NCBI RefSeq assembly: GCF_964194155.1
Contig: NC_135908.1
Coordinates: forward strand, 8,618,001 to 8,682,000
Reading direction: 5' to 3'
From: Cetorhinus maximus
Lineage: Eukaryota
DNA length: 64,000 bases
Shown here: positions 1 to 64,000 of the stretch, in pieces
Position numbering within the stretch: the first letter of the stretch is position 1
Layout: the number at the start of each line of letters is the position of its first letter
Notes under the pieces: generated by a model
The model's input: only the letters and a program-made list of their open reading frames with translations
What the model was told of the DNA's origin: nothing
Databases searched by the model: none
Made by a program: the position numbers and the translations under genes

Positions 1-2029
1 GACCAACATTACTCCTTCAACTAATTCCAACCAAAAACGCATTAAATGGTCATTCTGTTTTTGACATCTTGTTGTGCACATGATGGCTGCCGTATCTACT
101 TCCACAAGATAAGCCACTGCACTTTAAAACATAACTCACGGTAGGTGAACTGATTGGGCATGCTGTATAAATTCAAGTTACTCTTCTCCATTGAATAAAA
201 CTCTAGAATATCCGTTGGCTGCCACATTTCTGCCACTTGAATGAGGCCTGCTGCCCTTCTCCTCCACCCACTCCTGGCAGCACAGTTATCGTGTCCCACA
301 GACTAGTGGATAAACCTCAATCTCTATTCAGGTCTGGAATCTCTAATCCTATTCCCAAAACGAACTGTTTTGAAAAAGGTTGTAATGACTTCCAGCCACG
401 ATGTGTTGTACGAGCTGTATCAACTCTACGAAAAGCACCAGGGCTGGAAATAAAACTCGAAACCCAAAGCGTTCAGCGTGCACCTCGTGGATAAGTTTCA
501 GCCTATGCACAAAGCAGGTGATCTGTGAAACAGGGAGATCCAGGTATTTTATCTTCAAATGTGGTAGGGATTGGTCTTCCATGCACGAGGATAAACTGAA
601 ATCCAGACGTGCCTGTTGGCTGGAATCAACCCATGTGAACAACATTGATGCTGTTTCTAAAGAGTATGGACCCAAAGGAGGGTTTATAAGGGAAATGGAA
701 AACGGTCACACAAGAGCACTGGATGGGGTGGGGGAGATGGTGGTGTCTCCTCTGAGGTTGAGGGATTTTATTGGGTAGAAGTGCAGAGGGACTATACTCT
801 GCATCGATGTACAAGTGGTGACCAGTCTCTCACATGGACCAGCTTGCTCCCCAGCACTGGTCAAACTCATAAACCCATTGCCAAGGTGATGCCCTCCTAT
901 CAATGGCCAATAGACTACATGATGTGTGACTGACCTACACAGGAAGGTGCCAGGTTCAACCTGATCTCAGTTGAGGCAATAAAAGAACTGCAATCAGTCT
1001 CAGTGCCCCAGAAGAGAGAGGGGGGAAATCATTCCGGTCTCCTGTTACTGATAGAAGGGTTACTTTTCAATTATTTTCAAGATGTGGGTGTAAAATCCTA
1101 TCTAATGTTGATTGTCAATATTTACAGACACTACACCACACAAGCTGTACAAGTAGCTCGGAATGTTGTAGGAATCTCATTTGTAGCCTCCACACAAAGT
1201 AGAAGATGCTACCTAATCTTTAACCATTTCATACCCAAATAGAATGACTAGGAGGAGGGTAAAGAGCAGAGAGAAATTATTAAAAACAAATTTCCTTTGT
1301 TTACTGCTTGTAGCTATAAATTATAAAATTGTTCTTTATATGTGCTGATCCACATTCCTGGGGGTCACCTGTCATTCTTCTGCCATGTTTCCTGGGTCAC
1401 GAGATCCTTCTCTGTCCATTTAAACAGTAAGACACACCACAGTACGTTATTAATTCAATTTATCCAAAGGGTTTAAAGGGGCTTCCATTCCTAGCTGTAT
1501 GGGCAGTGAATAGGACAGGGCACTCTGGTTAGGGGAAGTCGGTCAGGTTTCTTGCTGCTGTGCTATCCAGTGAACCCTGACGGGTGTGTACATTTAACAA
1601 GATTGAATAGCATCACAGTTAAATAGCTCACTGACATTCATGAAGAAATGTCACAGGTGAAGAGTTGTAGGGCGGTGTTGAAGCGGGTATTGGTTGTCTG
1701 CCAGATCCTGCACGGGGACAGAGGAGAAAAGGTAGAACTGAAGAGGCTTCAAGGCTCAGTTTACCTCTGACCTGGTAACCCCAAAGGAAATCCTCCCTCA
1801 ATTCTGCCATGGCAACCGTTTCCTGATCTCTTACACATTTACGCTTTGCTTGCTGTCATGCAGCCTAATAACAGGTTCACAAATGGAGAGACATTTATCT
1901 GTACAGGGATTGACTTGCACGCAACTCATGAGTCGAGGTTTCACCCTCTCCTCTCATTGGTTATCAACCAAGAGGCTCAGGATCCCTCTCCCGTGAAGCA
2001 GGAAGATCCAGATTTTCCCTCTTCGGTCT

Positions 2030-3875
2030 CTCTCCCTCCTTAATCCTGGGGGTCGGTCTCTCGCTCCCTCCCTCCTTAATCCTGGGGGTCGGTCTCTCGC
2101 TCCCTCCCTCCTTAATCCTGGGGGTCGGTCTCTCTCTCCCTCCGTCCTTAATCCTGGGGGTCGGTCTCTCGTTCCCTCCCTCCTTAATCCTGGGGGTCGG
2201 TCTCTCGCTCCCTCCCTCTTTAATCCTGGGGGTCGGTCTCTCGCTCCCTCCCTCCTTAATCCTGGGGGTCGGTCTCTCGCTCCCTCCCTCCTTAATCCTG
2301 GGGGTCGGTCTCTCGCTCCCTCCCTCTTTAATCCTAGGGGTCGGTCTCTCGCTCCCTCCCTCCTTAATCCTGGGGGTCGGTCTCTCTCTCTCCCCCTCCT
2401 TAATCCTGGGGGTCGGTCTCTCTCTCTCCCCCTCCTTAATCCTGGGGGTCGGTCTCTCTCTCTCCCCCTCCTTAATCCTGGGGGTCGGTCTCTCTCTCCC
2501 CCTCCTTAATCCTGGGGGTCGGTCTCTCTCTCTCTCCCTCCTTAATCCTGGGGGTCGGTCTCTCTCTCCCTCTTTAATCCTGGGGTATCTTTCTCTCAGC
2601 AATCCTAGGGTTTCTCCTTCGTTGCCCCAGCGTTTCTCTGTCTCCCTCATTAATTCTAGGGTCTCTCTCTCTCTCCCCCCCACATTAATCCTAGGGTCTC
2701 TCTATCCCCCATATTAATTCTAGGGTCCCTCTCTCTCACTCTCTCCCACATTAATCCTAGGGTCTCTCTCTCTTCCCCCCAACGTTAATCCTAAGGTCTC
2801 TCTCGCTCTCCCAACCCCATGTTAATCCTAGGGTCTCTCTCTCTCTCTCCCCCAACGTTAATCCTAGGGTCTCTCTCGCTCTCCCAACCCCATGTTAATC
2901 CTAGGGTCTCTCTCTCTCTTCCCCCCCCCCACGTTAATCCTAGGGTTTCTCTCTCTCCCCCCCACCGCCTCCCCCCACATTAATCCTAGGGTCTCTCTCT
3001 CTCTCTCTCCCCCCCCCCCACCATGATAATCCTAGGGTCTCTCTCTCCCCACCCCCCTTGATAATCCTAGGGTCTCTTTCTCTCCCCCCACCCACGTTAA
3101 TCCTAGGTTCTCTCTCTCTCTCCCACCCACGTTAATCCAAGATTCTCTCTCTCTCTCTCCCACGTTAATCCTAGGTTCTCTCTCTCTCCCCAATTAATCC
3201 TAAATTCTCTCTCTCTCCCCCCACGTTAATCCTAGGTTCTCTCTCTCTCTCTCCCCCAGTTAATCCTAGGTACTCTCTCTCTCCTCTACATTAATCCTAG
3301 GTTCTCTCTCTCTCTCTCCCACCCACGTTAATCCTAGGTTCTCTCTCTCTCTCTCCCACCCACATTAATCCTAGGTTCTCTCTCTCTCTCCCACCCACGT
3401 TAATCCTAGGTTCTCTCTCTCTCTCTCTCTCCCCCACCCACGTTAATCCTAGGTTCTCTCTCTCTCTCTCTCCCACCCACGTTAATCCTAGGTTCTCTCT
3501 CTCTCTCCCACCCACCCACATTAATCCTAGGTTCTCTCTCTCTCTCCCACCCACGTTAATCCTAGGTTCTCTCTCTCTCCCACCCACGTTAATCCTAGAT
3601 TCTCTCTCTCTCCCACGTTAATCCTAGATTCTCTCTCTCTCTCCCACCCACATTAATCCTAGATTCTCTCCCTCTCTCTCCCACGTTAATCCTAGGTTCT
3701 CTCTCTCTCTCCCACCCACATTAATCCTAGGTTCTCTCTCTCTCTCCCACCCACGTTAATCCTAGATTCTCTCTCCCACCCACATTAATCCTAGGTTCTC
3801 TCTCTCTCTCTCTCTCTCACCCACGTTAATCCTAGATTCTCTCTCTCACCCACGTTAATCTTGGGGTCTCTCTCC
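2030..3875. repeat. Minisatellite: 36-bp unit CCTTAATCCTGGGGGTCGGTCTCTCGCTCCCTCCCT grading into TTAATCCTAGG(G/T)T(CT)n-CCCAC variants
   Basis: Tandem units are directly visible and explain the 12-aa repeat ORF 1964..2683. Confidence 0.97.
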
Positions 3876-5782
3876 CCCTCTATAGTTTATTCTGTGATCT
3901 CTCTCGGGATAAACCAGTTGCAAAGCGGAAGTTAGTTTCCCGCCATCAGGCGGCCTCACCCACCTCCCAGTCCCTGAGGATCTGAATTTAAACTGGAAGA
4001 GTTATCGCTCGGGCAAGCTCTGTGGAGCTGCTGAGACTGGGAGTGACAGCCTGACTACCACGCTACTTGGGAGACAATTCCCTGAACGATACATTAGCAA
4101 AGTTACATAGTGAAAGAGGCACGTTTAGAAAATGGGGAGGGGTGATGAAGAATTTAAGGCAGACACTGGGACTGATGCAATCCTTTCAGACAGGGGCTCC
4201 CTGATCATCTGCATTTGCAGTTTCATTCCTGCGAGAACCTGAACCGGCCGGTTAAACAGTTTCACATCACATCCAAAGAGCTAAAGTAGAAACAGTTCAG
4301 CCGCCCCGAAAACCACGCCCTTTCGTGGATTGAAAATGCAAAGCAAGATGAGGCTGGAAACCAGGAGAAACGAGAGATTTGCCTGTCAACTTCTAATTCC
4401 GGACAGGAACTGTTAAAAAAACAAAAGCTAACCTTTCCTACCCAAGGTTAGCCTCCCCCCAACCCCACCCCCCCTCCCTTCGATCACTCAGTTCAAACCC
4501 ACAGAACAGGCTGGACCTCAGGGAAAAGGATCTCTCCAAAACACACACACACACACACTGCCTGCCAACTTTCCCCAACAATCAATTTTAAAACATGCTA
4601 AATATTTTTGGACACAGGTTACTCGTCTGATTCCCCCCCCCCCACCAACCCCCACCCCCCAACCAAAACCAAACCACCTTAATGCTGAGAGTTGCTTCCT
4701 CCAGGCGCAATTGCTGGAGTTCAAGGGGTATAACTTACAGCCATAGTGTGGTCTGACTGCTCCCGCTCCATCCACTTCGTCTGATGTGGACATCCTTAAT
4801 TCACTCTGCCCCTTCAAACCCTTACCAAAGACACGGGAAGTCTCCGCTTTCAAACAGGGTGGGCGTGCACTTCACTCTGTAAGTGCACCTCAGCCTATTT
4901 CAGCGTTTCCTCCCTTTCCCAGGCAGTTCTGGGTGTAGTTTTCGGCTTGATCATTCATCCTCACACCCCCTCTATTGCTCTCTCTCTGTATTGCACTGGC
5001 TATGCTTTCGCTTTTCCCAGTGACTCACTAACAAGTGACATATTCTTCCATACGCCTCAGGTCGATGACATTTTCTTTTACTCCAGACAGCGGTAGCTCA
5101 GTGAGCAACACTCATGCCTTTGAGTGGAAAGTTGTCTAAAGTCCAAAGATTTGAGCAAGTGACCCAGTGCTGTCATTCCCGTTGCCGTCCGCAGGAAGAG
5201 GCCGTTCAGCCCCTCCGGTCTGTTCCACCACTCAGTGAGATCATGGTGAGATCTTTATCTGAACTCCCATGTCCATTTATACCCTTGGCTAGCAAAAATC
5301 TATACATTTCAGGATAAAATGTAACACGGAGGGGACACCGCACTGTCGCAGGTGCCATTGTGTGAATGAAATGTCAAAACGAGGTCCTGTCTGTTTCTCA
5401 GGGCAACGTAAAGGAACCCATGGTATCATTTCAAAGATGATTCTCCCTGGTGTCTTCTTGTGTGTCAATACGTGTCCCTCAAACAGCATCTGGTCATCCT
5501 ATCATTGCTGTTTACATCGCTTTGCACCATTTGGCTGCTGTTTCTTACATTACAACAGGGACTACACTTCACCTAAAAGCGATTCATTGTCACTGTCGGA
5601 TATCATGAGGTCATAAAAGGCGCTACATGAATGCAAGTTCTTTCCTTTATCCCTTAAGATGAGGAATATACTTTTACTGTCCAATATTTAGTTAAAATCT
5701 CGAGGATTTTAATAGTGAGACCCGTTGTTGTGGGCTCCGGATACTGTGATCTGACACATAGACACCTTTTAAAAAATTTATC

Positions 5783-6148
5783 ATTTCATGGCATGTGGGT
5801 GTCGCTGGCAAGACCAGCATTTGTTGCCAAACCCAAATTACCCTTGAACTGAGTTGAGTGGCTTGCTAGGCCATTTCAGTCAAGAGTCAACCACATTGCT
5901 GTGGGTCTGGAATTACATGTAGACCAGGCCAGGTAAGGAAGACAGATTTCCTTCCCCAAAGGGCTAGGTAAACCAGACAATCAACAAGTTTCATCATCAA
6001 CATTACTGAGAATAGCTTTCAATTCTAGATCTGTTCATTGAATTCCACCAGCTGCCGTGGTGGGATTTGAACCCTTATCCTCAAAGCATTAGGCTAGGCC
6101 TCTAGATTATTAATCCAGCAAGAATATCACTAATCCACTGCCTCCCCT
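5783..6148 (-). mobile_element. tRNA-headed SINE-like element, same family
   Basis: Reverse complement of the same head, body and tail (ccacattgctgtgggtctgg; gggatttgaaccc). Confidence 0.85.
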
Positions 6149-6924
6149 AAACTGATGGACACCGCAGTGAGATAAGGTCAATTCTAAACCAAGAAACTGG
6201 TTTATTTGGATTATTTGATATGCACTTTTATCTATTTCCTATCACTCTTCATGTTGTAAAAGAAAATAAATTGGCCTAAGTGATGTTAAGAGTCAGTGTC
6301 TCTCTCATTCTGCCAGACTCAAAACCTCCCGTGGAGTTCTTTCCTGAGAAGGGAAGATATTGGGAGATGGACAAAGAGAGAGGGGAAACCAAATGCTTAA
6401 CCTCTGTCCCTCGTTCTGCTCCCAGTGCCTTTGCCTTTACGGCTACCCCTTCCCATTCTGCCTTTGTGACTCCACTATTGTTTCTTTCTCTGTCACCAAT
6501 CGCCCCTTTTGTTTCGATTAACTATATTTTAAAGGGAGTTCGTCTGAGGTGAGCGATAATCCTTCCCCCCCCCGCCCTTGCTGTTGGGCAGAGGGCTAAT
6601 TTCGGGCTTGGGGGTCAGCGTAAATTTATTTCAGAGGAATTTTATTTTGTTGAAGGGGAGTGTTCCAAAAGAGAAAAACTCTAAAGATAAACTTGTAGGC
6701 GAAAAGAGCAATTGACGACACCGACAATCTATTGCAACCTATCTCATGGGGCCGGTCACTCCTCTCCTTTGCCCACTGATCATACAGCTGCTGATACCCA
6801 TGGTCAACTTACTCAGTGGTTGAGATTCATGTACAACTAGCTGACAGGCAGGTGGGAGGGGGTGTTCTTTCTCTTATTAAATTCTATTATTAGTACTTCA
6901 TATGGGTCACATACGAATCCCACG

Positions 6925-7352
6925 GGTGTGATAGCAGTGGTTACGTTACTCGACTAATAATCTGGGGATGTGGAATCAAATCTCACCATGGCAGCTGGGG
7001 AATTTTAGTTCGGTTAATTAACTGAATCGGGAATAGAAAACGAGCATCAGTATTGGTGACTACTGCACTGTTGTTAAAATCTTATTCGATTTACTAATCC
7101 CTTTTAGGGAAGGAAACCTGCTGCCCTCCTTACCCAGTCTGGTCCACATTTGACCTCAGACCCACAGCAATGTGGTTCGCTATTAACTGACCTCTGCAAT
7201 GGCCTAGCAAGCCACTCAGCTGTACCAAACGGCACACCAGATGGAGTGCAGCGGTTCAAGGAGGTGGCTCGTTAATACTTTCTCAAGGGCAATTAGGGAT
7301 GGGCAATAAATGCTGGCCTAGTTCGAGACACCCATCTCTTGTGAATGAATAG
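6925..7352 (+). mobile_element. tRNA-headed SINE-like element: 5' part of the 61458 LINE joined to its 3' tail
   Basis: The head and body match 61458-61765; the tail matches the reverse complement of 42710-42830. Confidence 0.85.
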
Positions 7353-7384
7353 AAGATAACAAATCAAAATCAAAAATAGCAAAA

Positions 7385-8135
7385 ACAAAAAGGACAAACA
7401 AGGCACGGGAATACACGGTGAATGGCAGGACCTTGGGAAGTACCGAGGATCAGAGGGACCTTGGTGTGCATGTCCACCAATCCCTTAAGGCATATGGGAT
7501 ACTTGCCTTTATTAGCCGAGGCATAGAATATAAGAGCAGGGAGGTTATGCTGGAACTGTATACAACGCTGGTTAGGCCACAGCTAGAGTATTGCGTGCAG
7601 TTTTGGAATCCGCATTATAGGAAGGATGTGATTGCACTAGAGAGAGCGCAGAGGAGATTTACCAGGACGTTGCCTGGGTTGGAGAGTTTTAGTTATGAGG
7701 AGAGATCGGATAGACTGGGGTTATTTTCCCTGGAGCAGAGGAGATTGAGGGGGGACATGATTGAGGCATATAAAATTATGAGGAGCATAGATAGGGTAGA
7801 CAGGAAGGAACTTTTCCCTTTGGTGGAGGGATCAATAACCAGGGGGCATAGATTTAAGGTAAGGGGCAGGAGGTTTAGAGGGGATGTGAGGAAGAATTTT
7901 TTCATCCAGAGGGTGGTGGGAATCTGGAATTCACTGCCTGAAAGGGTGGTAGAGGCAGAAACCCTCATAACATTTAAGAAGAAGCATCTGGATGTGCACT
8001 TGCGATGCCATGGCATACAAAGCTATGGGCCTAGTGCTGGAAAATGGGATTAGAATAGTTAGGTACTTGTTTGACAGGTGCAGACTCGATGGGCCGAAGG
8101 GCCTTTTACTGTGCTGTAGACATCTATGACTCTAA
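7385..8135 (+). mobile_element. CR1 LINE 3' fragment (RT C-terminus + 3'UTR)
   Basis: ORF 7418..8053 RDLGVHV...LVRPQLEYCVQFW...RRLRGDMIE; tail gggccgaagggcc...tctatgactct. Confidence 0.95.
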
Positions 8136-8837
8136 ATCAACACTCTGATATCTGAAGTTGATAGATTTCAGTGTCCTGATTTAGGATTTATTCACTGGTA
8201 GGACAGCAGCCCATCCAAACAGCCATGCCCACTCAAGAGTACCAACCAGTGAATAAACAATTTTAAAAAGTGAGTAGAAGTTGGACAGAATTGCCAAGGC
8301 ATGTAGCCAAATTTGGTTTGGACACGCCCTTGCTGACAATGTCAGAACATCCACAATGCAAGTTAAATGCACCGGAAACATGTTAGGAAGTTTTCTCCTA
8401 ACCCACAGTGTTGCTTCTCCATTTACTTCCGTGAGATATTCAGAACTGCTCAGCTGGTGAGGTAGTTCAACAGCAAGATCAGCTATTCACTGGTTGTGGC
8501 CATGGTTCAGTGGTAGCACTCCCACCTCTGAGTTCAAGTCTCACTCCAGGACTTGAATTCAAAAATCAAGGCGAACACTCCAGTGCAGTGCCAAGGGATG
8601 CAGATTCCACTGCATTACTTCAAAGAAAAGCAGGTTATCACTGGTGTCCTGGCAAAATTTTGTCCCTCAGTCAATATCACACAGATTATCTGATTAATGC
8701 TACATGGCTGTTTGTAGGAGTTTTCTGTGTGCAAATTGGGTGCTGCATTTACTCCATTACAACAGTGACTATACTTCATTGGATGTAAAGTGCTTTGAGA
8801 TGTCTGGTCAGTGTGAAAAGTGCTATATTTTGCTATA

Positions 8838-9280
8838 TATTGGCTTATCTTATGAAGAAAGGATGGGCCTATACCCATTGGAGTTTAGAAGAATGAGAGG
8901 TGATCTTATTGAAACATATAAGATCCCGAGGGATTGGATAGGGTAAATACCAGGAGGACGTTTTCACTTGTGGGAGAGACTAGAACCAGGGGGCACAGTT
9001 TAAGAATAAGAGGTCTACCATTTAAGAGCAGGAGCATTCTTTTCTCTCAAAGGGTCGTTAGTATGTGTAATTCTTTTCCCCAGAAAGCAGAGGAGCAGGG
9101 TCATTGAATTTATTCAAGGCAGAGTTAGACAGACTTTTGATAGATAAGGGGGTCAAGGGTTACCGGGGTGGCAGATGGCAAAATGGAGGGGAGACCAAAA
9201 CCAGATCAGCCATGACTTTATTGAATGGCAGAGCAGGTTCAAAGGGTTCAATGGCCTAATCCTGCTCCTAAGTCCTATAT
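8838..9280 (+). mobile_element. CR1 LINE 3' fragment
   Basis: GLSYEER...LEFRRMRGDLIETYKI, plus the agatcagccatga...gaatggc 3'UTR. Confidence 0.85.
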
Positions 9281-10309
9281 AAATGCTCATCTTTCTTTTT
9301 ATAAAGATGTGCTGTATAAGGAATTACCTTGTTGGTATGAAACCCCTCTTCCCATTACAGTGTAAGGCCTGTCAATGAACACCTGTGTGGAGATCACCTA
9401 ATGCAACAGATAGACAAAGATTGAATCAAGTATCAATACAGCCTTTTAAGCTCAGCGACACGTTGGATAACTTTACTGAGCTATTTCTATAGCACAAGTT
9501 CAGTTAAACATTATCTTTGATGATAAGAGCTTCTGTTGCTTTTATTCAGTTTTTTAAAAATTGTGAGAGGTAGATGAACTGACAAGAACTTAAATTAGAA
9601 AGAATAGGAGTGAAGAGGAGGGGAAATCAAGAAGAAAAGATTAACTGAGATCAAGCTTTAATTTAAACCCCGTCAATTGAAGGGTGAGGGAGAGACTTTC
9701 TAGGTCCTGGGAAAGGTTCAATCAAAGCAGGAGATTGTGTGTTGTGAGTTTAACAGTGAGGAAGCACTAGGCAGCATAGTCAGAGCTTGATAAGAAAAAT
9801 AAAGCCTCATTATTAAAAAGTCATGTTAATTCAGAATATTTTCTCACACTGAAAAAGCAACTAAATGTAATCAGTGATCAATGGACTCATTTCACAGTTG
9901 TTTTAAGGTCAAAATGTCACTGAGAGTGTTCAGATTTAATTCCTGGTCATTTTTGCATCCCTCATTTTAATTGCTTCACCATTAGTGGTCAGCCTTCAGC
10001 TGCCTGGCCTTTAAGCTCTGGAATTCCCTTCCTAAACCTCTCCACCTCTCTCTCCTCCTCCAAGACAGTACTTAAAATCTATCTCTTTGACCAAGCTTTT
10101 GGTCACCTGCCTGATATGGCGCCAGGTCATATTTATTTTATAAAGCACCTTAGGACATTTTATTACATTAAGGGTGCTATCTAAATAAAGCTGTTGTTGT
10201 AAAATGACAAACTGAAGAAGTGAATTATATGGAAGACAGCTCCTCTCCATGGTTATGTTGAATCACTGCATCACACAATTGGGCACAGCACAGTCAGTTT
10301 CTGCCTTTG

Positions 10310-10362
10310 GTCGCCATCTACTGGTGGAAATCAGTGTGGACTCAGCGCAATGCCCCCTGCAA
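10310..10362 (-). promoter_or_regulatory. Putative CTCF site(s)
   Basis: Minus-strand CCACCAGTAGATGGCGA (10311-10327) matches the CCAGYAGRKGGCR core; a weaker GCAGGGGGCA lies at 10351-10360. Confidence 0.55.
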
Positions 10363-10879
10363 TCAGACAGGCTGCTGACACTCAGGCTAATTTTAATTTA
10401 ACTCATGTATACATAGGAGCCACAACATGAAAACAGGCTATTCGAGCCAACCATTCCATGTCAGTTTTTACTCTCCACGTGAGCAAAGAATCCTTAATGT
10501 TTTTACCCGGGGTTATCTGATCCCACATTCCTTCATCCACCTAACCCAATCAAATCGTCAATGTTTCTGCTTGCTTCAGCTACTAATCTGGAAGTGAATT
10601 TCACAGCCTTTGTGTAAAGAAGCTACTCCTGCTCTCTCTTCTAAATCTCTTACATTTTAACTTTTAATCAAAAGCCTCTTGCCCCAGATCTCTCAACTGC
10701 TGGAGAGAGACTGCTTCTATCTACCCCGTCCAATCATAATATTAAACACTTACATCATACCACCTGTTCCCTGTGTTTTGTGAACAAAAAATGCACAATG
10801 AAGGATTGTCACTCAGTTGAGGTAACTGAGGATGGCCAGGATCTGTAGGGGAATTTAATCTTAGTCTGCATTTTAAAAA

Positions 10880-11233
10880 ATTCGTTCATGGGCTAGGCCA
10901 TCCCTAATTGACCTTGAGAACTGAGTGGCTTGCTAGGCCATTTTAGAGGGCATTTAAGAGTCAACCACATTTCTGTGAGTCTGGAGTCACATGCAGGCCA
11001 GACCAGGCAGGGACAGCAGATTTCCTTCCCTAAGGACATTAATGAACCAGATGGGTTTGTACAACAATCAACAATAGTTTCATGGTCATCATTAGACTTA
11101 TAATTCCAGATTTAAAAAAAAAACTTAAATTCAAATTTCACCATCTGCCATGGTGGGATTCAAACTCGGGTCCCCAGTGCATTACCCTGGGTCTCTCTGC
11201 ATTACTCGTCCAGTGACAAAGCCACCGACTGCC
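10880..11233 (-). mobile_element. tRNA-headed SINE-like element, same family
   Basis: Same body, with B-box region gggattcaaactc at ~11155. Confidence 0.85.
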
Positions 11234-11658
11234 CAGTGACTTTGAGATTTGTTTAGCAGGGGGTGTAAAGGCACTTTGGATATAAAGTGTGAGAAAAGCA
11301 AAGGAAACTCCATGATCCTCACATGGAATTATCTGCACACCTCAGAATAGCTGGTTCCACTGACTAGGCTCAACTCCAAACAGGCATCTGATATCAAGCT
11401 GAAATTTCCAAGACTGCAACTCAATACTAGAAACTTGCACTCATCACACATCGATATGATTTAAATACCAAGCGCCCAATTTTGTCAAGCAATGAATATA
11501 GTTGTGACCCCAAGACAGCCTGATCCTTCCCCTCTGTTGGAGAGCTGTCGTTTTGATTCAGGCCAGTGAAGTTGCGTAGCTGATGGCTCCATTGGTAAAT
11601 GCACTTCTCTGTGAGAAGCTGAACCTCGTGAGCAGGAAGGTTCCAGTTTTTAAAATAA

Positions 11659-12022
11659 TTCATTCACTGGGGGTTGTTATTTTTAGCAAGGCCAGCGTTT
11701 ATTATCCTTGAGAAAGTGTACTGAATAACTTCTTCTGTACATTTGATTGGACTGAAATGCCTTTTCAGAGGGCAGTTACGAGTCAGCTACATTGCTGTAG
11801 GTCTGGAGGCACATATAGACCAGATCAGGTGAGGACAGCTGATTTCCTTCCCTAAAAATCCCAGATGGATTTCTACAACATTCCAGTCATTTCATATTCA
11901 CAAGTTTTTTATTCCAGATTTATTTATTAGTTGAATTAAAATTCATCCTGTTGCTATGGTGGGTTTTGAACTCATGACTCTGGGTAATTAGTCCAGGTGT
12001 GAGGACTACTGGTCCAGTAACA
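11659..12022 (-). mobile_element. Diverged copy of the same tRNA-headed SINE-like family
   Basis: acattgctgtaggtctgg, gatttccttccctaa and gggttttgaactc motifs. Confidence 0.75.
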
Positions 12023-12024
12023 TA

Positions 12025-13147
12025 GGCCTGCAGTTTCACTGAATTGGGTGACTCGGGAGCCCTTTAAAAATGGCAGGCGGGTGCTGATTCTGGGATTCCT
12101 GATCCCATTCTCGTAGCTGTGCAATTTGCAGGAATGCCTTTAAAGGGTTCCTGTCAGAACCCTGCATCCGGCACTCTTGACCTAACCAGCTTTTTAAACA
12201 GTTGTGGTTCACGGCCCCTTAGAGGAGTCATGGACTCTAGAGTGCGTGAAGGGACCTTTCAAAAGTTAAGTCCAAAATGTCCACCTCACATGCCAAGTTA
12301 CGACCCCCATCCACCCCCTCATGCCTCCTATGTCAAGTGTCCCCTATGCCAGGCCCCCCCCCTCCCCCCCCCCACATCCACCCTCTCAGGACCCTCATGC
12401 CCCTTATGCCAGGCTCTGCCCTCCATTGTACTCAATTGTGGTTTTTGAAGCTCCAAAGGGCTGAGATCATTGACACTTGTATTAGCTTTCACTCCAGAAC
12501 TTTTTTCATAGAAGAAATTTATCAATGGAGTACATTTTTTTAAAGTCTTTTTTACAAATCCCACTTTACAGTGATGTTCATTGGTTTAAGAAAGTGTTCA
12601 GTGGGTCAATGGGTATGGAAGTGCCAGAGCTTGGCATAAGGGGTCTGAGGGCATGAATGGGGTCAGAGTCAGGCATAGGGGGCCTGAGGAGGTGGATGGA
12701 GGATGTAACTTGGCATAGGAGGCATGAGGTGGACCTTTTGAAGTTACCTTTTAAAAGCTTCCCTCATGCACATTAGGGTTCACGACTCCTCCAAGGTTGG
12801 GGGGATTGGCAGAACCTGGCACAGAGGGCATGAGGGGCCTAAGGCTATGGTTGTGGGGCATGAGGTGCATGGGGAGTGTTTGGAGGGTGAAGAGGTGTGA
12901 GAGATGAGGGCTGGAGGGCCTTTGTGTTTTCTTGTCACTGGGACAAAGTCCCATGGCACTGAGGCAGCCACCTTGGCAACCGGCAGCTTCCGCGCTCCTT
13001 CTGGGGCTGGCTGGCCCAACTCCAGCTCTCACCCAGCCCCCAGCAATGAAGATCCTGCCTTAGTGGGCATTTGCTCCCGAGGCGGGCAGGCCAAGTCGGG
13101 AATTTTCCTGACTCCCTCTCCCCGCTTCGAGGATGAAAATCCAGGCC
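12025..13147. mobile_element. Non-autonomous DNA transposon (MITE/foldback-like; possibly PIF/Harbinger)
   Basis: Imperfect TIRs GGCCTGCAGTTTCA ... TGAAAATCCAGGCC; ATA on both sides (12022-24, 13148-50); internal subterminal inverted repeats. Confidence 0.65.
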
Positions 13148-14503
13148 ATAATTACCAAACCGAGCTAATTTCCACTCATTACTGAGCTGCCTGAACTAAG
13201 CTAGAATGGCAGGAGAGGCAATATAATCAACCTTAGTGACTCCAAGTTATAGAAAGGATATAATCAGCAAGAGTTCCTACTCCTGGCTCATTATGCATCA
13301 ATGCCTTCAGGAAAGTGGGTGAGAGACCTGGACTGGACTCAGCAGTGATTAACATTTACAGTCTGGGCTTAGACAAGAATAGTGGACATCCAGATAAGGT
13401 TATGAATGCCTGCTGCTGCTTAATATCATAACCAAGAAGAGTCAACTTCACAAGAGGGGAAAAAAACCTGTTATGGAAAATCAAGTGGATAACACAGTTT
13501 CAAAGATTCCAAGGAGGAAGTGGGGCAATCTAAGAAAATGTATCAGGTGTTGCAGACGCTGCTTAATGAATCACAATGTTGGCACAAATTTCACATGAGC
13601 AAAAAATGGAAAGAATTTTACTGAGAAACTCAGTGAGAGGGGAAAGGGAAGGGCCAAGCCCCAGGGGCCAGGACACCACCAACACTGAGAAAAGTAGTGA
13701 GAAAATTTGGTAAATCAGGAAACAACCAAATGACACCAGGTTTAGGGTTTGAAAAGCCTGTGGACTGAGAGTGGTTTGGAAGACTGAGGGAAATGAAAAG
13801 TTCCATAGGTTTTAGGCCCTGGGAAGGAATGAGTAAAAGCCGGAGATGACTAAGTAGGGAGATTATTTCAAGAATAAAATGATTATTGCAACACAAGGCT
13901 TTTGTTAACTCAGTTTCTATTCTGGTGTTCAGTCATACAAAGTTTTCAGATTCAAATAAAACGTAAGGAAAACAGCAAGAATAGAACAAGTCAGATTAAT
14001 TTCATTTGAGTATAATTCAGTCGCAGGTGAATGTAAGAGATGCACAGCACCATAACGTTGTCAAATAGCAGGATACTTATTTAAAATGTTCTGTAGCGAA
14101 TATATTGCTGTTAGTTCCATCCTCCTCCTTCCACAATTCACCAAACAGCATAGAAGACTTGGACCAAATGGTTTTGTGTAAGGCATCATGCTTCCAGCAT
14201 GTTCTAGAAGGTCAGAGTGCATCATAGTAAGTATTTCCATCAACATATTTCCATGCTGTATCAACAAAGAAGCCCTGGGGAAAATGGGAGGCAAGGGAGA
14301 ACAAGATTCCCTAGCATCCTTACAGGTGACATGTCTCACAACATGCAAAGCGCACTCAGCCCTTATCCCCCAGCCTGGGAAAGTAGCCAACTGTGCAAAG
14401 GTGATTCCTTATTTAACAAAAATAAAGGTCTATCTCAACACAGCCAGCTAACTCACCCAGAAATGAAGGTACAGATTTACTCAAGAAAGACACAAAGGAG
14501 TAA

Positions 14504-15139
14504 TCATTTCTTTGACAACTGTTCGATCAGTTTTTTCCAGCTGGCTCTCTTTTGGGTGATGTAGGTTGGGGTGACGACCATCATTGGTGCCCTGCGATCC
14601 CTCCTGAGGTACTGCTCGCAAAGAGCCTCTGTATTGCACATCACATACATCCCACAATCGTAGCTGTTCTTCTGGACCGGCGCTGGCTCCTCGACGAAAG
14701 GCACTTCAGATTTGGTTCCCAGGAAGTGTTGCAGCTTCTTCGCTATCTGTCGGGCATGGCTTGCATTCATATTGCTGCAGGAATCATAGTGGCTGAAGCA
14801 GTTCCCATCTCTGTTGTAGAACAGCAAGCTCCAGTGAGACCCGCCAGCTGCCTGCACAGAGTTGTCATTGACTGCAAGGAAGACCAAGCTTTTCTGTGCC
14901 AGTGCTAGTGGCTCCAGGAAGATAGCCAGCTCCTGCTGGCTGGCCATGCACTTAATAAATTGAGTAACTTCAGGGCTGATGAAGCAGGCGCTGCCCAACA
15001 GCTCCTTGTACTGCTCAGTGGCAAAGTATTCAAAGGCAAATGCTATGATGTGGTCATTGAGCCAGTTGGGTGGGTTGAGGAGTGAGAGATCTGAGCGTCG
15101 TATCAAACTGTCGTGGTAGCTCAGTATCACTGGATCCAT
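14504..15139 (-). CDS. SENP8: Sentrin-specific protease 8 / NEDP1 / DEN1 (NEDD8-specific C48 cysteine protease), single coding exon, 211 aa
   Basis: The ORF has the MDPVILSYHDSLIR N-terminus, WLNDHII, GGSHWSLL (His), HYDS (Asp) and QKNSYDCGMYV (Gln/Cys). A splice acceptor (ctctttgtttgcag|G, exon start 15146) lies 7 nt upstream of the ATG, matching the known single-coding-exon layout. Confidence 0.97.
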   Translation of the reverse strand: MDPVILSYHDSLIRRSDLSLLNPPNWLNDHIIAFAFEYFATEQYKELLGSACFISPEVTQFIKCMASQQELAIFLEPLALAQKSLVFLAVNDNSVQAAGGSHWSLLFYNRDGNCFSHYDSCSNMNASHARQIAKKLQHFLGTKSEVPFVEEPAPVQKNSYDCGMYVMCNTEALCEQYLRRDRRAPMMVVTPTYITQKRASWKKLIEQLSKK

Positions 15140-15177
15140 GCTGTTCCTGCAAACAAAGAGGACATTTTAGGTGTAAA

Positions 15178-15395
15178 AGTAAAATGCTGCGGATGCTGGA
15201 AGTCTGAAAGAAAAACAAAAAATGCTGGAAATACTCAGCAGGTCTGGCAGCATCTGTGGAGAGAGAAACACAGTTAACGCTTCAGGTCTGTGATCTTTCA
15301 TCAGAAATAGGACAAGTTAGAAATGGAATAAGTTTTGAGCAAGTGAAAGGGTGGAGAGTGGGACGAAGAACAAAGGCAAGAGTCCGTGATTGGGA
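15178..15395 (-). mobile_element. Penelope-like terminal fragment next to the SENP8 acceptor (related fragment at ~32615-32785)
   Basis: aaatgctggaaatactcagcaggtctggcagcatctgtggagagagaaa is shared with the hairpin elements and the 55665 element. Confidence 0.75.
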
Positions 15396-15519
15396 GGCAA
15401 TAAAAAGTTGCGACTCCAGTGCAGTAATAGAGGAGCGCTGCACCACCAGAAGAGTTCCCCTCTGAGCCACACACATCCTGAACTGGAGCTCTATTGCCGT
15501 TCCTCTGCCTGGCAATAGC

Positions 15520-16190
15520 CTGAAATTTAACCAGTCTGTTTGGTGTCACACTTGATCCTGTGATGAGCTTCTGACCTTAATGTCATCACGAAGGCTGTCA
15601 CTTTCCAACTGCGTAACACTGCTCGACTTGGTCCCACTCTCAGCTCATCTGCTGCTGGAACCCTCATCCATGCCTTCAATACCTCTAGATTTGACTATTC
15701 CAACACACTGGCTTGGTCTTGCACATTCTACTCTTCATAAACTTGAGGTCATCTAAAACTCTGCTGCCTGTGTCTTAACTTGCAGCAAGTCCCGTTCCCC
15801 TCTCACCCCTGTGCTCGCTGACTTTCATTGGCTCCTGGTCATGGCCTCGCCTCTCAAAATCACTGTAATCACCTCCAATCCCACAACTCTCCAAGATATC
15901 TCTACTTCTATTCTCTTTTGCATTCCCAATCATAATTGTTCCACCACTGGTGGCCGTGCCTTCAGCTGCCTGAGCCCCCGCAAGCTCTGGAATTCCCTCC
16001 CTAAGCCTCTCCACCTCTCAACTTCACTTTCCTCCTTTAAACACTTAAATCCTACCACTTTGACAAAGCTTTTGGCCATCTGACTTAATATCTCTTTAAG
16101 TGGCCCGGTGTCTTTGTTTTATAATGCTCCTGGGAAATGCTTTGGGACATTTCATTACATAAGATACTATATAAATATAAGTTGTTGTTG
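15520..16190 (+). mobile_element. L2 LINE 3' fragment (other L2 tails at ~9950-10200 +, 21585-21740 -, 35070-35270 -)
   Basis: Decayed TLIHAFxTSRxDYSN, NSAAxVLT and TPVLADxHWL motifs; tail ...ctatataaatataagttgttgttg. Confidence 0.85.
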
Positions 16191-16191
16191 T

Positions 16192-16375
16192 TATTCCTTC
16201 ACTGTCACTGGGTCAAAATCCTGGAACTCCCTCCCTAACAGCACTGTGGGTGTACCTACACCACATGAACTGCAGCGGCTCAAGAAGGCAGCTCACCACC
16301 ACCTTCTCAAGGGCAACTAGGGATGGGAAGTAATTGCCGGCCCAGCCAGCGAAGCCCACATCCCATGAATTAATT
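16192..16375 (+). mobile_element. 3'-tail fragment of the tRNA-headed LINE family (others at ~41130-41350 +, 44900-45200 +, 55240-55440 -)
   Basis: gggtcaaaatcctggaactccct...ctcaccaccaccttctcaagggcaa...cccacatcccatgaat. Confidence 0.85.
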
Positions 16376-16554
16376 TTTAAAAATCCATTTTGAAAGTCAC
16401 TATTGAATCTGCTTTCACTATCCTTTTAGGCAGGGCATTCCATTTACTTATCAAAACCTTTCATTATTTGAACATTGTTGTTAAATCTCCCCTTAACTTT
16501 CCCTACACGAACGCGAGCAAACCCACCTTCTCCAATCCTGATCTTTTTATCATT

Positions 16555-17685
16555 GTAGCATGATTGACAGCTAATTAGCATAGGCACTACCCCTAGGGTA
16601 TGGCTGACAATGCAAAATGAGCATGGCCCTTCCCCTCTATAATGATTGACAGCTGTGACAGGTAGCCCAGCCCCACCTCCTGTGCTGATTGACAGCTGTG
16701 ACAGGACCCACAACCCGCCTCCTGTTCTGATTTAAATCTCAGTGACAGGATCCACAGCCCCACCTCCTGTGCTGATTGACAGCTCAGTGACAGGCTTCAT
16801 AGCCCCACCTCTTGTACTGATTGACAGCTCAGTGTCAGGGAGAACAGTTCCGCCTCCTGTTCTGATTGACAGCTCAGTGACAGGCAGCACAGCCCCACCT
16901 CTTGTACCAAATGACAGTTCAGTGAGATGCAGAAGAGCCCCGCTTCTTGTACTGATTGGCAGCTGTGACAGAACCCACAACCCGCCTCCTATTCTGATTG
17001 ACAGCTCAGTGACAGGGAGAATAGCTCAACCTCCTGTTCTGATTGGCAGATCAGTGACAGGTCCCACAGCACCACCTCCTGTACTGATTGACAACTGTGA
17101 CAGTGAGCACAGCCCCGCCTCCTGTACTGATTGATAGCTCAGTGAGTGAGCACAGCCCCGCCTCCTGTACTGATTGACAGCTAAGTGACAGCACAGCCCC
17201 ACCTCCTGTACTGATTGACAGCTTAGTGACAGGCAACACAGCCCCATCTCCTGTACTGATTGACAGCTTAGTGACAGGCAACACAGCCCCATCTCCTGTA
17301 CTGATTGACAGCTTAGTGACAGGCAACACAGCCCCGCCTCCTGTACTGATTGACAGCTTAGTGACAGGCAACACAGCCCCGCCTCCTGTACTGATTGACA
17401 GCTTAGTGACAGGCAACACAGCCCCGCCTCCTGTACTGATTGAGAGCTGACACAAGCAGCACAGCCCCACCTCTTGTACCGGACGATAGTTCAATGAGAG
17501 GCAGCAGGGCCCCGCCTCCTGCACTGATTGACAGGTCAGCGACATGGAGCACAGCCCCGCGCGTCCTGCACTGATTGACAGCTCAGTGACAGGGCTCCTG
17601 CAATGATTGACAGCTGACAAGATCGCTAGGCCCCACCTACCGGTAGCTCCGCTCCTACCGTCAATTGTGATTGACAGCTGAACCT
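16555..17685. repeat. Minisatellite, ~45-bp unit CTGATTGACAGCTTAGTGACAGGCAACACAGCCCCGCCTCCTGTA, in SENP8 intron 1
   Basis: TGATTGACAG starts at 17212, 17257, 17302, 17347 and 17392 (period 45). Edges are more degenerate. Confidence 0.95.
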
Positions 17686-17788
17686 TCAATCCAACTGCTG
17701 AAGAGGCTCGAGCGTACCCGAGTTCTCCATCCATCAAGGAACCTTATTCCCCAGATAAAGAATTAGCAAAGTCAGACACTAAACTTAC

Positions 17789-17900
17789 GCCTATCGATTT
17801 TACCTGACGGCTGCAGCCGCCTTGCCGCAGGCTCCGCGCGGCGCTAGGACGGAGAACGGCGCTTCATATTGGCGCGCGCACAGTGCGAAGCTGCGCGCAG
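17789..17900 (-). other. SENP8: Probable non-coding first exon of SENP8, with two alternative donors
   Basis: At the CpG-island edge the minus strand has CAG|GTAAAA (intron starts 17803) and GGC|GTAAGT (intron starts 17788). The TSS is not determinable; 17900 is a placeholder. Confidence 0.6.
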
Positions 17901-18099
17901 TAGCCTGCCGTAAGGCGGGAGGAGGCTTTTGGGGGTGGGAAACACTGATTTTCGCGACGGTGCCGTGCCATGATCTCGCGCCGGCAGGTGGCGGTGCGGC
18001 CCCGGCTCGCGGCGCCCTCGGTGCTGCGCGTGCGCAGCGGCTCGCGTCTCCCTCCCTCCCCTTTCATCCGCCGCCGCTGCGGCGCATGCGCGGGTGGGA

Positions 18100-18299
18100 A
18101 ACTGGCTCGTGCCAAACGGAAGATCCGAGGGAGGCGCGAGCGAGAGAAGCCGTCTGAGAGCAAAAGGGAACGGGGTCGGTGCCGCTGCTGGGACGGCAGA
18201 GCGGGCTAGAGGGGCGGGGGTTTGAGTAGAAGCGCGGTCTCGACAGCGTCGGCGGCGGCTGTGGAAGCGCGCTCGGTACTGAGGGGGAATTCGGCTGAG
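18100..18299 (+). other. Probable non-coding first exon of the head-to-head gene (MYO9A by synteny); the rest of the window is probably its intron 1
   Basis: Donor GAG|GTGAGA at 18299/18300. Downstream sequence looks T/G-rich on the plus strand. SENP8 is head-to-head with MYO9A in human. No MYO9A coding sequence is visible, so the identity is inference. Confidence 0.55.
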
Positions 18300-18529
18300 G
18301 TGAGAGAGCGCCCGTCAGTCAGTCTATGAGAGAGCAGGACCGGGATCGCCCCAAGCTTCCTCCCGCAATCTCTGCTGCTGCTGCTAACGTACCCGGCTCG
18401 CGCCCGCGGCCATGGAGCGCGCTCCCTACGCAAGGCAACAGCGCGCGCGCGCTCGCCCTGTCTCACCGACACCTCCCCCCCACCTCACCCCGGGTAGCCT
18501 GTGCCAGTGAGAGGCGGGGGCGGGGGGGC

Positions 18530-20460
18530 ATCTCCGTATCTGGGACAGCCTGTATCCATAGGGCCATCTCTCTACCCTGGGACAGCCTGTATCCATAGGG
18601 CCATCTCTCTACCCTGGGACAGCCTGTATCCATAGGGCCATCTCTCTACCCTGGGCAGCCTGTATCCATAGGGCCATCTCTCTACCCTGGGACAGCCTGT
18701 ATCCATAGGGCCATCTCTGTACCCTGGGACAGCCTGTATCCATAGGGCCATCTCTGTACCCTGGGACAGCCTGTGTCCATAGGGCCATCTCTCTACCCTG
18801 GGCAGTCTGAGCTCATAGGGCCATCTCTCTACCCTGGGACAGCCTGTGCCCATAGGGGCATCTCTCTACCCTGGGCAGCCTGTGCCCATAGGGCCATCTC
18901 TCTACCCTGGGACAGCCTGTGTCCATAGGGCCATCTCTCTACCCTGGGCAGCCTGTGCCCATATGGCCATCTCTGTACCCTGGGACAGCCTGTATCCATA
19001 GGGCCATCTCTCTACCCTGGGGCAGCCTGTGCCCATAGGGCCATCTCTCTACCCTGGGCAGCCTGTGCCCATAGGGGCATCTCTGTAACCTGGGACAGCC
19101 TGTGCCCATAGGGGCATCTCTGTAACCTGGGACAGCCTGTGCCCATAGGGCCATCTCTGTACCCTGGGCAGCCTGTGTCCATAGGGCCATCTCTGTACCC
19201 TGGGCAGCCTGTGTCCATAGGGCCATCTCTCTACCCTGGGCAGTCTGAGCTCATAGGGCCATCTCTCTACCCTGGGACAGCCTGTGCCCATAGGGGCATC
19301 TCTCTACCCTGGGCAGCCTGTGCCCATAGGGCCATCTCTCTACCCTGGGACAGCCTGTGTCCATAGGGCCATCTCTCTACCCTGGGCAGCCTGTGCCCAT
19401 ATGGCCATCTCTGTACCCTGGGACAGCCTGTATCCATAGGGCCATCTCTCTACCCTGGGGCAGCCTGTGCCCATAGGGCCATCTCTCTACCCTGGGCAGC
19501 CTGTGCCCATAGGGGCATCTCTGTAACCTGGGACAGCCTGTGCCCATAGGGCCATCTCTGTACCCTGGGCAGCCTGTGTCCATAGGGCCATCTCTGTACC
19601 CTGGGCAGCCTGTGTCCATAGGGCCATCTCTCTACCCTGGGCAGTCTGAGCTCATAGGGCCATCTCTCTACCCTGGGACAGCCTGTGCCCATAGGGGCAT
19701 CTCTCTACCCTGGGCAGCCTGTGCCCATAGGGCCATCTCTCTACCCTGGGACAGCCTGTGTCCATAGGGGCATCTCTGTACTCTGGGACAGCCTGTGCCC
19801 ATAGGGGCATCCCTGTACCCTGGGACAGCCTGTGCCCATAGGGGCAACCCTGTACCCTGGACAGCCTGTGCCCATGGGGGTATCCCTGTACCCTGGGACA
19901 GCCTGTGCCCATAGGGGTATCCCTGTACCCTGGGACAGCCTGTGCCCATAGAGGCATCTCTGTACCCTGGGACAGCCTGTGCCCATAGGGGCATCTCTGT
20001 ACCCTGGGACAGCCTGTGCCCATAGGGGCATCTCTGTACCCTGGGACAGCCTGTGCCCATAGGGGCATCTCTGTACCCTGGGACAGCCTGTGCCCATAGG
20101 GGCATCTCTGTACCCTGGGACAGCCTGTGCCCATAGGGGCATCTCTGTACCCTGGGACAGCCTGTGCCCATAGGGGCATCTCTGTACCCTGGGACAGCCT
20201 GTGCCCATAGGGGCATCTCTGTACCCTGGGACAGCCTGTGCCCATAGGGGCATCTCTGTACCCTGGGACAGCCTGTGCCCATAGGGGCATCTCTGTACCC
20301 TGGGACAGCCTGTGCCCATAGGGGCATCTCTGTACCCTGGGACAGCCTGTGCCCATAGGGGCATTTCTGTACCCTGGGACAGCCTGTGCCCATAGGGGCA
20401 TCTCTGTACCCTGGGACAGCCTGTGCCCATTGGGGCATCTCTCTACCTGGGACAGCCTGT
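18530..20460. repeat. Minisatellite, 36-37-bp unit CCTGGGACAGCCTGTGCCCATAGGGGCATCTCTGTAC, with higher-order repeats
   Basis: Tandem units are directly visible. The 37-bp period explains the frame-cycling ORFs 19652-20465. Confidence 0.97.
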
Positions 20461-23024
20461 GTCAATTGTGGGCGGCCCCCTGCCCTGCCTGCCTGGACAG
20501 CCTGTGTGAATAGGAGTCCCCTGCTTTCTGGGACAACCTATGCCAATTGTGCACATCTGCACCCAAGAATGAGCCTTGGTATCTCCTCCTTTGAGCCAGT
20601 GGCAATTTTTGTCTGATCATTCTGCTGTGTGGTGCCTGGAGACATTTGAATTGTTAAAATTGTGATTATGAATGGAGGTTTTCCAAATTTGCGGCTTGTA
20701 GTTGGAGTATTTTTGTTGTGCATGCAGCAACTGGAATACCTGCACTGTTGCCACCACTGTAGTAAAAATGAACACCACATAATGCCAGTCTGCCAGTGCC
20801 AAATGTCCAGAATATCCATGCCGGCTATAATCTGTGATAGTACAACACGGTATGACTCATAATGCAGTTTTGCAAAGTGACTTACTTCAATTTAATTAGC
20901 ACTCCTTTTGATTTAACAATCTGAGCTCATCTTAAATTATAGCTTAGCGTTGTGCTTAAGGAAATTCAGTCGAAGGAATTACATTTAAACCAAAATTTGA
21001 TTGAAATGCAATTAATGTTTTGTTCCTATTGAGTTACAAGACTTCCTGCAATGAAGTAGGAGGTGAATGAGATGATGCTGTTCCTTTGCAATTTGAGGAG
21101 GATGGAATTGGCTTGAAATAAATGCAACCACCGTGGTTTTACATTTACACTTAAAATCATCTTTTTACATAGGTGTATTGAAATTTCTTATTGTTAGGTT
21201 GTTTGACAAATTAAAAATGCAGTTCTGCTGCAGGATGTTGTGTTTCAAGGATCCACTTTGTATAATGTATATAGTTTTCTTTTGAAGGTTGAAAGGCAAA
21301 GTAATTTGTAAGAAAGATACTAAGACTGTCATCCAACAGTATCTTAGAATGTGGTAGTAAATCTTTTATTTTTAAACTGCATTAAAAATGTAGCCCAATG
21401 CAAAAAAGGCTAAAACTCAGCAGACCTTTGGAGAAGAGTAGTGTGAAATTATCATAGACTGTTCCTCTTGAACAATCAAACACACCCAACAATAGAATCT
21501 TGATTTTTGCTCTTTTAAGTGTAGGCTGTATTTGGAGAGAGGATTTTGAGTTGTGTTGATCATGAGAACAATTTGGGTTGAATTAACAGCAACTTAGATT
21601 TATATACTGCCTTTAACATGGTAAAGCACCCCAAAGCACTTTACAGATGTGTTATCAAACATAATTTGGCACCAAGCCACATAAGAGGTGACCAAAAGCT
21701 TGGGTCAGAGGCAGAGATTTTAAGGGGTGCCTTAGAGAAAAGAGATATACGTTTGAATTACACAGCACCAAAACATGTTTTGATGTGATTTTTCAATATT
21801 AGATAAATCCTAACCTAAAGGATATGGGGTTGCAGTTATGAAGAGACTTGAGAAATTCAGGCTTTTCTTGTGGGAGTTGGGAAGATGAAGGGGTGACTTG
21901 ATGGGGCTATTCAGTAATATGAAGGATTATGGTAATATGGTAGATTGCTTCCATTGATCATTAAAATGACAACAAGAGAGCACAAGTGTAAGGTAATTAC
22001 AAAAAAATTTGAAGGGGAAGTTCTTTTTAAAAAGATCTTGGGACAGATTGGCTAATATGTGGAATTTTCTGCCAAGTTGATGCTAAGTTTTATTAAAATG
22101 AAATTAAGTGAAAAAGAGGAATAGTGATGTGTATGAAAATGAGCAGGAAAGAAAGCTTTGTTTAGATGGCACACATGGAGATAAACACAATAGCAGTCTT
22201 GATGGGCTATGTGCTGTAAAATTCTATGAATCAAAATTGTCCAAAACCAAAATTGTTGAAAGGTGTAGGTCTGTCAGATTTACCTAATCTTGGCTGGTGC
22301 TTTTTGCATTGCTGTTGGGGGTTCCTGGGAAAATTATATTTAATTGAGGTTTGGCTCCTCTTGTATTTTGTCGTTCCCCGCAATCCCCCAACCATGTAGT
22401 TCTCACTTTTTATTAATTTATTAGTATCCTATTGGTAGGGTGACAGGAACAAAAGACGTTTTTTCACTGATTCAAAGATAGATGTTTCTAAGGACAGACA
22501 GTGTATTTTTTATAATTTATATATTGCATATAATCTGTATTTGCAGACTGCAGGAAATTAGGAGATGGTCTTACCTTTTACAGAAGGTATTGCATTGCAT
22601 TTAAATTTTGGAGGATGATCCTTTGTTGCTGAATGCAGTACATGGGGAGAATCTTACAGCCTGAAATGGTTGCTGCTGCTGTATGTACTTCATTAATATA
22701 CTGGGATTGCTGGTACATCACATCATTTATTCAGTCTTGGATGGTGTTACTATATGAGGTTGATTCAGAGATTGGGGTGCTGAGACTGTATGTGCTTTAT
22801 TTGGAGACTGTGGATACACACTGGTACCGCATAAGCTTAAATCAGAGACTGGGGTCCTTTTAATGCCCATGCTTTAATTGGAGACTGTGTATATCATGAT
22901 CTGAGAATGGAATTGTTGTATGTACTGTGTTTAGACTGTTGGATATTTGTTGCTTCTAGTGCCAGAGTTAGATGTTTCATTGTATTTTTAACTTAGATTG
23001 AAAATGGATGAAGAAAAAAAGGCT

Positions 23025-23450
23025 TGCATTTCTATCACACCCATCACAACCTTAGGACATCCCAAAATGCTTTACAGCTGATCAAGTACTTTTGAAGTGT
23101 AGTCACTGTTATAATGTGGAAAGCCTGATGATCAATTTGTGCACAGCAAGCTCCCATAAACAACAATATAATAATGATTAGATGATCTGTTTTTGTGATG
23201 CTGATTGAGGGATAAATATTGACCAGCGCACCAGGTAGAACTCCCCTGCTCTTCAAAATAGTGTCAAAGGATCTTCTTGCATAGGTTCATCTGTCTCATC
23301 AAAAAAAAAGTACCTCTGACAATTTAGCGCTCCCTCCATACTGCATTTAAGTGCCAGCCATAATTTTTTTACTTTGGTCCTGGAATGGGGCTTGAATCTA
23401 CAATCTTCTGACTCAGGTGAGAATGTTACCAGCTAAGCCACAGATGACAA
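23025..23450 (-). mobile_element. Deu-domain SINE copy (others at ~1-180, 5090-5645 +, 8495-8835 +, 37560-37955 +, 53345-53765 -)
   Basis: Reverse complement of the 25208 element. Confidence 0.8.
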
Positions 23451-24514
23451 CTAGTACTGTTGTGTAGGAGATGGGTGGGAGAACTTAATTGTGCTGAACC
23501 TGGGTTGAATGCTGTTTCTGCATTGCTGTTTTAAGTATAAATTATTCAGTCTGTACGCTATGGATACTGTAATCGTTTATTAGCCCTTTGGTATTCAAAC
23601 TGGGGAGATGACTGCCAGCAGTATATACCAGATTTGGTCAGGTTCGATGTACTTGCCCTATTGTGAAAGGTTTTAGTATAGCAGAATGTATGATGTTTTG
23701 AAATTATTTCCCTGTACTCTGCCTATGCTGTCAGGTATTGCTACTTGATATAAACCACCCTTTAAAAGTTGATAGGTGAAAGATCATCCAATTCTTATGA
23801 AGTGTGAGGGTATATGTGAAATGCTGGTGTGTGCAATTTTTATATGATGTCTACTTGATCTCTGTAAAAACATCCAGCAGTACAATTGTAAATCCTTATC
23901 CTCCAAATGTGGGTTGTATCCGGAGAGACCACTTTGAGTTCCAGAACACCAGAATAAATTGATGATAATTGCAAGACCTTACCAGGTGGGCACAATTTGG
24001 CGTGATGGATTGGGAAAAAAAAAAATTATTTCGAGTTATCAACAGTCACAGATTGCAACTCTTTTGAGTACAATCACAGTTCTTGGTTTCCGGGAGTGGG
24101 ACATGAACCCACAACCTTCTGATTCAAAGGCGAGGGTGCTATGGACTGAGCCACAGCTGACACCTCGTGATGGATTGGAAGTAGCACACAGGAAGAATAC
24201 AGCAGTAAATGTTTTTACTTGAGTATGAATTTTCCTGTGATGTATTAGTTTCAGTACAGTAAATAAGCCTGATAATATTGTATATAGTGTTCAGACTATA
24301 TTAAATGGTTGGTTATCTTCTCATTGGCTAGTTAATTTTAGGCTTGTATTTTAATGATAGATGATATTGCATGCAGTTTTAAGCCTGAGTACTTTTTGTC
24401 CTGGCAGCAGCAATTCTGTTACTTCAATCTAGGGATAAGCATTTACTTTCTGCCTCTTCTGGTTCCTCCATGTGCCACACATGTTAATATAGGTATATAA
24501 TATAGGCACTAAGG

Positions 24515-24990
24515 AAAGTGAAAAAAAGATTTACAAGGATGATACTGGAACTGAGGGGGACCTATCAGGAAAAACTGAACAGGCTGGGTGAGGTTCTTTT
24601 CTCTGGAAAGGAAAAGATTCGGGTGACCTGATAAAGGCTTGTGAGGGTAGATGTAGAGAAGGTGCTTTCATTTGTGGGGGAGTCCACATCTAGGGGCTGT
24701 AAACATAAAGTAGTCATTAATAAATCCAATAAAAAGTTGATAAACTTCTTTACTCGGAGAATAGTGGGAATGTGGACCTTGCACTCAAATGGAGTAGTTC
24801 GAGGCAAGTAGCATAGATGCAACTAAGGGGAAGCTAGATACAAATGCGAGGGAGAAAGGAATAGAAGGATATATTGCTAGGATGAGATGAAATAAAAATC
24901 ATAGGAGGCTCATATTGAGCATAAACATGAGCATAGACTATCAGTTAACTTAGTGGCTTGTTCCTGTGATGTAAATTCTATGTAATATGC
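24515..24990 (+). mobile_element. Old CR1 3' fragment (similar remnants at ~21830-22230 +, 10410-10770 -, 28440-28640 -, 37960-38305 -, 40640-40790 -)
   Basis: ggtgacctgata, gggtagatgtagag and tctaggggc...aacttctttact CR1 3' hallmarks. Confidence 0.7.
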
Positions 24991-25207
24991 TATATGTTTC
25001 AAAGCTTTATTTTTTGGAATTTTTGCTGTTTGTTTATTGTCCTGTTACTTGTTTTTTTCCAGTTTTTTAATATTATGTTACAGTTTTTGCTTGTTAGATT
25101 AATTGAACTTTTTTCCTTGGTAGTCAAAGCTAGTCCCTAATTTGTAGGCTTTAGTTTCTTGCTGTAGAGCCTTGATCTAATTGATATCCGTAAACTTGAT
25201 GCTTCAG

Positions 25208-25650
25208 AAGTGGCAGCTGTGGTCAGTTGGTAGCACACTCATCTCTGAGTCAGAAGGATGTGCGTTCAAGCTCCATTCCAGAAACTTGAGCATATAAATC
25301 TGATAAGACTGCAGTGCAGTACTAAGGGAGGTGTTGTGTTTTGGATGAGACATTACTGAGGCCCCATCTACTCTCTCAAGTGGATGTGAAAGATCCCACG
25401 GCACCATTTTGAAGAAGAGCAGGGGAGTTCTCCCTGGTGTCATGGCCAGTATTTTTCCCTCAACTAACGTCGTTTAAAAAAACCCAGATAATTTGGTCTT
25501 TATCACATTATAGTTTATGGGAGCTTGGCTGCAGGATTTCCTACATTACAATAGTGACTACACTTCGAAAAGTACTTTGGTTGTAAGTACTTTTGGGCAT
25601 CCTGAGATTGTAAAAGGTGCTGTATAAATGCAAGTATTTCTTTCTTTCTC
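25208..25650 (+). mobile_element. tRNA-derived Deu-domain SINE (SacSINE1/AmnSINE1-like) with L2-type tail
   Basis: Head gtggtcagttggtagc...gttcaagctcc; core gatcccacggcaccattttgaagaagagcaggggagttctccctggtgtc; tail aaaggtgctgtataaatgcaag. Family name from recall, not a database search. Confidence 0.8.
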
Positions 25651-27094
25651 ATAAAGTTTACCCTCTTTGTATAGTACAGCCTCTCCCAATTTTATGTTAG
25701 TGACCACTTGAATTGCGAGAAAGAGATCGTGAACAAATGGATGGCATCACTTGATTATTCCCTGCATCAGTGAGAGCTTTGAATCCTTCCCTTTATGAAA
25801 CAAGAGGAACTTACTGTCTCCAGATTAAATCGAGAATTGAGTGTCGATCTGATCCCAGAAGTGTTTTTAATTAAAAATGCTAAATTAGCTCCTTTAATAT
25901 TGACTCTATGGCAAAGACATTAGATTTTTCAGCATTTGTGTAACATTCTTCTCCTAAAATTTGTTTGTGTTAATAGTTTTCTCTGCCAATTCCCCCTCCC
26001 TCTTTTCTGGAAGGTGTTGACTTCTTGCTGTAGTACAGATTCATTAATAAAATTGCATCCTGATGGCAAGCCTAAGCAACCATTATTGTGTGGGCCTAGA
26101 CTGCGAATGTTAATCATTTATTTCATTATGGATTGAATGGAACTCTGCAGCTCCACAAGCATTCTTGTAACAGTGTTGCTGCAATATAACCATACCCTGA
26201 AAGAAGCCTGGTGTTTACTGGCTGCTTCATTGAATGCTGAGAAATGACAAGTTAATGAATATGCTGCTTTTGAAAAGAAACAGACACAATATTATATTTT
26301 CTTGATAAGCAGCATGTCAAATACGTGACCACAGAAAAGGCGACACAAGATATTTTTGGCTAAACTCTTTGCGAGTAATGTTTTGGTGTCAACTTGTTAA
26401 AAAGAATATTTTCTAAAATCGGATCATGGATTAAATGTTTTTATTGGAAATCCATACTAACATTGGCCCCTGAGTCCAGAAATGTGTAGTAGTGATATGA
26501 AACCTGCTGATGACATTGTTCAGAGTAGATTTCTTCACTGATTTACTAGACAGGTGGCAGATACAACAGCCTGATTTACCAGTGTAATACAAAGTTGAAC
26601 CATTCAGTTGATGAAATATTCTCACTTTTTTTTTGCTCATCAATTTTCTAACCTCTGCTCTGCAACTGCTAATACGTGCTGTGGTGCAGTCCCACAGATG
26701 CCAACATTCTTCTGGTACTTCATGTGTGAGCTCAAACAGGGAACACTGACAAATTGTTTAGCTGGTGGGGCATCTCAGCCAAATGTGATCCTGTATTCAT
26801 CTAAGACATGTTTCAACTTGTGAAGATCATTATATCAATCCAATTTATTATTGCTGATTTCCAGACTGATATGTTTTCCAATAGGAATTACCAGTTAGGT
26901 ATTGTTGGGAATTCTGAATGACATTTCCATTTCATGGACAGGGACACAGGCCAATTTTGACATCTCTAGCTGTGGTCACTTAACTCGGGCTAGGGATGGA
27001 ATCTGGGACATTGCTGTTCTGTGTGACACAGTTCTACATTTGGTAGTGCGCTATGAGGCTGACTGAGGAACAGAGTATTTGAGGGCCAGGATCT

Positions 27095-27965
27095 CAAACC
27101 TGAGACTAAGGTAATGGTTTACTGGGTGACAGTGATCCCTGTGCTCCTATATGCTTCAAAGACTTGAACAGCCTACTGCAGGCAACTCAAAGCACTGGAG
27201 AAGTACCACAGTGGTGCTTTTGCAAGACCCTCCAAATCCGGTGACAAGAAAGGCAGTGCAACAGCAGCGTCCTCTCCCAAGCCAACATGTCTAGTTAATT
27301 ACTAAGATAAAAGCAGAATACTGTGGATGCTGGAAATCTAGAACATAAACAAAAATACCTGGAAAGACTCAGCAGGTCTGACAGCATCTGCAGAGAGGGA
27401 TACAGCTGACGTTTTGAGTCAGTAGCGGACTCGAAACATCAGCTGTATCCCTCTCTGCAGATGCTGTCAGACCTGCTGAGTTTTTCCAGGTATTTTTGTT
27501 TATGTCTAGTTAATCGCTCAAAATCAGCTTTGCTGGGCAGGTCATGTCATTCGTATGCCTGACACCAGACTCCCAAAGCAACTTCTCTACCTTGAACTCG
27601 ACCTCAGCAGGAAAATTCCGGGAGGACAGCAAAATTGCTTTAGGGATGTTCTCGAAGCATTCCTGAAGTCAAACATCCCCATTGACTCATGGGAGTCCCT
27701 GGCTTGTGACTGACCAAAATGGAGAAGGTTCATTCGGGAAGGCACCAAATACATCGAGAGACTTTGTCCGGAATATACAGAGGTGAAGTTGAAGCATCTG
27801 AAAGGGTGCACAAATCTTCAAACAGTTCATCTACCCAACCCTTCAAGCACCACCGCATGTGGCAGAGTCTGCAGATTATGCATTGGATTTATAAGCCATC
27901 TCAGAACCCATCGAATCGGAGCGGAAGCACTCATCCTCAATCCCAAAGGACTACCTAAGACAAAG
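27095..27965 (+). mobile_element. RTE-clade LINE 3' fragment, interrupted at ~27300-27510
   Basis: VIPVLLYASxT, LKALEKYH, QNQLxWAGHVIRMPDTRLPKQLLY, GGQ and a C-terminal CGRVCR...SHLRTH zinc motif. Confidence 0.88.
27308..27509. mobile_element. Penelope-derived hairpin insertion inside the RTE
   Basis: Arms 27338-27420 and 27428-27509 with a one-sided tail; direct repeat ATGTCTAGTTAAT (27287-27299, 27502-27514). Confidence 0.8.
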
Positions 27966-30900
27966 AGATGAAACTGAGTGATGGGGCACCTGGCCAGTTG
28001 TTCCTTTCCCTTAAAAAATAATAGCAAATAATGTCTAACTTTGGTCCGCAAAGCCAAATCTGAAAAATATCCACATTGGATTTAACTGGACCCCCCCCAT
28101 GCACCCCCCCACCTCAAAGCTAGTTGATACGGATTGTGTATTGTTGAAGTTGCATGAATTTTGACACAAACTTCGAGCAGTACAGTTATTAATTATATAA
28201 CCAGTATTATATAATAATCATGATTAGTTAATGCAGCCATTGAAAATATAAAACTTTCTCATTTTCTTTAATGTAGCATTTCTTGTTCTAAATAAAAATG
28301 GATGTTTGTCAACCGGCACCCCAGAATGTTATTCCAAACTGTTTACACAAATTACACTGTTTCAGGTCCTGGCAATAGTTACAGGGTTTAAAATATAGAC
28401 TGATTTGGTTGTAACAAGCGCATAACATTTCAATTTAAATTAGGAACATAGTAATAGGAGTGGACCATTTAACCTCTCGAGCCTGCTACACAATTCTATT
28501 AGGTCATGATGAACTCTACCTCAACTCCATTTGCCCACCTTTAACCCCGAACCCATGCAGAAAAACAACTTGTCCATCTGAGTCTTAAATGTCAGTTAAG
28601 CCAACCTTCGCAGCCTTCTGGGGGCGAGAATTCTCGTTTTCCATGACCAATTGTATAACTTCTGCATTGTCGTTACAGGAATTTCTGTGAAGTGTAGTGG
28701 TGGGCTTGTGAAATGTTCATATTTTGCCCACTTGAATTCTGAAAGGCAACTAGCAGCACAAAAATGCAATGAAAAACATTTTGCGATTGCTTTAATTTTT
28801 AAATCCCACTCTCTTACTTTAGTCCAGGTTGTATATTTATAGAAACTTGCTTTCGACAGCAAATCTGTGGCCAAATATTCTGAAATGTGCAAGGCTCCTC
28901 CATGTTCCTTGAGGACAAAGTGTACTTGCGTAGGAAAGATGTGTTGATCTGGCTTGGATGCATCATATCTCTGTCACTTCCAGACAACAATAGCAGCTTG
29001 CATTTACACCAATGTATTTTTTTTAGTTAAGTACTGTTGGTCAAAGAAACAAAGCAGTTGAGCATATTTTTGGAGGATTTCTGTACTGTGCCTTAACATC
29101 CTGTGTAAGGCACATCCTGTGAATGCTGGGTGTGTAATTGAAATAGCTTCTCTTCATTGTTGGGTGTATGATGGAGACACATGGTCTAATTATAGCAGCA
29201 AGAACAGCACTTACTAGAGCTATCCAGAAATGTCTGAAAACCTCCAGCTGGAAAGTACTCTGTTTAAATAAGTCAGATTTGCAGCAGCTTATTTTTTTCT
29301 TGGTGCACTTTTTGTGTACAAGTATACTATGGAGGTTATCATATGTTTTCCAGTTTCCTCATATTTATATCTCTGTCACTCTATCCTCTCTGACCACTTG
29401 TTTTCCTCTTCCCAGCATCAGCCCACCCCTCTCTTGCTGACCCTTGATGCTCCCTACCCCATTATCTTTCTTCTTCGATGGAGACAACGAGATATAGACA
29501 AAGAAAGAACCACAGCAAAATGTTTATTAAACCCAGAAAAATTCAACATTTGGTAATGTTATGCTATGGTGTGTATGATTGTTATGATCAGTCTTTTCTT
29601 ATCCAACAAATTGATCAATAGTATAACCAGAAAAACCCAAAACTCAAAAATATTGCATTGCTTGTGCAAAATTACTTGTGGTTATCTATAGCTTTTCCAA
29701 TTTACCATTAAATTGAGTAATTTCTAGCATTTTCTAATGCTGGGACCTAAAGCCCAGTATTTCCATATTTCTACAGCCAAAGGCTACTATATATTTCAAT
29801 GTTATTTAATTTAGGCTGAGTCACTGTCAGAGGAGCAATATAGTACGGTTTATAAAATTGGAACAATCCAAAGAGCTTGTTTTAAATTTTTATTAAGGCT
29901 AAATCATTGTAATTGCAATGTCTAAGTCTGTAATGTTTTCTTTCCGCACTGAAAACTTACTTTTACAAAAAAAAGTGCTTTGCATGCTTGTTAAGAATTA
30001 TGTGAGAGTTCTAACCTTTTATGATTTCAGCGTATGGTGACACTGCTCTTTATATCTTGTGCAGTTATGCTGAGATTTAGAGAGCTGATGGCTAGGATGT
30101 GGTTTGTCCATTTTGCTTATGTAGTATGGTATAAGTGATGCAAACTGCTTTGGAGTGATACATGCCCTCGGGCCCTGCATTCCCATGCATCAATTTGTCC
30201 TTGTGTTTCTGATTCTGTTGGTGAAATGGACTGTAAATAATCGCTGAAAATGATCTGATTTTTTTTTAAAGGTTGTATTTATTTCAGTTTTGGCTTTGCA
30301 AGAGCTTGTTGCTGAACACAGACTATCTAGGATAATGTTTGCTGCATTTCCTTCCATTAGATTACAGTTGCCTGAAATCACTGCTATTGTGTTCCTATGT
30401 GATACATTATGAAATTCCAGTCATCTTCCTGTAGCTCACTGGGGCTCAGCTAAATATATATTTCTTCATATATCTGCACGAACAAACTTTTATGATGGGG
30501 AGCCATTACAGCTGAGCCTAATTACCAGACAGAGATCAGGAATGAGAACCTATAAATCCAACTCTTCCACTAAGTGTTCAGCTGTTGCCCCAACAAAGTC
30601 AGTTCATTTAACCCAGATTCTGGGATCTTCTCATCTGTGTGGTTTAATTCACCACATGGTGCATTTGTGCCACACATGCCAACTGTTTCAGTTTCAATCT
30701 GTTTCAATCACTAACTCTGGTAGCAAATGCTATTGCTTTACAACACTTTTTAATAAAGAAAAGTTTATCTTGCGGCCTCCTTAAATCTCCTACATTTAAT
30801 CTTACACCTCAATTCCTTCATTCAAGACCCCTCTCACTAAATCTGGTTCTATTATTCTGCCCCAGATCTTTGTAATTTGAATGCTTCCATTAATTTAACT

Positions 30901-31729
30901 TTATTGGAATTCTTCTTTTGGTTAAAATAATTTATTTAACAATGAATTTGCTCCAAAATGTAAAGATATGTAGTAAACCCAAACTATTTGATTGTTAATT
31001 TGGATTGATGTAGGTAGCAGGAGTATTTTAGGATAATGGGTAGAGGGTGACAAATAGATTCAATATGTACATGTGGATACTCAGTGACGTGGCCAGAGGC
31101 ATTTGGAATAGGGTTTTGTGCCTATTATTTTGCTGATTCAGTATGAGATAGCTAATGAGAATAAGACCAAATTATTTCTTTTTGGGGCTTTATTGGCACT
31201 GTCAATTATTTCTCTCCCCACTCATAAACTGATGTACTTTGACCAATTTAATTGGGAAAACATAACTGCAGCACAGCGTTTGCTCAGTCACCTTCTTTGA
31301 AAATGCCCTGCTGCAAAATACTCTGTTGTTCAATCATTGTAATTAAGAATTAAAGGATTTTGTCACCACATATTTCTGGATTGATTTTTCTCCCTTATTT
31401 TGCCAAAGGAGTTGATTTTTGCTGTGGTAGTTATATATGCTGGCTGTTGTATGGTACCAAACCAAAAGTAACCATTATTCATAGATTAGCCCAGAAAGTG
31501 AATGCCAAAAAGCTGATAAAAGATATCACAGTTAAGCTGGATCCTATCATCAACCCAAGTACACTTTCCAGTAGCAATCTGGATTTTGAGAGCTGGAACT
31601 CTGGTTCATTTCCCTCCACTACCTGGAATGTTGAGGCCTGTGAAGCACCTAGTAACTGGAAAGGATTTGAATCAGGTCTCTTACTTGATGCTATGTGGGC
31701 AGTGGTTTTACATAGAATTAAATAGAAAT

Positions 31730-32560
31730 TACAACATGGAAACAGGCTGTTTGACCCAATCGACTCATGTTGGTGTTTATTTTCCATTTGAGCAGTCGTC
31801 CTTGTCACACACCCCTTTATTTCCCTTTCCTTTAACCACCTGTCTAACCAATTTTTAAATGTTGATAGTGAGTGAAGCAGAGACTGACTCTACTAACTCC
31901 ACAGCTTCTCAACCTTCTGTGTAAAGAAGTTTATCCAGCTTTTATCCTAGGTCTTTACACATAATCTTTCCCTTTTGTTCTAGAACTCTATCACTGGAAA
32001 TTGTATTACTATCTCCTCTGCTCCATTAGTTCATCATTTTTAAGCACTTCTATCAAATCACCCCTTACTCTCTTCTGTTCTAACAAAACAGCTCCAAATT
32101 TTCCAGTCTTTTTGTATTTGTAGTTTGTTATATCAGGTGTCATCCTGGTGAATCTATTTTGTATCCTCTTTATTGCCTCAACACCTTTCCTATACTGTGA
32201 AGCCTGAAAATGCATACAGTATTCTAACTGTAATCTTACTAAGACTTTTATATGGATTCACATATATTTTGACTTTTATATTCAACACTTCTCACCAGAA
32301 AACCATGTATTCTATTATCTTTGTTCACTTGAGATGATGCTTTTAATATCCACTACACACTGCCTTCCCCCATTCAAAGTATAACTACTCATTTTTTTCA
32401 ACCAAAATGTTCCAGCTTTCACTTGCTGACATTGAATTTCATCTGCTGTTATTGGTCCATCCATCACCTTATCTACCCTCTTGTAGCTACCTTTGGGTCC
32501 TCAGATTTAATCTGCCTCCTGTTTTAGTATCATCTGCAAATTTGGACATGACTCCCTGCC
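31730..32560 (-). mobile_element. Old CR1 3' fragment
   Basis: ORF 32009..32215 ...IQNRFTRM...EQKRVRGDLIEV. Confidence 0.75.
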
Positions 32561-35500
32561 ATATCCACTAGGCCAGTGCAGGAACTGGAAGTAGTGACTG
32601 AAAAATATTGGTAGTATCAAAACAATGTTGGAAATACTCAGCAGGTCTGGCAGCATCTGTGGAGAGAGAAACCGAGTTAACATTTCAGTTCTGCTGAAAG
32701 GACATTGATCTAAAAAGAGTTAAAATTGTAACTGGTTTTAAGCAAGATTAGAGGCAGGGAAAAGGATGGAAGGGAGAAGAGAATATGATATGAGAAATCC
32801 ATTGACTGCTTTATAGTGTTTAACTATAAGGAGTAGGATCACTTAGTGCTACAGTAGTACTCCTGCCTGTTGAAAATACACCCCTTTGGTTATGGTTCCG
32901 TTCCACTGTCAGTAAAATGGACTGAAAATCTTTTTGTGCTGTATTGTGGCCGGGGCTTGTCAGTTGAGTGGACTTGTGGCAGAAAATTGATGTGGTTTTT
33001 TTAAGCTGAGTTTGTTTTTGACACGCAAAGCAGATGTACTCAAAACAGCTGAACTATTACAGGTTATTTTATTGAATAAATATTTAACTTTCAATAGCCT
33101 TGTGAGTGTAGACAATGATCCATTAATTTTGTAGTGGAGAAGGGAGGTGTGTTTAGAAGATTGGAGAGATATAGATTGGTATGCATAAATCAAATTGTCC
33201 ATCATTATAGTCTCATCAAAATGATACCTGCAGTCAGCACAAGATTAAATTTAACTCTTCTCCTTTATTTCCCCTATTATTATTATTATTATATTTCCTG
33301 CATTACAACAACGAATGCACTTCTAAAAGTACTTAAATTGTACGTACAATTCCCACCCAATTGTATAATTGTGGTTTTGGATCTCATGAGGTTGTGAAAG
33401 GTGCTGTAGAATTGCAAGTCTTTCAAACCAATAGAAAATTAGGAAATTGGGCAGCAGTCATTCTTTTAAAAAAAAGGCTCTGCATTGAAATACATTTATT
33501 GTTGATCTTGTGTATATAGTGGCCATAAAATATTTGGGACCAATAGTGAAGGCAGGTCTTGTACATAAGTAATCTTCCTTAGGGGTCACCCTTAGCAATG
33601 TCATTTTGCCAAAGATGGCAGACCTATCAGCACCACCATCATTCCATTACATTATTGTCAGTTGTCGGTTAAAACAAGATTTAATAGAGGAGAAATGTAT
33701 TTGTGACACAAATTCATATAAAGGTGAGAATTTTGGCAAATCTGAATTTTTACTGTCTTTGTCCACAATATTGTCTGACTGAAGTCCTTCAAAATATTTG
33801 GGGTAGTTTAGTCAGGTGTGTTATGTCAAGTTCATCTTAAAGGTGAGTGTATAGGGGGGGAAATACTTTAACATGAAGTTAACCTCTAACAGAAGAAAGA
33901 ATAAAATAGAAATTGGAATAAAAAAGAAAGTGAAAACATTAAAATATGTCAAAAAAAAATATATATGGGGAGAATGATTAATACCAAATGAAGTTAGCTT
34001 ATTAAACCCAGGGACTATATTCTGTAGAAATTGGCTATTCTAAGCTTGTAACCTGAAAAATACTTTTTTAACCCATGGTCTACTACTGTAACTCTCTGTT
34101 GCCATCCATATTTGTATAATGTTACACTGAATTACCTTTGCATCTCCTTGTATTAAGATCTGACCAGCCTCTTTTTTAAAAAAAGAACAGAAGTTGGATG
34201 CAGAAAAGGCACATTCTTCAGGATGCATTGTAACTGTTTTAAAATGAATTTCCTGCTCCATAGCCATATCCCTCTTCTCTCTTAACTGTTGGTATTTTAA
34301 TAACTTCATTATCTTGAACTGTAATAGTTTCAAGGGTCAATGATTTGGATACAAAAGTTATAACGTATTTTCTCCTTAAATTAATTACTTTATACCTTAT
34401 GTTTTCCTTATTAATTTAAAGCAATAAAGTTCATAAGAATTAGATGGATAATTTAAAATGTTAGTTTTCTGAATGAGTTGAAAATCAGCAACTCCTAAAT
34501 GGGTAAGATTCAACTGGATTTGGGTTCTTCCAATTCCAGTTCAAGACTTCTGGGACTGCCTGAAGGTTGACATTTGAATCAGCCCCATTCAGAGCCTGAG
34601 TCCATCGGTTGTGAAGCGAACTATAATGAGTCAAAGAGGAAAAGCTAAACTCATGTTGCTGGAGATTGGCCTAACATAGAAAGCCATACAGTTGCTTCCT
34701 GTGGAGTTGCTGTTGTTGTTGTTGCGATTTCTCATTGTTTGCTGAAAGGAAGCCAGTTTGTGGGGTGGTGGTGGTGAGTTTGGGAAAGTGGAAGGAAGTA
34801 GTTGCTATATATGGCAACTGTGGCAGGCAGGTTGGCCCAGTGGCGACAGTTTGTATCACATTTTCCCAGCTGATACTCTGATGTAATAATAGAAACCAGT
34901 TCCTTTCAGGAATCTTTTTGTTATCAGTTGAAACTAGCTTCTTGGCAATTCTTCTGCAGTCTGCTACAGAAGGATCAGTTAGCAGTCCACCTACGTCCTC
35001 CGTTTTGGAAGCTACAATGCATGTCCATCTTTAGAAACAATTTATACGCAAACTTAAGTGGTTACTTCACTACAACAACTTGCATTTATACAACACCTTT
35101 TAACATAGTAAAACATCTTAAGGCAATTCAAGGAACAATTTGTCAAACAAAATTTGATACCGAGCCACAAAAGGAGATATTAGGACAGATGACCAAAAGC
35201 TTTATCAAATACAGATTTTAAGGGATTAAAAGATGAATGAGAGGTTTAGGTAGGAAAATGCAGACTTAATAGTTGTCTGTTCAACTGCATCAATATCACA
35301 GCAACCAAACTGTATGCTTCATACTTTTTCATGTGTTACTTATTTCTTAACTCTGCTTAGCTTTCCTAGCCCATCTTTGTTCATACAGCTTGTCGTGCCC
35401 CTAATAGATTATTGGCTAAGCCTGACTTGTTCTCTTGTACCTTACTTTACTTTTTTTCTTTTTTTAAAACTTCTAATATAAGTTAAACCTGATCATGATA

Positions 35501-35579
35501 CATGGCTGTGATACCACCTTTCCCAGTGGTTGGGTTGCTTGTTGATTTTAATATCAAGTTTCCCAATGTGGCCACTTGA

Positions 35580-35960
35580 TTGTCATACTAGTAGAACAGC
35601 TGTCACTCATTGCTGGGTTAGAGATCTATGTAGGAGGTGAATGATGAGCGAAGAGAAGGGAATGATAAAAATTGGTGGACAACTTCTTCTGTTTTGAGTA
35701 GGGACATGGGGAGGCAGAAAAATTCAGTCAGAGTCCCCAGTTATAATAATTATCCAATAATTCCTAATGGAAAAGTCACATACCAAAGGCTAGTGAAAGC
35801 AGGATTAGGCTTGATTGTAATGCCTGGTACAGTTGAATAGCCTGCTTTCACTGCTCATTGGAAGAACAATAACTTAGGTAAGGTGTAAGAAGGTTACTGG
35901 TGTCCATGGTCTTGTGTCTGCAGATGAGTTAAGTTTTGAGAGGTGGAAAATGGAGAGGGA
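35580..35960 (+). mobile_element. Ancient LF-SINE-like remnant (similar pieces at ~930-1060, 1480-1700, 13160-13470, 39640-39920 -, 46440-46640 -, 55000-55230 -)
   Basis: Shared decayed motifs across copies (ttggcctcagtgcccc, gggagggaaaaatcagcc, gttcctgctcctgat, atccagtgaccc-like). Highly diverged, so the family name is tentative. Confidence 0.5.
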
Positions 35961-38900
35961 GTGAAATCCATTTAGAAGCAAAATCCTCTCCACTTTGACC
36001 TGGTCAAATTTTGCATTTGCATCAGTGTCTGAAATTATGACCATAGGAACGCAAGTCTAATAGTTGATTTAATTTCAAAGTTAAAATCCTTGTGTTCTCA
36101 TTTTAGTACAGTAATCTTTGCAGTGTTAGTCAAAAGTCCAAAATTATTCAGGTGGATATTATGTATCGAGGGAGTGTTCACTAATCTCATGAATCAATGC
36201 CTGGGCCGTTTGCTACTTTTATTATTCCAAGGTTGTATGTTGCTCAGTTTCTGCTTTCAATTTTGAATGAATTTTATCCTTTCTTGGCTGGGCTTCTAGA
36301 TCTAATTGGTAGGTGGGATGGATAGAGCATTTCCATTTTGAGGAAAGAAAATCTGACATAGTCCAGCTCATTGTGCTGTATTTGTGCTTTGGTGACGTGG
36401 TTTACAGGCCAAACTCTGCAGTATTCTGGGAGAAAGAGAGCTGTCTGTTGCTGAGCAGCCATCAAGAGGAGGGGAAAATTGAATCAAAAAAGCCTTTGTG
36501 TGTGTAAACAGTATACTGCTTAGAAACTACTGTACTGTAAATGGATCTGTTGCATTTGTGAAGAAGACCTTTTATAACCTACATGAGCTAAGATCTTTCT
36601 TACTGATTGATTTACAAACCACATGCAGCTTTCCTTGCTCAATTATCTGTGTATGTGCAACACGAATAAGAGACTGAAATTTTGTCAAGCTTTGCTGCAG
36701 TGCAAGTATTGGGAATTGATCTAGCTAGGAAAGGGTTTGTAGCTCTGTGTTGATAACGATAGAGGGCCTGGTTGGTATGTTCTTTGGTGGATTTTTTTTG
36801 GCTGTTGGTTTTGCTGATGTGCCTGAATAATCCTGTTGTCGTTGCTTGATTGCTTTTTAGCGTATAGTTATATCCAGTGTTATTTATCTAAGCTTTGCGA
36901 TAATGTTGGCTACACTCTGGGAAACAGAGCTGAGACCCTGCCAAATAAGATCATACTGTACAAGTAGGAAATGATGATTGATGTGACTTGCTTCACCATT
37001 CCAGCAGGATTTGTGGAGCACAACAGATGCTATGTAGGCATAGCATTGGGCAGTAGGCTAGTTCCCCGTGCTGAAGAGCCAGTCCCTTTCACTGATGTGA
37101 AATGTTGACGCTTCACTTCTCTGGCCTACACATTGTATAATTTTTTTTAAAGTAAACTCCATTGAAATAGTGTAAGGAATGAAAGTTTCGTGTAAGCCAT
37201 AAGATTTGCATTGGACCCCTTTCAGCACAGTGCCTGAGTTGCAATTGCATACATGGATTTGAAAGGCCAAGTTAACTCAGTACTCAAGCTGATTGGCGTA
37301 AGGATTCAGGTGTTGGTGAACATTGGTGTGCCCACTGCAGGCATGTGCAATTTTACTATCTTGGATTGGAGTGACATGGAGGTTGGTGGTGTAACTCTCA
37401 TCAGTTGATCCCACATTGCTTGGTACTGGTGTGAAATTGATACCTATTATAGATTTCTTTCTGCAGGTGAATTATATCATTAAAATTTACATTAGATTTT
37501 CTAAGAAATCTATTTGACAAATCTACCAAGATGGAATAATGAGCCTTCACTATTTTTGTGTTCACTTCAGATCATTCCCAGAGATTTGAGTACATAATGT
37601 AAGTTGACTTTCCAGTGCAGTAGCGAAGGAGTGCAGTACTACTGGAGGTGCAGTCTTTGAAATGAAACATTTGAGGCTCCTTTTGTTTTCTCAGCTGACA
37701 CAATTCAAAGAAGAGCAGGAGAGTTTGCCCTGTCTCCTGGCCAATAAGTATCCCTCAACCAATATCAGTTTTAAAATTTAAAAAAATCTGGTCGTTATCT
37801 CAGTGCTGTTTATGGGACCTTGCTGTGTGTAAACTGGCTGCTGCTTTTCCCTACATCACAACAATGATGATACTTTAAAAGGAATTAATTGGCTGTAAAG
37901 AGCTCTGTGTTGTCCTTGGATTGTGTGAAGCAGTGTGTAAAGATAACTTCTTCCTGTACATAAGAACATAAGCAAGCTCAGGAGTAGCCATTCGACCCCT
38001 CGAGCTTGCCCACCATTCAGTAATATCATGGCTGATCTGATTGTAGCGTAAACTCCACTTTCCTGCCTGTTACCCATAACCCTTGACTCCCTTGTCAAAC
38101 AAAAATCTGTCTAATTCAGCCTTCAGTATGTTCAATGACCCAGCCTCCGCTACTCGCTGGGGAAGAGAATTCCAAACAGAGAAGAAATTCCTCCATACCT
38201 ACTTAAATGGGAAACCCCCTTAATTTGAAATTGTACCGTCTAGTTCTAGATAATATCCTCTCAACAGCTACCCTGTCAAGCCCCCTCAGAATCTTACATG
38301 TTTCAATGACTGTGCAAAGGTAGCAGTAGTAGATCAATCCTTGATTTATTTTTCTTCCATGTTATGCAGTGGTGTCTTGCAATATTTGTGGTGTCTTTTC
38401 TAATCATTGATTTATTTGTCAAGCTGCTAGACAAAAGTTTCATTTCAATTAGCAAGACCTTGAGCAGGTTAAATTCTTGCAAAGAAAAGTGGATAATGTA
38501 GATACAAACCATTTATTTAAGTGGGCTATGAGTACAGTGCTAGAGGTCATGAGGATAAAATTAACAAACCTCAAGGAAGCCTTGAAGTTTGAGTTTCTCT
38601 GAGTAACGTACAGTATGAATGACTACTCTCCCAGCAAATAAATTCTGAATCCTATGCTGACTAATGTATTTTTAAAGAGATGAATATTTGGTTCTTATCC
38701 AGACTAACGTTTATTTATGCAGGTGACAATTTAACGCATTTTTAAATAAAGAGTTAAATAAGTATTGGGTTACTTGGGATGGAGTATTATGTACATAGGC
38801 AATTTAATGCTCTGTTTAACAATGGTTCCTAACCTACTGGGACCATAGAAATGTCATACCAAAGAAGGCAGCTGGTCAGGAATAAACTTCAAACTTATTA

Positions 38901-41737
38901 GAAATTTAGAAGAGGGGAAAATGCTTACAGAGCTTTTGCTATAAAGGTGAAATGGGTTGGGTAGTGGTGTCCATGTCGGATTAGTTTGTGTGTGATTTCT
39001 CCACATTGTCACTTAGGCTTTTTTTAACCTATAGTGGTATAATTGCATTGCAGCAAAAATCATATTAAAGTGAGTAGGCTTCAGTGTGTCATACAGTTCA
39101 AAATGTAATTGTCTTACTTCATTACTACAAAATACTCCCATTGCCATTATCAGTCACCAACCACCAAATACTTTGTCCTCATGTTAAACAACTTAAAATT
39201 GTCTCTCCAGACAAAACCCGAGTTTCAAAAGATGACATTTATAATTGTTGTGTTGTTCAGGATGGTATAGAATGATGATTCAAACAGCTATTGCCACAAT
39301 ATTGTTTCGTCTATAGACGACAATATTAAGTATTTAAAGGAGCAGTAGCTCTTGTAGGCTGGAGTGATGGTGTTTTGTATTGGTACAGAACATTTAAGTA
39401 CCAAATGACACCCGATAGGTGTGTATCGCCGGAGTGGCTATGAAACAAATGTTAGGAAACCTAACTATATGAATGAACTTGAGATCATAACCTTCATTGA
39501 ACTTGTAACAGTCTACTTGACTGTCAGAATTATCTTCTATTTTTAATATAATTTACTTTTGTTTTGGCAGTTTTCCCCTGCTTTTCTCTTTGAAGGTGTA
39601 AATGATTGTTGAGGTATGATTCCAGGGATGTCTGATGCTCTCCAGTGACTTGCCCAATTGGCTGCTATTGACACACAAGTTTAGCAGTAATTTGTCATGT
39701 GTGACATTGTCCAACTTAGATCCTGACCAACTTTTCGGGGGGATGGAGATCAAGAGTGAGAACCAGGTCTGATTTATATTTTGTCCCCCTACCTGGTCTA
39801 AGGTCCTGATTTCAATTTAGCAATTTGACTATTACTTCAAAAAACTCAGCATAGACTCGAAATTGATCCTCTGACTGACCTGTAAACCTGGGCAGTGCAT
39901 ATACCCATTTGTCCAATGAGTGCATCTATAAACAATATGACTAACTTTAGTTCTACGTGTGCTTTTATATGAGGATAGTATGACTGTACAGATCAGTTAT
40001 TTAAATAAAGCAATGTTCTGCATTGATTGAAAATGCCTGCTGTTCAGTTTAGTTGTGGATTAACTTTTGGTTTTCTTACTTATTGCGTAGTTAGAGTTAA
40101 GGTTGGTATTTATTAATTTACTGGACCCTCCCTGTACAAATAGAGCCATTCAAATAAAATAGTTAAATAAAAAGTTGACGGTCTCAGGGAAGTTTAATAC
40201 ACATTTTGGTTGTACACGTTGTAATGATTTGATAACTAAAATTGCTTAGTTCAGCTTGAGAGTATTGAAATCTCCATTTCAATGCTGTTTGTATAATTTA
40301 AATTTTCTCTTTCAATTTTCCTCCACAATTTAGTTTACCATTCCTTTTTTACTGGGCTATCATAATGTAACGGGAGGAGTGGTTTTTTTGGCTTTTGTCC
40401 TAGCCTGGAGTGCTGAGGCCAATTATAGTGGAGTCTCAGCTGTTATCAGTTAATTCTGAACATTATCGGAGAATTTGGAGACCTTGCTGGTCCCTGTGCC
40501 TTAGTGCCACTCACTTACATTTATGGAGTTTTGACTTTCTAAAAGGATCTGTAGCTGGTAGGAAGCAGAGAAAATGTAGTATTTTGGGAGCTGAAGCCAC
40601 TGAAAACATGAATTTATTTTTACTTTTAGAATGGAGGAACAGAAGAGATAGAAGTAGGAGTGGGCCATTCGGCCCTTCAAGCATGCCCTGTCATTCAGTA
40701 CTACCATGGCTAATCTACCACCTTCTAGAAATACCCCCTTATCCCTTAGTTCCCAGAGCATCCAAAAATCTATTGAAATGGACTTGAAGCCTTAGGTGGC
40801 TACGGAAAAATTAATGCTGGTTATGGTTTAGAATAAGCTGTGATTATTTTTTTATCAGCGTTAAGTTCTTAAATGTTTTTTCTAATTAATTGCACATCCT
40901 CATTCTTCATTACATCCCTTAGTGAGAGTTGGTAAGCCACTCCCTCCAGAGTTTGGTATTTCTACCTGGTTGCTGGGAAATAGTCTTTATAATTTTTCCT
41001 CATTCCACTGTGCATCCACAGTGCTTGGTTTTTTTATCTTGGATGTAAACAAGATTGGCACTCGGTGAATGGGGAATGATGGATGGAAGTTTATGTCTTA
41101 CCAAACTTTGGGGGATGTATAGGTGCTGAGAGCAGAACATAGAATGATTGATTTTATCCTCTCTATCCACCTGTGCTTTTAACATCATTACACCACCCAA
41201 TCTACCATCCTCAACCATTATTTCTTCTTGCTCATGGCAGCAATTTGCCAAGTCTCCTTTGACAACACCTTCCAAACTCTAAATGGACAAGGGCAGCAGA
41301 CGTATGGGAATATCATCACCTACAAGTTCCACTCCGGGTCTCACACCATTTAATTGAACCAAGATGCGTCACACTTGGGAATGTAACCTGAACAGGGTTA
41401 GGAGAAAAATTAGGATATGTGGTTGGTTGCAATAGATATTAAGAAGGCTTTAGAAGTTGGCAGAGATGTAACCAGTTAAAGGGAAGGATTTGGGGTGAAA
41501 ATGTCCAGGTGTATTCTCTGTACATAATCCTATGTGTTAAAACAGAATTTTTCTAATCACTCTCATTTTCATGGCAATGATCTTAAATGCATGCTCACCC
41601 AGTTACTGACTCGTTAACAAGTAGAAGTTGTTCTACTCTATTTAGTTCATCCTAACATATTTTTGACATTTTGCAGATGTCAGATAGCTCCCCTGCTTTA
41701 GCAAAATGATCCCCAGTATCTCAAAGCAACCCTTTTA

Positions 41738-44700
41738 GATCATAAGAAATAGGAGCGTAAGTAGGCCATTTGGCCCCTTGAGCCTGCTCCGCCATTCAGT
41801 AAGATCATGGTTGATCCGATGGTGGCTTTAACTTGCCTTTCCTGTAGGCCTCCCATAACCCTTGACTCACTTGTCAATCAAAAATCTGTCTAATTTGGTC
41901 TTGAATAAATTCAATGACCCAGCCTCCACCGCTGTCTGTGGCAGAGAAATTCCAAAGACTAACAACCCTCTGACAGAAGAAATTCCTCCTTTGCTCTGTC
42001 CCACTTTTTTTAACCTGTAGCCCCTAGTTTTAGATTCACCCACAAGAGGAAACATTCTCTCAACTTCTAGCCTGTCAAGCCCCCTCAAAATCTCGTATGT
42101 TTCAATAAGATCACCCCTCATTTTTCTAAACTCAGTGTCTTCCAAAAAGGTATCACAGTATCTTTACAGTGCAGAAGGAGGCCATTTGGCCCATCGAGTC
42201 TGCACTGGCTTTCTGAAAGAGCACTCCACCTAGTCCCACTCCCCTTGCCTTATCTCTGTAACCTTGCACATTCTCTCTTTACAGGTAGCAATCCAATTCT
42301 CTTTTGAATACCTCAATTGAAACTGCCTCCACCACCCTCTTAGGAAGTATGTTCCAGACTCCAACCACCCTCTGGGTGAAAGAAAATTTCCCCACATCAC
42401 GTTTACTCCTTTTGCCAATTATTTTGAATCTGTGCTCTCTAGTTCTTGATGTTCTCAACCTTTCCTCGTAAGGCAAATCCCTCACCCCAACAATCAGCCA
42501 AGTGAACTATCTCCGAACTGCACCCAATGCAAGCATGTCCCTCCTTAAATAAGTTGACCAAAACTACACCGTGCTCTATATGCAGTCTCACCAATGCCCT
42601 GTACAGCTGTAGCAAGACTTTCCTACTTATACATTCCATCCCCCTTGTAATAAAGGCCAACATTCCGCTTGCCTTCCTGTTTACTTGCTGTACCTGCAAG
42701 CTGACTTATATTCATTCATGGGATGTGGGTGTTGGTGGCTAGGCTGGCATTTATTGCCCATCCCTTATTGCCCTTAAGGTGGTGGTGAGCTGCCTTCTTG
42801 AACTGCTGCAGTCCATGTGGTGTAAGCACACCCACAGTACTGTTGGGGAGGGAGTTCCAAGGTTTTGACCCAGCAACAATGAAGGAACGGCAATATATTT
42901 CCACGTCAGAATGGTGAGTGGCTGGTAAGGGGAACTTCCAGGTGATGGTGTTCCCAGGTATCTGCAGCTCTTGTCCTTTCTAGATGATAGTGGTCATGGG
43001 TTTGGAAGGTGCAGTCCAAGGAGGCTTGGTGAGTTCCTGCAGTGCATCTTGTAGATGGTACACACTGCTGCCACTGAGCGTCGGTGGTGGAGGGAGTGAA
43101 TGTTTGTGGATGGAGTGCCAATCAGGTGGGCTGCTTCATCCTGGATGGTGTCGAGGTTCTTGAGTGTTGCTGAAGCTGCACTCATCCAGGCAAGTGGAGA
43201 GTATTCCATCACACTCCTGATTGTGCTTTGTAGATGGTTGACAGGCTTTGGGGAGTCAGGAAGTGAGGTACTCACTGCAGGATTCCTAGCCTCTGATCTG
43301 CTCTTGTAGTATTTATATGGCTAGTCCAGTTCAGTTTCTGGTCAATGGTAACCCCCCCAGGATGTTGTTAGTGGGGGATTCAGCTATGCTAATGCATTGA
43401 ACATCAAGGAGTGATGGTTGGATTCTCTCTTGTTGGAGATGGTCATTGCCTGGCACTTGTATAGTGCGAATATTACTTGCCACTTGTCAGCCTGGATATT
43501 GTCCAGGTCTTGCTGCATTTGGAAATGGACTGCTTCAGTATCTGAGGAGTCACAAATGGTGCTGAACATTGTGAAATCATCAGTGAATATCACCACTTCT
43601 GACCTTAGGATGAAGGGAAGGTCATTGATGGAGCAACTGAAGATGGTTGGGCCTAGGACACTATCCTGAGGAACTCCTGCAGTGATGTCCTGGAACTGAG
43701 ATGATTGACCTCCAACAACAACAACTATGTTCTTTTGTGCTAAGTATGATTCCAACTAGTAGAGAGTTTTCCCCTGATTTCCATTGACTCCAGTTTTGCT
43801 AGGGTTCCTTGATGCCACACTTGGTCGAATGTTGCCTTGATATCAAGGGCAGTCACACTCACCTCACCTCAGGAGTTCAGCTCTTTTGTGCTTGTTTGGA
43901 CCAAGACTGTAATGAGGTCAAGCTGAGTGGCCTTGATGGAACCCAAACTGAGCATCAGTGAGCAGGTTATTGCTAAGCAAGATAGCACTGTTGATGACCC
44001 CTTTCATTACTTTACTGATGATCGAGGGTGGACTGATGGGGCGGTTATTGTCCGAGCTTGTTTTGACCTGTTTTTTGTGTGCAGGACGTACCTGGGGAAT
44101 TTTCCGCATTGCTGGGTAGATGTCAGTGTTGTAGCTGCACTGGAACAGCTTAGCTAGGCTTGCGGCAAGCTCTGGCACACAAGGCTTCAGCACTGTTAGT
44201 GGAATATTGTCCGGGCACATAACCTTTGGAGTATCCAGTGCCTTCAGCCATTTATTGATATCACATAGAGTGAATTGAATTGACTGAAGACTGGCATCTG
44301 TAATGCTGGGGACTTTTTGTGATTCATGTACAAGGGCACAGAGGCCCCTCTGTACTGCAACATTCTGCAGTCCCTCTATTTAAATAATATTCTGCTTTTC
44401 TATTCTTCCTGCCAAAGTGGGCAGCCTCACATTTTCCCACATTGTACTCCATCTGCCAAATTTTTGCCCACTCATTTAACCTATTTCTATCCCTTTGCAG
44501 ACTCTGTATCCTCCCCACAATTTGCTTTCCTACCATTCTTCATATTGTCAGCAAATGTGGCTACAATACACTCAGTCTCTTCATTCAAGTCATTAATATA
44601 GACTGTAAATAGTTGAAGCCCCAGCACTGATCCCTGTGGCACTCCACTGGTTACAGTTTGTCATTCTGAAAATGATCCATTTATCCTGATACTGTTTCCT

Positions 44701-46320
44701 GTTAGTCGGTCAGTCCTCTATCTATGCTAATATATTGCCTGAACACCATAGTTCCTTATCTTGCGTAGCAGCCTTTCCTGTGGCACTTTTGTCAAATGTC
44801 TTTTGGAACGCCAAATAAAGTACATCTTCTAGTTCCCCTTTATCCACCCTGCTTGTTACATGCTCAAAGAGCTCTAATAAATTTGTCAAATTTTTCCTTT
44901 GACAGCACCTTCTAAACCTGCAACCTCCACCATTTAGAAGGAGAAGGGCAACAGAAACATGGGAACATCACCACCTGCAAGTTCCTCTCTAAGCGACACA
45001 CCATCCTGACTTGGAACTATATCACTGTTCCTTCATTGTCGCTGGGTCAAAATCCTGGAACTCCCTCCTGGGTGTACCTATACTACATGTACTGCAGTGG
45101 TTCATGAAGGTGGCTCACCACCACCTTCTCAAGGGCAGTTAGGAATGAGCAATTAAATGTTGGCTTAGCCAGCAGTGCCCACATCCCGTGAAAAAATAAA
45201 ACATTTCCCTTTCGCAAAACCATGCTGATTGTATTATGAGTTTCTAAATGTCCTGCTACTGCTTCCTTAATAATGGATTCCAGCATTTTTCCATTGACAA
45301 GTGCTAGGCTAACTGGCCCATGGTTTCCTGCTTTCTGTCTCTCTTCTTTCTTGAACAGAGGTGTTCCATTTGTGGTTTTGCAATCTGCTGTGACCTTTCC
45401 AGAACCCAGGGAATTTTGGAAATTGCAACCAATGCATCTAGTATCTCTGCAGCCACTTCTCTTAAGATCCTAGGATGCAGTTCATCAGGTTCAGGGGACT
45501 TGTCAGGCTTGAGTCCCATTAGTATTCTCACTACTTTTTGTCCAGTGACAGTGATTAAGTCCCTCCCTCCCTTTTGCTTCTTGATTTTCTACTATTCTTG
45601 GGGTGCTTTTTGTGTCTTCTACTGTGAAGACTGAGACAAAATACTTGAGCAAAGCCTCTGCCATTTCCATGTTTTTCCATTATTAATTCCCCAGTCTCAC
45701 CTAATGGACCATTGCTCATTTTAACTTTTTTTCCCTTTTTGTATACTTGTAGAAGCTTTTAGTGTCTGTTTTTATATTTCTTGCTAGTTTACCTATTTAC
45801 CCAGTTCACTTCAGCTAATTCTGTCCTCATATCCTAGTTATAGACCTACGCTTCTCACTGTCAAACTGAATGAAAAACTCTAACATGTTATAATCATTCT
45901 TGCCTAAATGATCCTTTACTATGTGCTCTTTAATCCTGTCTAATTGCACATCATCAGGTCCAAAATAGCCTTGTGCTTAGTAGGTTCCAGAACATATTGT
46001 TCTCAGAAACTGTCCTGAATACACTCTGAGAACTCATCCTCCAGGCTACCTTTTCTGTCCAATCGATGTGAAGAATTAAGTCATCCACGATTATTACAGT
46101 ATCTTTCTTGCAAGCCCCCATTATCTCTTTTGTATATCTGTCTTACTGTGCAGCTGCTGTTTGGGGCCCTACAAACTATTTCTACCAGTGACTTCTTTCC
46201 TTGGCTATTTCTTATCTCCATTCAGACTGATTCTATATCTTGATCTTCTGAACCAAGGCCATTTCTCACTATTGTACTGACCTCAGCCTTTATTAACAGA
46301 GCTGCCCACCTCCCTTTCTT
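41738..46320 (-). mobile_element. Fragmented CR1 LINE (ORF2) interrupted by several nested insertions
   Basis: CR1 3' end at 41738-42135. A second CR1 3' end is inserted at ~42155-42450. RT pieces at 42439-42699, 44324-44890 and 45200-45530; EN-like remnant to ~46320. Confidence 0.85.
42709..44312 (-). mobile_element. 5'-truncated copy of the same LINE family (RT + 3' tail), nested inside a CR1
   Basis: ORF pieces 43918-44220 (CPDNIP...QFGFHQGHSA), 43384-43755 (GVPQDSVLGP...FTDD) and 42994-43275. Tail ...GGGCAATAAATGC...CACATCCCATGAATGAA. High similarity to 62945-64000. Confidence 0.9.
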
Positions 46321-46865
46321 TCTTTTAATTAATTCTCTTTCTTGGTTTCATCTTGAATTTTTTCTGTACTCTCTCTCTGGAATAAGGAATCCTGTCTAAA
46401 GCGGGGCACATAGCTAGATATTATAATCTAACTATTGCCTAATCTTTCTAGGATGATTCACTGGGTAGCAATGGGGAGTGGGAGCACTGCCTGACTTTCT
46501 TTTCACCCCATCCCTAGGCCAGGGCACTGAAGCTAATCGTTGAGTTCTAGGCACTGCTTGGGTTAGATCCATTAACTGAGTACAGACTTTCTGGCCTGTA
46601 TGACTCAGTGCGGCACTGTACAATGAAGTATTAAGCACTAAAGAATCTGTTGGAGTTAGTTTTGTAAGTTAATACTGTAGCAGTGATAGCAGCAGCTTCT
46701 ACCGTGTTTTCACAATTGGGGTAATGTGCTTATTTTAGTGTTGATCTCTGCGATTCTGAGTTTTTGCATAGCATGCCTCAAAGAATTGATACTATAGTGT
46801 TTTACCTCTCGCTGACCCACGCTCTTCGTCAACAAGATTTCACACTTTTGAAGAGGTTTGATGCA

Positions 46866-48629
46866 GCCTCTGTTGGCTTACCATTGTTTGGCTTTGTGCC
46901 ATTTACTTTGTAGCTGATCAATTTGCAATTGCAAATTAGGCCTAGCACAAGCTTGAGCAAAGCCATTGTTACTATCTCTCAAAACTGCATCTTTACCCAT
47001 AGTCAAAACAACTGTACATATTGCACCAATGAATGTTGCATTATGAAAATAGCCCTATAATTCTACTTGATGGGGGAAAGGCTGTGCATTGCAATAGATT
47101 AGAATATTTGTCCATTCACTGCTTTTTCAAACTTAACTCCTAGAGGCGGGACAAATATCTCCCTTCTAATTCAGTTGAGGTTTGATGCAGTCTCAATACA
47201 ATTTCCAACGAACTTGACTCCATGACAGCTGACACTCAAAATGAGTGTTAGACCAAGGGAACTTTTTAATAACCAGAATGGTGTAGTCAAATTAGTTCAA
47301 GTCTTTGTAATGAGCCTGGGTGAGCTTCTGTGTCTGGACTTGCTGCTTGGTCTGATTGGGAGTGGAGTTTCTGTATGATGTCATTCCATTTTGCAGACGC
47401 TGATGCATGCTCTCTGCAGTGTTTTGTGTGATAGGTTCAGTAATAACACAACTTTGTAACTGGGCAGGTTGCTGCAAAGATTTTCAGGTTATGATTGATT
47501 CCTGATAAAGGCTGCTCATCTAGTTAAAGCACTGAATGTGACATGACATAGAGAAAAAAAGCTGTTGCACTTGGTGTGTATGTAAGATTTATTCTCATAC
47601 TGATTGAATAGCTGGACCCTAGCTAAAACATACATGCAGACATTAAGATGTGAAAGAAGTAGTTTGGTTTCAACTGGCAGATTATATTGTATTGTTGGGC
47701 TACTGCTTCTGAAATGGAGGGTGATTTGAGAGAAGGACTACATCACAGTATAGAAAACTTCAGAATGGGAAATTAGTATTGACAAACTTTCATCTCAATG
47801 TGTAATTGCTGATAGCCGATGTGATTCCGATGCTTGGCCTTTATAGAAGGTTATCTTAATCTTCGAAACCACAAGGAGAACCAGTCAGTATCTATAGCGA
47901 AAACAAAAATACCTGGAAAAACTCAGTAGGTTTGGCAGCATCTGCGGAGAGGAGCACAGTTAACGTTTCGAGTCCGAATGACCCTTCAACAGAACTGTTC
48001 TGTTGAAGGGTCATTTGGACTCAAAGCGTTAACTCTGCTCCTCTCCGCAGATGCTGCCAGACCTGCTGAGTTTTTCCAGGTATTTTTGTTTTTGTTTTGG
48101 ATTTCCAGCATCCGCAGTTTTTTGCTAGTATAGCGATTTAGCTAAAAGGACTTGAGGGGCTTCAGTGATTGGTGTTGTGGCTATAAAAGCTGAATTTTGC
48201 TAGACTGCTCTGGGAAAGTTGATGAAGTATTATTTTTGTTTCTGTGGGATGAGTCAGCTATACTTATTTTGTCAGAACTCAGCCAGAGGGAGCCTGAAAT
48301 ATTTGAAGTTGTTACGGTGAAAGGTCAATTAAAATTTGTTGCCGTAGAACTTAAGTGTTTAATTTATTTGCTATTTTTCTTCCTGTAGCGTTCTTTGTGT
48401 TCTTATTCTTGTGTGCTTCCTTAATCTGGGTTCTTAGTCCTCTCTCTTTGTTTCCTTCTGCCTCTGTTGGTTTACCATTGTTTGGCTTTGTGCCATTTAC
48501 TTTGTAGCTGATCAATTTGCAATTGCAAATTAGGCCTAGCACAAGCTTGAGCAAAGCCATTGTTACTATCTCTCAAAACTGCATCTTTACCCATAGTCAA
48601 AACAACTGTACATATTGCACCAATGAATG
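46866..48629. repeat. 170-bp direct duplication (46866-47035 and 48460-48629)
   Basis: The two copies differ at one position by eye (GGCTTACC vs GGTTTACC); offset 1594 bp. Confidence 0.92.
47900..48126. mobile_element. Penelope-derived hairpin (inverted-repeat) insertion with hammerhead motif
   Basis: About 96-bp arms around 47996 plus a one-sided ~30-bp tail; flanked by the direct repeat TATAGCGA (47893-47900, 48129-48136). Confidence 0.8.
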
Positions 48630-48995
48630 ATCCTTTTTTGGCGTGTTAGAGATTTGGAGTAACAAAAACCTGCAGAATTATGCATTGTTTTATGCTATGC
48701 ACTTGTAGCTACTAGAGATTGAATTATGACCACCATAAGCCTGTGTTCTAGCTAACTCTTATATGGTTCCACAGGCACTCACCAGGACCTTGTCATAGTG
48801 GCCTTTCCTCTGTGTGACTTTTAGCAGATTGATTGTTTGAGATATAATAGACAAGCCCCATTCTGTCCATGTATATGCACTTTGAAGGGGAAACCATTGG
48901 ATCACCAATTAGAATAAGAGCCAGTTATTGTATATTACAACCACCACTGTCTAATAAAAAAAACTAATCATTTATCTGCTGATTGAGTTCTTGCC

Positions 48996-51900
48996 ATAAA
49001 GGAATAGGAGAAGGCCATTCAGCCCATCGAGCCTGCTCTGCCATTCAATACGATCATGGCTGATTGAAAATTTCAATGCCTTAACCCATACTATCCCCAT
49101 AACTTCACGTTATTGTTAATCAGAAATCTATCAATCTCTACCTTAAACATGCTCAATGACTGAGCTTCCACGGCCCTGTGGGGTAGGGAATTCCAAAGAT
49201 TCACAACCCTCTGAGTTAAGAAATTTCTCCTCATCTTGGTGCTAAGTGACTTCCCCCTTATTTTGAAATTGTGTCCCCTGGTTCTAGACTCCCCAACCAG
49301 GGGAACATCGAACCTGCCTTTACCCTGTCTATTCCTTTAAGTATCTTGTAGGTTTCACTGAGATCACCTCTCATTCTTTGAAACTCTAGAGAATGTAGGC
49401 CTAGTTTGCCCAATCTCTCTTCATAAGACAGTCCCGCCATCCCCGGAACAAATCTGATGAACCTTTGTTGCACTCCCTCTATGGCAATAATATCCTTTCT
49501 GAGGCAAGGGGACCAAAACTGCACACAGTACTCCAGATGCAGTCTAACCAAGCTTCTATACAATTGAAGCAAGACTTCACTACTCCTGTACTCAAATACT
49601 CTTGTGATAAAGGCTAGTATTCCGTTAGCCTTCCTAATTGCCTGCTGCATCTGCATGTTAGCTTTCAGGACAAGGACACCAAAGTCCCTTTGTAGACCTA
49701 CACTTTCTAATCTCTTACCATTTAGGAAATACTCTGCATGTCTCTTCTTTCTACCAAAGTGGATAACCTCATGTTTTTCCACATTATGTTCCATCTACCA
49801 TATTCTTGCCCACTCACTAAGTCTGTCCAAATTCTCCTGTAAATGCTTTACATCTTCCTCACCACACATGTTCCTGCCTAGCTTTGTATCATCTGCAGAC
49901 TTGGAAATATTACATTTGGTCCCCACATCCAAATCATTGTTATATATTGTTATCAGCTGGGGCCCAAGTACTGACCTTTGCGGTGCTCCACTAGTCACAG
50001 CCTGCCAACATGAGAATGACCCATTTATTCCTACTCTGTTTTTCGCCTGTTAGCCAATTCTTAATCCATACTAGTATATTGCCTCCTATCCCATGTGCTT
50101 TTATTTCGCTAATAAATCTCCTGTGGGGGACTTTATCAAAAGCCTTCTAAAAATCCAAGTATACTACATCTGTTGACTCTTATCAATTTTGTTAGTAACA
50201 TCCTCAAAAAAACTCAAGTTCGTCAAACATGATTTTCCATTCGCAAATCCATTCTGACTATGCCCAATCAGATCATGATTATTCAAGTGTCCGTTTATCA
50301 CATCCTTTATTAAAGACTTCTAGCATTTTCTCTTCTACTGATGTAAGGCTAACAGGTCTGTAGTTCCCTGTTTTCACTCTCCGTCCCTCCTTAAATAGTG
50401 GGGTGACATTTGCTACCTTCCAATCTTCAGGAACCATTGCAGAATCTATAGAATTTTGGAAAATGATCACCAATGCATCCACTATTTCTATAGCAACCTC
50501 TTTCAACAATCTGGGATGCAGAATATCAAGTCCTGGGGACTAATACATTTTCAGTCCCATTAGTTTCTCCAATACAACCTCCTTCTACTAATTTCCTTCA
50601 ACTCCTAATTCTCCATAGTCCCTTGGATCTCTGAGACATCCTCAGTGAAAACAGATACAAAGTAGTCATTTGGCTTCTCTGCCATTTCTCTATTACCCAT
50701 TGTGAATTCTCCTGACTCTGCCTGTCATGGACCCACATTTGTCTTAGCCGAATGCTTTCTTTTTACATACATATAGAAACCTTTACAGTCCATTTTTATG
50801 TTTTTTGCTAGATTGCATTCGTATTCTATTCTCCCTTTCTTTACCAGTTTCTTGGTCTTCCTTTGCTGTATTCTAAAAACCTCCCAATGCTCAGGGTTAC
50901 TGCTACAACTGGCAATTTTATAAGCCTTTTCTTTTAACCTTGTACAATCCTTAACCTCCTTTGTCAGGCATGGTTGACTGATTATTTTTGTGTTTTTGTA
51001 CCATGAACGAATGGATAAGTGCTGTAAGCTATGTAATAGTTCTTTGAAGACTATCCATTGTCTATGTACAGTCATACCTTTTAATGTATTTTCTCAATAC
51101 AGCTCAGTCAATTTGTCCCTCATGCCTTCATAATTTCCTTTATTCAACTTTAACACTCTTGCTTCAGAGTGAACTACCTCACTTTCAAACATAAACTAAT
51201 ATTTTATCATAATGTGGTCACTCGTCTCTAAAGATTCTTTTACACCAAGATTATTAATTGGCCCTTTTTTATTACATAATACTAGATATAAAATAACCTG
51301 TCCTCTAGTCAGCTCCTCAACATACTACTTTAGAAAACCATCCCTAATACACTCCAGAAACTCACCTTCCACAGCATTAGTACTCAATTGGTCTACCCAG
51401 TCCATATGCAGATTGAAGTCACCCATGATTACTGTATTGTCCATGCTACATGCTTTTCTCATCTGATTAATACCATGCCCCACATTACCACTACTGCTTG
51501 GTGGCCTATAAACAACTCCAACCAATGTCTGCTGCCCTTTGCTGTTTCTTTGCTCCACCCAAACAGATTCCACACATTGATTTTCCGATCTGAGATCCTC
51601 TCTTTACTAATGCACTGATCCCATCCCTTATTATCAGGGTAACTCCACCTCCTTTCTCTTCTTGTCTGTCCTTCCTAAACATTGAATATCCTTGAGTATT
51701 CAGTTCCCAGTCTTGATCACCATGCAACCATCTTTCCGTAATGGCAGTTTTTTATACCCATTTACCTCTATTTGTGCCTTTAGCTCATCTACCTTATTGC
51801 TAATGCTGCATGCATTCAGGTAGAGTGCCCTTAACTTTGTCTTTTTGACATCATTCCACATTTGAAGCATACTCAATGCTCTGCTTTGTTTCTCCTCCCT

Positions 51901-53270
51901 TCTGGTCTCACTGCTACTTCCTGTTGCCAACTTTACTTTCTTCCAATTTGGGCCACCCCTCAGGTTCCCACCTCCCTGACAAGCTAGTTTAAACCCAACC
52001 CAACAGCATTAGTAAATCTCCCTGTGAGTATATCAGTCCCAGTCCTGTTAAAATGTAACCCGTCCAGCTTGTACAGGTCCCACCTGCCCCAGAACCAGTC
52101 CTGATGCCCTCCCTCCTACACCAGTTCATCAGCAACGTACTTAATCGATCAGTCCTCCTTTTCCTTTGTTCACTAGCACATGACACTGGGAGTAATCCTG
52201 AGATTACTGCTCTTGAGGTCCTGCTTTTTAATTTCTTTCCTAATTTCCAGAAATCTGCTTTCAGGACCTCATCCCTCTTCCGACCTATGTCATTGGTACC
52301 AATGTGGACCATGACTTCTGGCTGATCCCTCTCCCGCGGAAGGATGTCCTGTAGCTGCTCCATGACATCCTTGACCCTGGCACCAGGGAGGCAACACACC
52401 ATCCTGGAGTCATGTTTACTGCTGCAGAAACACCTGTCTGATCCCCTGACTATGGAATCCCCGATCACTATTGCCCTTCCATTCTTCTTCCTCCTCCCCT
52501 GTATAGCTGAGCCACCCATGATGCCTCAGACGTGGCTCTGGCTGCACTCCACTGAGGAACCATCACTCTCATCAGCATCCAAATCGATTAGCAGGCAGGA
52601 TAGTCTCAGAGGAGAACTCCTGCACTACCTGCCTGGTTCTCTTAGACTGCCTGGCCTCTCCGGCTGTACGCTTCTGACCTGTTGTCTGAGCACCTGCTAA
52701 ACGTGCAATCCACGTAGTCCTCTGCCTTGTGGATGCACAACAGTGACTCCAGCTGCCTCTCAAGTTCCAAAACCTGGAGCTCAAGCTTGTGCAGCTGGTG
52801 ACACTTCCTACAGATGTGTTTGTCAGGGACACATGGTGCATCCATGACTTCACACATACAACAGGATGTACTCTCCACTTGGCTGAGCTGACCTGCCATC
52901 CATAACTCTAAAAACTATTTATTACACTTAGAGGAAGTAGAATGAATTACTAGTAACTTTACTATACTTACGCTAACTTTATCTTACTTTGGGTTACTTT
53001 ATTACTTTGTTTTACTTTGACTTGATTTAATTTTACTTTCCTATTGCGAGTGTTCCTTACTGGAATCCAAGTAGCTACTTCTTTATAAATGATTCATTTT
53101 TCTAGTTTTAAGGTATTTAAACACACTCCCTAACAGCAACTTCTCACCAGCCAATGAGCTTACAGTTTTCCTGTGATGTCCCTCCTGGATTTTTTTTTTC
53201 AAACTCAGCCCACTGCTCGAGTAGAGTTGCCCCTTGCAGATCCGGCTGTCTCTGCTCCCGGAAGGTGAGG
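48996..53270 (-). mobile_element. Near full-length decayed CR1 LINE (ORF1 zinc-finger/leucine-zipper + SGNH esterase; ORF2 APE-RT)
   Basis: ORF1: CCMCE...HICRKCHQLHKLELQVLELE (52642-52899) and IVIGDSIVRG...VHIGTNDIG (51989-52519). EN: LYLNACSI, VYRPP, MGDFN. RT: DWKVANVTPLF, NYRPVSLTS, SADDTKL, LEYCVQFWSP. Multiple frameshifts and stops. Confidence 0.95.
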
Positions 53271-55664
53271 TTGGCTGCCATTCTTGCCCTTATAACAATA
53301 GCAGTTGCACTTCAATAATAATCTACTGGATTAAAAAAAGAATGATTTGTATTTATATGGTGCTTTTCATGACCACCAGACATTTCTAAGCACCCTATGC
53401 CCAATGAAGTAATTTTTGAAGTGTAGTCAATATTGTACTGTCGGAGACACAGCAGCTAATTTGTTAATGCCCAGATAATCTGTTTTCTGTGATGTTGATT
53501 GAAGGATAAATATTCATCCAGAGACTATGGATGGCAACCTTGCTCTTCTTTGACATAGTGCCATGGGATCTTCTACATCCACTTGAGGAGGCAGATGGGG
53601 CCTTGGTTTAACATCTCATCCGAAAGACAACATCTCTCAGTGTAATGTTTCCTCAGTACTGCATTGGAGTATCGGCCTTGATTTTTGGGCTCATACCCTG
53701 GTGTAGGACTTGAGCCTGGGACCTTGTGATTCAGAGATAAATGTGCTATCTACTGAGCCACCCATGGGAAGCAATTTGGGATGTCCAGAGGATGTGAAAG
53801 TATGCAGATGTTTTATTTTTTCCAATTGTCATTATGGCTCAAATTAGCTAACTCCATACTGATTGGGAACTGACAATGAGATATTTTGGTGTGCATGGCT
53901 CAGCACTGTATTGCATGTTTGACTTTACTCAGTAATCCATTGCAGGTGCATTGTTCAGTTTCCATAATCTCAGTCTTACTGTAAAGTATAATGCTGTGCT
54001 TCTGATTATATAACATTTTGGATCATGGTGTAGTTTGTGCTAGTTTTAACGCTGCAACCTGAGTGAAATTGGCTGAACTAATGCAAAAGATTGGACAATT
54101 TAAAACGTTAATTACCTCACAGTTTAATAATCTCTTTGCCTGGAACTGGCCAAGACCCCAGATCACAATGAGAGTGGTGAATTTCCACCAATTACACCTA
54201 TTCACCACCTTTTAAAAAGAAAAATGCATGGTGTATTATCCCTGCAGTGAAACAATATGCCTGACTGGTCAGCTATTGGTGGGCTGAATTATAGGAGTAA
54301 AGCTGCATTTTTGGTACTGTGCAGCAACGCAAAATCATTAACATGATATGGAGCAAACCTCTTTGCATAGTGATTTGCAAGAAGCCTTTCACTCTCTGCC
54401 ACAGCCTGCTCTTAGCCCTGCTGTAGCTGAAACCAGAGGGGAAAGATTTAATTATAATCGCTTCCCTTGAAACCACTATGTGGATGTGATTTTCAAACTG
54501 CCTTTCGCAACCATGTACCTTTTTCACAGCTGAAACACATGGCAAATGGTAATTGCTAAATGTTTAACAAATGCATGCCTTAAGTTTCAAACCATTTTTG
54601 CTGTTTATACACTGCTCAGTTTTTTCTCTGTCTCTTTGCTGTTTACATTTAATAGGAAATAGCTTTGTAATTTATTGATTTAAGTAGTTTTTAAAATTTA
54701 CTATAGTGTTAATATTGGTTATTTCCTCCATCCTCCTACCTCTGCAGAAAATGTATTGGGATCACTTAAAAGAGAGGGTTCTCAATTTACAGATGAGGGA
54801 GATGACTGGAGGGAGTAGCTATCCTTTCGAGAGCAGCTGAGTTGGAGAGGTGGTTCTTCTCGTACCCTTCTCAATGTTAAAAGAAATGTTAATCATGGGC
54901 TGCAGTCTCTTTACTCTTTGCCACAGACTGGTCCTTGTTTATGAAGCTCTTTAAGACTGAAAAATTCTTTTGTTCTAGTTTCTTCTCCCACCCCAGCCAT
55001 TGTCATGAATTCTGTAATTTTGCTGAAGAACAACCTTGGGGGCACTGACCACCATCCACTGGCCAACCTTCAAATTGATCTTAGACAGTGAGTGTTGGAA
55101 GGCTGTTTTACTGTGGATGGCGCAACAAGAAATTCTGGTCCTGATATACATATTTTCCAATTGAGTTACTGACGGGTGATCAGGAGCAGGAATCTTGACT
55201 TTTTTTCTTCCCTCTTCCTACCCAGATCAACCCTTTTTTATTCTTTCATGGGATGTGGGTGTCGCTGGCTAAGCCAGCATTAGTTGTCCATCCCTAATTG
55301 CCCTTGAGAAGATCACGGTGAGCTGTCTTCTTGAACTGCTGTAGTCCAACCAGCAGAGGTACACCCCAGTGTTGATAGGAAGGGAATCCCAGGATTTTGA
55401 CACAGCAATATAGTTCCAAGTCAGGATGATGTGTGGCTTCATAGGATCAGACAATTTAGTTACAAAGATATTTGGGGAATTTTTCTGAGAATTTTTTTGC
55501 ATGTTTTTTTTCTTTGCAGGAATTTGGCTAAAGTTTGACAATGGGGAAATCACTGCAAAAAGTTTCCAGAAAATTCTTAAATCACATCTATATATACCTG
55601 TTAATTTATTTGAAGGTCAGGATTTTTGAGGTATTATCAGCTGAATGCCATTTGCTCTAAGTTA

Positions 55665-56500
55665 TGCTAACAGCTTGGCCTCACCTTCCACCCCATCAGT
55701 TTCCAAATTCAACAAATCATTCCCACCATTTCCACCACCTAGAATGTGATGCCATCTTTTCTTCCCCTCTTTCAGCACTCTGAGTAAGTGGAAGATGTAA
55801 CACCTTCCATTTTATTTCCTCCTTTCCCACTTTCCACGGTTCCAAACACACCTTCCAGGTGAAACAGTGATTTATTTATACTTCTTTCAATCTAGTGTAC
55901 TACGTCTACTGCTTGCAATGTGGTCTCCTGTACATTGGGGTGACCAAATGCTGATTGGGTGACCCTTTTGTGGAACGTGCCTGTTCAATCCTAAAATGCG
56001 GCCCCAGGTTTCCGGCCACCTGTCATTTTAATTCTCTACTCCACTCCCATTGTGACATCTTTGTCCTTGGCCTCCTACATTTTTTTCCAGTGAAGCTTAA
56101 CATAAACTCAAGGAACAGCACCTCACCTTTCAATGAAGCACTCTACAGCCTCCGAGACTCAATGTTGTGTTCAACAGTTTTAGTCCATAACCACCACCAC
56201 CTGTTTGTTTGGACATGAGCTCTGGTACTGATTGTTAACCCCATTTCCACTTCTTCCTAGATTATCTTTTGTTTTGTACTTGCCCCATTACCACCCTCTT
56301 TGTCTTGCAGCTTAATGTCTTTTGTCATTAATGTTTCTTGTCTTCAGTCCTATCAAAGACCTTTTCTTTTTTTCTCTCCTAACCTTGTACTTGCTTAAGT
56401 TCTGTGCATCCTTATCCTTTTCCCTTTCTGATGGAAAGTTATCAGCCTGAAATATAAACTTCGTTTTCCTCTCCACAAATCCTGCCTGACCTAATTCCAA
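55665..56500 (+). mobile_element. Penelope-like element 3' remnant (GIY-YIG endonuclease + terminal repeat region)
   Basis: 55840-55990 translates FQVKQ*F..TSFNLVYYVYCLQCGLLYIGVTKC*LGDPFVE (GIY-YIG with CxxC). A degenerate ctgatg...tgaaa motif follows at ~56428-56460. Confidence 0.85.
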
Positions 56501-56879
56501 CATTTCTGTTTTTTCTGAAAGAAGAGACATGCTGTCCAAGCTTTTCATCTTGCACTCATCAGGACAGATTTGCAAGAATGCCAATAGTAAAGGAAACAAC
56601 AATTTATGCTGCATGAGAAGAGAGTGCTGATTGGATGACAAATGGACTTTGGTAGAGGCGTTGCCATAGAAAATGCACCAGTTTTTAACTGCCAAGCTTT
56701 TGTTTAAATTCAAACCAAGCAGGTCAGTTCTGGTCAAGGCATCACCCTGGGGAATGGCTGTCCCCCCCAAGCTTTTGATTAGTTGAAAAAGGCGAAATGC
56801 ATGGACATGCCTCCTGTCTGCAAAGGCATGTATGAATATATGTAGCTTCTAGCACGTGTAAGTGAGCCACATTGTGAGG

Positions 56880-57366
56880 GTAAGACTTCTGCCCCATCTC
56901 AGGAGGAAGTCCTGCCTTAGAGGGCTGCTGATTGGCTGATAACTCTGTATTCCCAGCAATGCCAGTTTTGAGCTGGGGCCACTGCTGGGGCTACAGCCAG
57001 TACCCGAAGAAGAGGAGGTTATGAAGGCTGGACTGAAGGTAAACCTGGGGAATTGGCGAGGCATTGTTGGCAGTCCCCTGTGGGGGGGGAGTGGGAGGGT
57101 GGGGTTAAAGGGGAGGTGTACAAGGGACCCCTGAAAGACCCCAACACGAGCCCATCCAGTAAAAGCTGCTGGGTGTCCCATGCCATGGGAAAATACGAGT
57201 GGGATGAGGCACTCATTAGGCCCAAGAGTGGGCAGGCTGCACAATGCCTCGAGTGACCCCATTAAAATGGGAGATAGGTAGGGAGTGAGCGGGAAGGCCA
57301 CATGCTGCATTTTACGACCCCCACCAGCCTTCACACTTGCTGCTGGGAGAGAGTAAAATCCAACCC
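56880..57366. mobile_element. Truncated relative of the 12025 MITE-like family (one terminus)
   Basis: GC-rich body ending gtaaaatccaaccc, resembling the TIR gaaaatccaggcc. Confidence 0.4.
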
Positions 57367-59064
57367 TTTGAGTTTAATTTGGAATTGAGAACTGTTCTAT
57401 GAAAAATTAGAGTGGAAAGGTATGAATTAAGCAAAAATTCCAGCTGTGGGACAGTTTCAGCATGAGAGAATCTAACATTCATCCAATTGTTGGAACACGG
57501 TAAGTATCCCAGATTCCAGAAAGGAAATTATTTATTTTATTAGAAAAGCATATTTAAGATTACAGGTATTTTTTTTGTTATTTTTGGATATACCTTTTTA
57601 AGTTTTGGGGACTGCTTAGAATGTAAAGGTCATGAACAAAGTCAAAGTTGGATGATTGCTTATTTGACTTAGTCTGAAAAGAACAATGTTGTAAAGGTGG
57701 ATAGACTATGTTTCTCATTCTGATTAGCTGGTACCATGTAGTACTGTTCACATGGGCTGACTAAATGCAGGAGCTCTATGAAATAGTCTAGAGTGCATAA
57801 GGTGGACCATGTTTCTCTAGCCATGGCCTTGTGTGGAGTATTGTGTACAGTGATTAATAAGATGCCATCAACTGTAGACAATTCTTAGTCATTTATGCAG
57901 GGGAGCTTACGTTGCAGGAACAAGAGAATGTTGTGATTCTTGGGGACAGTTTCAGTACTGCCTGGGGAAAAAGGGGATCTTAATGAGGGTGGAGCTTTCC
58001 TAAATTCCTTATGCAGGCAGTCACTTCCTCACCAACCAATATTGCATGTGAAGCCTGCGGGAAAATTAGTCCAAAATTCTTTGTTAGTAAATGCAGTGCC
58101 ATCAGAATGTATGTCTCAGGTATTAATTAATTATTTTTTGCTTCATTGTAAAACTTCTGTGGTGCTCTAACATTTTCTGTATTGTTCTGAATACTGTGTT
58201 TGAGTTACCTGAGTTTGTGGTATCTTATCGCCTTTAAGTCAGTAGTTTCAGCTTTGTTGAGAACTGTCCTTTTCTAATGAAACATTTAGAAGGTTAAAAT
58301 AGATACAGTTAACAATTTATGCAAAACAGCACATTAACAGTAAAATAATTACAAACCAGATCAGAAAATGTATATATAAAAAAAACATTGGACCACAGGA
58401 GGAAAGTAACAATGTTTGATGTCGCTCTAACCGTTGGATGCACATCACAGGACTTTTCCATTTCGTGAGTTTCCTAGCTCGGGTGACTAAAGACAATTGC
58501 AGAGCACTTTTGCACTGTAGCAAATGCTTCATTATGCATACAAATAGTAGAAATCAAATAAAGAATTTAAATTAACTTCATTCTCCCCAACCCCTGCAAA
58601 ATATCTTATGCTTAGTGACTCCTGATTCATTGCTTGGCATCACCACCAAGTCTGATATTGAGAAAGCTGAATTAAGATGAATGGTTGAAATTACACATTA
58701 ATGAAAAATTCTTAGGTTAAACAATGGACCTCCACTATTCAAATACATGATTTTCTGGTTCAGTTTTTTTCCTGTGATTGACTCTTCTTTGGCAATTAAT
58801 TCAAATGAAAACAAGAAGGAAAAGAAGTAAAAGATAGCAAAATTTGCCCAGATATCTTCGGAATATGCCCACAGTGGCTGTTATTCATATGTGGACTTTG
58901 ACCCATGAGTATTAGTCATCTCTTAAACCATGTAGAATATTTGGCTGAACCCCATCTTATTTACCCACAGAGCCTTTCTCAGTACCTCTCGAGATGATAT
59001 CTAGTAAAGCATGTAATGTGTGAATAAGACCCCTGTCATTGCATATTGAACAGAGTCCTTTGAT

Positions 59065-60220
59065 GGTGTAACAAGCAAGGGGGATAAAGGGGAACCAGTA
59101 GATGAAGTGTATTTGGATTTCCAAAAGGTATTCGACAAGGTGCCATGTAAAAGGTTACTACACAAGGTAAGAGCTCATGTTGAGCCTGATATGTTAGCAT
59201 GCTAGAGGATTGGAGAGTCAGGATTAATGGATCATCTGCAGATTGGCAAACTTTAACTAATGTAGTCCTGCAGGGATCATTTCTGGGGCCTCAACTATTT
59301 CTGATCTGTTCATGAGTTGGATGAAGGGACCGACTCTCTATTATAGCCAAATTTTTTGATGTTACAAAGATAGATGGGAAAGCAATTTGTGAGGAGGCTA
59401 CAAATAGTCTGCATGGTGATATAGATAGGTTAAGTGAGTGTGCAAAAACTTGGCAGATGGAGTATAATGTGGGAAAAATAGAACTTGTCCACCTTGGCAG
59501 GAAGAATAGAAAATAAGAATATTATTTAAATGGAGAGAGACTGCAGAATGCTGCAGCACAGAAATACCTGGGCGTCCTTGTACATCAATATCAAAATATT
59601 AGCATGCAGATACAGCAAGTAATTAGAATGGCAAATGGAATGTTGGCTTTTATTGCAAGGGGATGAAGTGAAAACATAGGAAAGTCTTGCTACAGCTGTA
59701 GAGGGCATTGGTGAGACCACAACCAGAATAGTGTGTACAGTTCTGGTCTACTTTTAAGGAGGTCTGTTATGAAGGGGTTGTCTTATGAGGAAAGGTTGAG
59801 CAAGTTGGGCCTATACTCATTGTAGCTTAGAAGAATAAGAGGTGATCTTAATGAACCATGTAAGATTCTAAAGGGACATGACAGGGTAGATGCTGAGAGG
59901 TTGTTTCCTCTCATGGAATTTAGAAACAGGACCACAGTTTTAAAAATAAGAGATCTCTCATTAAGATGGAGATGGGGAGGAATTTCTTTCAGAGGGTTGT
60001 TAGTTTTTGGAATTCTCTTCCACAGAGAGCAGTGGGTATGCGTCATTGAATATATTCAAGGCTCAAATTTTTGATTGAGGAAGTTAAGGGTTATGAGTGG
60101 CAGGCAGGAAAGTAGAGCTAAGGTCACAATTAGATCAGCCATGATCTTATTGAATGATGGACCAGATTCAATGGGTCGAATGGCCTACTCCTTTTTGCTA
60201 TGAACTTATGATCTTACTAA
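59065..60220 (+). mobile_element. Decayed CR1 LINE RT/3' fragment
   Basis: VYLDFQKxFDKVP-like (gtgtatttggatttccaaaag), WQMEYNVGK and RGDL motifs; CR1 3'UTR. Confidence 0.9.
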
Positions 60221-60439
60221 GCTGCAAACCAATTTTGGAAGTAATAGTTTAAAATTTGCTTTGTTTTACAAGGTTTTACACAAATGAATTGCGTTTACAG
60301 CTTACCACGTGAAGAAATTTTCTCTAATAAGCCTGGATCATTGAAAATTGATTTGATTGAAAATTAAGCCAGATCTTGGGGCAATTGTCAACATATTACA
60401 TAGGAGTGAATTTGATTTTGTTTTTGAATTTTGTTCACA

Positions 60440-60780
60440 AGTCTGTTGTGTAGCACTGTATCAAATGCCTTTTGAAAATCCATATACACCACATCAACAG
60501 CGTTTCCCTTATCAACCTTCTCTTTAGCTCCTCAGAAAATTCCAGCAAGTCAGTTAAACATGATTTTCCCTTAATGAATCCATGCTGGCTTTCCTTAATT
60601 ATCCTGCACTTGTCTAAGTGACTGTTGATTTTGTCTCAAAATATTGTTTCCCCACCTCTGAAGTCAAACTGACTGGTCTGCAGTTGTCACCTTTATCGTT
60701 GCACCTCTTTTTGAACAAGGGTGTAACATTCACAATTCTCCAGTCTTCTGACATTGTCCCTGTGTCTAAGGAAGACTTTT
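60440..60780 (-). mobile_element. CR1 RT internal fragment
   Basis: ORF 60614..60823 EDWRIVNVTPLFKK...RPVSLTS. Confidence 0.85.
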
Positions 60781-61457
60781 TTTTTAGCTCGGTCAGTGAC
60801 ATCATATATTCAAAAACCTTCATTGATTGAAACTAATACAATTGATTGTATTTCCTTCAATGCTGACTTTAGATTCTCTTAAGTGGAATAGCATGATATT
60901 CATAATAGGAGTCATAACACCCCTTCGAAGCAAAGTTTGAACTTATTAGTGAAAAGAAGTATTCTTCACAATAAGTTTCAAAGAAAAGTGCTTACTGCAT
61001 CTTAACTTTGGCAAAAAGGTTTCTGACTTTGACAAAAAATATAAGCACCAGCTTATTTTTGAATTGGAATGTAATTTTGTTGGGTATTATTGGTTCTTTT
61101 CATTATGTTGCTTGTTGTGATGTACTGATGATTTGCTGCTCAGTTGATGGTAAATATGCTACCAACCCTTTCATATTACCATAACAACAGTCAGTTTTAG
61201 CTGGCTGTGTACTCAGCTTTTGGTGTAGACTGGGCAACTTTTCTAATTGTGCACCTGTAAGCTTTTTGTTCTGTGGGAATTATTGATACCACAAGTTTTC
61301 ATTTTTGTTTTCATGAAACCCTTAATTTAAAAAATAAAAGCCTTATAGATTTCTTTTTATTGTATCATATTTTATGGCTATATTTGAAAGGAAGTTTTGT
61401 TATTGACAATATATTGAGCTGGAACAATCTGGGAAATTGTGATGGTTGTGCTGGGAG

Positions 61458-64000
61458 GGGAGGCGATGGCGTAGTGGTATTGTCGCTGGACTAGTAATCC
61501 AGAATAATGCCCTGGGGTCCCAGGTTCGAATGATGGTGGAATTTGAATTCAATAAAAAATCTGGAATTAAAAGTCTAATGATGACTATGAAACTATTGTC
61601 AATTGTTGTAAAAACTCATTTGGTTCACTAATGTCCTTGTGGGACAGAAATCTGCTGTCCTTACCTGGTCTGGCCTACATGCGACCCCATACCCACAGCA
61701 ATGTGGTTGACTCTGAAATGCCCTCTGAAATGTCCTAGCAAGCCACTCAGTTGTATCAAACCGCTACAAAGTCTCAAAAAAGGAATGAAACCAGATGGAC
61801 CACTTGGCGTCGACCTAGGCACCGGCAATGACAATGGCAAACTCAGCCCTGTCAATCCTGCAAAGTCCTCCTTAATAACACCTGGGGAAAATTGGGAGAT
61901 CTGTCTCACAGACTAGTCAAGCAACAGCCTGAAATAGTCATCCTCATAGAATCATATCTTACGGATAATGTCTCAGACACCATCACCATCCCTGGGTACG
62001 CACAGTGGTATACGGTCAGGAGGAAGTTGCCCTGGGAGTCCTCAACGTCGTCTCCAGACCCCATCAAGTCAAACGTGGGCAAGGCAACCCTCTGCTGATT
62101 ACGATGTACTGGCCTCCCTCAGCTAAGGGTGGCAAGGGCGCAGAATGTACTCTGGGTGTGGGACTTCAATGTCCATCACCAAGAGTGGCTCAGTAGCACT
62201 GCTACTGTCCGAGCTGGCTGAGTCCTAAATGCCATAGCAGCTAGACTGGACCTGCGGCAGACGGTGAGGGAACCAACAAGAGGGAAAAACATACTTGACC
62301 TCATCCTCACCAACCTGCCTGCCGCAGATGCATCTGTCCATGACAGTATCAGTAGAAGTGACCACCGCACAGTTGTTGTGGAGATGAAGTATCACCTTCA
62401 CATTGAGTTTACCTTCCATCGTGCCCTGTGGCACTACTGCCCTGCTAAATGGGATAGATTTCGAACAAATCTAGCAACTCAATACTGGGCATCCATGAGA
62501 CTCTGGGCCATCAGCAGCTGCAGAATTGTATTCGAATATAACCTGTAAACTCATGGCCAAGCATATCCCTCACTCTACCATTTCCATCAAGCCAGGGGAT
62601 CAACCATGGTTCAATGAAGAGTGCAGATGGGCATGCAGCACCAGGCATACCTAAAAATGAGGTGTCAACTTGGTGAAACTATAACACAGGACTACTTGCA
62701 TGCTGAACAGAGCTAAGCAATTCCACAATCAACAGATCAGATCTAAGTTCTGCAGTCCTGCCACACCCAATAGTGAAAGGTGGTGGGCAATTAAGCAACT
62801 CGCCGGAGGAGGAGGCCCTACAAATATCCCCATCCTCAATGATGGGAGAGCCCAGCACATCTGTGCAAAAAACAAGGCTGAAGCATTTGCTACAATCTTC
62901 AACCAGAAGTGCCAAGTGGATGATCCATATCGGCCTCCTCTGGAGGTCCCCAGCATCACAGATGCCAGTCTTCAGCCAATTCAATTCACTCCACATGATA
63001 TCAAGAAACGGCTGAAAGTGCTGAATACTGCATAAGCTATGGGCCCTGACAATATTCCGGCAATAGTACTGTGCTCCAGAACTTGCCATGCCCCTAGCCA
63101 ATCTACAACACTGGCATCTACCTGGCTATGTGGAAAATTGCCCAGTTATGTCCTGTACAAAAAAAGCAGGACAAATCCAACCCAGAACAATTACCGCCCC
63201 AACTGTCTACTCTTGATCATCAGTAAAGTAATGGGAGGGGTCATTAACAGTGCTATGAAGTTTCACTTGCTTAGAAATAACCTGCGCACGAGTGCTCAGT
63301 TCAGGTTCCGTCAGGGCCACTCAGCTCCTGACCTCATTACAGGTTTAAACATGGACACAAGAGCTGAACTCCCGAGGTGAGGTGAGAGTGACTGCCCTTG
63401 ACATCAAGGCTGCACTTGACTGAATGCGGTATCAAGGAGCCCTAGGAAAACTGGAGTCAATGGGAATCCGGGGTGGGGGGGGAACTCTCCGCTGGTTGGA
63501 GTCAAACCTTGCACAAAGGAAGATGGTTGTGTTTGTTGGAGGTCAATCATCTCAGCTCCAGGACACCACTGCAGGAGTTCCTCAGGGTAGTGTCCTAGGC
63601 CCAACCATTTTCAGCTGCTTCATTAATGACCTTCCTTCCATCATAAGGTCAGAAGTGGAGATGTTTGCTGATGATTGCACAATGTTCAGCACCATCCATG
63701 TCTCCTCAGATACTGGAACAGTCCATGTCCAAATGCAGCAAGACCTGGACAATAGCCAGGCTTGGGCTGACAAGTGGCAAGTAACATTCGCACAACACAA
63801 TTGCTGGGCAATGACCATCTCCAACAAGAGAGAATCCAACCATCACCCCTTGACGTTCAATGGCATTACCATCACTGAATCCCCCACTATCAACATCCTG
63901 GAGGCTACCATTGAGCAGAAACTGAACTGGAGTAGCCATATAAATACTGTGGCTACAAGAGCAAGTCAGAGTCTCAGAATCCTGCGGCAAGTAACTCACC
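61458..64000 (+). mobile_element. Decayed non-LTR retrotransposon (APE endonuclease + RT, CR1/Jockey-group-like) with a tRNA-derived 5' head and no ORF1; runs off the window
   Basis: A-box TGGCGTAGTGG (61467-61477) and B-box-like GGTTCGAAT (61523). EN motifs VKQQPEIVILIES, DFNVHH, PTRGKNILDLILTN, SDH. RT motifs GPDNIP, NYRP, QFRFRQGHS, GVPQGSVLGP, FADD. Confidence 0.88.

Follow-up and report, generated by a model that had tools for sequence, protein, structure and literature searches.

Results

Four short copies in the window consist of the two ends of a LINE

The window, that is, the complete stretch of 64,000 nucleotides of the Cetorhinus maximus genome analyzed here, contains four short copies (S1 to S4) and two copies of the LINE whose ends they carry (Table 1). 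Alignment confirmed that the short copies lie at about the positions originally predicted and have the head-plus-tail composition assigned to them: they are made up of the first ~290-335 nt and the last ~70-120 nt of a 3.3-kb LINE, sharing their head and body with positions 61457-61768 and their tail with 42705-42823. Like a SIDE, they contain only the 5' and 3' ends of an autonomous LINE and, like a SINE2 element, they have the 3' tail in common with their partner LINE. The head (61458) and the tail (42710) that had been cited for this LINE both belong to it, but they are from two different copies; the tail of the copy starting at 61457 is located just beyond the window (L091:3360-3557).

In S1, reference positions 2-310 of the LINE align at 6147-5855 (E 4e-54) and the tail at 5847-5777 (E 1e-9); this copy was typed as old by score, with six diagnostic sites in the old and five in the young state, and is 14% diverged. 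S2 aligns with reference positions 165-325 at 7069-7233 and with tail positions 3165-3285 at 7234-7354. For S3, positions 19-313 align at 11225-10919 (87%), nine diagnostic sites being young and one old, at 7.6% divergence, and for S4 positions 101-316 align at 11944-11738; the tail of S4 is weak, scoring 25 in the alignment. The original prediction held that the copies differ in their junctions. The three junction strings given (none for S4) are correct, but the extra letters in S1 are a 5-nt duplication private to that copy, and apart from this duplication S1 has the common junction J1. The junctions of S1 and S3 differ by only 2 nt, which alone is insufficient to argue for two events.

Table 1. 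Features of the window, with positions in the whole stretch ("ref" denotes positions in the reference LINE).
Feature	Position	Strand	Remarks
S1	5777..6148	-	old-type head/body plus LINE tail; junction class J1; private 5-nt tandem duplication
S2	6925..7355	+	decayed old-type head; long-junction class JL, ref 325/3165
S3	10880..11233	-	young-type head; junction class J2; short, partly deleted tail
S4	11659..12022	-	old-type head; heavily decayed long-type junction, ~ref 316/3190; weak tail
LINE tail common to short copies	42706..42823	-	ORF end, predicted 3' stem-loop, A-rich end
Separate 5'-truncated copy of the same LINE	42706..44313	-	ref 1653-3285; source of the tail cited in the original prediction
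Decayed near-full-length Zenon-type LINE copy	61457..64000	+	young-type head; RVT_1 at 63424-63999; runs past the window edge
tRNA-like head of LINE	61458..61550	+	A/B-box-like motifs; alignment to tRNAs
5' UTR body common to LINE and short copies	61551..61768	+	class 5' breakpoints (ref 290, 313, ~325-335) at its end

The parent is a Zenon-type LINE

Full-length copies show that the parent is a LINE of ~3.3 kb with a single ORF and an A-rich 3' end, in agreement with the poly-A tail of Zenon LINEs. The majority sequence of 17 copies contains a stop-free frame of 944 codons with profile matches to the APE endonuclease (PF14529, E 4e-11) and the reverse transcriptase (PF00078, E 1e-32); there is no ORF1, and an in-frame AUG is absent upstream of the endonuclease domain. 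At its 5' end the LINE agrees with the Zenon consensuses published for elasmobranchs (CarCar_Zenon-1, those prefixed HypSab_, RhiTyp_ and ScyCan_, and SquAca_Zenon-1/2/3; PMC13343379), being nearly identical over the first 400 nt when compared by eye. These elements are also ~3.3 kb long, lack ORF1, encode an endonuclease and a reverse transcriptase and have an A-rich tail. The closest non-chondrichthyan proteins to the ORF are unnamed and are 35-37% identical across the whole length. The LINE and its short copies together account for ~8.5% of a random genome sample, and a rough extrapolation from 23 short copies in 980 kb gives ~90,000 of these genome-wide.

We also considered invertebrate relatives as possible carriers of a tRNA head. 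Twelve metagenome loci were found, and the seven examined were only 25-33% identical, with no A/B-box pattern upstream and no depletion of T4 runs; at such distances these relatives are of no use for dating the head.

The tRNA-like head is native to the LINE

The head contains motifs at 61467-61477 and 61523-61531 that we take to be A-box-like and B-box-like, respectively. Among the seven tRNA types tested, a set that does not include Thr(AGT), Gln and His, the family majority of the head aligned best with tRNA-Ser(AGA); the loop of the head reads AGT. Against the tRNA-Ser genes of the C. maximus genome the head scored 69, the shuffle maximum being 44. No tRNA was called for the head by ARAGORN run on the window, nor by Rfam on one head. 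Judged by the box motifs and the tRNA alignment, the short copies start with a tRNA-derived head containing A and B boxes, as SINE2 elements do, and the alignment with tRNA-Ser sets them apart from SIDEs of the Persaeus type, which have no small-RNA head.

The proposal that the head is native to the LINE was borne out. Nineteen of the 20 fetched loci with head plus UTR are followed on the same strand by the LINE tail at a distance of 2.3-4 kb (the exception is L099), and their flanks are mutually unrelated in the 17 compared. In the supplement of PMC13343379, moreover, each of the seven Zenon consensuses from elasmobranchs opens with the head, whereas it is not apparent in those of hagfish and coelacanth (in both cases the first 400 nt, by eye). 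The consensuses of SquAca have the old-type body insertion, and those of CarCar and ScyCan are of the young type. The head itself presumably joined some LINE before the split between sharks and rays. The statement that the SINEs are not a case of a tRNA head acquiring a LINE tail holds for these short families, but not for the head itself, which would once have joined a LINE.

Junction classes and breakpoints

Four junction classes were distinguished genome-wide: J0, J1, J2 and a long class, JL. Before classing, a mis-anchored duplicate (L171) was removed, and 29 "other" elements and five mid-ORF deletions were left out. Exact junction patterns occur 2435 times for J0, 1541 times for J1 and 250 times for J2, and control patterns 0 times; J0, J1 and J2 have amplified as units with a shared junction, whereas the long class is heterogeneous, its copies running into LINE sequence downstream of the body and including as much as ~120 nt from the end of the ORF. 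The 3' breakpoints of J0, J1 and J2 all fall within 3 nt (ref 3213-3215), and J2 retains two tail nucleotides that are missing from J1. A tail variant is C in 19 of 21 scored J1 copies with an old head and T in 14 of 15 J2 copies with a young head. Clustering by junction argues against a single ancestral junction, but not for four independent deletions: four origins are not established because nested deletions or head swaps could yield the remaining classes. J0 might be a nested derivative of J2, and J1 one of the long class. Target-site duplications were seen for 2 of 23 copies, versus 1 in the control, the copies being 7-15% decayed.

LINE copies also contain 27 one-off internal deletions, each with unique breakpoints. 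Their mean microhomology is 2.0 nt, versus 0.70 nt at random, a measure that is inflated by choosing the breakpoint of the best alignment; at the class junctions it is only 0-2 nt. The microhomology that had been noted for S2 does not lie at its junction: the 5' part of S2 ends at the window equivalent of 61768, and the word at ~61790 is some 25 nt further on. In the LINE copy at 61457 this word represents a CpG-decayed state (CCGGACGGA is found in 12 of 45 LINE copies and CCAGATGGA in 8 of 45), and the ACACCAGATG of S2 is present in LINE tails too (L132, L289).

In folds predicted for the four class majorities, the junction loop is closed by a long-range helix of 6 bp that pairs body with tail; the full-length fold lacks this helix. 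The LINE tail ranks only fifth as a partner of the helix-forming body stretch, and any role for the helix would be speculative.

Junction class tracks head lineage

The heads form two lineages, old and young, and both occur on LINEs as well as on short copies. J1 heads are predominantly old (43 old, 5 young, 2 untyped; n=50) and J2 heads predominantly young (32 young, 2 old, 7 untyped; n=41; Fisher p=3e-15 for J1 versus J2). J0 heads were young in 9 of 11 cases and in 16 of a further 20, the others (2 and 4) being untyped and none old. In the long class (n=23), 20 heads are old, two are untyped and one scored as young; the latter, L152, proved to be a J2 copy that contains a duplication, so that no typed young-headed long-class copy was found. 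Old-type heads are present on 6 of 78 LINEs, including the full-length copies L114 and L154, and on 9 of 30 in loci chosen for the old state of the diagnostic site nearest the junction. The majority of these old-type heads agrees with the head of J1. That site is not clean, since 13 of these 30 loci are young-type LINEs. Given this, and the imperfect link between class and head type, either recombination occurs or sites recur.

Trees were built from 88 and 96 rows, a subsample of each class being taken among the copies with a coverage of at least ~200-225 nt. The head tree has two halves (support 99/97), with LINEs and short copies in each. In a first AU test, which included 27 LINE heads, only a few of them old-type, a single clade of short copies had p=0.064; after the addition of eight heads chosen as old-type, a single clade was rejected (p=0.0012). 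A head swap onto one ancestral SINE would also break the monophyly of the short copies. The median divergence of old-type LINE copies was 12.4% (n=4) and that of the short classes 10.5%, 9.1%, 8.0% and 7.5%, all from biased samples.

These data support the idea that the SINEs arose repeatedly: the short forms likely have at least two origins, although four are not supported. The possibility that the SINE is older than the LINE found no backing, old-type LINE copies being as diverged as old-type short copies.

T-runs and transcription

T4 runs occur at 0.37 per kb on the Zenon coding strand, compared with 3.83 on its other strand and 4.37 on the coding strand of a CR1-type LINE, a ~12-fold difference between the two coding strands. 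Under a codon null model, 4 T3 runs were observed versus 23.7 expected and 0 T4 runs versus 4.9 (P=0.0015); T4 depletion was not significant when the codon usage (P=0.09) or the di- or trinucleotide content (P=0.24 and 0.67) of the element was kept. The T4 poverty hints at transcription of the LINE by Pol III. Five AATAAA/ATTAAA signals are present on its sense strand, so that it may instead be transcribed by Pol II. In contigs of 4 of 24 listed runs (three of them guessed as RNA), depth follows the 3'-heavy profile of the copies and is uninformative as to strand, start or polymerase. We somewhat favor the view that the head would act as a Pol III promoter of the short forms, and probably of the full LINE as well.

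Discussion

The reading we prefer, with a probability of about 0.78, is that the short copies are the two ends of a tRNA-headed Zenon-type LINE, which likely underwent internal deletion at least twice, once per head lineage, and that the enzyme of the LINE probably copied them in trans thereafter. The deletions may have arisen through template jumps during reverse transcription or through microhomology repair. Those that kept the whole head and body and the tail hairpin would give an RNA of ~360-430 nt containing both a promoter and a recognition signal, which could so amplify as a SINE.

It is conceivable, if rather improbable, that there was one ancestral short element, from which the later classes were derived by nested deletion and by a newer LINE head swapped in through template switching within the ~120-nt body stretch identical in both lineages. 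The proximity of the 3' breakpoints of J0, J1 and J2 fits such an ancestor, as do the existence of copies with discordant head and junction, the first AU test and the module exchange among SINEs documented in PMC5499810 and PMC5786205. The heterogeneous long class could be trimmed to J1, but J2 could not be trimmed from J1, given its two additional tail nucleotides. The lack of typed young-headed long-class copies, and J1 tail variants that are mostly missing from J2 and J0 tails, also argue against it, and with one-off deletions so common, fresh origins require no special event.

That a SINE came first (tRNA head, unrelated body and LINE tail), and that the LINE captured its 5' part, is very unlikely. 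A tRNA-derived head must once have come from a tRNA or a SINE, and the lepidopteran Persaeus, which includes the Zenon 5' UTR and lacks tRNA homology (PMC6740152), together with the hagfish and coelacanth consensuses, indicates that the head was gained. Against this order stand the head-bearing LINE in shark and ray consensuses alike, old-type LINE copies as diverged as any short class (on the small samples given above), long-class copies that extend into LINE sequence past the body and into the ORF end, and the fact that each short class bears the head state of a LINE lineage. We give hardly any credence to the idea that every short copy is a dead-on-arrival deletion of its own, produced a single time at insertion. 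In its favor, one-off deletions are frequent and long-class junctions differ from copy to copy. For J0, J1 and J2, however, it is refuted by junction words that recur identically 250-2435 times, and J1 has its own tail variants; the idea can apply only to part of the long class.

The preferred origin by internal deletion of the LINE has a known precedent: repeated deletion derivatives of Zenon, without a tRNA head, are known in moths. The Persaeus SIDE of Lepidoptera (PMC6740152) combines the Zenon 5' UTR, ORF end and 3' UTR in 263-386 bp, reaches a high copy number and has at least four independent origins, for which template jumping was proposed. The shark copies resemble it in being short, internally deleted Zenon derivatives, but Persaeus has neither tRNA homology nor a Pol III promoter whereas the shark parent LINE has a tRNA-like head, the Persaeus breakpoint is flanked by a 5-bp direct repeat, in contrast to the 0-2 nt at the shark class junctions, and the repeated origins of the shark copies lie within one genome. 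Bov-tA, AfroSINE, SINE2-1_ACar and CoeSINE4 share the build of tRNA head, LINE 5' UTR and LINE 3' end. In the bipartite model for these SINEs (PMC5786205), the head is added by a template switch after the deletion, unlike the shark head, which the autonomous LINE itself already carries; the contributing LINEs there are limited to RTE and Vingi, and one LINE with a tRNA-like sequence, RTE-1_DAn, is mentioned in passing. tRNA-headed SINEs with LINE-derived tails are also found in cartilaginous fish: HE1 (a V-SINE, with partner HER1), SacSINE1 and the CmiSINEs (PMC3747384; PMC5499810). By their descriptions, these have V, Deu or CORE bodies and HER1 or L2 tails, and are set apart from the copies studied here, in which the Zenon 5' UTR forms the body; the head of CmiSINEs is of the tRNA-Ala type, and searches in elasmobranchs did not find these elements. 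The main text of PMC13343379 contains "tRNA" and "polymerase III" zero times and "SINE" once, in a reference, and its available passages describe neither the head nor short derivatives. Our literature search found no description of this head or of the short families, which may nevertheless have an entry in Repbase or Dfam.

In the usual model (PMC5786205), a SINE results from joining a small-RNA head to LINE-derived parts. Here one deletion suffices, because the LINE already starts with a tRNA-like head, and removal of its middle would turn a coding element into a ready-made SINE. The family shows concretely that the 5' UTR of a LINE can serve as the body of a SINE, and the apparent repetition of such deletions along one LINE lineage offers a datable series of SINE births. 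We see even odds that this autonomous LINE of sharks and rays would be a Pol III transcript from end to end, driven by a captured tRNA-Ser head and with T-runs purged over its 3.3-kb coding strand, and at the same time a standing SINE factory, in which a fresh deletion would give a new complete SINE family with each turnover of the head lineage. Should Pol III transcribe the parent LINE, the product would be a 3.3-kb protein-coding Pol III RNA, and how an uncapped RNA is translated would become testable.

Results

The four short copies and their junctions

Positions in the LINE ("ref") refer to a 3,287-nt majority sequence from 17 near-full-length copies, built by script as a mapping reference. 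The four SINE-like copies in the window, S1 to S4, are real: each aligns to the 5' end of the LINE and then to its 3' end (see table), and the extra letters in S1 come from a 5-nt duplication unique to this copy. The microhomology that the original prediction placed at the S2 breakpoint did not hold up. The 5' part of S2 stops ~25 nt short of the word in question, which represents a CpG-decayed state in the LINE copy of the window (CpG form in 12/45 LINE copies, decayed form in 8/45), and the version of this word in S2 is also found in LINE tails.

Elements in the window and junction classes of the short copies
Feature	Position	Strand	Description
S1	5777-6148	-	ref 2-310 + 3214-3284; class J1
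S2	6925-7355	+	ref 165-325 + 3165-3285; head decayed; long-type
S3	10880-11233	-	ref 19-313 + partly deleted tail; class J2
S4	11659-12022	-	ref 101-316 + weak tail; long-type
Junction J1	ref 313|3215		
Junction J2	ref 313|3213		
Junction J0	ref 290|3215		none in window
Junction JL (long)	about ref 312-345|3165-3190		heterogeneous
CR1-type LINE	7349-8100	+	starts directly after S2
CR1-type LINE	48991-50600	-	
CR1-type LINE	51992-52525	-	SGNH/esterase-type match
CR1-type LINE	59052-60195		
Dispersed SINE-like family	~8490-8780, 5531-5647, 23011-23275, 25328-25647		presumably similar to Deu-type SacSINE1
Minisatellite arrays	2027-3881, 16620-17638, 18525-20564		long, units ~36 nt; third array ~90% identical
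MITE-like palindromes	27312-27509, 47890-48126, 15174-15307, 56425-56516		near-perfect inverted halves, ~93% over 170-190 nt
Ulp1/Peptidase_C48 frame	14507-15166	-	220 codons, uninterrupted

The Ulp1/Peptidase_C48 frame, which we take to resemble the deneddylase SENP8, looks like the host gene of the region.

A junction census by split alignment covered 238 distinct head/body-anchored elements, of which 153 are joined, 78 run on as LINE and seven end. A random sample of 98 arbitrarily placed 10-kb stretches contained 37 elements. Ten were LINEs, two ended, two had a junction to mid-ORF, and the other 23 were short copies of head plus tail. As we read their junctions, these 23 were six J1, six J0, three J2-type, four long-type and four others. 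Exact junction words occur 1541 (J1), 250 (J2) and 2435 (J0) times in the 4.0 Gb genome, against 0 for the controls; the word for continuation as LINE or JL occurs 2518 times.

The parent LINE carries a tRNA-like head

As predicted, the head is native to the LINE: a LINE tail lies downstream on the same strand in 19 of the 20 loci fetched for head plus 5' UTR, and flanks are unrelated among the 17 of these loci inspected. In the majority sequence, a single frame runs for 944 codons without a stop and encodes endonuclease (PF14529) and reverse transcriptase (PF00078) domains; ORF1 is lacking and the end is A-rich. Compared by eye, CarCar_Zenon-1 and six further Zenon consensuses of elasmobranchs agree with the first 400 nt of the majority sequence, all starting with the same head; they include HypSab, a ray. 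These consensuses come from the supplement of PMC13343379, and the main text of that paper gave zero matches for tRNA or polymerase III.

Within a set of seven tRNA types (27 sequences) of this genome, to which Thr(AGT), Gln and His do not belong, the head aligned best to tRNA-Ser(AGA), with a score of 69 where shuffled sequences reached at most 44; ARAGORN and Rfam did not call it as a tRNA. Motifs resembling the general A-box and B-box consensus are present.

The first ATG of the long frame is only at codon 113, within the endonuclease. Upstream, at ref ~345-470 (window ~61786-61890), lies a short frame opened by an ATG that the Zenon-1 consensuses of shark and ray also have. It overlaps the beginning of the endonuclease frame, which is AUG-less, and may have a role in reinitiation or frameshifting. 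About one-fifth of LINE copies in the random sample (L111-L168, L259-L298) keep the 5' end: coverage is 11-12 over ref 330-600 and 50-58 over ref 3100-3180. For a CR1-group element this share seems high. Several LINE 5' ends are adjoined by inverted 3' pieces (loci L002, L007 and L008).

Homologous protein fragments carry names of sharks and rays. Five predicted shark host proteins (P0001, P0002, P0007, P0010 and P0011) hold pieces of the LINE ORF, 70-86% identical, reflecting exonization or gene-model error. Contigs of this shark element number in the thousands in a run labelled coral metatranscriptome (X14), likely owing to cross-contamination.

Two head lineages and the number of origins

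Heads fall into an old and a young type. Between the two lie 17 substitutions, 13 of which fall outside CpG, plus indels summing to 10 nt. J1 copies mostly have old heads (43 of 50; five young, two untyped) and J2 copies young ones (32 of 41; two old, seven untyped), a difference with p=3e-15. The J0 head was young in 9/11 and in 16/20 more copies, and old in none; the JL head was old in 20/23. Among 78 LINE heads, 62 were young, six old and 10 untyped, so that both types occur on LINEs. Two old-type full-length LINE copies were present in the random sample, nine further old-type LINE heads were found among 30 loci, and a majority sequence from 12 old-type LINE heads hardly differs from the J1 head. 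The old-type insertion is also present in SquAca consensuses.

In the head tree, two halves (99/97) each contain both LINEs and short copies. A tree constrained to hold all 61 short copies in a single clade was worse by 55.5 log units (p-AU 0.064), and by 118 units (p-AU 0.0012) when eight old-type LINE heads were added. Median non-CpG divergence, in samples biased by the way copies were found, was 12.4% for old LINEs (n=4), 10.5% for JL, 9.1% for J1, 8.0% for J0, 7.5% for J2 and 5.6% for young LINEs; every short class is no older than a head-bearing LINE. The LINE tail variant that J2 and J0 match is an intermediate one, not the commonest young one.

We conclude that the short copies probably arose by deletion from a LINE that bears the head, and did so at least twice (probability roughly 0.78). 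Of the repeated origin proposed originally, a minimum of two events stands; four are only possible, because J0 may nest in J2 and J1 in JL. The main rival is head swapping, which draws on the existence of copies with discordant head type and junction, and on the site nearest the junction being an unclean marker of head type.

One short copy (L035:~1440-1810) combines a young head (4.6% diverged), a J1 junction and the tail variants found in the most common young LINE; it may be a recombinant or the product of a new deletion at the J1 breakpoint.

Deletion breakpoints

We found 27 one-off internal deletions with unique breakpoints in LINE copies. Their microhomology averaged 2.0 nt vs 0.70 for random pairs, and reached at least 3 nt in 6/27 vs 6%, values inflated by best-alignment breakpoints. 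Class junctions have 1, 2 and 0 nt. Deletions would arise widely via template jumps or microhomology repair, and selection would retain those that leave head/body whole and preserve the tail hairpin, itself a predicted fold. For the short forms, folding also predicts a helix between body and tail around the junction, which is absent from the full-length fold; this helix is speculative.

T-runs in the LINE

In vertebrates, four consecutive Ts terminate Pol III transcripts. The coding strand of the LINE majority has no T4 and six T3 runs, compared with 46, 50 and 41 three-runs of A, C and G. In random DNA, T4 runs occur at 0.37/kb in 67 Zenon ORF segments, 3.83/kb on the opposite strand and 4.37/kb in 51 segments of the CR1-type LINE, used as control. 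Under a codon null (protein fixed, synonymous codons drawn by four-fold base content), four T3 runs were seen vs 23.7 expected, and no T4 runs vs 4.9. The Zenon protein contains 1.9% Phe (12 homologs, 2.3-5.9%). The depletion vanishes under nulls that preserve the codon or di-/trinucleotide content of the element itself, and the AATAAA-type signals in the LINE count against Pol III. Transcription of the LINE by Pol III is somewhat more probable than not.

Discussion

According to PMC6740152, moth Zenon LINEs repeatedly gave rise to the deletion element Persaeus, which lacks a tRNA head, whereas the short copies here have the tRNA-like head of the LINE. Bipartite SINEs are described for RTE and Vingi in PMC5786205; those gained a tRNA head after deletion, whereas here the head was already on the LINE. 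The literature searched, a scope that left aside Repbase, Dfam and several key papers, held no precedent for a headed LINE giving a SINE-like element in this way. Since the LINE already carries the head, deletion alone would give a SINE-like element.
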